Shown: positions 1 to 64,000 of the stretch, one piece after another
Numbering within the stretch: the stretch's first letter is position 1
Layout: every line of letters begins with the position of its first letter
NCBI GenBank assembly: GCA_943789065.1
Contig: CALSSQ010000001.1
Span: 188,619-252,618, forward strand
Direction: 5' to 3'
DNA: 64,000 bases
Source: an uncultured Candidatus Actinomarinales bacterium
GTDB lineage: Bacteria > Actinomycetota > Acidimicrobiia > Actinomarinales > Actinomarinaceae
Position numbers and translations under genes: made by a program
Notes under the pieces: generated by a model
What the model was told of the DNA's origin: nothing
The model's database searches: none
The model's input: only the letters and a program-made list of their open reading frames with translations

Positions 1-1626
1 GCTGGCTGGGTCACTGCTGTAGAAAATCAATCAGTAGATATTGATTCATCTCAAACATATACGTTGGAAGATCTTATAGTTGGTGACACAATTGCATGGA
101 GATATTATGCACTCAACTCTTCTTTAGCAATTCCAGCTAATGGTGTTGACCCAGTTTCTGATTCAGATTATACAACAGTTTCAAGTCCTCCTACTCCTGG
201 AGATGGCTGTAATACAGCAGCGTCACTAGCCTCTACTACTTTAGGTACATGTTCAGGTGCTTCTGTTGACTCAACTCTTTCTATAGATGTAAATACATAC
301 ACTGATAATTTTGAAAACGAAGACAATATTTCTACAACACCACTTAAATATTACGTACAGTATCGAATAGATGATGGAAGTTGGACCGACCACACTGCAG
401 AAAGTGCCGCATTTGGATCTGGGTCCGGTAGAGATTTAGTGAACGCAACGGCAACATTTACCCAAGCAGTACCAGATGGAAGCACAATAGATTGGAGATA
501 TCAAGCTAAATATGATGGTGGTAGCTTTGCTGCTATAGCTGATGCACCTGTAATTTCAGCAAATGATGGTGAGGCAGTAGAGTGTCCATACATCAATCCA
601 ACTGCTTCCAGTGCAATTGGCTCGTGTTTGCAGACTGTAAGTGGGACTAATGATGGTCCAGCAACTTCAACGTTTACAATGCAAAACGCAGCAGCAACAA
701 GAAACGCGTACTTCTTCGTTGAATACAAAATCAATGATGGTGATTGGATCGAAAAAGACACTAATACACAAGTTGCAGCTGATGCAACGGAGACCTTAAC
801 GGTCGATGTTCCACATGGCTCGACTATTACTTGGCGGTATAAATCATCTATTACACCAAGGGACTTCTCAACAGGGTCGTATACAACATTAGATGAAAGT
901 GCAGCTGTCAATTGTCCTGTACTTGTAGTTACAGCAACACTAACACCAACTGCGTCTTGCCAAGATGGTGTATTTACATCATTTATTACTATTCAAAATC
1001 TAGACTCATCAAATATTTCTGGATTCATACAAGCTTATTATTCATTTGATAACTCTACATGGACAGCCGCTACATTTTCTGGAGCTGACGTAACAGACTT
1101 AGAGATTCAAGACAATACAGCGAAAACACTAGATGGAGTTGTCGTGCCTGGAGGTTCAACAATTTACTGGAGATATGAAGAAAGGTTGCCAAGTGGTTCT
1201 TTTACTAATACCTATGTAACAACAGGTCCAAACTCCACTGCATTATCAATCGCAGCAGACTGTCCATTACTTGAGCCAACAGCATCAGTTGCATTAGGGG
1301 CATGTAGCGGTAGTTCAAAAGCATCAACGCTGACAATAGATAACTCTCTATCAAATATTTCAGGATTTTTTAAAGTGGAGTACCGTTTTGACGAAAATGG
1401 ATGGGGTGAAGCAGCAACAAATGACGAAATAGCTGCTGGAGCATCTGCAACGTTCTCGGCAAGTGTACCAACGGGTAGTTCCATTACTTGGAGATATCAA
1501 ATTTCAGATACAAGCAATACGTTTACAGAGGATTATATCGTTACTGCATCAAGTGATGAAGTGTCTTGTTATACAACTGGTAATGCCTTTGCTACTTCAG
1601 TTGCGTACTGGCTGTGGATATCCTGA
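1..1626 (+). CDS. Cys-bounded repeat surface protein, cassette 1 (5' end outside window; N-terminal part of a frameshifted gene continuing to 2590)
   Basis: Frame 1 is open from base 1 (AGWVTAVENQSVDIDS...). Four complete ~100-aa repeats with motif C..C..STxT..N..YFxVxYxxxxGxW..VPxGSTIxWRY..VxC, the same repeat as in 4573-8436 and 16725-27968. Confidence 0.85.
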   Translation, partial: AGWVTAVENQSVDIDSSQTYTLEDLIVGDTIAWRYYALNSSLAIPANGVDPVSDSDYTTVSSPPTPGDGCNTAASLASTTLGTCSGASVDSTLSIDVNTYTDNFENEDNISTTPLKYYVQYRIDDGSWTDHTAESAAFGSGSGRDLVNATATFTQAVPDGSTIDWRYQAKYDGGSFAAIADAPVISANDGEAVECPYINPTASSAIGSCLQTVSGTNDGPATSTFTMQNAAATRNAYFFVEYKINDGDWIEKDTNTQVAADATETLTVDVPHGSTITWRYKSSITPRDFSTGSYTTLDESAAVNCPVLVVTATLTPTASCQDGVFTSFITIQNLDSSNISGFIQAYYSFDNSTWTAATFSGADVTDLEIQDNTAKTLDGVVVPGGSTIYWRYEERLPSGSFTNTYVTTGPNSTALSIAADCPLLEPTASVALGACSGSSKASTLTIDNSLSNISGFFKVEYRFDENGWGEAATNDEIAAGASATFSASVPTGSSITWRYQISDTSNTFTEDYIVTASSDEVSCYTTGNAFATSVAYWLWIS

Positions 1627-2590
1627 GGCAATAGCAAACTTCAGTGCTTCAGTACCATCTGATGTTCAATCAGCTGCATTTTTTGACGTTCTCTACAGGA
1701 CAGATATGACAGGGCCATTTACTCCTTTAGGAACCACAGTCGTTGCTCCAGGTGAGACGGTAGCTATTGGCAATATAAGTGTACCGTATGGTTCTTCAAT
1801 TCAATGGATGTATAAAGTTACAGCTGAAGAGGGTGCTGATGGAACATATTTTAGTACGGACGTGCTTACTCCTGAATATGAGTCATATGATCCATGTAAA
1901 CCTGATCCACCAGTTACAACGACCACCACCACAACAACAATTCCAGTTGTTGAGCCTATATTTAAACCTATTATCACAAATGTGAGAGTTTGTAATGATG
2001 ATGGAACAGCCTCATATGGGTTGACTGTTGATAACACCAACTCAAATGTCTCGTTAAGTATTACAACTTTAATGAAGATTGAAAATGTAACCGTTGTAAA
2101 CACGAATTATCAAGTTGCATCAGGTGAAAGTAAATTTATCACTACTGTAGCTTCTGTTCCAGAGGGCTCATATTATAGGATTAAATTCTTTGTTTCTGAT
2201 GGGGCTGGGGGAGGAACTTCAGTAGGTGTTTTCAAGAAATTAACAGATTGTTATGAAGACACAAGTGATTCAACAACCACAACAACCAGTCCACCAATAA
2301 CAACTCCAGAATCGGAGGAGTCACAACAGGTATGTGATACAGGATTTGATGGAAGTTGTGATACGCCTTTAACGGAGGATGATGGAAATGACTTCTTCGA
2401 ATGGGATGATTACGATGAAGATGTGTACTTAACTGATGGTAATTATGTTGTTCAGTATGTTTATACGGAAGATGAACTCCCCATTGCTGCAACAGGTATT
2501 TTTCTAGAACTGTACGTATTCTTTTTTGTAATATTTTCTTCAGCAGGTATTGTCCTCATAAACTGGTTACCTCGTAGAAGAAGAGGCTAA
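1463..2590 (+). CDS. C-terminal part of cassette 1 surface protein: last repeat, Thr-rich linker, basal Cys domain, IAATG sorting signal, TM and RRRR tail (+1 frameshift near 1606-1617)
   Basis: Frame 2 becomes repeat-like from about 1607 (TGCGYPEA...VPYGSSIQWMY...YDPC). IAATG at 2483-2497 is followed by a hydrophobic helix and PRRRRG. The ORF-track N-terminus (1463-1606) is out-of-frame junk. Confidence 0.8.
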   Translation: MYQRVVPLLGDIKFQIQAIRLQRIISLLHQVMKCLVIQLVMPLLLQLRTGCGYPEAIANFSASVPSDVQSAAFFDVLYRTDMTGPFTPLGTTVVAPGETVAIGNISVPYGSSIQWMYKVTAEEGADGTYFSTDVLTPEYESYDPCKPDPPVTTTTTTTTIPVVEPIFKPIITNVRVCNDDGTASYGLTVDNTNSNVSLSITTLMKIENVTVVNTNYQVASGESKFITTVASVPEGSYYRIKFFVSDGAGGGTSVGVFKKLTDCYEDTSDSTTTTTSPPITTPESEESQQVCDTGFDGSCDTPLTEDDGNDFFEWDDYDEDVYLTDGNYVVQYVYTEDELPIAATGIFLELYVFFFVIFSSAGIVLINWLPRRRRG

Positions 2591-2596
2591 CAAAGT

Positions 2597-3811
2597 TTGA
2601 TAGGTCAAGAGTTCACCAATGAACTACTAACCCTTATATGGGTAGTGCTCTCGGTAAGTGGTGTCATACTTTTTGATGCTAAAAAGAAAAACACCTACAG
2701 TAATAAATTAAATAGCCTTGATAGCGTTTATACCAATGCAATAGAGTTAAAACACCAATTAGAAAGTACTTTTAATGAAGAAGTACAAATAATCATCGAT
2801 TTTAAGAGATTGGAGCCATATGGATTTAATTTTGGAGCACTTGGTACAAAACGAGAGAATACCGAAATCACTAATAGCAAACTTATAGAGGGTTATGACA
2901 CATTAAGAGATACTTTTTTGAACTCCTACGATATCTCAAACACTCAACTTAAGTCTAAATTTGCTTCATATATTCATAAACAGACGAATGGATTAATCAC
3001 AATAAACTTCATAGGAGTTCCTGCAGTAGGTATGGAGAGCAGAAATGATTATTTAGAAGCTCCAAAAATAATGAGATTATCAGTCAACCGTGGGTTGACT
3101 TTCGCTATGGGAACAGCACTTATCTCTCTTGGATTATTTACAGCAGGATCTTTAATCCAACAAGTATATTTCTCTGACGCAACTCAAGTTGAGACACAAC
3201 AACAGTTACGTAATCTTTTTATGATGAATGATGAAAATTCAGAGGAGTTGCGAGAATCAGAGAATATCCTTTCACAAAAAGTTAATACAGAACCAGGAAC
3301 ATATGAATCTCCAGTGTTAGGTGATGATTCTACGGAACTCTCTAATAGCGGTCTAAATGAACTCTTCAATAATATATTTAGTGAAGACGCAACTGAGAAT
3401 ATACCAGATGTTTTTGGCATGTTAGAGATTCCACAAATAAATCTTGAGCAGTATGTAGTAACAGGAACCAGTACAGAAGCATTGACTTACGGTCCTGGTT
3501 ACTATACAAAAACCTCTACACCTGGAAATCGTGGAAACGTGGGAATAGCTGGCCATAGAACTACTTATGGAGCACCTTTTTCAGATTTAGATAAATTACA
3601 AACTGGAGATGAAATTATGCTTACGGTTGGTGCTGACAAGTATAAATATATTATTGATGAGATTCTTATTGTAGATCCAGATGAAGGTGAGCGTTATCTT
3701 TACAATAGGGGAGATGAGAGAATTACTCTAACTACATGTCATCCAAAGTTTTCAGATAAGCTCCGATTAATTGTGACAGGATCCTTGGAAAAAAAAGAAC
3801 AAGTTAATTAA
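2597..3811 (+). CDS. Sortase (class E-like) with two TM helices and a cytoplasmic insert
   Basis: GNVGIAGHRTTYGAPF (His 3554-3556) and ITLTTCHPKFSDKLRLIV (Cys 3737-3739, downstream Arg). TTG start 6 nt after the substrate stop. Confidence 0.92.
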   Translation: MIGQEFTNELLTLIWVVLSVSGVILFDAKKKNTYSNKLNSLDSVYTNAIELKHQLESTFNEEVQIIIDFKRLEPYGFNFGALGTKRENTEITNSKLIEGYDTLRDTFLNSYDISNTQLKSKFASYIHKQTNGLITINFIGVPAVGMESRNDYLEAPKIMRLSVNRGLTFAMGTALISLGLFTAGSLIQQVYFSDATQVETQQQLRNLFMMNDENSEELRESENILSQKVNTEPGTYESPVLGDDSTELSNSGLNELFNNIFSEDATENIPDVFGMLEIPQINLEQYVVTGTSTEALTYGPGYYTKTSTPGNRGNVGIAGHRTTYGAPFSDLDKLQTGDEIMLTVGADKYKYIIDEILIVDPDEGERYLYNRGDERITLTTCHPKFSDKLRLIVTGSLEKKEQVN

Positions 3812-3831
3812 ATCATTTTATAATAGAAAAT

Positions 3832-4470
3832 GTGAGTGAAGAGATAATCTTAGACGGCAGAGTGTTATCAGCACAAACTAAATATTTAATTGTGCATGAC
3901 AAACTAATTGATGCGGCTATAAAACTGTTGAATAAAAATTCTGTTGATGTAAATACGCTTAATGTCACTGATGTATGTAAACAAGCTGAAGTTGCTGTGT
4001 CTTCAGGTTATAACCATTTTCCAAATGGGTTTGTTGATGTTTATCACGGAATTTTTAAACTTACATTGCAAAATGTTGAAGAATCATTAAGGGATGTGAC
4101 TGTTCAATCTAAAAGCTTAGAATACAAAGTTAACTACTATCTACTAGCTATCGCAAAAAGTGTTGTTGAAATAGGTGAGGCAGCAAGATTAACACTATTC
4201 CACTACAGAGAGATGGCTAGTTTAGAGGGCTTCATTTTTGGTGAACCCAAATTGCTACTTGGGGAAATGATAAAAGGTTATTGTCGAGAACATGGTGTTC
4301 CTAAATACAAAGCATTAACTGAGGATACCTGGATCAGTTTCAATGGATTACTCTATATTTGGATGCGTTTTGATGAAAACTCTGAACTTTTCTCAAAATA
4401 TGACGATGAATGGTTCCTAAAAAGCATTAAAAACCTTTTTAAAAAGCAGCTATCAAGTCATATAAGCTAG
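3832..4470 (+). CDS. TetR/AcrR-family transcriptional regulator
   Basis: N-terminal HTH (VTDVCKQAEVAVSSGYNHFP), 212 aa; paralogue of 10439-11077 and 16012-16626. Confidence 0.8.
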   Translation: MSEEIILDGRVLSAQTKYLIVHDKLIDAAIKLLNKNSVDVNTLNVTDVCKQAEVAVSSGYNHFPNGFVDVYHGIFKLTLQNVEESLRDVTVQSKSLEYKVNYYLLAIAKSVVEIGEAARLTLFHYREMASLEGFIFGEPKLLLGEMIKGYCREHGVPKYKALTEDTWISFNGLLYIWMRFDENSELFSKYDDEWFLKSIKNLFKKQLSSHIS

Positions 4471-4510
4471 AACTCAAATATATACAATGCAGCCGTAATT
4501 TATTGAATAT

Positions 4511-4545
4511 ATACAATAAATTATTGTATTAGAACAGATTCTAAT
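4511..4545. promoter_or_regulatory. Two adjacent perfect palindromes, candidate TetR operator(s)
   Basis: ATACAATAA-A-TTATTGTAT (4511-4529) and ATTAGAA-CAGA-TTCTAAT (4528-4545), in the gap between TetR and the surface-protein gene. Confidence 0.5.
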
Positions 4546-4572
4546 CTAAACTAAAAGTAATTAAATAAAATT

Positions 4573-7500
4573 ATGATATATCAAATTATTGGTTCAATTT
4601 TCTTCGTTCCTAAGTTCTTTAGGGGAATATTTAGCGTGTACACATTAAAAAAATTACTGTCTGTAACACTATCTTTTTTAATGCTTGTATCCATTTCCTA
4701 TACATTTATTGAGACAGTAGACCCAGAACCTGCTTATGCTTCATCACAATTTGCCTGTTTTGATAATAATGGAAGACCAATTGGGTATAGAATCACTGCA
4801 AGTGACAATGATAATCGTTTGACTATTCAACAATTTCGCCACGATGGCTCTCAGTACACTTACTCATCAAGTAATAACTACTATACAAATTTCCAAAGCT
4901 CTGTCTGGGGTTCTACCAAGGTTACTGCTGCCATGATGGACACTAAAGGAAACTTATGGGCTGTAGCAAGAAACGGTGGTCCAGATCTTGTATATATCGA
5001 TAAAAATACTGGTAACGGTACTGTCGTTATGTATAACTTAGCAAACTCTGGGGCCTGGGATGGTGCGGGATATTTCGAACATAATGGTTATGAATTTCTA
5101 GGGTTTGGTAAAGGCATGATGGGAAGTGGTCAATTAATCGAAATTACTGGGTCTAATTTGACTAGTTCCAGCTCATATGACGAATGGAATTTTTCAAGCA
5201 ATCAAATCAGCATGGTTTCAGCTCTTAAAGATACTGAAGATTTTGCGTGGATAGAGGACCCAAGTGGACTTCCTACTTATAGTGGTGTTTCACCAAAAAT
5301 TATTGGATACAACAACGATCGACAACAGGTTGTATTAGGTTACGTTACATCATTTAATGCTTCTACTCAGTCTATGACTATGACCTTCACAGATACCTCT
5401 GTTTCAAAACCAAGTGATTGGACGACTAATAATGCATCACAAGTAATGGGCTTTGGAGGTTCTGAAATATATATATTACATAACAATAATGGTGAAGTTC
5501 GAAAGCTAAGTTATTCTTCTGGTTCTTGGAGTTGGTCAGCTCAACTGGGTGCAGACATGGGAAGCACATCAAATGTTGATGCAGCAGCATGTCATGGAGG
5601 ATCACCGACAACTACTTTTAATCCTACTGTTACTGCTACTCAAGGTTCATGTGATGGAACAAACAGAGAAATTGACATAACCTTAAATAACACAAGTTCA
5701 AATAAGGCCGTCACTTTTTATACTTCATACACTATTAATGGTGGAAGTTCAACAAACTTATCAACACAACAAGTAAACTCAGCTAGTACAAACACCTCAC
5801 TTACAATACCTGGACAAACAAATGGAGCTAATGTTGTAATTTCGTGGTATGCAGAATACACAACTGAAAATCTTCGAGAACCTACAAGTAGCACAACATC
5901 ACTCTCGACTATTACAATAGATGCCTCTTCTTGTTCCTCTACACCTACATCTAAGAGTTCCTCATCATCAATTAGCGCAGCTTTTGGATCATGTTCCTCT
6001 GGTAGTGCAACATCAACTCTTACAATTACAAATTCTGCCTCGTCGACTGTGTACTATTATGTTGATTATTCTATTAACGGTGGAACCTATGTAAATGCTT
6101 CTACAAACTTATCAGTTTCAGCAGGTGCAACTAATACAAGTTTGAGTACTTCAGTTAGTCATGGTCAAAATATTACTTGGAGATTTAAAGCCTCTGATAT
6201 AAATAACGATTTCACTGGATTAAATTATTCAACACTTACAACAAGCAGTAATCTTGACTGTCCCGTAATTGATACAACTGGAGCTTCCTCTTTTGGATCT
6301 TGTGCTGCAGGTTCTAAAACATCTACTTTCACAATGTCTAACTCTAGTTCTGCAAATACTGCTGCTTTCTTTAGAGTCCAATATTCTATTAATGGTGGTA
6401 GTTTCCAAAATGCAGTAACAAACCAAAGTGTTGGTATAAACTCCTCAGAGACTACATCAGTTTCTGTACCTCACGGCTCTACTATTCAGTGGCAGTATGA
6501 AATCTCCAATACTTCTAATACTTTCACTGGCACATATACACAGGAATCTACCTCTTCTGCCGTTGACTGTCCAACAATAGATATTTCTGCATCACAATCT
6601 CTTGGCAGTTGTTCAGCTGGTTCATCAACTTCAACTTTAACTCTAAGCAACTCTAATTCTGCCAATTCTACAGCTTATTTTTATGTTGAGTATTCAATTG
6701 ATGGAGGTTCAAACTGGAATGAGAAAGCATCAAATCAATCTGTAGTACAAAATGGTTCTGAATCATTAACACAATCTGTTGCACATGGAACTGCAATAAC
6801 ATGGCGATATAAGTCATCCTATACATCTGGTTCATTTACAGGAGATTTCACAACACTATCAGAAAGCGCTACTGTTGACTGTCCAGTTTTAGACACTTCT
6901 GTATCTTCTTCACTTGGTAGTTGTGGTTCAGGAATTGCTTTATCAACATTTATAATTAATAATTCAAGTTCAGCGAATACAACTGCATATTTTCAAGTCG
7001 AGTATAAATTGAGTTCTGAATCTTCATATACAAGCGTAGCCTCTAATCAAGCAGTTTCTCCAGATGGTACGACATCCTTCAATAAGGCAGTGCCACATGG
7101 AGAAAATATTACATGGCAATATAGAACTTCATCAACTAGTAATTCTTTTTCTGGTAGCTATAGTTTTGGTGGAACTAGTGCGATAGTTGATTGTCCCGTG
7201 TTAGCAACTTCTGTTTCTTCCTCTTTTGGATCTTGTTCTGCTGGATCTAAAACTTCAACCTTTACAATGTCTAACTCCAGTTCTGCAAACGTTGCAGCAT
7301 ACTTTAGAGTCCAATATTCTATTGATGGTGGAGATTTTGTAACATCTACATTAAACAATCAAGTAGCAATTGATTCCAGCAGTACAGTATCAGCAACAGT
7401 ACCTCACGGCTCTACTATTCAGTGGCAGTATGAAATCTCCAATACTTCTAATACTTTCACTGGCACATATACACAGGAATCTACCTCTTCTGCCGTTGAC

Positions 7501-8436
7501 TGTCCTGTAATTGATACAACTGGAGCTTCCTCTTTTGGATCTTGTGCTGCAGGTTCTAAAACATCTACTTTCACAATGTCTAACTCTAGTTCTGCAAATA
7601 CTGCTGCTTTCTTTAGAGTCCAATATTCTATTAATGGTGGTAGTTTCCAAAATGCAGTAACAAACCAAAGTGTTGGTATAAACTCCTCAGAGACTACATC
7701 AGTTTCTGTACCTCACGGCTCTACTATTCAGTGGCAGTATGAAATCTCCAATACTTCTAATACTTTCACTGGCACATATACACAGGAATCTACCTCTTCT
7801 GCCGTTGACTGTCCAATTTATGCTGTTGTTGCCTCGCATTCAGTTACAAACTGTACCAATAATGGTGATAGCCAAGGTGGAACCGAGGGAAGAATTGTTC
7901 TAAGCATTGATAACAGTGGAAGCAATGCTGATATAACACTTTTAATTCAAAAGAGAAGTACGAATGCTGTTAGTGGAAATGTAGGAGATTGGGATTATTT
8001 TAACACAGACATTACAGGAGGATCCTCAGGGACTTCTATTTCAGCAGGAGTTGCTGAAACAACTTTCAGACTTGATGACATTGCAACAGGTACGGGTATA
8101 GAGCATAGATATTCCATTGATGGCGGAAGTACATGGACAGAAGTAGGCTCAAAACTTACCGTCTCCTGTGTTAGCGTAACTACTAGTCTTGGTAGTTGTT
8201 CTTCTGAACTTACCCAAACCCCTACAATCACATTGAACTCTGGCGCGGATGCCACTTCAAATGTATTTTTTAGAGTTGAGTATTCAATTGATGGAGGAAG
8301 TACATGGACAGAATCGGAAAATGATTTAGAGGTTGCTATTGATTCATCTCAAACTTTAACTGGGCCGGCACTTGCCGATGGTGAATCTATAGACTGGAGA
8401 TACAGTTCAAGAAAAGCTTCTGGTTCGCACAGATAG
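4573..8436 (+). CDS. Cys-bounded repeat surface protein, cassette 2 (N-terminal part; probable start GTG at 4636; +1 frameshift near 8428 joins it to 8441-10435)
   Basis: Signal peptide ending PAYA|S, a ~280-aa Cys-flanked tip domain, then nine ~100-aa repeats (ninth split by the frameshift). AGGGGA at 4621-4626 precedes GTG 4636. Confidence 0.85.
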   Translation: MIYQIIGSIFFVPKFFRGIFSVYTLKKLLSVTLSFLMLVSISYTFIETVDPEPAYASSQFACFDNNGRPIGYRITASDNDNRLTIQQFRHDGSQYTYSSSNNYYTNFQSSVWGSTKVTAAMMDTKGNLWAVARNGGPDLVYIDKNTGNGTVVMYNLANSGAWDGAGYFEHNGYEFLGFGKGMMGSGQLIEITGSNLTSSSSYDEWNFSSNQISMVSALKDTEDFAWIEDPSGLPTYSGVSPKIIGYNNDRQQVVLGYVTSFNASTQSMTMTFTDTSVSKPSDWTTNNASQVMGFGGSEIYILHNNNGEVRKLSYSSGSWSWSAQLGADMGSTSNVDAAACHGGSPTTTFNPTVTATQGSCDGTNREIDITLNNTSSNKAVTFYTSYTINGGSSTNLSTQQVNSASTNTSLTIPGQTNGANVVISWYAEYTTENLREPTSSTTSLSTITIDASSCSSTPTSKSSSSSISAAFGSCSSGSATSTLTITNSASSTVYYYVDYSINGGTYVNASTNLSVSAGATNTSLSTSVSHGQNITWRFKASDINNDFTGLNYSTLTTSSNLDCPVIDTTGASSFGSCAAGSKTSTFTMSNSSSANTAAFFRVQYSINGGSFQNAVTNQSVGINSSETTSVSVPHGSTIQWQYEISNTSNTFTGTYTQESTSSAVDCPTIDISASQSLGSCSAGSSTSTLTLSNSNSANSTAYFYVEYSIDGGSNWNEKASNQSVVQNGSESLTQSVAHGTAITWRYKSSYTSGSFTGDFTTLSESATVDCPVLDTSVSSSLGSCGSGIALSTFIINNSSSANTTAYFQVEYKLSSESSYTSVASNQAVSPDGTTSFNKAVPHGENITWQYRTSSTSNSFSGSYSFGGTSAIVDCPVLATSVSSSFGSCSAGSKTSTFTMSNSSSANVAAYFRVQYSIDGGDFVTSTLNNQVAIDSSSTVSATVPHGSTIQWQYEISNTSNTFTGTYTQESTSSAVDCPVIDTTGASSFGSCAAGSKTSTFTMSNSSSANTAAFFRVQYSINGGSFQNAVTNQSVGINSSETTSVSVPHGSTIQWQYEISNTSNTFTGTYTQESTSSAVDCPIYAVVASHSVTNCTNNGDSQGGTEGRIVLSIDNSGSNADITLLIQKRSTNAVSGNVGDWDYFNTDITGGSSGTSISAGVAETTFRLDDIATGTGIEHRYSIDGGSTWTEVGSKLTVSCVSVTTSLGSCSSELTQTPTITLNSGADATSNVFFRVEYSIDGGSTWTESENDLEVAIDSSQTLTGPALADGESIDWRYSSRKASGSHR
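6265..6574 (+). repeat. 310-bp exact intragenic duplication, copy 1 (copy 2 at 7507-7816)
   Basis: Base-by-base identical to 7507-7816; offset 1242 nt = 414 codons; one full repeat domain. Confidence 0.95.
7399..7505 (+). repeat. Third exact copy of the 3' 107 bp of the duplicated repeat
   Basis: gtacctcacggctct...gccgttgactgtcc is identical to 6466-6572 and to the matching part of 7507-7816. Confidence 0.9.
7507..7816 (+). repeat. 310-bp exact intragenic duplication, copy 2
   Basis: Identical to 6265-6574. Confidence 0.95.
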
Positions 8437-8440
8437 CAGT

Positions 8441-16724: not shown

Positions 16725-19700
16725 ATGAAAATTAATTTCTTAATTAGTTATTTAAAAGTAAGGTCTTATATTAACTCGTCGACTTTTAGAAATACACTCA
16801 AAGGAACGACCTATGCAGCCTTGTTTTTAATGGTGTTGATCTCTTCATGGGCTGTGCCCCAAGAAGAGGCATATGCAAGTGACAACTGGGAGTGTAACGA
16901 TGCATTTGCACGAGCATACTTTTACAAACTAGATTGGGATTATGCATCTTCAAATTTCACTATTGACCAATATGTAGCTACTGAGACTTCAACTATTCAA
17001 CGACAAACAACAACCGTAGATTTTAGTTCTACTTCCAATATTGCAGGAACAGTAAAAGGTATCAATGCATTAGCGATGTCACCAACAGGCGTTATGTATG
17101 TAACGATAACTTCTGATGGACATGGCACGCACCTCTTTAGTATTAGTACCGCTGGAGTGCTAACTCCTGTTGCCCACATAGCAAATTATGGAGAAGTTGG
17201 TGATGAGAATTTTTACGACGGTGTAAACGGTTATTACGGTTTTTCAGCTGGTGAGTATATTGTCAATAGAAATGGTAACGACCAAATCTATATGGCTCAG
17301 GCTGGATTCAAGCACGGTTATATTTTTAATGTAGACACTCAATCTGTGACAACCTTTTCAGATCCTGGTATGACCAACCATATTAATTCAGCAGACTTTG
17401 CTTATATCGATGATTGGGATGGATACGAGATTGGAACTTACAATGCTCTTGCAAACAAAGTTATTCTCTATGATAAAGATAATAACTCTCTTGTTCAAGT
17501 CACACCTACCAATGCCGCTTATTCAAATGTCTCCGCAACACTTGCTAGCTACAGCTATAAAACTCCGGAAGGAGAGATTAGATTTATTATTGATGATGGT
17601 CTGGGTAACCGTTTTGAAGTAAAAAGAACTGGAAGTAATCAGTACAATGTTCAATTAAAGGGATCAACATTTAATAGCGATAACTCAGATGGTGCCTCTT
17701 GTGGCCCAAATGCGTATGATCCATTTTCTCCAACATTTAAAACCTCTTTAGGGGAGTGTGTTGTTGGATATCAACAACCAACCCTCATAATTACTAACAA
17801 CAAGCAGACAACACAATATTTTGATATTGACTATCGCATAGCTGGTGGAACTTGGACAGAGCTATTAAATGGAACACAGATATCACCAGGTGGTCAATTT
17901 ACAACATCCGGTGAAGGTGGTGTTCATATAGGACAAACGACTGAGTACAGAATGCGATACGATGCGTCGAATCCATCTAGTGGAACTTTTTACATTGTTG
18001 GAGATCTCTTAACAGGTCAAGACTGTGGAGGATATGCTGCTGGAAGTGTTGCTACATCAGCAGGTTCCTGTAGTAGTGGTTCTTCAACACCCTCAGTTAC
18101 ATTAACAAGTACGGGTTCTGTGAATGCCTTTTTTGATGTGCAATATAAAATAGATTCAGGAGCGTGGATCACCTTTATTGACGGAGAAGAAGTCCTAGCC
18201 GGGTCACCGGAAACATTTAGCGTACCATCTAGCGTTACCCATGGAAGTACTGTATATTTTCAATACATAGTTTCCAACTCAAATTCATCATCAACTTTTA
18301 CTTCAGCAGATAGCGTGACTATAACTTGTAATATATATACGGGTACTATTACTGCTACAACAAATGGAACATGTATTACTGATTACCTTGAGTACTCTGT
18401 CACTGTTACTAACACCGGTAATACAGAAATGTATTTTGCTTTAACACAACCATCACAAGCACGAGCTGTCTCATCCGTAGTGTGGAAGGAGCAATCTCGT
18501 TTAATTAGTGCTGGCGCAACGCATACGTACACTTCAAAAGTTTATAAGGGAGTTATTCCAGAATTTAAAATGGTGTACGGTACAGTCAACGCAGTTTACC
18601 AAGTAACAGATTTGCACAACCCTTCAAACACTGAAGGTTCGTTCGTCAACCACCAGAACTATGGAGCGAATTTAAAATCAGGAAATTCCTGGATTCGATG
18701 GACTGCTAATAGTGCTGTAGATTGTAATTACTGGGGAACTGGTGGTAGTAGTACAAATAACAGTAATAACTACTTACTTATATCTCAAAGCACTTCTCAG
18801 ACATGTGATAGCTCAGGAAACGCAACGGCAAGCATTACTCTAACAAATTTTGATTCACCAAATGACGTTTACGGAGGGTTCCTTGATGTAGAGTACTCTG
18901 GAAATAATGTAACGTGGACGTCGTTAGCAGATGGGGTCGTGCTCGCAGATGGAGCAACATTAACAATCTCTTCACCACAAGCTTTATCCAGTGGTAGTAC
19001 GGCATATTTTAGATATAGAATTGCTGAGACAAACCCAAGTGATTCAACACCTAATGCTTCGTGGGCTACTTTTTCACAAAGTATCGATTGTGTACCTAAT
19101 TTTACAATTGCACAGAGTGTTTCCGCTTGTGATGCTGGGGAAAAATACTCAACCCTAAGTGTTACAAACGGTAGTTCAGAAACTCTTTATTTTCGAGCTA
19201 CTCCTTCAAAACTAAGTGCCAACGGTACCGAATCAAGCACATCTAATTATGATTCTGCAGAGTCAATTTATTTTTCCGTCAATGCCGGAGAGACATTAAC
19301 ATATGATGTTTCCAGCAGTCCTGAAATGAGAAGACTCTACAACCAGTATGAAGGGTATATCTATTGGAGAGTACAAGCCTCTTTTGTTCAGTTGGCATCA
19401 ACTGGTACAGCTTGGAGTAATACAACCACATATCCATATTCGTATACTGATGCAATACAGCACGACTGTATACCAGATGTATTTGCAATTTTTGACCTAG
19501 CAGCATGTACTTTAGAGGGAAGAGATTCTACATTCACAATTACAAATAACGAATCTGTAACTATCTATGTTTATGTGAATCCATCTGACGCAAATGATCA
19601 GACTATTAACCAAGTTACTCTTTATGACACAGATAATGACTATACAGCTGTTGCTATTGCACCGGGAGAAACGTATACTCAAACAAAGTTTTATCCTGTG

Positions 19701-22700
19701 AATTTTACTGACAGGTATACAAAATGGAGATACAAAACTTCTTTTGTAGAACCCACAACTTGGGATCCTCTGACTTGGAATAACGCAACTAACCCAACTT
19801 CTACAGCTGACAATGGATATTGGAGTTGTGAATTTTCAACTAGTTATACCTATAATAAGGGGCCTGATACAGAGGGAACTTATGGCGGGCTAGCACGCTC
19901 CTGCAGAGATGGAGCAACGTCTGTTACATATAGGTTTCAACAAAGACAAGGAGAAGGTCAAGTAAATGACTTTATGGATCTATGGTATGTTTTTGAAGTC
20001 TCTAATGACGATGGTCAGACATGGTCACATGAAAATTTGTATCACACACCTGGAACCCCGTCATCAACTTCGGTACCTTATGCCTCCGATAGTTCAAGTT
20101 TTGTAGGATGGAATGCGGTTCAAGGAATAAATAATTACCAGTATCAAGACCTTAATGATTGGGCTGACAGTAGTGGTGGTAATGGTACATGGCGAGGTTT
20201 TACTATCGGCGCAAGAATCCAACATGGAGATACACAAATATTTAGATTTAAAATTGCATTTTCTGAAGATGAGCTATCAGTAACAGATTGGCGGCAATTT
20301 AACAACACACAAAATAGTGAAGGCGTTACCGCCGATTGTACACCAGTACCATTTACAGTAACATACAACAATACTGTTTACTACAATTTAACCACTGATG
20401 AGAATGGTAATCAGATAATTGATACTGAAGGTACTCCTGAGAATTTGATTACTTTAGGTGAGTGTCAGTTTAGTGTTGAAAATGGCACATCTAAACAATT
20501 TAATTTTGAATATAGGGTTGTGTCTGATGATGAAGACATTAATTTGTTTGAATCAAGAGATGGTGGCGCAACATGGGCAGCTGTAAGCACTTCTTTAGCT
20601 TCTCGAACGTACACATACACCACAAACCTTTTAAATAATGAAACAATAATGTTAAAAATTGAACATTACATCGAAGGTGAAGAGGAGTATAAAAATACAT
20701 ATTATACAAATCAATTCACACCAGATTGTCCAATAGTTGCTGCTTCAGGCTTTGCTGCTTCATATGCAGTTTGTGATACTGATGGTGCACCAATAAGTTT
20801 TTCTATTGGAAATACTGGCTTTGCAACTATGTATCTTCATGTTCAATATTCAACAGATTTAGGATCAACGTGGAATGAAGGTATCTATGATGCTGCAAAT
20901 AATAATGCTATTCAATACAACATGATATTTCCAGATGAGACAGAAACTTTTAACCTAACAGATAAAGTTTCACACGGGACAACAGTAATTATTCGCTACA
21001 GAGTAGCTCAAACTTCTCCTGTTACAAGTGGTTCATTTACGAATAGTGACATGCTTGTTGTTGATTGCGAAGCTGACGTGACCGTAACAAGTATTACTAA
21101 TTATTTTTCCACCTATTGTTTTGACCCAGAGGTACGAATTAACTTTGATACGAGTGACTTGAGTGGAACTCAAACTGTGTATCTCTTTCTAAAAATAGAT
21201 GTTAACGGTGAAGGCTATTCTGAAAATTGGAATACAAGAACTTGGACTAGAGCAAATGGCACGAATTTAAGTTTAACTAATTCAGATTTTCCAGATCAAA
21301 ATTTCCTAAGCGGAGATGTTGTAACAGTAAAGTATAAGATTGGAAAATCTGCTACTGATTCTTATGCTCAAGAAACTGTAAGTTCTCCTCTAACAATTTC
21401 TTGCGGAGATGTATCAAACGTCGCTCAAGGTTCAGCCAGCTATGTTTCTTGTAGTGCTTCCGGTCCAGATAAATTGGAGTTTAAATTTGCAAGAGTTTCT
21501 TCAGAAAGATTATCGTCTTCCTCTGTAGACCGTCGGGTTATTCAAATAAAGGCTGAAATATCTCATGATGGAGTAACTTGGCATCCATTTAGTGGTTCTC
21601 AATATGCGTCATGGAATCTTTTTTGGAGTCGAGTGGCAAACGGAAGCGATGCCAACCGAAACGATTCATATTTCGGTGCATTTACTCCTGACTATTATTT
21701 TATATCTAACGGCAATTATATCGCTGGGGTAATGCTGGTTGACTCTAATCATGAATATAAAATCAGATACTCTACAAAACATGTAATTAACAACAACAGC
21801 AACATCTCTAATTTTATAGGGACTGGTGAGTATGGTAACTCCACTGTTATCACAGTCCCTGCAAATGCAGATTGTGATCAAAATGATATCAACAAGGTAA
21901 CTTTCTCTTCTTCAAACCAAGTATGTATAGAAAATAAAGGCAAAATTGGAGTTACCTTTAGAGACATCGTCACAACTCATGAACAACCTTACAAAGAAGC
22001 TGCTCTACTTGTTGAGTATTCTCTAGATGGCGGTAACAGTTGGCAACAAACTAATAATAAATTGAACTATTTAGAAGATGAAGAAATTTTTTATATACCT
22101 AATACAGATGTTTCCCATGGTCAAACAATACAGGTTAGATATGGATATATTCGAAATCATGGTTTTACCCACCCTATCTATGGGTCGACAAATGCCAAAG
22201 AAGCTCAATTCGCTTACTATGGTGGTCTAACTAGTGATGGTGATTATTACCATCGAGTTAAGTCCAATTCAACATTTCATGAAACTTTTAATGAGAAGGT
22301 GTTAGTAGAAACTTTATCACTAGTTGTAGACTGTGATCCAGATTCTACTTACGACGAAAGTTTAACAACATGTGAGTGCGATGACTTAGGTGCTACCTCT
22401 ACATTATCAATAACAAATAATGAAGACTACACAACTTTTTACAAGGTGCAGTACTCCCTCGATGGAGGTGTGACTTGGCAATCAGCCACTGACTCCTTAG
22501 AATCTGCGTTTGATATTTCTGTAGCGGCGGGTGGTACTAATGACGATCTTCAAGTGTTCGTTCCAGACGGGCAAACAATTAAATGGAGAGTAAAGGATAC
22601 AAATAATGGTGGCGATTTTGTTGGTCGAGATTGGGAGGAAGTAACTGAAAGCTCACAAGTAGATTGTGGTTGTGGTGGAGGGTCTGTCACAGTAGATGTT

Positions 22701-25700
22701 GCACTTGGTACTTGTGGAAATGGAAGCTCCACACCAGTCATTTCTCTTGTCCCATCAAGTACGGATACAGCTTATTTTACAATTGAATATAAGAGATCAA
22801 CTGACTCTACATGGCAGACATTTAAAACTGGTGAAATTGTAAGTAATGGCACTTCAGAGAACCATCCATTAGAAGTAACAGTACCTCATGGAGCAACTAT
22901 TCAGGTTCGATATAAAGTAAGTAAAGTATTAGATGATTTGAGTACAAAAGAGTGGGTTAATGTTGAAGAAAAAACTATCAATTGTCCATTTACATTAGTT
23001 ACTGGAGTAGCATCGTATTCTGCCTGTACAGATAATTATAAATTAGCACGTTTCACAGTGACGAATACCAGCTCATCTACAGCTGCAGCTAAGTTCAATG
23101 TTGAATATAAAATTCTCAACGCTTCTTCTACAGTTATTGACTGGACCGCTTCATCTGTCATGAATTCAACTATTGCACCTGGTGTTACACTCCAAACATC
23201 AAACACTATACAGGTTCAAGAGGGACAGAAAATTATTTGGAGATATGAGTCTGTTGATTCTTCAGAAGATTTCACTGGTGTATGGATAGAAGATACCTCT
23301 AGCGAGTATGTCAACTGTGTTATTGATGTGGCAGTAACATTTACAATGGATGCTTGTGATGCAGGATCACAACTCTCTACATTAAGTGTAGAAAATAAAG
23401 AATCATTAAATACTGTGTATTTCCAAGTTCAGTACTCAACTGATGGCGGAGTTAACTGGACAATGAAAAATCCAAATCTAGCTGTTGAGCCAGATGCAAC
23501 TGATTCTTCACTGCAAGTCAATGTTGTGCATACTCAAAATATTATTTGGAGATATCTCGTTAGTGAAACAAATAACAATTTTGAAGGATTAGAGTACACA
23601 ACACTTGAAGCCTCCTCAACTGTTGATTGCCCAGTCTTAGATGGAATAGGTACGGCGAGCTTAGATGTTTGTAATGGTGGTCAAAGAAGATCTACATTTA
23701 CATATTCAAACTCATCTTCAGCAAATGCTCCAGCATACTTTTACATACAATACAATTTGAGTAGTGACAGTGAGGAGTGGATAACAAAGGTTTCTGGAAA
23801 TGTATTGACAGCTGGCGTTTCATCGTCAACATATGTAGTTGTACCAAATGGTAATACTATAACGTGGAGATACTATCCAATGAGTTCCCCTACAGAACCA
23901 ACAACATGGATAAATCTAGCTACTAGTGAGGAAGTTGATTGCGCACTTGATACAGTTGTAACTCATTCTTTAGACTCCTGTGTTGATGATGAAGCAATAT
24001 CGCGCTATTCATTGTCAAATAACACTAATGACACTTTGTATTACCAGGTTGAATATTTCATAGAAGGTAGTTCAGGATATGTTGTAGCAGATACAGATTT
24101 AACTCTTGGAGGAGTTGGTACGCAAACACAATCTTATGAATTTAGCCAGTCTGTTGCAAACGGAAAATTTATTAGATGGCGTTATAAAGCCTCAACTACG
24201 CTTTCTGGATTAAGTACAGCAATTTATGTAGACTACTTGCAATCATCAACTATTGACTGTACAAAAATAGATCCATTAGTAACAACTTCGAATACTGTTT
24301 GCTACAACAACACTAAAGAAGTTACATTTTTGATCAAAAACGGTACAGTGGCAAATACTAACGCTCTCTTCAAAGTTCAAGTAAACATCAATGGAACGGG
24401 ATGGGTAGATAAGCAAGACATTATTTTAGGTGTAAATGGTCAGTTTCCACATTCTCAAGTAGTGACTTCTGGAAACACTATTCAGTGGAGATATAAAGTT
24501 GCAAAGGTAGGAGATGTATTACCATCGCAATGGACTGAAGAAGAAGTAATTAGTATCTCTTGTTCTACAGCTGAAGATATTACTGTAACTATTGATGCAA
24601 ATTGTGATGCAAACGGTTATAAGAATACTCAATTGAACATCAATAATTCAGGATCAACTACATTATATTACAAAGCAGAGTACTCAGTAGACGGAGGAGT
24701 AAATTGGATACTCTCAGCTAACCAGGTTCTCGTAATTGCTGGTGGTTCAACGTATTTACCAGAGGCCGTTCTGGATGGGCAAACAATTACTTGGAGATAT
24801 AAGATTTCAAGTACTGGTGGTGATTTCTCAACGATAAATTGGATTACATCTAATACATCAGAAATTGTAAATTGTTCTGGTGTCAATATCTCTACACCTT
24901 ATACGTCAATTGGACAATGTGTAAGTGGGTCAAAGTCTTCACGATTTTACTATGGAACTCTTTCATCTAGCCCTGCTCCAGCGTACTATCACATTCAATA
25001 CAGAATTGATGGGGGAACTTGGACAGATAAAGTCACTTCCTCAAATGGGATAGTCGTAGGAGGAGTGAACACAAGTACTTCACAATCTGTAACATCTGGT
25101 TCATCAATTGAGTGGAGATATAAAGCTTCTTACAGCACCGCTGCGTTAGCAAATATTAGTTTTACTCCTTTAGCTGGTGGAGCAGTTGAAGTAGATTGCG
25201 GTACATTTATCTCAGCAGTCCACCAAATGGGAACCTGTACTAATCAGACTGCAACATCTACATTAACTTTAAATAACACAGGCTCTACACCACTACTTGT
25301 AACAGTACATTCAGCAATGAATTCAGGGGACTGGTCAACAGAGGTTTCAACAGTTGAGATAACTGCAGGTAACCAGTTAACACTAACTAGATCAGTTATT
25401 AATGGCCAAACTATTAGTTGGAAGTATAAATATGCTGGTACAGTTACAAAGCTTGCTTCCTCTTCTGAAACAATTTTTGGCTCAATACCAGCACTTGATT
25501 GTGAGACTGAAGTATTAAATCAAGTCTCTATCAACAATGTCCTAAAAGCTTGTGTTGCAGGAAATAGGGTTTCTGAACTAACGCTTACAAACAACTCTTC
25601 TGATACAGTTTATGTAGAAGCATGGTATGACATAGGAAATGGCTGGATAACTAAAGGTACATCTGTAGTAATTAATGGCACTCCGAAAGTTCTTGAAGCT

Positions 25701-27968
25701 CCTGGCGCACCCCATGGAGCAACTGTTAAATGGAGATATCGTTTAGGTCTTTCTAGCACTATGTCTAATGATTACACAACTCTTACAGCCCTTACTGTTG
25801 ATTGTCCACAAACTTCCACAGTGACACAAACCCTTGATGCATGTTCTAATCAGACTCGAGATTCTAGACTATCTATTAGTAATACTGGAACTACAACTCA
25901 GTATTACAAAGTTGAATACTCCGTTAATAATGGTGGGTATCAATATATGACCACTGTAAGCGTTCCCGCCGGCCAACTTAATAACTCAGTTTATAAAAAT
26001 TTAACTTCTGGGCAGTATATTACTTGGAGGTACGCACCAAGTACAGTCCAAAATGACTTCTCAAATGCATCATATATATACTTGACTAGAACGGAGACCG
26101 TTGATTGTACCTCTGCAAACTTGACCGCTACTCAAAGTTCTACCTGTACTGCAAATGGAGCAATATCTACAAAGAGTTCAACTTTCACAATTTCAAATGG
26201 TTCTGCAAATACCGCTCAGGTAGAAGTCCAATCTACAACAAATAATATTTCCTGGACTTCAATGGGTACGCAGACAATTACAAGTTCTCAGCCTTATGTT
26301 GCGAATAACATCTTGACTACAAATTACATAATTTATAGATACCGAATCTTCAATGCAGCAACTCCAAATACCTGGCAACAAGTTGTAGTAATGGCGCCTG
26401 CTGATTGTGCGACAACGATAACTCCTACCACTGTAAGTGCATACAATACTAATGAATGTATAAACGGTAGTCCGGCTGCTAAATTAACAATCATCAATCC
26501 TAACTCAACTGCAGTAGTGGTGAGCTATGACATATCTATTAATGGGGGTACATTCCAGTCTGTAGGAAACTCTTCAGTCACAGGTAGTTTTGTTACCAGT
26601 GCTTATAGTGTTCCAGCAAATTCTTCATTCCAATGGAGGTACAAGACTTCTACAGATACTGCCTATAAATTTGTCTCCGCAACAGCTGAAATCTGTTCTC
26701 AAGCCAGTTTATTGAGTGGTTATACTCAAATAGGTTGTGATCTCGATAGTAATGGATCGCTAGAGTCTTCAAAGGCAAAATTAGTAATTATAAACACCGG
26801 AGCTCAGAATGTTTCTGTTATGTATGATTACAAGTTAAATAATGGTCAGTATCAGTCAGGGTCGGTAATTTCTGTTAACGCAAACTCTTCACTAGCAACT
26901 GTAGAAGTTCCTTTAGTATCTACAGATCAAATTGTCTTTAGGTATAAGATTACAAGTGATACTGCCTATCAATTTACACCTGAAAAATCCGGTATAGATT
27001 GTGGAAGCACTCCTAATAATCCTCAAATGATATTAACTCTTGATGAATGCTCTGCAAATGTTGCAAAGTCAACAATTGAGATTCGTAATTTGAGCAATGA
27101 AGTTAAAAGCTTTTATGTCGAATACAGAATAGATGATGGCCCATGGACAAATTATGATTTAGTAACCATCAATCCTACGAGTGGAACAACTAGATTCTTG
27201 AATATTACTCAAAACCAAAAAATTCAATGGAGAGCTTTAGATAGTACATATACACAGTTTGCTACTTCTTCTCCTTATCAGATATCGAATGCCGAGACAG
27301 CTATCTGTGAAACAACTACTACAACTACACTTCCACCAGTGACATATATTTTTGAACCACTCGTCTCAACAAACAGAGTCTGTGATGAGGAAAATGGTGG
27401 AGCTATGTTTGGTATCACGGTCGATAACTCAAGATCTAATGTTAGAGCAGATATCTTAAAAAAGATTTGGATCAATCAAACATTAATTGCTGAAGAAACT
27501 TTAACAGTTGGTCCTGGTCAAACTGTTGACTTTTCCTCAATTGAGGTTGGAGAGAATAAGTTCTTTACAGTCGCACTAGAGGTCACCAATACTGAAAATG
27601 GAAAAGTTCAGAAAATGATTAAAAACAAGGATGCAGATTGCATAGAAGAAGATGACTTCGCTATTACTGATCCGATAAATCCAGTTATTGAGATTATTGA
27701 AGAAACAGGAATAGATAATGTTATTAATGGCTCTGGAGATAATGAAGAAAAGGAAGATAATGGTGAATCAATCAATTTCCTTCCTGGTGATGATTTTGTA
27801 GAGTTTGTTTACAATGAGGATGCTGAAGATATAACTACCGACCCAATAGAGGCAACACCTCCGAAGCTTCCTGTAACTGGTAGTAATATTGGAGGACTAA
27901 TAATATCTTTTGGCTTATTACTAATTGCAGGTGGGGCTTTCCTCCTAAGGAAGGCATATAGATTCTGA
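16725..27968 (+). CDS. Giant (~3,750 aa) sortase-anchored surface protein with about 28 Cys-bounded repeats and LPVTG sorting signal
   Basis: Uninterrupted 11.2-kb ORF (ATG 16725; the track starts at TTG 16716). Signal peptide ending EAYA|S, LPVTG at 27867-27881, TM, RKAYRF tail. Repeat count is by hand. Confidence 0.92.
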   Translation: MKINFLISYLKVRSYINSSTFRNTLKGTTYAALFLMVLISSWAVPQEEAYASDNWECNDAFARAYFYKLDWDYASSNFTIDQYVATETSTIQRQTTTVDFSSTSNIAGTVKGINALAMSPTGVMYVTITSDGHGTHLFSISTAGVLTPVAHIANYGEVGDENFYDGVNGYYGFSAGEYIVNRNGNDQIYMAQAGFKHGYIFNVDTQSVTTFSDPGMTNHINSADFAYIDDWDGYEIGTYNALANKVILYDKDNNSLVQVTPTNAAYSNVSATLASYSYKTPEGEIRFIIDDGLGNRFEVKRTGSNQYNVQLKGSTFNSDNSDGASCGPNAYDPFSPTFKTSLGECVVGYQQPTLIITNNKQTTQYFDIDYRIAGGTWTELLNGTQISPGGQFTTSGEGGVHIGQTTEYRMRYDASNPSSGTFYIVGDLLTGQDCGGYAAGSVATSAGSCSSGSSTPSVTLTSTGSVNAFFDVQYKIDSGAWITFIDGEEVLAGSPETFSVPSSVTHGSTVYFQYIVSNSNSSSTFTSADSVTITCNIYTGTITATTNGTCITDYLEYSVTVTNTGNTEMYFALTQPSQARAVSSVVWKEQSRLISAGATHTYTSKVYKGVIPEFKMVYGTVNAVYQVTDLHNPSNTEGSFVNHQNYGANLKSGNSWIRWTANSAVDCNYWGTGGSSTNNSNNYLLISQSTSQTCDSSGNATASITLTNFDSPNDVYGGFLDVEYSGNNVTWTSLADGVVLADGATLTISSPQALSSGSTAYFRYRIAETNPSDSTPNASWATFSQSIDCVPNFTIAQSVSACDAGEKYSTLSVTNGSSETLYFRATPSKLSANGTESSTSNYDSAESIYFSVNAGETLTYDVSSSPEMRRLYNQYEGYIYWRVQASFVQLASTGTAWSNTTTYPYSYTDAIQHDCIPDVFAIFDLAACTLEGRDSTFTITNNESVTIYVYVNPSDANDQTINQVTLYDTDNDYTAVAIAPGETYTQTKFYPVNFTDRYTKWRYKTSFVEPTTWDPLTWNNATNPTSTADNGYWSCEFSTSYTYNKGPDTEGTYGGLARSCRDGATSVTYRFQQRQGEGQVNDFMDLWYVFEVSNDDGQTWSHENLYHTPGTPSSTSVPYASDSSSFVGWNAVQGINNYQYQDLNDWADSSGGNGTWRGFTIGARIQHGDTQIFRFKIAFSEDELSVTDWRQFNNTQNSEGVTADCTPVPFTVTYNNTVYYNLTTDENGNQIIDTEGTPENLITLGECQFSVENGTSKQFNFEYRVVSDDEDINLFESRDGGATWAAVSTSLASRTYTYTTNLLNNETIMLKIEHYIEGEEEYKNTYYTNQFTPDCPIVAASGFAASYAVCDTDGAPISFSIGNTGFATMYLHVQYSTDLGSTWNEGIYDAANNNAIQYNMIFPDETETFNLTDKVSHGTTVIIRYRVAQTSPVTSGSFTNSDMLVVDCEADVTVTSITNYFSTYCFDPEVRINFDTSDLSGTQTVYLFLKIDVNGEGYSENWNTRTWTRANGTNLSLTNSDFPDQNFLSGDVVTVKYKIGKSATDSYAQETVSSPLTISCGDVSNVAQGSASYVSCSASGPDKLEFKFARVSSERLSSSSVDRRVIQIKAEISHDGVTWHPFSGSQYASWNLFWSRVANGSDANRNDSYFGAFTPDYYFISNGNYIAGVMLVDSNHEYKIRYSTKHVINNNSNISNFIGTGEYGNSTVITVPANADCDQNDINKVTFSSSNQVCIENKGKIGVTFRDIVTTHEQPYKEAALLVEYSLDGGNSWQQTNNKLNYLEDEEIFYIPNTDVSHGQTIQVRYGYIRNHGFTHPIYGSTNAKEAQFAYYGGLTSDGDYYHRVKSNSTFHETFNEKVLVETLSLVVDCDPDSTYDESLTTCECDDLGATSTLSITNNEDYTTFYKVQYSLDGGVTWQSATDSLESAFDISVAAGGTNDDLQVFVPDGQTIKWRVKDTNNGGDFVGRDWEEVTESSQVDCGCGGGSVTVDVALGTCGNGSSTPVISLVPSSTDTAYFTIEYKRSTDSTWQTFKTGEIVSNGTSENHPLEVTVPHGATIQVRYKVSKVLDDLSTKEWVNVEEKTINCPFTLVTGVASYSACTDNYKLARFTVTNTSSSTAAAKFNVEYKILNASSTVIDWTASSVMNSTIAPGVTLQTSNTIQVQEGQKIIWRYESVDSSEDFTGVWIEDTSSEYVNCVIDVAVTFTMDACDAGSQLSTLSVENKESLNTVYFQVQYSTDGGVNWTMKNPNLAVEPDATDSSLQVNVVHTQNIIWRYLVSETNNNFEGLEYTTLEASSTVDCPVLDGIGTASLDVCNGGQRRSTFTYSNSSSANAPAYFYIQYNLSSDSEEWITKVSGNVLTAGVSSSTYVVVPNGNTITWRYYPMSSPTEPTTWINLATSEEVDCALDTVVTHSLDSCVDDEAISRYSLSNNTNDTLYYQVEYFIEGSSGYVVADTDLTLGGVGTQTQSYEFSQSVANGKFIRWRYKASTTLSGLSTAIYVDYLQSSTIDCTKIDPLVTTSNTVCYNNTKEVTFLIKNGTVANTNALFKVQVNINGTGWVDKQDIILGVNGQFPHSQVVTSGNTIQWRYKVAKVGDVLPSQWTEEEVISISCSTAEDITVTIDANCDANGYKNTQLNINNSGSTTLYYKAEYSVDGGVNWILSANQVLVIAGGSTYLPEAVLDGQTITWRYKISSTGGDFSTINWITSNTSEIVNCSGVNISTPYTSIGQCVSGSKSSRFYYGTLSSSPAPAYYHIQYRIDGGTWTDKVTSSNGIVVGGVNTSTSQSVTSGSSIEWRYKASYSTAALANISFTPLAGGAVEVDCGTFISAVHQMGTCTNQTATSTLTLNNTGSTPLLVTVHSAMNSGDWSTEVSTVEITAGNQLTLTRSVINGQTISWKYKYAGTVTKLASSSETIFGSIPALDCETEVLNQVSINNVLKACVAGNRVSELTLTNNSSDTVYVEAWYDIGNGWITKGTSVVINGTPKVLEAPGAPHGATVKWRYRLGLSSTMSNDYTTLTALTVDCPQTSTVTQTLDACSNQTRDSRLSISNTGTTTQYYKVEYSVNNGGYQYMTTVSVPAGQLNNSVYKNLTSGQYITWRYAPSTVQNDFSNASYIYLTRTETVDCTSANLTATQSSTCTANGAISTKSSTFTISNGSANTAQVEVQSTTNNISWTSMGTQTITSSQPYVANNILTTNYIIYRYRIFNAATPNTWQQVVVMAPADCATTITPTTVSAYNTNECINGSPAAKLTIINPNSTAVVVSYDISINGGTFQSVGNSSVTGSFVTSAYSVPANSSFQWRYKTSTDTAYKFVSATAEICSQASLLSGYTQIGCDLDSNGSLESSKAKLVIINTGAQNVSVMYDYKLNNGQYQSGSVISVNANSSLATVEVPLVSTDQIVFRYKITSDTAYQFTPEKSGIDCGSTPNNPQMILTLDECSANVAKSTIEIRNLSNEVKSFYVEYRIDDGPWTNYDLVTINPTSGTTRFLNITQNQKIQWRALDSTYTQFATSSPYQISNAETAICETTTTTTLPPVTYIFEPLVSTNRVCDEENGGAMFGITVDNSRSNVRADILKKIWINQTLIAEETLTVGPGQTVDFSSIEVGENKFFTVALEVTNTENGKVQKMIKNKDADCIEEDDFAITDPINPVIEIIEETGIDNVINGSGDNEEKEDNGESINFLPGDDFVEFVYNEDAEDITTDPIEATPPKLPVTGSNIGGLIISFGLLLIAGGAFLLRKAYRF

Positions 27969-36830: not shown

Positions 36831-37580
36831 GTGAACATTAGAAATATACCAGAATACGAATTAGCTCGATTGAGAGAAAAAGCAAAAGAAATAAATGGGT
36901 CACCTACAGACTATGAAAATGAGTATTCGACCCTATTAACAAGAAGACTTAATCACGAACCCTTGCAGTACATTGAAGAGTACGTACCTTTTTACACTAT
37001 TCAATTGAAAGTTGATCAACGTTGTTTAATACCTAGACCTGAAACTGAGTATCTTATTGAGCTAATCAAAGAAAATACTGAACCATCAAAAGGCATTTTA
37101 GATATTGGAACTGGATCAGGATGTATTGCTTTAATGATGAAAGTTTTATTTCCTGATGTTGAAGTTTCCGGTATAGATATTTCCCAAGAAGCATTAAGTA
37201 TTGCAATTGAAAATGCACAACTTAACTCAGTGCCAGTAAACTTTTATCAATCTGATCTGTTAGGAAATGTTAAAACTAAAAATATTGATTTAATAATTGC
37301 AAATCTTCCGTATATCCCTCAGGAAAATTTAGATGACCTTGATAAAGAGGTTATTGATTATGAACCTCTAATTGCATTAAACGGGGGAGTAGACGGCCTA
37401 GAAATAATATCAAGATTAATAAAACAAATTGAAAGTAATGACCTCACCAACTTAACACTTTGTCTTGAGATTGACTCAACAAAGTCAGAACAAACTTTAG
37501 AATTATTGACAGATTGGAAAGATGTCAAAGTACTAAAAGATTTAGCTGAAAGGGATCGCTATGTTTTTGCAACTAGATAA
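36831..37580 (+). CDS. prmC: Release factor glutamine methyltransferase
   Basis: LIPRPETE, LDIGTGSG, NLPY, EPxxALNGGVDGL; follows prfA. Confidence 0.93.
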   Translation: MNIRNIPEYELARLREKAKEINGSPTDYENEYSTLLTRRLNHEPLQYIEEYVPFYTIQLKVDQRCLIPRPETEYLIELIKENTEPSKGILDIGTGSGCIALMMKVLFPDVEVSGIDISQEALSIAIENAQLNSVPVNFYQSDLLGNVKTKNIDLIIANLPYIPQENLDDLDKEVIDYEPLIALNGGVDGLEIISRLIKQIESNDLTNLTLCLEIDSTKSEQTLELLTDWKDVKVLKDLAERDRYVFATR

Positions 37581-38148
37581 TTTAGATAAAGCTGTAAGTA
37601 AAATTGAAAAGAATCAAATTGTAGGTATTCCCACTGAAACTGTCTACGGGATCGGTGTTAACCCAAATTCTCAGGCAGCAGTAGAAAATCTTTTTAAAAT
37701 CAAAAAAAGAGATGATGACAATCCGGTCTCATTGCTCGTACATTCTTTTGCTGAATTAAGAAAACTTAATATAAAAACACAAATACCTGAAGTAGTTGAG
37801 TTATATTGGCCCGGCCCATTGACAGTAGTTGTTGAGGTGGAGGAAGCATTCCCACCCGGCGTAGGAACCATCAATCCTAATTCAGTTGGAATTAGAGTAC
37901 CTGAAAATGAACTAGCCCTTGAACTATTGAAACAAACTGGACCTTTAGCAGTTACTAGTGCAAATATTTCAGGTAACAAGGAGGCAAATAATCATGTTGA
38001 AGCTGAAAATATATTTGGAGATTCTGTTTCAGCCTATTTGGAAGGTTATGCAACTCACGGGGATGGTTCAACAGTTGTAGACCTCAGAATAGAGGGAGGA
38101 AAAATTTTAAGGCAAGGTCCATTAAAGTGGCCACCAAGTTACTGTTAA
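37561..38148 (+). CDS. tsaC: L-threonylcarbamoyladenylate synthase (Sua5/YwlC/TsaC)
   Basis: PTETVYG, WPGPLT, TSANISG, STVVD motifs. Confidence 0.9.
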   Translation: MFLQLDNLDKAVSKIEKNQIVGIPTETVYGIGVNPNSQAAVENLFKIKKRDDDNPVSLLVHSFAELRKLNIKTQIPEVVELYWPGPLTVVVEVEEAFPPGVGTINPNSVGIRVPENELALELLKQTGPLAVTSANISGNKEANNHVEAENIFGDSVSAYLEGYATHGDGSTVVDLRIEGGKILRQGPLKWPPSYC

Positions 38149-38151
38149 GAT

Positions 38152-39420
38152 ATGAATATGGATATGAATGGCGCTTCACAAAAGAACTTGGCTGATGTTG
38201 ATGTCGAAATTTCAAATTTAATAGATAAAGATTTAAGTAGACAGAATTCTCATATTCATTTAATTGCATCTGAAAACTTTGCATCGAAAGCAGTAATGGA
38301 GGCATCAGGATCAATTCTTACAAACAAATACTCTGAAGGCTTTCCTGGTAGAAGATACTATGAAGGATGTGAGACTGTTGATGAAATAGAACAACTAGCT
38401 ATAGATAGAGCTTGTGAGCTTTTTGATGCTGATCATGCAAATGTTCAACCACACTCTGGCTCTTCAGCAAATATGGCGGTCTATCTTCAATTATTAAATG
38501 CTGGAGATACTGTCATGGGGATGAACCTTGATCAAGGTGGTCACTTGACACACGGTTCGCCTGTAAATTTTTCTGGCCGCATGTATGATTTTGTAGGTTA
38601 TGGCTTAAATAAGGAAACAGAATTAATTGATATGGAGGAGGTTGAGAAACTTGCCCACCAACATAAACCAAAATTATTGATAGCCGGTTACTCCTCTTAC
38701 TCACAAAATTTAGATTTCAAAGCCTTTAGGGAAATAGCAGATTCAATAGATGCAAAGTTTATGGTTGATGCAGCCCATTTTATTGGATTAGTTGCAGGTA
38801 AAGTTGTGGATAATCCGATGGAGTATGCAGATATTGTCACAGCCACAACACATAAAGCTCTTAGAGGTCCACGGGGTGGACTCATACTTTCTAAAGAAGA
38901 ATTTGCAAAAGATGTAGATAAAAATATTTTTCCTGGTGCACAGGGTGGAGCAATAAACAATCAAATAGCTGCAAAAGCAGTTTGTTTCAAGGAAGCGTTA
39001 TCAGACGATTTTAAAACGTACGCACAACAGATTTTAAAGAACGCTAAAGCTTTAGCAGACTCATTCTCAAACGAGGGATTAAGGGTTGTTAGTGGAGGAA
39101 CCGTTAACCATATTGTCTTAGTTGATACTCAGAGTGTGGATGAAGAACTCACAGGAAAAGAAGCTGGTATTTTATTGAATGAAATGGGTATAACTCTCAA
39201 TAGAAACGCAATACCATTTGATACAAGATCTCCCTTTGTAACATCAGGTATACGCATGGGAACACCAGCAGTTACAACCTGTGGTATGAAAGAAGAGCAG
39301 TTAACTACAGTTGGTTTATTAATCTCTGATATTCTCAAAAATAGGAATGATGAAAAACAATTATCAAATTTAAAAGCCCAGGTAAGAGATCTGGCAATAA
39401 CACATCAACCGTATGCCTAA
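38152..39420 (+). CDS. glyA: Serine hydroxymethyltransferase
   Basis: [41 protein letters not shown]. Confidence 0.98.
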
Positions 39421-39622
39421 AAAAAATAATCTTAACCTTCAAGACTTTGGTCCAGTAACTTCCTTTTCAACATCGATCATTAGCGGACTACTTATTGGAC
39501 TCTTAATTCAATACTTTATTGGCTATGAACCAGTTCCAGTAATTATATTTGTTTTAATAGGTATCTATGATGGCTCAAGAAGAATGTGGCAAATCTCCAA
39601 AAAGTTAGAGAATAACTTATGA
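39413..39622 (+). CDS. AtpZ/AtpI-family small membrane protein
   Basis: Two TM segments, first gene of the atp operon. Confidence 0.7.
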
Positions 39623-40006
39623 ATGTGGAGTTAATACTTGCTACTCGTATGCTTAAACGATCTTTTCCAATTTATACACTTGTCCCGTTATTGTTCTTGA
39701 TAAAATCAACAGAATCTATGATCACATCTCTTGTTTCTGGTTTGATTGTTGCATCAGGTTTTTATTTGGGAGCTTTTCTAATGTCTTTTGCTGCAAATAT
39801 CTCACTTAACTTTTATTATTTCTCAGCTTTATTTGGCTACGTAGCAAGATTAATTTACATATTTGGATTTCTCTTATTATTTAGAAACCTATATTCTATT
39901 GATGAAATGGCAATGTCACTGACAGTGCCAATTGTTTTTTTGAGTATGTTATTTTTAGAAATGGCTATGGTTATAAAGAGAAAAGACACAGATTTAGATT
40001 GGGCAA

Positions 40007-40023
<17 letters not shown>
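39619..40023 (+). CDS. atpI: ATP synthase protein I
   Basis: Four-TM 134-aa protein directly upstream of atpB. Confidence 0.7.
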
Positions 40024-41034
<1,011 letters not shown>

Positions 41035-41043
41035 GATTAACTA

Positions 41044-41589
41044 ATGACTTTAAATTTAAACGTATTTTACGCAGAAGCTGAAGAAGCAGGCTCAGGGGTA
41101 GATCTACTACTCCCGGCAACATCAGAATTAGTAGCTGGTGTGGCTGCATTTGCCATTGTCTTTTTCTTTGTATGGAAATGGGCACTACCAGCCTTAAATA
41201 CAACTCTTGAAGAAAGAGCTGCATCAATTGAAGGACAAATTGAAGCTGCTGAAGCAACAAAAGCGGAAGCAGAATCAACAAAAGCTGAATATGCAAAGTT
41301 AGTTTCAGATGCTAATTCAGAAGTTCAAAAAATAATTGATGAAGGTAAAGCTGCTGCAGAAAAAGTAAAAGAAGAAATTATCGATCAAGCTAGACAAGAT
41401 GCTGAAGCAATTGTTGAAAAAGCTAAGTCCGATTCTGAAGCTGAGAAAGAAAGATTATCATCAGAGATAAGTTCTCAGGTAGCAGATCTGTCATTAGCAA
41501 TTTCACAAAAGGTTGCTGCATCAATGTCTGAAAAAGATCAACAAGATTTAATTGATAAATTCATTAAAGACATGGAGACATCAAGCTAA
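41044..41589 (+). CDS. atpF: F0 subunit b
   Basis: N-terminal TM, P...L.ER...I, long charged helix. Confidence 0.93.
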   Translation: MTLNLNVFYAEAEEAGSGVDLLLPATSELVAGVAAFAIVFFFVWKWALPALNTTLEERAASIEGQIEAAEATKAEAESTKAEYAKLVSDANSEVQKIIDEGKAAAEKVKEEIIDQARQDAEAIVEKAKSDSEAEKERLSSEISSQVADLSLAISQKVAASMSEKDQQDLIDKFIKDMETSS

Positions 41590-42117
41590 ATGGGTACAGA
41601 ATCTTTTTCTAAAGGGTTAGTAGAAATTATTTCATCGTCTGACGACAGTGTGAAAATTGAAGAGGAATTCCTCCAAGTTCTTCAAGTTTTAAACAGTAAT
41701 ACTGAAGCGTTAGATGTATTTAGAAATTTTGGTATACCTGCAGATAAGAAAATTGAAGCGATAAGTAGTATATTTTCAAAAAGGGTTACTTCAATGACTC
41801 TTGATTTAATAACACTTACTATCTCTCAAGGCTATGCGGATAACTTGTCAGATATTGAACAGCAAGTTTCTAACTATATTGCTGAAAAAAGAGGTGCAGC
41901 ATTAGCAAAGGTTATTTCAGCTGTTGAATTAAATGACTCAACTCAGAATGATCTCAAAGCTGCTCTAAAAAGCAAGTTAGGCAGAGATATAGAGTTAAGT
42001 CTTAAAGTTGACTCCTCTGTAATAGGAGGAATAAAAGTAAGTATTGGAGAAAGAACCTTTGATGGATTGCTTTCATCAAAATTTTCAGATATACAAACAG
42101 TATTAGAAGGAAGGTAA
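41590..42117 (+). CDS. atpH: F1 subunit delta
   Basis: VISAVEL...[11 protein letters not shown]...DG C-terminus. Confidence 0.9.
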
Positions 42118-42118
42118 T

Positions 42119-43639
42119 GTGAGCGATTTAAATATAGATCCAAAACAAATTTCAGAATCTCTAAAAGAAACTTTAGGGAATTGGTCAGACGAAGTAAAAG
42201 ATGATTTAGTTGGTTATGTAGCTTCCATAGCTGATGGAGTCGCAAGGGTTAAAGGATTAGAGAATGCAATGTCTTCTGAACTTCTGGAATTTCCTGGTGG
42301 ACTTTTAGGTGTTGCTCTCAACTTAGATGAAGACTCTATTGGTGTTGTCTTGATGGGTGACTCAGATCATATTCAAGAAGGTATGCCCGTAAAACAAACA
42401 GGTGAAGTTTTATCTATAGGTGTTGGCGATGGTTTTCTTGGAAGAGTTATTGATACTCTTGGAAACCCAATAGACGGTAAGGGACCAATCGAATTTACAG
42501 AGAGAAGATTAATGGAAACTCAAGCACCAACAGTCGTTGAAAGACAGCCTGTTGGAGAGCCACTTCAAACTGGTATAAAAGCTATTGACTCCATGATTCC
42601 AATTGGAAGAGGTCAAAGAGAATTAATAATTGGTGATAGAGGTATTGGTAAAACTGCAGTAGCAATTGACACAATTATTAATCAAAAAGACACAGATGTT
42701 AAATGTATCTATGTTGCTATTGGTCAGAAATCTTCCACTGTTGCTGAAGTAGTTGCAAGACTTGAAAGTGAAGGAGTACTTGATAAGACAGTAATTGTTA
42801 ATGCTCCCGCATCAGCAGCAGCAGCACTTCAAATGTATGCCCCTTATGCTGGATCAGCAATTGGACAACATTGGATGTACAATGGCGAACACGCTTTAAT
42901 TGTCTTTGACGATCTTTCAAAACAAGCTATCGCTTACAGGCAAATATCATTATTACTCAGAAGACCTCCAGGAAGAGAAGCTTATCCAGGTGACGTGTTT
43001 TATTTGCATTCACGACTTCTAGAACGTTGTGCAAAGGTGTCTGAAGACTTAGGCGGAGGATCTATGACTGGCTTACCTATCATAGAAACAAAAGCTGGTG
43101 ATGTATCTGCTTTCATTCCTACTAATGTAATTTCGATTACTGATGGACAAATATACCTAGAAAGTGAATTATTTTACTCTGGTGTTAGGCCCGCAGTAAA
43201 CCCTGGTACTTCAGTTTCACGTGTTGGTGGTGCAGCTCAAACAAAAGCTATGAAAAAAGTTTCTGGACCATTAAGAATCAATCTAGCTCAGTTTAGGGAG
43301 CTCGAAGCTTTCGCAGAGTTTGGATCAGATTTAGACGCAGCATCACAGTCACAGTTGGATAGAGGTATTCGAGTTGTTGAAATGTTAAAACAGCCTCAAT
43401 ACGAACCAGTAGCAACAGAAGATCAAGTTATTGCACTTTACGCTGTTACAGAAGGTTATTTTGATAAAGTACCAGTTGATGGAATATATGAAGCAGAAAA
43501 GAATTTACTTGAATTCGTGAAAACACGATATTCAGACATGGTTAATACTATAAAAGAAACAGGAGAGCTTCCGGGAGATGAATTAAAAGACGCCGTTATA
43601 GCTTTCGTTGCAACCTTGGAAACACCAGAAGAGGACTAA
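42119..43639 (+). CDS. atpA: F1 subunit alpha
   Basis: [41 protein letters not shown]. Confidence 0.98.
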
Positions 43640-43641
43640 AA

Positions 43642-45935
<2,294 letters not shown>

Positions 45936-45937
45936 TC

Positions 45938-46255
45938 ATGATTGTTAATGTAGTTAGCCCAGAGGAAGAATACTTTAGTGGCGAGTCAACAATGGTCGTC
46001 ACCAGGACTCCAAATGGTGAAATCGGAATCTATAGTGGCCACGAAGCTACTGTAGCAACAATATTGCCTGGTGGATTAACAATTGAACACTCTGGAGGTA
46101 AGGACAGCTACGCAGTATCTGGAGGCCTTCTTCAAATTACTCCAGAAAAAGTAACTGTACTTGGTGAAATCATTGAAAAGATTGATGGAGACCACGAGGC
46201 AGCAATTTTACGTGGCAAAGAATTAGTAGAAGACTTAACAGAACAAGATAGTTAA
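45938..46255 (+). CDS. atpC: F1 subunit epsilon (short)
   Basis: VVSPE, GEIGIYSGH, SGG motifs; last atp gene. Confidence 0.9.
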   Translation: MIVNVVSPEEEYFSGESTMVVTRTPNGEIGIYSGHEATVATILPGGLTIEHSGGKDSYAVSGGLLQITPEKVTVLGEIIEKIDGDHEAAILRGKELVEDLTEQDS

Positions 46256-46257
46256 TA

Positions 46258-47088
46258 ATGAAAAGCATACTCGCTTTTCATGCACACCCAGACGATGAAT
46301 CAGTATCAACAGGTGTCACTTTAGCAAAATATGCAGCTGAAGGGCATAGAGTAGTTGTTGCCACCGCAACCGATGGCTCTGCTGGAGAGATTCATAACTA
46401 CGATAATCCAGAAGAACTTTTTCCTAAACTCGCTGAAATGAGAAGAAAAGAGTTAGAGGCAAGCCTTGAAGCACTTGGTGTTAAAGAGTATGAATGGATG
46501 GGGTTTAAAGATTCTGGAATGATGGGTACTAGTGAAAATGAAGATCCAGATTGTTTCTGGAGACAAAACTATTTTGATCCTGTTGGAAAACTTGTCGACA
46601 TAATTAGAAAATATAAACCTGATGCTTTAATCACATACGATCCTTTTGGAGGCTATGGTCATCCAGATCATATTCAGACACATAGAATCGGAACCGCAGC
46701 CTACTTTGCTGCCAGTGATTTAGACAAATTTCCTCTAAAAGAGGGTCAAGAAGTCTGGATACCAGAGCGTCTGTATTACAGTGCCTGGTCTAAGACAAGA
46801 ATGCAATCAAGAAGGCAACAAATGTTTGATGCTGGAATTATTTCAGAAGAAGAGTTTAATAGATTTAACCCAATTGGCAGTGAACATGACGATATAGATG
46901 TTGAGGTTGATGGAAGAAAGTATGTTGAGCATAAAATTAATTCTATGAAAGCTCATCGAAGTCAGTTTAAAAATGACTGGTGGGGTTTTAATATCCCAGA
47001 TGAATTTAAAGAGGACTTTTTAGGATATGAAAATTATATTCTCGCTTTTAATAGAGGAAATTGGTCTTCAGAATCTGAACTTGTTTAA
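46258..47088 (+). CDS. mshB: PIG-L family deacetylase, MshB-like (mycothiol biosynthesis)
   Basis: HAHPDDE, DSGMMG, TYDPFGGYGHPDHIQTH. Confidence 0.65.
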   Translation: MKSILAFHAHPDDESVSTGVTLAKYAAEGHRVVVATATDGSAGEIHNYDNPEELFPKLAEMRRKELEASLEALGVKEYEWMGFKDSGMMGTSENEDPDCFWRQNYFDPVGKLVDIIRKYKPDALITYDPFGGYGHPDHIQTHRIGTAAYFAASDLDKFPLKEGQEVWIPERLYYSAWSKTRMQSRRQQMFDAGIISEEEFNRFNPIGSEHDDIDVEVDGRKYVEHKINSMKAHRSQFKNDWWGFNIPDEFKEDFLGYENYILAFNRGNWSSESELV

Positions 47089-47100
47089 GTTTGAATCACT

Positions 47101-47133
47101 TTTAACTTTGGTTTACTTCATTTTTACTTACTA
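47101..47133 (+). promoter_or_regulatory. Candidate PHO box upstream of pstS
   Basis: TTTAAC / TTTACT / TTTACT at 47101, 47112 and 47123 (11-bp period). Confidence 0.55.
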
Positions 47134-47177
47134 ATTTTATATTTTTAATTAAGTAAAAAAATTAGAAAGGCAATTTA

Positions 47178-48176
47178 ATGACTAAATTAAAATTTACTTC
47201 ATTACTGTTGATTCTATCTTTATTAGTAGTTGCATGCGGAGATAGCAATGAAACTAGTTCTGATGATTTAACAGATGGTGAAGAATTAGTTACCCAAACA
47301 ACTGTTGAATCTACAAATGAAGTTTCTGAGCCAGCAGTAGAGACACTTACTGGTGAGATATTGATTGATGGTTCTTCAACAGTTTTTCCAATTACTCAAG
47401 CTGTAGCTGAGGAATTTACAATCTTAAATCCTGACGTGAAAATTTCAGTTGGAGTTTCTGGAACAGGTGGTGGTTTTAAGAAATTCTGTCCTGGCGAGAC
47501 TATGATATCAAATGCATCAAGGGCAATAAAAGATAAAGAAGTAGCACTTTGTGAAGAGAACAACACTAACTATTTAGAGGTGCAAGTTGGTATAGATGCA
47601 TTATCAGTAGTAATACCATCTTCAAATGACTGGGCAACATGCTTGACAGTTGATGAGTTAAATTCAATATGGGTTGCTGATAGCTCAGTAAGTAGCTGGA
47701 GTGAAGTTAGAAGCGCATTCCCTGATGTGCCAATAGATTTATATGGCCCTGGTACGGATTCAGGAACTTTTGATTTTTTCAATGAGGAAATAACTGGAGA
47801 AACAGGTAGCCGATCTGATTACACAGCTTCTGAAGATGATAACGTATTAGTAAATGGAGTTTCTGGTTCTCAAGGTGGCCTTGGTTATTTTGGACTAGCT
47901 TACTATGAAGAGAATAAAGATAAATTAAACGCAGTACAAGTTGACGCTGGAAATGGTTGTCAGCCGCCAGAAGCTGCTTTTGAAGGAAATTACTTTTTAG
48001 CAAGACCGTTATATGTATATATTTCAGAGTCTGTAAAAGAAGATCAAGTAGTTAAAGCATTTATTGACTTCTATTTTGAAGCTATGGATATTATCGTTCC
48101 TGCAGTTGGATACGTACCTATGCTTGAAGATCAAAAAGCCAATGCACTATCTGCTTGGCAGAACTTTAGTAGCTGA
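47178..48176 (+). CDS. pstS: Phosphate ABC transporter substrate-binding lipoprotein
   Basis: Lipobox LVVAC, IDGSSTVFP, SGTGGGF, DSGTFDFF, GYFGLAY. Confidence 0.95.
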   Translation: MTKLKFTSLLLILSLLVVACGDSNETSSDDLTDGEELVTQTTVESTNEVSEPAVETLTGEILIDGSSTVFPITQAVAEEFTILNPDVKISVGVSGTGGGFKKFCPGETMISNASRAIKDKEVALCEENNTNYLEVQVGIDALSVVIPSSNDWATCLTVDELNSIWVADSSVSSWSEVRSAFPDVPIDLYGPGTDSGTFDFFNEEITGETGSRSDYTASEDDNVLVNGVSGSQGGLGYFGLAYYEENKDKLNAVQVDAGNGCQPPEAAFEGNYFLARPLYVYISESVKEDQVVKAFIDFYFEAMDIIVPAVGYVPMLEDQKANALSAWQNFSS

Positions 48177-48177
48177 A

Positions 48178-48224
48178 AAACAAAAGACGTATCTGTGTAG
48201 AGATACATGGATACGTCTTTGTTT
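48178..48224 (+). terminator. Long hairpin between pstS and pstC (terminator or mRNA stabiliser)
   Basis: aaagacgtatc/gatacgtcttt arms extended to a 17-bp stem (two G-U pairs) closed by a GAGA loop, followed by a T-rich tract. Confidence 0.75.
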
Positions 48225-48243
48225 AATTTCAATATAATTTCAA

Positions 48244-48260
48244 TTTACTTTCTATTTACT
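48244..48260 (+). promoter_or_regulatory. Second candidate PHO box upstream of pstC
   Basis: TTTACT-N5-TTTACT at 48244 and 48255, the same motif as before pstS. Confidence 0.5.
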
Positions 48261-48290
48261 TTTCCAAATTAAATTTAATAAAAGTAATAA

Positions 48291-49211
48291 ATGACAAAAA
48301 ATTTAAATTTATCCAAAGTTAAGACGAAACCAGTTGAGACCATTGTAAAGTTTTTTATTACAATGTCCGCATTCGCAGCAATCCTAATTTCTGTAGCTAT
48401 AGTTTTCACTCTTCTAACTGAAGCAATTAACTTTTTTAGAGACCCTGCTGTAACTTTTAAGGAATATTTTACTGCTACAAGATGGACTCCAACTTTTAAA
48501 AATCCTGTATATGGTGTGCTACCTTTGGTTTCCTCTACTTTATATATTGCTTTAATAGCTTGCATAATTTCTTTTCCACTTGGTTTATTTTCAGCAATAT
48601 ATCTATCTGAATTTGCTTCAAGAAGAACACGTAAAATCATAAAACCAATAATGGAGATTCTTGCAGGAGTACCAACAGTAGTCTTTGGTTATTTTGCATT
48701 AAATTGGATAACTCCAAATATTGTACAACGTTTCATACCTGGCTCAGGAGTTTTTAATGCTATATCTGCAGGTATTGCTGTAGGTATCATGATTATTCCG
48801 ACAGTTGCTTCTATTTCAGATGATGCTCTTAATGCAGTACCTAAATCTTTAAGAATGGGCTCATTGGCACTAGGATCCACAAGGAGAATTACAGCACTAA
48901 AAATAATGCTCCCTGCAGCTTTGTCAGGAATTATTGCTTCGTTTATTTTAGGATTTTCTAGAGCAATTGGAGAAACGATGATAGTAACAATCGCGGGAGG
49001 ACAGTATCCGGAGCTTAACCTTGATCCACGAAAGGCTATGTACACCATTACATCCTCAATAGTTAATGTTTCACTTGGAGATACCCCCCACGGTACAACT
49101 GCCTATAATGCGTTGTTTGCACTTGGAATAACTTTATTTATTATGACTTTTATTCTTAATATTTTTTCTGATTACATAGCTAGAAAATACAGGAAAGAAT
49201 ATGAACAATAG
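48291..49211 (+). CDS. pstC: Phosphate ABC transporter permease
   Basis: EILAGVPTVVFG, EAA-like LALGSTR, RAIGETM. Confidence 0.95.
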   Translation: MTKNLNLSKVKTKPVETIVKFFITMSAFAAILISVAIVFTLLTEAINFFRDPAVTFKEYFTATRWTPTFKNPVYGVLPLVSSTLYIALIACIISFPLGLFSAIYLSEFASRRTRKIIKPIMEILAGVPTVVFGYFALNWITPNIVQRFIPGSGVFNAISAGIAVGIMIIPTVASISDDALNAVPKSLRMGSLALGSTRRITALKIMLPAALSGIIASFILGFSRAIGETMIVTIAGGQYPELNLDPRKAMYTITSSIVNVSLGDTPHGTTAYNALFALGITLFIMTFILNIFSDYIARKYRKEYEQ

Positions 49212-50121
49212 TCAATTGTTGAAGGGTTCAAAAAAAGAGAGAGAGTTAAAAGAATTAGCCTTTTTAACTATTTTGTATCTTTGTGTAACAGTAGCAATAG
49301 TTACTTTAATGACACTTATCTATGATGTTATCTCTACAGGTTACTCTCGTTTATTAAGTGATTATGAATTAGGACTAATTAATAAGGTAACAATTGATAA
49401 CCCAAAAGACTTCTTAACAAGTTTAGATTCCAGAGACCCACTAAAAGCGGGCATAGGACCAGCGTTTGCTGGAACCATCTGGCTTATGGTTATTGTAATT
49501 GCGGCTACATTCCCACTCGGTGCAGGTGCGGCGATATATCTGCAAGAATTTGCTCCAAGAAATAAATTAACAAGGTTTATTGAGTTAAATTTAACTAATT
49601 TAGCAGGAGTCCCATCAGTAATTTATGGATTAATGGGTCTAGCAGTTTTTGTTAGACTTGCTGGCTTTGGAAGATCAGTATTATCTGGTGGCTTAACTTT
49701 AACTTTATTAATTCTTCCTGTGGTCATTGTTGCTTCGAGAGAAGCTTTAAAAGCGGTTCCTGACACAATTAGACAAGGTGCATTAGCTTTGGGGTCAACA
49801 AGATTCCAGGCAATATTTAGACAAGTTGTTCCCTCAGCAATTCCTGGAATGGTAACAGGAATGGTCCTTGGTTTATCTAGAGCGATTGGTGAAACAGCCC
49901 CATTAATTTTTATGGGTGCACTCACTTATGTTAATTATTATCCAGACACCCCTCTTAGTGGATTTACTGCCATACCAATCCAAGTTTATAACTGGATAGG
50001 TTACCCACAATCTGAATGGAAAGATACATCATCTGCGGGAATAATACTATTGCTTGGTTTGCTTTTAAGCATGAATGCTTTGGCTTTAATTATTAGAAAT
50101 AGATTTGAAAAAGATTGGTAA
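49201..50121 (+). CDS. pstA: Phosphate ABC transporter permease
   Basis: LAGVPSVIYG, REALKAVP, RAIGETAPL. Confidence 0.95.
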   Translation: MNNSQLLKGSKKERELKELAFLTILYLCVTVAIVTLMTLIYDVISTGYSRLLSDYELGLINKVTIDNPKDFLTSLDSRDPLKAGIGPAFAGTIWLMVIVIAATFPLGAGAAIYLQEFAPRNKLTRFIELNLTNLAGVPSVIYGLMGLAVFVRLAGFGRSVLSGGLTLTLLILPVVIVASREALKAVPDTIRQGALALGSTRFQAIFRQVVPSAIPGMVTGMVLGLSRAIGETAPLIFMGALTYVNYYPDTPLSGFTAIPIQVYNWIGYPQSEWKDTSSAGIILLLGLLLSMNALALIIRNRFEKDW

Positions 50122-50138
50122 TAATCAGGGAGGAATAA

Positions 50139-50945
50139 ATGGAAACTAAGATAACAACAAAAAAAGAGTTAGATTATGTTTTTACAGTTAGAGATGTATC
50201 GGTAAGTTACGGAGATTTTACGGCAGTAAAGAATGTCTCTATGGATATGTTTAAAAATAACATCACTGCCTTCATAGGCCCATCAGGTTGTGGTAAAAGC
50301 ACCCTTATCAGATCATTTAATAGGATGAATGATCTGATTCCTAATGCTGCTGTAAACGGTGAAATAAATTATCAAGGCATAAACCTATACGATAAAGAAG
50401 TAGATCCAGTGCAAGTACGAAGAAGAATTGGTATGGTTTTTCAAAAACCAAATCCATTTCCAAAATCAATTCGAGAAAATATAACTTTTGGATTAAAGGT
50501 TAATAATATGACCGACAATTTAGATGACAGAGTTGAAAAAGCACTTACACAGGCAGCTCTTTGGGATGAAGTTAAAAACGACCTAGATAAAAATGCACTC
50601 GATCTTTCTGGAGGGCAGCAACAGAGATTATGCATTGCAAGAACAATCGCAGTCGAACCAGACACAATTTTGATGGATGAACCATGCTCAGCACTAGACC
50701 CAGTTGCAACTAAAAAAATTGAAGATTTAATGCAGATATTAGTAAAAGATTTTTCCATACTTATAGTGACTCATAACATGCAACAAGCATCAAGAGTATC
50801 TAACTACTGTGCTTTTTTTACAACAAAGGCAACTGATGATGGAAGAAGGACTGGTGAATTAGTAGAATATAGCGATACAAAAACTATGTTTACAAATCCA
50901 TCTGAAAGTTTAACAGAAGAATATATCAGTGGGAGGTTTGGATGA
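50139..50945 (+). CDS. pstB: Phosphate ABC transporter ATPase
   Basis: [38 protein letters not shown]. Confidence 0.97.
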
Positions 50946-51583
50946 GTTTAGAACAGAAAATAAATAATCTTGAAACGGATTTACACATTATGGGGACTTT
51001 AGTTCTTGAATCGTTGGTAAGCGCCGTAAGGGCGTTAGAAGACAAAGATATTGCAAAAGCATCAGTAGTGATTGATAAAGATGATGAGATAGATGATGCA
51101 TATATGAAGATCGATCAAGACTGGTTCGAACTTATGGCTACGGAACAACCTGTAGCTTCGGATTTAAGACTCTCAACATCAATTCTGCAAGCAAGCTTAC
51201 ACTTGGAAAGACTTGGCGATTTATCTGTTTATTTAGGAAAAACAACTCACGAAATACATGATTTACCGATTCCAGAAAGTTTACATAAAATTGTCATTGA
51301 AATGGGTGATATGGTAATCGACATGGCTTCTTCAGCATTAGAAAGTTTAAAAAACAGAGACGCTGAACTAGCCCTATCAACTGCAAGAAAAGATGAACTT
51401 ATAAATAGCTTATACAATAAAATGCTAAATGAAGTACCCAATATTTCTGGTAATAAAGACTTATACAGTGGATTATTTAGACTAATAACATGTGTGAGAA
51501 CTTTAGAAAGAGGTGGGGATCACGCTGTAGATATATGCGAACTAGCCTCATTTCTAGTCACTGGAGAGTTTAAGGAGTTCTAA
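50942..51583 (+). CDS. phoU: Phosphate signalling protein PhoU
   Basis: [25 protein letters not shown]. Confidence 0.93.
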
Positions 51584-52296
51584 TGGCAAATAAAATCTTA
51601 CTTGTAGAAGATGAAAAAAGTATTGCCGAAGGGATAATTTATAATCTTAAAAATGAAGGTATGAAGGTAACTCATGTTGATGAAGGTCCAATTGCCTTAG
51701 ATCTATTTGAAGAAGAACATTTTGATTTAGTGATACTGGATATTATGCTTCCTGAAATTTCCGGTTTAGATATCTGTAGATCTATAAGGAAAACATCAAA
51801 TGTTCCAATAATAATGGTGACCGCAAGAGATGATGAAGTAGATAAAATTACAGGTTTAGAAATAGGTGCGGATGATTATATTACAAAACCTTTTTCTGTT
51901 AAAGAGTTAATTAGCCGTGTCAAAGCTGTCATGAGAAGATCGCAGTTTTCACCTCCTACAAATGGAAGTCAAAAAGGTAATTTTGCAGATAATGACAAAA
52001 TAATTGTTGGGGATATTGAAATAAGTCCACTTAGATATGAAGCAAAAGTAAAGGGAGAGCTTATTGACTTAAGACCCAGAGAGTTTGAATTACTTTATTA
52101 TTTATGTGACAATGCTGGTAACTTAGTTTCAAGAGAGGAATTATTTGATCAAGTGTGGGGTTATAGTTTTGCTGGAAACTCCAAAACGCTTGATGTGCAT
52201 ATACAAAGAATTAGAGAAAGATTAGAGGAAAATCCTAAAAAACCAAAAAGACTTACGACTATAAGAGGTATGGGATACAAACTTATCGATGAATGA
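51583..52296 (+). CDS. OmpR-family response regulator (RegX3/PhoB-like)
   Basis: LLVEDE, LDIMLP, GADDYITKPF, winged helix LDVHIQRIR...TIRGMGY; follows phoU. Confidence 0.9.
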   Translation: MANKILLVEDEKSIAEGIIYNLKNEGMKVTHVDEGPIALDLFEEEHFDLVILDIMLPEISGLDICRSIRKTSNVPIIMVTARDDEVDKITGLEIGADDYITKPFSVKELISRVKAVMRRSQFSPPTNGSQKGNFADNDKIIVGDIEISPLRYEAKVKGELIDLRPREFELLYYLCDNAGNLVSREELFDQVWGYSFAGNSKTLDVHIQRIRERLEENPKKPKRLTTIRGMGYKLIDE

Positions 52297-52993
52297 TAAT
52301 ACAGAAGAATTCTTAGAGATCACAAGAATTAAAGAAGAGTTTATAGCAAATGCTTCTCATGAGTTAAAAACTCCTATAGCTTCTGTGAGACTTGCAGCTG
52401 AATCCGCACTCAGGTCTTTAAAACTAAATGATGGAATGGCACAATCATTTTTAGAGCAAATTCTTAGGGATTCAGATCGCATGAACGAATTGATTTCTGA
52501 TTTGCTAGATCTTTCTTTAATGGAAACTTCAGATATTGAAATGGAAGTAGTAGATTTACATGATGTGATTTCAAATGAGATTTCATATCTTTCGAAACAA
52601 AATAAGAAGAGAGTGGGATATAAAAAAACAAAAGTTGAGATTTATGCAAATTATGATGATATCTCCATTGCTGTTAAAAATTTAATCAAAAATGCTCTTA
52701 AGTACTCACCCCCTGAAGAAAATATATTTATTAAGACTGAGGAAAGTAGTTCTGAGATAATTTGCTCTTTTCAAGATTATGGGTCTGGAATATCTCAAGC
52801 AGATCAAGAAAAGATATTTGAAAGATTTTATAGAGTAGATAAAGGCAGGTCTCGAAAGCTAGGGGGGACTGGGTTAGGTTTAGCAATTGTTAAACATGCT
52901 ATTGATAGAAATAATGCAAGAATTGAAATAGATAGCAAACTTAGTTTTGGTTCAACATTTTCAATAATATTTTCAAAAGTAAACGTCAAGTAA
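52289..52993 (+). CDS. Histidine kinase (SenX3/PhoR-like) with catalytic core only
   Basis: NASHELKTP, NLIKNALKYS, DYGSGI, FERFYRVDKGRSRKLGGTGLGLAIVKH; no TM segment. Confidence 0.88.
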   Translation: MNDNTEEFLEITRIKEEFIANASHELKTPIASVRLAAESALRSLKLNDGMAQSFLEQILRDSDRMNELISDLLDLSLMETSDIEMEVVDLHDVISNEISYLSKQNKKRVGYKKTKVEIYANYDDISIAVKNLIKNALKYSPPEENIFIKTEESSSEIICSFQDYGSGISQADQEKIFERFYRVDKGRSRKLGGTGLGLAIVKHAIDRNNARIEIDSKLSFGSTFSIIFSKVNVK

Positions 52994-53050
52994 ACACACA
53001 GTAAATCTAAATTTAATTTAATTTAAACTCATATATAATTTGTAAAGAAT

Positions 53051-54187
53051 ATGAATTTAAAATCTTTAAAAAATTTAAGCTTCGCAATATTTTTCTTATA
53101 TTTTTTCCTTGTATCAATCAAACTTCTTGAAAAAGGCATTAAAACTTTAGGTGCAGAATACACAGATGCACTTTTTGAGTCAGTCTCCAATCCTTTTGCT
53201 GGTTTACTGGTTGGAATTTTATGTACAGTATTAGTGCAATCTTCCTCTGTTACTACTGCAACAATTGTTGGTTTAGTTGGAAGTGGAGTCCTTAGCTTGG
53301 AATACGCAATACCCATGGTTATGGGAGCAAATATAGGAACAACAGTAACTAATACCTTAGTTTCTTTTGGTCACGTAAGAAGAGAACAGGAATTTAAAAG
53401 AGCTTTTGCAGCCTCAACGATGCATGACTTCTTTAACTTATTAGTGGTGATAATACTTTTTCCTCTTGACCTATATACCGGGTTTATAACAAGGATGGCT
53501 GAAAATGGAACAGATTTCGTTCTTGCCACAGGGTTCACGGCAACAAAACCAAATAGCCCAATCAAGGCAGGAATTAAGTGGGGTTCAAATAATATCCTAG
53601 ACGGACTATCTTCTATTCCATTTATAAACAATCTCAGTGAGAATTCTTACAGAGCCTACGCGGTTCTTTTGATTATTATTGCAATAGCATTTATTTTCTT
53701 GAGCCTAAAAAATGTAGTATCGAATATGAAATCTCTTATGCTCAACCAAATTGAATTCGGGCTAGATAAAGCCCTTGCAAAAGGTGGGGGACTTCTCGCA
53801 ATATTGATCGGAATCTTAATTACCTTTTCAGTACAAAGCTCAAGTATCACAACTTCAATACTCGTGCCGATTGTTGGTTCAGGAATTCTATCTATTGAGA
53901 ATGCATTTCCAATAACATTAGGGGCAAATATTGGTACAACAATCACAGCTGTTCTAGCTAGCTTTGCTGTAGATGATCCAGCAGGATTAACTATTGCACT
54001 ACACCATGTATTTTTCAATTTAATTGGTGTGATTATTGTTTATCCAGTAAAAGCAGTAAGAAATATACCAGTTAATTTGGCAAAGAGACTCAGTGTCATA
54101 ACTGCTAAAAGAAGATACATTGCAATATTGTATGTATTAGTAACATTCTTATTACTTCCACTATTGGGCGTAGTACTATTTAACTAA
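53051..54187 (+). CDS. Na+/phosphate cotransporter (NptA/YjbB-like)
   Basis: Duplicated VQSSS and GANIGTT motifs. Confidence 0.9.
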   Translation: MNLKSLKNLSFAIFFLYFFLVSIKLLEKGIKTLGAEYTDALFESVSNPFAGLLVGILCTVLVQSSSVTTATIVGLVGSGVLSLEYAIPMVMGANIGTTVTNTLVSFGHVRREQEFKRAFAASTMHDFFNLLVVIILFPLDLYTGFITRMAENGTDFVLATGFTATKPNSPIKAGIKWGSNNILDGLSSIPFINNLSENSYRAYAVLLIIIAIAFIFLSLKNVVSNMKSLMLNQIEFGLDKALAKGGGLLAILIGILITFSVQSSSITTSILVPIVGSGILSIENAFPITLGANIGTTITAVLASFAVDDPAGLTIALHHVFFNLIGVIIVYPVKAVRNIPVNLAKRLSVITAKRRYIAILYVLVTFLLLPLLGVVLFN

Positions 54188-54195
54188 GGAGAAAA

Positions 54196-54828
54196 ATGAG
54201 TAAAGAATCACTAGACAATATAGATGCTAAATTAAGCGAGATGCTCATAAATAGTATGCACATCTATGACATTTCAATGAATTGCCTGCTTGGCGACACT
54301 AATCTTGATAGTGTTAGGGATGATTTATATGCTACAGATAAGGCTATTAATGAACTCCATCGTGAAGTTCGCAGAGAAATGATAGTTCATTCTGCAGTAA
54401 ATTCAAGAAACTTAGATATCCCTTTACTGCTATCTTATATGACTATGTCAAAAGATATTGAGAGAATTGGGGACTATTGTAAGAATCTTTTTGAAATTGC
54501 TGAAACAGGTAACACCTTTACTAAAGGTGAAGATTTAGATAGCTATATTGGGTTAAGAAATGATATAGGAAAATTAATTGTTTATTTGCAGTCATGTCTG
54601 AACCTTGAAGATGAAACAAAAGTGCATGATCTAATCACCCTTGGTTCTTCTATGTCTACAGATTTAGATAATAAAATCACAGCTCTTCTTGAAAACAAAG
54701 AAACAATAGAATACCCAGTTTCCACTACTTTATTTTATAGATACTTGAAGAGAATTGTTTCACACATTGTTAATGCAAGTACAGCACTGATAATGCCTAC
54801 AGATCAAATAGATTATTTAGACGAGTAA
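54196..54828 (+). CDS. Second PhoU-domain protein
   Basis: KDIERIGDY and LKRIVSH repeats; directly after the Na/Pi transporter. Confidence 0.8.
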   Translation: MSKESLDNIDAKLSEMLINSMHIYDISMNCLLGDTNLDSVRDDLYATDKAINELHREVRREMIVHSAVNSRNLDIPLLLSYMTMSKDIERIGDYCKNLFEIAETGNTFTKGEDLDSYIGLRNDIGKLIVYLQSCLNLEDETKVHDLITLGSSMSTDLDNKITALLENKETIEYPVSTTLFYRYLKRIVSHIVNASTALIMPTDQIDYLDE

Positions 54829-54841
54829 AACTTAATTAGAG

Positions 54842-55858
54842 TTATTTAACATCCCAAGTTCCAAGGGATCTAACTAATTTATCTAACTCACCATCACCCT
54901 TTGAATCTTTTGCAAAATCTATTTGTTTCATAACGTCTTCATTATAAGTTTCTCTTTGAACTTTTCTGAAAACTCCCATCGGGGTCGGGCCATAGGGACC
55001 ATGTGACAACCTTGAGAGTGAGAATGCAACTGATGGATTTTCTCTTGTAATATCGTGTACATAGATTTGTGAATCATCAATATCTGTTCGTTTTGCAATT
55101 TTAGCTTCCCCGTTTTCAATGGTTACTGCAAACTCGTCTTCAGCACCAAAAATAACTTTTTCTCCATGTACTAAATTAATTCTGTTTGCTACACGTCCTT
55201 CTTTAGAGGTTAATTGTTCAAATGCTTTGTCATTAAAGACATTACAGTTTTGGTAAATCTCGACAAAAGCAGATCCTTTATGGGTGGATGCTTCTTGTAA
55301 CACCTGTGTAGTTAAATCTCTGTCCATATCAACTGAACGAGCGACAAAGGATGCTTCAGCACCTAGGGCTACGCTCATTGGATTAAAAGGAAGTTCCACA
55401 GAACCAAATGGTGAAGATTTAGTTTTCTTACCCTCTTCGCTAGTAGGAGAGTATTGACCTTTTGTCAGTCCATAAATTTGGTTGTTAAACATAAGAATTT
55501 TTATATTTACATTTTTTCTTAGAGCATGTATTAAATGATTTCCACCTATAGAAAGTGAATCTCCGTCTCCTGATACAACCCAGACTGATAAGTCAGGATT
55601 TGAAAGGGTTACTCCAGTTGCTACAGCAGGTGCACGTCCATGTATTGTATGTAATCCATATGTGTTCATGTAGTAAGGGAACCTTGCTGCACATCCAATA
55701 CCTGATACAAAAACCATATTTTCTTTATTTATGCCCAGTTCAGCCATAAAACTTTGCACAGATGCCAAAATTGTATAATCCCCACAACCGGGACACCATT
55801 TAACTTCTTGGTCACTTTGCATATCTGTTCTTTTGTAACTTACTGGAACTTTACTCAT
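54842..55858 (-). CDS. korB: 2-oxoacid:ferredoxin oxidoreductase beta subunit
   Basis: WCPGCGD, SGIGC, HGRA, GDGD...GGNH, YGLTKGQ. Confidence 0.93.
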   Translation of the reverse strand: MSKVPVSYKRTDMQSDQEVKWCPGCGDYTILASVQSFMAELGINKENMVFVSGIGCAARFPYYMNTYGLHTIHGRAPAVATGVTLSNPDLSVWVVSGDGDSLSIGGNHLIHALRKNVNIKILMFNNQIYGLTKGQYSPTSEEGKKTKSSPFGSVELPFNPMSVALGAEASFVARSVDMDRDLTTQVLQEASTHKGSAFVEIYQNCNVFNDKAFEQLTSKEGRVANRINLVHGEKVIFGAEDEFAVTIENGEAKIAKRTDIDDSQIYVHDITRENPSVAFSLSRLSHGPYGPTPMGVFRKVQRETYNEDVMKQIDFAKDSKGDGELDKLVRSLGTWDVK

Positions 55859-57716
55859 TTATCTTTTCCTCTATTTTTTCAACTAATTCTTGTGCAGTGA
55901 AAGGTTCTCCTGCAACTTTATTAATTCCTTTTGCGTCAATCAAAAATCGTTCTCTAATGAGTTTTATTAATTGTCCTGTATTTAATTCTGGAATTATAAT
56001 TCTTTCGAAATTCGATAGGATTTCACCTAAGTTATCTGGAAATGGATTTATAAATGTTAAATGAGCACTTGCTACTTTAACACCTTTTTCATTAAGCCTA
56101 TTTACTGCTTGTGTTATTCCTCCATATGTAGAGCCCCATCCTAAGACAAGTGTGTCAGCTTTTTCATCTCCATTAAGTTCTAAAGGTTCAATATCATTAG
56201 CAATATTAGCAATTTTCCATGCTCTCATGTCTGTCATGTACTGATGATTAGCACTATCATATGAAACATTTCCAGTACCTTCTTCTTTTTCAAGTCCACC
56301 AATTCGATGCTCTAAACCTGGAACTCCAGGAACAGCCCAAGGTCGTGCAAAAGTAGTCATATCTCTGTGGAAAGGCAAGAAGCCATCTTTTGAGTTATTT
56401 GTTGTTGTTAAGTTGTTAGTAAGAGAAGGTAAGTCAGAAATATCTGGTAGTTTCCATGGCTCGGAACCAGTAGCAACATAGTTATCTGATAAAAGTATTA
56501 CTGGTGTCATGTATTTCAGGGCTATTCTACTTGCCTCTATAGCAGTATAAAAAGCATGAGAAGGTGAACGTGAAGCTAGTACTGGTAGGGGGGATTCGCC
56601 GTGTCTTCCATATAGGGCAAATAACAAATCGGATTGTTCAGGTTTTGTGGGAAGACCAGTTGATGGACCTCCACGTTGTACATTTACAATAACCATAGGT
56701 AGCTCAGCAGAAAGTGCTAGTGAAATAGTTTCACTTTTAAGAGCTAATCCTGGCCCACTGGTACCTGTCACGGCAAGCTTTCCAGTAAATGATGCACCTA
56801 CAGTTGCTGCAGCTGCTGCGATCTCGTCTTCTGCTTGGAAAGTTATTACATTGAAATTTTTATGCTTTGATAATTCATGAAGTATGTCTGATGCGGGAGT
56901 GATGGGATAACTTCCATAAAATAATTCAAGATTAGATAGTTTTGCTCCAGCTATAAGGCCCCAACTTAATCCGATATTTCCATTTATATTTGTGTACTCT
57001 CCAGTCGGAAGTGCCGCTTTCTCGACAACGTATGTATGATGAAAAGCTTCAACGGTAATACCAAAGTTGTAACCGGTTTTCAAAGTCTTTATATTTGCAT
57101 CCGCTACCTCTGGAAGTTTCTCAAATTTCTTACTAATCCAATTTATAGTGTCTTCTAGTGGCCTGTTAAATACCCAAGAAATAAGTCCTAAAGCAATCAT
57201 ATTTTTTGACCTAAGAACGGCTCGCCCTTTAATTTCAGAATCTTTTAAAGCTTCTTTCGTCAGTTTTTCCATTGGGACTTCAAATACTCGATATCCATCA
57301 AGTTCACCTGATTCTCTTGGATCAACTTTATATCCTGCTTTTGTGATATTTTTTTCTTCAAAGGCATCTTGATTAATAATAAGCATTCCATTAGGTGCTA
57401 AGTCATGTAGATGTGCTTTCAAAGCAGCTGGATTCATAGCAACTAAGACTTCGGGATTATCTCCTGGAGTTAGAATATCGAAATCAGCTATTTGAACCTG
57501 GAATGAAGACACCCCAGCAATTGTTCCTTGAGGCGCCCTAATTTCAGCAGGGAAAGCAGGAAGTGTAGCTAAATCATTTCCGAATAAAGCAGAAGTGTCT
57601 GTAAATCGTGTACCGACCAGTTGCATACCATCTCCGGAGTCACCAGCAAATCTGATTGTGACAGCAGGAATAGATTCAACTGTCTTATTTTCAATTTTTA
57701 ATTTTGGCTCGTCCAT
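55851..57716 (-). CDS. korA: 2-oxoacid:acceptor oxidoreductase alpha subunit (gamma-alpha fusion)
   Basis: AGDSGDG, YPITPAS, QAEDE, QRGGPSTGLPTK. Confidence 0.93.
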   Translation of the reverse strand: MDEPKLKIENKTVESIPAVTIRFAGDSGDGMQLVGTRFTDTSALFGNDLATLPAFPAEIRAPQGTIAGVSSFQVQIADFDILTPGDNPEVLVAMNPAALKAHLHDLAPNGMLIINQDAFEEKNITKAGYKVDPRESGELDGYRVFEVPMEKLTKEALKDSEIKGRAVLRSKNMIALGLISWVFNRPLEDTINWISKKFEKLPEVADANIKTLKTGYNFGITVEAFHHTYVVEKAALPTGEYTNINGNIGLSWGLIAGAKLSNLELFYGSYPITPASDILHELSKHKNFNVITFQAEDEIAAAAATVGASFTGKLAVTGTSGPGLALKSETISLALSAELPMVIVNVQRGGPSTGLPTKPEQSDLLFALYGRHGESPLPVLASRSPSHAFYTAIEASRIALKYMTPVILLSDNYVATGSEPWKLPDISDLPSLTNNLTTTNNSKDGFLPFHRDMTTFARPWAVPGVPGLEHRIGGLEKEEGTGNVSYDSANHQYMTDMRAWKIANIANDIEPLELNGDEKADTLVLGWGSTYGGITQAVNRLNEKGVKVASAHLTFINPFPDNLGEILSNFERIIIPELNTGQLIKLIRERFLIDAKGINKVAGEPFTAQELVEKIEEKINE

Positions 57717-57720
57717 GTTT

Positions 57721-57909
57721 CTAGTTTAATCTTTCGGGAGATAATGCGATTTCATTTTGTTGAGTTCCTTCACAATTATTAGCATTTTCTCCTGAGCAGC
57801 ATTCTGCTTGGTTGAGTCCAAACATTGCACATGAGTTGTTTACGCAAGCAGCATGTCCATGGAGATACACCATTGTATTTTTACACCAACTACACATTAA
57901 GTCACTCAT
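57721..57909 (-). CDS. Small Cys/His-rich putative metal-binding protein
   Basis: 62 aa with CxxC, HxH, Cx4C, CC and a further C; overlaps the sodX stop by 8 nt and ends 4 nt before korA. Confidence 0.65.
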   Translation of the reverse strand: MSDLMCSWCKNTMVYLHGHAACVNNSCAMFGLNQAECCSGENANNCEGTQQNEIALSPERLN

Positions 57910-58402
57910 AGGTTTTAAATCTGTAATATGGCCAATAACGCATCTTAAGCTTCCAACATTCTAGATATTTAATAGGCCCTATAGTTCTAGAGTCACTAGA
58001 AGACAAAGTACGTTGATCACCTAATACAAATATTTCATCATCCCTTAATTGAACTTTTACAAAGTCATCGACAAAACTTTTAGCCCAAGGATCATTTATT
58101 CTCTCGGAGTTTATCAATATAGAACCTTCTTGTGACTCTACTTCCTCACCTGGAAGGCCTATAACTCTTTTAACAACATCAATATTCTTTTCGTTGTTAT
58201 TGAATATGACGATGTCACCTCTTACGGGTATATCTTTCAATTTTGAAGCAAGTACAAATTCGTTTGGAAGAAGTGCAGGTTTCATACTTTCTTCTTTAAT
58301 TTCATATGCTCTAATTGATTTATTATCATTGCGAAAAACAATATATAACACAAATGCAAAAAGTGTCTTCAAGTTAACTATCTTTAATATGTTTTTAATC
58401 AT
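57902..58402 (-). CDS. sodX: S26-family peptidase, probable Ni-SOD maturation protease
   Basis: SMKPAL...KRV...VLGD...DSRTIG; divergent from sodN. Could instead be a general signal peptidase I. Confidence 0.65.
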   Translation of the reverse strand: MIKNILKIVNLKTLFAFVLYIVFRNDNKSIRAYEIKEESMKPALLPNEFVLASKLKDIPVRGDIVIFNNNEKNIDVVKRVIGLPGEEVESQEGSILINSERINDPWAKSFVDDFVKVQLRDDEIFVLGDQRTLSSSDSRTIGPIKYLECWKLKMRYWPYYRFKTYE

Positions 58403-58448
58403 AAATTCTTATCTTACTAAAATTAATAGTAGTGAATTAAGGAGATTT

Positions 58449-58835
58449 ATGAAATTATTTAAACCAACAAGAGTCGCATATGCGCATTGTGATTTACCTT
58501 GTGGAGTATACGATCCAGCGCAGGCACGTATTGAAGCGGAATCAGTATTGAATGCATCAAAGAAGTATCAAGATTCTGACGATGCTAGTTTCAAACAAAG
58601 ATGTGTCACCATAAAAGAAGAGAGAGCTGAAGAAGTCAAACACCATCTATGGGTATTGTGGACAGACTACTTTAAGCCAGAGCATCTTGAAAGATTTCCA
58701 AATCTTCATGATTTATTCTGGAATGCGACTAAAAAAGCTGGAGAAGCTAAAAAAACTGAAGATCCTAAAGTTGGCGAAGAACTGCTTGCTTTAATTGATG
58801 AGATAGATTCAATTTTTAAAGAATCAAAGTCCTAG
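58449..58835 (+). CDS. sodN: Nickel superoxide dismutase
   Basis: Ni-hook HCDLPCGVYDP after a short pro-peptide; AAGGAG RBS before ATG 58449 (the track start at 58194 is spurious). Confidence 0.97.
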   Translation: MKLFKPTRVAYAHCDLPCGVYDPAQARIEAESVLNASKKYQDSDDASFKQRCVTIKEERAEEVKHHLWVLWTDYFKPEHLERFPNLHDLFWNATKKAGEAKKTEDPKVGEELLALIDEIDSIFKESKS

Positions 58836-60448
58836 TCAAACTTTTTAAATAGGTGCCCGATTTTAATTAATTCGGCACCTATTTTTATGTCATTTAGACC
58901 CCAAAAATTTTCCGTATCCTTTTGTATTGCTGAAGTTACTTTTCTACTAGTTGTTGGCATAAATGGATATAGTAAATTTGCACATGCATCAATTGCCTGA
59001 AGAGCTGTATAGAGTATTCTACCTGCACGGTCTTGATCTTCCTTGATAACTTTCCAAGGCTCTGTTTCGTTCAGGTAAACATTAACCTTTGATACATATC
59101 TCATGGATTCCTGTAGGGCTGTTTTTAACTCAACGGCCTCTATATACTTTCCTATTTCTACAAATGCTTTATGTGCCTCTTTTAGTAATTCTTCATCAAC
59201 AGGTTCTAATGAAGAGGGAGTTGTTATAGCATCTTTGTTATTTTGAATCTGAGTAAATACTCTTTGGACTAAGTTACCCCATGTCGCAACCAATTCCTCA
59301 TTATTCCTTCTAACCATTTCTTCTTCAGTTAATTCTGAATCTGATTGCTCAGGCAGAACTGATGCAAGAGTGTACCTGATTGCATCTGGCTCCCACTCTG
59401 AAAGGTAATCAGCCAAGCTCTTGCCAACACCTCTACTAGCTGATGCTTTTTGCCCCTTTACAAGAATATATTGGTTCGCAGGAACATTTGTAGGCATATT
59501 TAGTTGACCATACCCAGCTAATATTGCCGGCCAAATTACCGAGTGAAACGGTACATTATCTTTACCAATAAAATAATATGATTCTGCTTCTTCTTTTTGC
59601 CACCATTCTTTCCAGGCATCTTCATCACCAGAATTCTTTGCCCACTCAATCGATGCAGATAGGTAACCTATTACAGCTTCAAACCAAACATAGATTTTCT
59701 TTTCATCACCCAAATCATCAACAGGAATATCAATACCCCATTCAAGATCTCTTGTAATTGCTCTATCTTTAAGTCCATCTTTCACAAATGATTTTGCCCA
59801 ATTTATTACATGTGGTCTCCAGTTTTCCTTAGTTTCTAACCATGGAGAAAGTTTCTCTCCAAGCAAGCTTAACTTTAAGAAAAAGTGCTCAGTTTCTTTA
59901 AATTCTGCTGGATTGCCAGAAAGTTTACTTACCGGATTTATTAATTCCTCAGGATCAAGTGTTGAGCTACAATTGTCACACTGATCGCCTCTAGCTTCTC
60001 CATATTCACACTTCGGACATTGTCCTTCAACATATCTATCAGGCAGAAATTTATTATCTATTGGATCAAAGGCCTGTAAAGTTTTTTGTTTATCAATAAA
60101 CCCATTGTCCAAGAGCTTGAGAAAAATATCGTGGACCACATCTTTGTGATTATCTGTCATGGTTGTTGTGTAATTATCCCAAGAAATGGAGAGCTTTTCC
60201 CAATAATCTAGAAATTCACTGTGGTATTTATTCACTATATCTATCGGCTCTACGCCTTCTTCATCTGCACGTACAGTAATGGGAGTACCATGAGCATCGC
60301 TTCCCGAAACCATTAATACATTGTTTCCAATCACTCTATGGTATCTTGCAAATACATCAGCTGGTAAATATGCACCACCAATATGACCGAGGTGTCTAGA
60401 ACCGCTTGCATACGGCCAAGCTACTGCTACTAATATATTTTTTGACAT
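58832..60448 (-). CDS. metG: Methionyl-tRNA synthetase
   Basis: WPYASG..HLGH, GSDAHG, CPKC..DQCDNC knuckle, YVWFEA, GKDN, KASAS (KMSKS variant). Confidence 0.96.
   Translation of the reverse strand: MSKNILVAVAWPYASGSRHLGHIGGAYLPADVFARYHRVIGNNVLMVSGSDAHGTPITVRADEEGVEPIDIVNKYHSEFLDYWEKLSISWDNYTTTMTDNHKDVVHDIFLKLLDNGFIDKQKTLQAFDPIDNKFLPDRYVEGQCPKCEYGEARGDQCDNCSSTLDPEELINPVSKLSGNPAEFKETEHFFLKLSLLGEKLSPWLETKENWRPHVINWAKSFVKDGLKDRAITRDLEWGIDIPVDDLGDEKKIYVWFEAVIGYLSASIEWAKNSGDEDAWKEWWQKEEAESYYFIGKDNVPFHSVIWPAILAGYGQLNMPTNVPANQYILVKGQKASASRGVGKSLADYLSEWEPDAIRYTLASVLPEQSDSELTEEEMVRRNNEELVATWGNLVQRVFTQIQNNKDAITTPSSLEPVDEELLKEAHKAFVEIGKYIEAVELKTALQESMRYVSKVNVYLNETEPWKVIKEDQDRAGRILYTALQAIDACANLLYPFMPTTSRKVTSAIQKDTENFWGLNDIKIGAELIKIGHLFKKFD
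58847..58886 (+). terminator. Probable sodN intrinsic terminator lying inside the 3' end of convergent metG
   Basis: aaataggtgcc/ggcacctattt 11-bp stem followed by a T run, 11 nt after the sodN stop. Confidence 0.65.
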
Positions 60449-60513
60449 TCTATACCTTAGAATAGCTACTTCTCATTTCTCGTTGTGTTTAATTTAAACC
60501 TATCATAGAAAAT

Positions 60514-61176
60514 ATGGATATCGTACTTGGTTCAATAGCATCTCTGATAGGAGTTGGTTTTTCTTTAGAATTACTTTTAAAATCATTTCGAAGTAAAAAA
60601 CCATATATAATTTCCTGGACCGTAGCAGTCATCATGTACACAGTGGCAACAATAGCTTTAGTCTCTGGCCTTATAAATGGTTGGAATTATATTAATTTCG
60701 GTATTTTCTACTTTTTTGGGGGGATTACTAATGTTCCTGCATTTGGAATTGGCAGTGCATACTTAATTTTTGATGACAATAAGGTAAATGTTATATCGGG
60801 GTTATATGTTTTATTTGTATTAGGTGCTGTGTTTTCTATTTTTACAAGCGGTATTCCTGATTTTTCAAATATTCAGGGCATTCCTGAGGGAAGCCAATTG
60901 TATGAAATTAGCGGTCCCAGAATGTGGGCAATATTAGGCAATTCATTTGGCAGCATTTCTTTGGTTGGTATTGCTGCATACAGCATATATAAATTTAGAA
61001 GAGTAGATGAAGACTTAGTTACAACAAATGTTTTAATAGTCGTGGGGTCATTTTCACCAGCACTGTCTGGGGTCCTCCTCGCTTTAGGTGATAGTGCATC
61101 TAAGACTCTTTCACTTTTAGTCGGAATGTTTTTAATTTATCTTGGCTATAGAGTATCCCAAAGACCAAAAATATAG
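60514..61176 (+). CDS. Hypothetical integral membrane protein (about 7 TM)
   Basis: 220 aa of alternating hydrophobic segments; no motif recognised. Confidence 0.6.
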   Translation: MDIVLGSIASLIGVGFSLELLLKSFRSKKPYIISWTVAVIMYTVATIALVSGLINGWNYINFGIFYFFGGITNVPAFGIGSAYLIFDDNKVNVISGLYVLFVLGAVFSIFTSGIPDFSNIQGIPEGSQLYEISGPRMWAILGNSFGSISLVGIAAYSIYKFRRVDEDLVTTNVLIVVGSFSPALSGVLLALGDSASKTLSLLVGMFLIYLGYRVSQRPKI

Positions 61177-61185
61177 CTGATTTAC

Positions 61186-61223
61186 GTAACAAATAAGAAA
61201 CAATTTCGTAATAATCATTTAAC
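61186..61223 (+). promoter_or_regulatory. GlnR-type box upstream of amtB
   Basis: GTAAC-N6-GAAAC-N6-GTAAT-N6-TTAAC, matching the actinobacterial GlnR consensus gTnAc-n6-GaAAc with 11-bp period. Confidence 0.7.
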
Positions 61224-61293
61224 TTCTACAGCACTATTTAAAAAAAACTCTTAACTAAGTTATTTATAAATATTTATTTAAGAGGAGATAAAA

Positions 61294-64000: not shown

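What the first reader, a model, noticed from the sequence alone, without database searches (positions are those of the whole stretch)
16725..27968. 3,750-aa sortase substrate built from an apparently unnamed disulfide-linked ~100-aa repeat
Seen: about 28 repeats by hand count (plus 9 and at least 5 in the other two genes), with consensus C-x10-15-C-x4-6-S(T)xT(I/L)xN-x6-10-Y(F/Y)xV(E/Q)Y(S)xDGGxxW-x20-VxHGxT(I)xWRY-x18-22-V(D/N)C. Inference: Ig/Fn3-like beta-sandwiches stapled by two Cys each, forming a fibre possibly on the order of 100 nm. That is a large investment (11 kb) if the host is the tiny streamlined cell suggested by the core genes.
Basis: partly seen in the sequence, partly recalled or inferred. 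Interest (0 to 1): 0.7.

Follow-up and report, generated by a model that had tools for sequence, protein, structure and literature searches.

The report
Giant disulfide-stapled surface fibre of Actinomarina
One 11.2-kb gene of a tiny marine actinobacterium (Candidatus Actinomarina) encodes a wall-anchored fibre made of a propeller-shaped head on 29 bead-like domains. Each domain is probably pinned by one disulfide bond, the domain type has no name in Pfam or NCBIfam, and the domain number is kept constant between species.

Summary
ORF 16725..27968 (+) encodes 3,747 aa and ends in LPVTG, a hydrophobic helix and RKAYRF. A sortase gene overlaps its stop codon. Between residues 330 and 3642 lie 29 cysteine-delimited units of 96-170 aa. 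A repeat HMM recovers 27 of them, plus 10 and at least 5 in two paralogous genes.

No Pfam or NCBIfam domain covers the unit. Only the 12-position Asp-box motif (PF02012) passes its cutoff. AlphaFold2 gives a confident seven-strand Fn3/Ig-like sandwich (pLDDT 91.8). The strand order, an extra C-x-C...C-x-C pair in unit 13, and complete cysteine bookkeeping (31 pairs from 62 Cys) all point to one intradomain disulfide per unit.

Residues 55-329 fold as a roughly six-bladed beta-propeller head.

Orthologues in Ca. Actinomarina genomes are 3,736-3,761 aa at 56-73% identity, and all have exactly 62 Cys. The head is conserved (76-92%), while mid-stalk units fall to 22-35%.

Best reading: a fixed-length, roughly 100-130 nm sortase-anchored fibrillar adhesin with a new stalk-domain family. 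The ligand and the disulfides are inferred, not shown.

The parts
16012..16626 (+). TetR-family regulator gene directly upstream of the giant gene
   Evidence: Pfam TetR_N E 2.2e-07. The same position is occupied in two orthologous loci.
16725..27968 (+). Giant surface-protein gene (3,747 aa from the ATG; the ORF is open from a TTG at 16716)
   Evidence: Identical to the 3,747-aa protein P0152. A 9.3-kb contig with no gaps covers it in each of four independent runs.
16725..16877 (+). Predicted signal peptide: basic n-region, hydrophobic core TTYAALFLMVLISSWAV, AYA|S cleavage site
   Evidence: Read from the translation. No predictor was run.
16878..17702 (+). N-terminal head, aa 55-329: roughly six-bladed beta-propeller, bracketed by C60 and C329
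   Evidence: AF2 pLDDT 84, pTM 0.86, 21 strands. Foldseek matches PknD sensor domain, Pizza6 and NHL propellers at E about 1e-5, TM 0.43-0.50. No Pfam hit. It is the most conserved part, 76-92% among clade-1 orthologues.
17703..27641 (+). Stalk: 29 Cys-delimited units R01-R29 (aa 330-3642), each a seven-strand beta-sandwich
19092..22334 (+). Mid-stalk units R05-R12: enlarged (112-170 aa) and hypervariable between orthologues
   Evidence: Per-unit identity to 56-64% orthologues is 22-54% here, against 52-93% in R13-R29. The Cys columns are still conserved.
22335..22673 (+). Unit R13 with doubled cysteines (C1886-x-C1888 ... C1984-x-C1986), the best conserved stalk unit
   Evidence: The C-x-C is conserved in orthologues and in fragment P0021. 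Identity is 66-89%.
27642..27866 (+). Acidic, Pro-containing pre-anchor linker (aa 3643-3717) with a motif shared by the three cassettes (FLPGDDFVEFVYNEDAED in the giant; NDFFEWD.../NDFFVWD... in A and B)
   Evidence: Translations.
27867..27965 (+). Cell-wall sorting signal: LPVTG, 22-residue hydrophobic stretch, RKAYRF
   Evidence: TIGR01167 scores 13.6 bits, below its 15.9 cutoff. Orthologues carry [LFIY][PAG]xTG.
27968..29629 (+). Dedicated sortase. Its start overlaps the giant gene's stop by one base, and it carries a RecA_C-like segment in its N-terminal part.
   Evidence: Pfam Sortase 1.4e-27 and RecA_C 2.7e-16. The best NCBIfam match is class E sortase, 109 bits, below the 160 cutoff.
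1..2590 (+). Paralogous substrate gene of cassette A. It is 5'-truncated by the window, has at least 7 repeat units, and ends in IAATG + TM + RRRRG. It is split here by one extra base at 1606.
   Evidence: The intact relative P0004 is 1,661 aa.
4573..10435 (+). Paralogous substrate of cassette B (about 11 units, LAATG + TM + RKK), continuing without a stop into a sortase domain. It is split here by one extra base at 8432.
   Evidence: Intact fused relatives are P0180 (2,087 aa) and P0010 (1,471 aa).

Best explanation
The gene encodes a sortase-anchored fibrillar surface protein of fixed length.

Export and folding. The protein is exported by a Sec-type signal peptide. It then folds oxidatively outside the membrane into a roughly six-bladed beta-propeller head (aa 55-329) and 29 Fn3/Ig-like sandwiches. 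The ring closure of the head is stapled by C60-C329.

Disulfide per unit. In each stalk unit, one disulfide joins the Cys just after strand A (HMM position 15) to the unit's last residue (position 102). About 88 of roughly 100 residues are therefore covalently closed, and only strand A and the disulfide carry load. Unit 13 has two such bonds.

Anchoring. The sortase encoded immediately downstream would cleave LPVTG and join the Thr to peptidoglycan. The head would then stand about 100-130 nm from the wall of a cell roughly 300 nm across.

Function. The head most likely binds a conserved ligand on particles, polymers or other cells, which makes the protein an adhesin or tether. The mid-stalk (R05-R12) is free to diverge or is driven to.

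What is shown: the repeat anatomy, the sorting signal, the adjacent sortase, the predicted folds, and the invariance of Cys and domain number across orthologues.

What is inferred: disulfide formation and pairing, anchoring, fibre length, and above all the binding function and ligand.
For: Anatomy and sorting signal.

Sortase next door. The same arrangement is syntenic in two other genomes (thrC-TetR-giant-sortase-528 aa-271 aa-SBF-rho).

Folds: the tandem stalk model has pLDDT 91.8 with strands A-B-C-C'-E-F-G. Foldseek matches tandem Fn3-like domains. The head model has pLDDT 84 and pTM 0.86, and matches six-bladed propellers such as the PknD sensor domain.

Disulfide pairing:
- In the model, the two close Cys (7/20 and 111/125) flank a straight 7-residue strand A, so they cannot meet. 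Cys20 (A-B turn) and Cys111 (after strand G) lie at the same end of the sandwich.
- The extra pair in R13 sits at +2 from both partners and is conserved.
- The scheme C60-C329, plus 29 intradomain pairs, plus one extra pair accounts for all 62 Cys.

Constraint across orthologues: 19 orthologues of 3,736-3,761 aa at 56-73% identity all have 62 Cys. 59 of 62 Cys columns are invariant down to 35% identity, and unit lengths R13-R24 are identical in all eight clade-1 orthologues of the 12-sequence alignment, but for two one-residue differences in P0170.

The head is conserved at or above the level of housekeeping neighbours: 86% against 81% for Rho and SBF.

Presence in the sea: near-identical sequence occurs in at least 20 marine metagenome runs and in 4 metatranscriptome runs of one study.

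Background: Actinobacteria fold exported proteins oxidatively with MdbA (PMC9974433, PMC5478893). The fibrillar-adhesin definition is from PMC8286594.
Against: No ligand, adhesive-domain family or binding site is identified. The head has no Pfam hit, and propellers can also be enzymes or sensors.

The Cys are almost invariant, so covariation could not test the pairing.

The organism is described as a free-living planktonic oligotroph (PMC7771536), for which attachment is not an obvious need.

The LPXTG anchor HMMs score below their cutoffs.

The metatranscriptome evidence consists of contigs from one study, without strand information, so DNA carry-over is not excluded.
Confidence: 0.6

Rival explanations
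1. The fibre is a passive spacer or protective coat, a fixed-length 'fur'. It would keep phages, grazers or surfaces at a distance, or change the hydrodynamic or encounter radius of the cell. The head would have no specific ligand.
For: Domain number and length are invariant, as expected if length itself is selected. The mid-stalk is hypervariable and mosaic between strains: P0155 is 90-95% identical in R24-R29 but 23-47% in R05-R08 and R10-R12, as seen for surfaces exposed to phages. The host is planktonic, and its main flexible island also concerns the envelope (PMC7771536).
Against: The distal head is the most conserved part, 76-92% in clade 1 and about 50% even in the 35% clade. That conservation argues for a specific function at the tip. 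Copy number per cell is unknown.
Confidence: 0.2
2. The fibre is a nutrient-capture or enzyme-display device. The propeller head would be a hydrolase or a polymer- or solute-binding module, held out on a stalk to harvest dissolved or colloidal organic matter.
For: Six-bladed propellers include enzymes, and paraoxonase appears among the Foldseek hits at E 6e-5. Weak sub-threshold CBM_56 and F5/8-type-C hits occur in single units.
Against: No catalytic motif or enzyme family is detected, and all the CBM-like hits are below cutoff. The best structural matches are sensor or lectin-type and designed propellers, with TM of only 0.43-0.50.
Confidence: 0.12
3. The repeat is not a new family. It would be a strongly diverged member of a named one: fn3, or an Asp-box-bearing Ig-like domain such as CHB_HEX_C or Reelin subrepeat B.
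For: The topology is seven-strand Fn3-like. The repeat profile picks up fn3-rich proteins weakly: P0034 and P0050 score 11-17 bits per domain. CHB_HEX_C has a summed score of 26.5 against a 23.6 cutoff, and Reelin_subrepeat-B scores 23.8 against 27.
Against: The CHB_HEX_C and Reelin matches cover only the Asp-box hairpin, 18 of 76 and 55 of 127 profile positions. fn3 itself never appears among the hits to the protein. Asp-boxes are known to recur in unrelated folds (own knowledge: Copley, Russell and Ponting 2001).
Confidence: 0.15
4. The protein is a pilin-like subunit polymerised by its sortase into a longer pilus, rather than a single anchored fibre.
For: A dedicated sortase sits beside each substrate gene.
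Against: There is no YPKN-type pilin motif and no E-box. The sortases match class E better than class C, 109-122 against 77-100 bits. There is one substrate per cassette and no minor pilins.
Confidence: 0.03

Closest known systems
Sortase-anchored fibrillar adhesins of Gram-positive bacteria (class defined by Monzon et al. 2021, PMC8286594; PMC9210967)
   Same: Signal peptide, distal non-repeat head, long stalk of tandem beta-sandwich domains, C-terminal LPXTG-type sorting signal, and an adjacent sortase.
   Different: The stalk domain matches none of the named stalk families. The head matches no named adhesive domain. Stabilisation would be by one disulfide per domain, not by isopeptide bonds or Ca2+. 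The host is a free-living 1.1-Mb marine oligotroph, not a host-associated Firmicute.
Periscope proteins and Rib/SasG-type variable-length stalks (own knowledge: Whelan et al. 2021)
   Same: A rod of tandem Ig-like domains projects an N-terminal functional region from a sortase anchor.
   Different: Periscope stalks have near-identical DNA repeats whose number varies between strains. Here the repeats are 21% identical on average, there is no DNA-level repeat, and the number is invariant across orthologues down to 56% identity. Cassette B, by contrast, does have five 309-bp DNA repeats.
Disulfide-containing actinobacterial pilins and surface proteins folded by MdbA/VKOR (PMC9974433, PMC5478893)
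   Same: Actinobacterial, sortase-handled, Ig-like domains whose stability depends on extracytoplasmic disulfides.
   Different: Those are short pilins polymerised by class C sortases, with one or two disulfides in total. This is one 3,747-aa chain with 31 predicted disulfides and no pilin motif.
Giant RTX adhesins of marine Gram-negative bacteria, e.g. Marinomonas primoryensis ice-binding adhesin MpIBP (own knowledge)
   Same: A marine bacterium invests in a fibre of at least 100 nm made of tandem Ig-like extender domains, with the ligand-binding part at the far end.
   Different: MpIBP is exported by a type I system, rigidified by Ca2+, and built from about 120 nearly identical repeats, with its binding domains at the C-terminus. 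The protein here is Sec-exported and sortase-anchored, cysteine-stapled, and built from divergent repeats with an N-terminal head.
BNR/Asp-box motif (Pfam PF02012) and Asp-box-bearing sandwiches (CHB_HEX_C PF03174, Reelin subrepeat B PF21471)
   Same: S-x-D-x-G-x-x-W hairpin between strands C and C'. PF02012 scores 33 bits against a 27 cutoff, and the motif is strict in 7 of 29 units.
   Different: Only the hairpin is shared. The rest of those profiles is not matched.
PknD extracellular sensor domain / NHL-type six-bladed beta-propellers (PDB 1RWI)
   Same: The predicted fold of the head.
   Different: Sequence identity is 10-14% and TM only 0.42-0.51. There is no Pfam NHL hit. The head is closed by a predicted disulfide and mounted on a stalk.

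Membership tests
LPXTG-type sortase substrate | N-terminal secretion signal | tested here: met
   Basic n-region, hydrophobic core and AYA|S site read from the translation. No predictor was run.
LPXTG-type sortase substrate | C-terminal LPXTG-like motif, then a hydrophobic stretch, then a basic tail at the very end | tested here: met
   LPVTG at aa 3718, a 22-residue hydrophobic stretch, then RKAYRF and the stop. Orthologues keep [LFIY][PAG]xTG.
LPXTG-type sortase substrate | Match to curated anchor HMMs (TIGR01167, PF00746) | tested here: not met
   TIGR01167 scores 13.6 bits against a 15.9 cutoff. NF058582 scores 16.9 against 27. PF00746 scores 12 against 20. The motif-level features hold, but the HMM scores are sub-threshold.
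LPXTG-type sortase substrate | A sortase is available, and cleavage or anchoring is demonstrated | tested here: inconclusive
   The sortase gene overlaps the stop codon (Pfam Sortase 1.4e-27; TIGR01076 68.9 against 39.35). Processing itself cannot be tested with these tools.
Fibrillar adhesin (PMC8286594) | Multiple tandem stalk domains forming an elongated rod | tested here: met
   29 units. The AF2 tandem sandwich model has pLDDT 91.8.
Fibrillar adhesin (PMC8286594) | At least one adhesive (ligand-binding) domain | tested here: inconclusive
   A propeller head is predicted. It has no match to any named adhesive family and no binding data.
Fibrillar adhesin (PMC8286594) | Cell-surface anchor | tested here: met
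   Sorting signal plus an adjacent sortase.
Pfam BNR/Asp-box (PF02012) | S-x-D-x-G-x-T-W hairpin motif scoring above the gathering cutoff | tested here: met
   33 bits against 27 for the whole protein. Strict in 7 of 29 units, shortened or degenerate in the rest. This is a motif, not a domain family.
Pfam fn3 / bacterial Ig-like families (Big_x, CARDB, Cna_B, DUF11 and others) | Domain-level HMM match above cutoff | tested here: not met
   None is listed for the whole protein, for 21 single units or for the consensus. Big_14 scores 13.6 bits against 27.
Pfam CHB_HEX_C (PF03174) / Reelin_subrepeat-B (PF21471) | Match over most of the profile | tested here: not met
   CHB_HEX_C has a summed score of 26.5 (cutoff 23.6), but no single stretch passes, and the best covers profile positions 35-52 of 76. 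Reelin-B scores 23.8 against 27 and covers positions 51-105 of 127, in unit R12 only.
Periscope / variable-number repeat stalk proteins | Highly identical tandem repeats with strain-to-strain variation in number | tested here: not met
   No DNA tandem repeat within 16725-27968. Mean repeat identity is 21%. Orthologue length is 3,736-3,761 aa and all have 62 Cys.
Sortase-polymerised pilin | Pilin motif (YPKN Lys), E-box, class C sortase | tested here: not met
   No such motif is present. The sortase matches class E better than class C, and both are below the subfamily cutoffs.

The most novel reading that the evidence does not exclude
The protein is a molecular ruler with two tasks. An exactly 29-domain, disulfide-locked and therefore essentially inextensible stalk holds a conserved propeller receptor at a selected distance of about 100-130 nm, roughly 40% of the diameter of one of the smallest free-living cells. 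A replaceable mid-stalk segment (R05-R12) is exchanged by recombination under pressure from phages or grazers. If so, the hydrodynamic, encounter and capture radius of Ca. Actinomarina is set by protein fibrils rather than by the cell body. The Cys-stapled unit would then be a disulfide counterpart of the isopeptide 'clamp' of Gram-positive pilins.
Probability: 0.2. Interest if true: 0.75.

Novelty: new variant of a known kind. Interest (0 to 1): 0.5.

Why it matters
Ca. Actinomarina has a genome of about 1.1 Mb with a mean gene length of 900 bp (PMC7771536). It still keeps an 11.2-kb gene, about 1% of the genome, at a fixed chromosomal position, with invariant domain and cysteine counts. This genome also carries two further paralogous cassettes. 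In a lineage shaped by streamlining, such an investment implies a strong selective benefit that current descriptions of these 'free-living planktonic' cells do not include. I found no paper mentioning both Actinomarina and sortase.

The stalk unit is a compact, confidently predicted domain absent from Pfam and NCBIfam. It has only about 100 clear relatives among 1.84 billion representative proteins, so it is a candidate new family.

The one-disulfide-per-domain design makes a clear, testable mechanical prediction: short unfolding steps when oxidised and long ones when reduced.

Tried and rejected
The genome could therefore not be searched for MdbA/DsbA/VKOR, for further copies of the repeat, or for its size.
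- The search for related loci with repeat alignments A2 and A4 failed because no stretch was conserved enough. A single-protein query (head + R01-R02) then worked.
- Cys covariation across 1,099 domain instances could not assign the disulfides, because both Cys are almost never missing. The extra-Cys tabulation only re-found the R13 C-x-C.
- Model coordinates are not exposed, so the pairing rests on strand topology rather than distances.
- Foldseek of the tandem model gives only generic tandem Fn3/Ig-like hits (transglutaminase C-terminal barrels, Ihog, cytokine receptors; TM 0.3-0.38). No specific structural family emerged.
- Long proteins low in the representative list (P0034, P0050, P0068, P0123) turned out to be fn3 or DUF11-like repeat proteins scoring only 11-17 bits per domain. 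I do not count them as family members.
- The TetR-giant intergenic region has no convincing operator palindrome.
- Literature searches for Actinomarina with sortase, giant protein or LPXTG found nothing.
- Reading the metatranscriptome contigs as proof of expression was rejected. They have the same contig boundaries and similar depth ratios as the DNA runs, and they carry no strand information.
Full report
**What is there**

The window has one uninterrupted frame from 16716 to 27968 on the + strand. From the ATG at 16725 it encodes 3,747 aa, the length of a 100%-identical database protein, P0152. In the residue numbering used here, residue 1 is the TTG at 16716.

The N-terminus has a basic stretch, a hydrophobic core (TTYAALFLMVLISSWAV) and AYA|S, which I read as a signal peptide. 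The C-terminus is LPVTG (aa 3718), 22 hydrophobic residues and RKAYRF. The next ORF (27968..29629) starts on the last base of the stop codon and has a sortase domain: Pfam E 1.4e-27, TIGR01076 68.9 bits against a 39.35 cutoff, best subfamily class E. A TetR-family gene lies directly upstream.

The mature protein is about 399 kDa with pI 4.4. Thr, Ser and Asn together make up 31% of it.

**The repeat**

The 62 cysteines come in strictly periodic pairs, C-x12-16-C and then about 85-90 residues. Cutting at the first Cys of each pair gives 29 units between aa 330 and 3642. Twenty-one of them are 96-113 aa. Eight (R03-R08, R11, R12) are 120-170 aa because of insertions.

An HMM built from the 21 compact units finds 27 domains in this protein, with per-domain E-values down to 9e-31. 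It also finds 10 in ORF 4573..8436, 5 in the 5'-truncated ORF 1..1626 and 2-3 in 1433..2587.

The repeats are ancient. Mean pairwise identity is 21%, and Tandem Repeats Finder sees nothing inside the gene. It does see five 309-bp copies in the paralogue at 6254-7815.

**Is the repeat named?**

At the domain level it is not.

- Pfam on the whole protein lists only five families. BNR/Asp-box scores 33 bits against a 27 cutoff. CHB_HEX_C has a summed 26.5 bits, but no single stretch passes, and the best covers profile positions 35-52 of 76. Reelin_subrepeat-B scores 23.8 against 27. The last two hits are noise-level.
- Scanning 21 units separately gives a scatter of sub-threshold beta-sandwich families, with no family hit by more than 3 units.
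- The HMM consensus does no better: DUF6385 scores 19.9 against 26.8 and CBM_56 scores 17.1 against 27.
- NCBIfam has nothing for the repeat.
- A profile search of all PDB sequences gives E 0.004 at best.

It is strict in 7 of 29 units and shortened in most others.

**Fold**

AlphaFold2 on a two-unit construct (aa 2195-2413), using 22 tandem pairs as the alignment, gives pLDDT 91.8. Each unit has seven strands in the order A, B, C, C', E, F and a short G, with the Asp-box forming the C-C' hairpin. Foldseek against the PDB returns tandem Fn3-like or Ig-like pairs: transglutaminase C-terminal barrels, Ihog FnIII and cytokine receptors, at E about 1e-6 to 1e-4 and TM 0.3-0.38. This is a generic fold assignment, not a specific family.

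**Disulfide assignment (inferred)**

Coordinates are not exposed, so I argue from topology.

- In both units of the model, the two nearby Cys flank a straight 7-residue strand A: Cys7 - A(11-17) - Cys20, and Cys111 - A(116-122) - Cys125. They are therefore too far apart to bond. The Cys after strand A and the last residue of the unit lie at the same end of a seven-strand sandwich.
- Unit R13 has an extra Cys two residues after each partner (C1886-x-C1888 and C1984-x-C1986). These two can only pair with each other across the unit. This puts positions 15 and 102 next to each other. The C-x-C is conserved in all orthologues and in fragment P0021.
- With C60-C329 bracketing the head, 29 intradomain pairs and the extra pair, all 62 Cys are used. 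The alternative short-range pairing leaves C60 and C3642 unpaired.

Covariation could not add to this, because both Cys are present in 618 of the 619 domain instances that cover both positions.

**Head**

Residues 52-332 were aligned with orthologues and with the heads of paralogous proteins, then modelled. The result has pLDDT 84 and pTM 0.86, with 21 strands grouped as five four-strand blades. A sixth blade is made of the three N-terminal strands plus the C-terminal strand. Foldseek finds six-bladed propellers: Pizza6, the PknD extracellular sensor domain, NHL domains and PLL lectins, at E about 1e-5 and TM 0.43-0.50. C60 and C329 sit at the two ends of the ring and would staple its closure. 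No Pfam family matches.

**Relatives and constraint**

A word-indexed search of 5.8 billion proteins returns 28 relatives besides the identical protein.

- Nineteen full-length proteins are 3,628-3,761 aa at 56-73% identity. Eighteen of them fall within 3,736-3,761 aa.
- A second clade has five proteins of 3,658-3,672 aa at 35-36% identity.
- Apart from P0167 (61) and P0169 (63), every full-length clade-1 protein has exactly 62 Cys.

In a 12-sequence alignment, 59 of 62 Cys columns are invariant. The 35% clade lacks one unit (R26/R27). Unit lengths R13-R24 are identical in all eight clade-1 orthologues aligned, but for two one-residue differences in P0170. The array is therefore positionally orthologous and its number is held constant, the opposite of the variable-number 'periscope' stalks.

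Conservation is uneven:

| Region | Identity |
|---|---|
| Head | 76-92% |
| R13 | 66-89% |
| R29 | 51-94% |
| R06-R08, R10-R12 | 22-35% against the 56-64% orthologues |

The pattern is mosaic. P0155 is 90-95% identical in R24-R29 but 23-47% in R05-R08 and R10-R12. Against one genome (L001), the neighbours Rho and SBF are 81% identical, the sortase 66%, the TetR 51% and the giant 56% overall.

Synteny (thrC-TetR-giant-sortase-528 aa-271 aa-SBF-rho, with whiB nearby) is kept in assemblies GCA_902593325.1 and GCA_902550185.1.

**Organism and abundance**

A scan of GTDB species genomes finds the head plus R01-R02 at 74-78% identity in four genomes titled Candidatus Actinomarina sp. and one titled Acidimicrobiaceae bacterium. 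It also finds a 100% match on a 9.8-kb contig of a MAG labelled Gammaproteobacteria, which is probably misbinned. Earlier notes of this scan also call this genome Ca. Actinomarina.

Such genomes are about 1.1 Mb with about 1,180 genes of mean length 900 bp (PMC7771536). This gene is therefore about 1% of the genome.

At least 20 marine metagenome runs from at least 8 studies hold 95% or more of the sampled words of the gene. Four metatranscriptome runs of one study hold 98-100%. These are contigs without strand information, and their depth is comparable to the DNA runs, so I treat them only as consistent with transcription.

**How wide is the family?**

A profile of 29 units was scored against 1.84 billion representative proteins. 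It gives 315 hits at E <= 1e-3, 108 at <= 1e-10 and 32 at <= 1e-30. Of the 141 retrieved proteins that my local HMM also matches, 80 contain at least one near-full-length unit. Most are fragments of the three Actinomarina-type cassettes.

A few show other architectures: an IF2_N-like N-terminus, a TM helix, a Thr-rich stalk, one unit and a C-terminal domain (P0049, P0115, P0144). One is a GARP-rich LPRTG-anchored protein (P0063), probably from a high-GC actinobacterium; that origin is an inference from composition.

Long low-ranking hits are fn3 or DUF11-type proteins at 11-17 bits per domain, and I do not count them as members. All names on record are 'hypothetical protein'.

**Mechanism**

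The anatomy, the sorting signal, the adjacent sortase, the predicted folds and the evolutionary constraint are shown. The following steps are inferred:

1. Sec export.
2. Oxidative folding into 31 disulfides.
3. Sortase cleavage at LPVTG and linkage to peptidoglycan.
4. A rod of 29 units at 3.5-4.4 nm each plus a head, about 100-130 nm long. This compares with a cell about 0.3 µm across (cell volume from my own recollection of Ghai et al. 2013).
5. Ligand binding by the head.

The position-15-to-102 disulfide would shield about 88 of 100 residues from force. This is functionally analogous to the isopeptide clamps of Gram-positive pilins (own knowledge) and makes the rod nearly inextensible.

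The protein fits the definition of a fibrillar adhesin (PMC8286594), except that the adhesive function of the head is unproven. The rivals are a passive spacer or anti-phage coat, a nutrient-capture or enzyme display device, a remote fn3 member, and a pilin.

**Verdict**

This is a new stalk-domain family and a fixed-length, cysteine-stapled variant of a known kind of protein. Four earlier follow-ups of this scan on orthologous genes in other genomes reached the same general picture. I treat them as agreement, not as independent evidence.

New here are the exact conservation of Cys and domain number, the hypervariable and mosaic mid-stalk, the R13 argument for the pairing, the size of the family, and the finding that the window's frameshifts in the paralogous cassettes are specific to this assembly.

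Noticed in passing
window 1606, 8432 and 30618-30621: Contigs from four independent marine runs lack one base at 1606, one at 8432 and two at 30618-30621 relative to the window. The splits of cassette-A substrate (1..1626 / 1463..2590), cassette-B substrate (4573..8436 / 8441..10435) and the membrane-protein gene (29629..30666 / 30606..31253) are therefore specific to this assembly, either as errors or as a strain variant. Intact versions exist elsewhere: P0004 at 1,661 aa, P0180 at 2,087 aa, and the 528-aa gene in L001.
   Followed up: partly
window 4573-10435: The cassette-B substrate runs through its own sorting signal (LAATG + TM + RKK) without a stop into a sortase domain. The same fusion is one intact ORF in other assemblies (P0180 at 2,087 aa, P0010 at 1,471 aa). 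Another note of this scan already covers it.
   Followed up: partly
window 28205-28375 (sortase ORF 27968..29629, aa 83-137): The N-terminal, presumably cytoplasmic, part of the giant gene's sortase matches the RecA C-terminal domain (Pfam E 2.7e-16). The same pair of domains is annotated in both orthologous loci, L001 and L002.
   Followed up: no
window 12595-12848: A perfect 27-bp tandem repeat of 9.4 copies (100% matches) lies in the Thr-rich stalk of ORF 12510..13433.
   Followed up: no
L003 (PAEL01000058.1, 9.8-kb contig): A 100%-identical copy of the head-encoding part of the giant gene lies in a MAG titled 'Gammaproteobacteria bacterium MED855'. All other relatives are in Ca. Actinomarina or Acidimicrobiia genomes, so this contig looks misbinned.
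   Followed up: no
window 13643-15820 (-), and proteins P0049, P0115, P0144: One group of proteins has an IF2_N-like N-terminus, a TM helix, Thr-rich spacers, a single copy of the Cys-stapled unit and a conserved C-terminal domain. The window's 725-aa minus-strand protein shares the IF2_N-like start but carries SBBP beta-propeller repeats instead of the unit.
   Followed up: no
window 19092-22334 (units R05-R12): Allelic mosaicism: orthologue P0155 is 90-95% identical to the window protein in R24-R29, but only 23-47% in R05-R08 and R10-R12. This suggests recombinational replacement of the mid-stalk.
   Followed up: partly
database proteins P0007, P0008, P0016, P0020, P0025: Several fragmentary relatives end or begin in peptides such as AVSYTHLTLPTICSV, CLLYTSPSPRDQRGSRMPSSA and MCIRDR. 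From my own knowledge these look like translated sequencing-adapter sequence at contig ends, not real protein.
   Followed up: no
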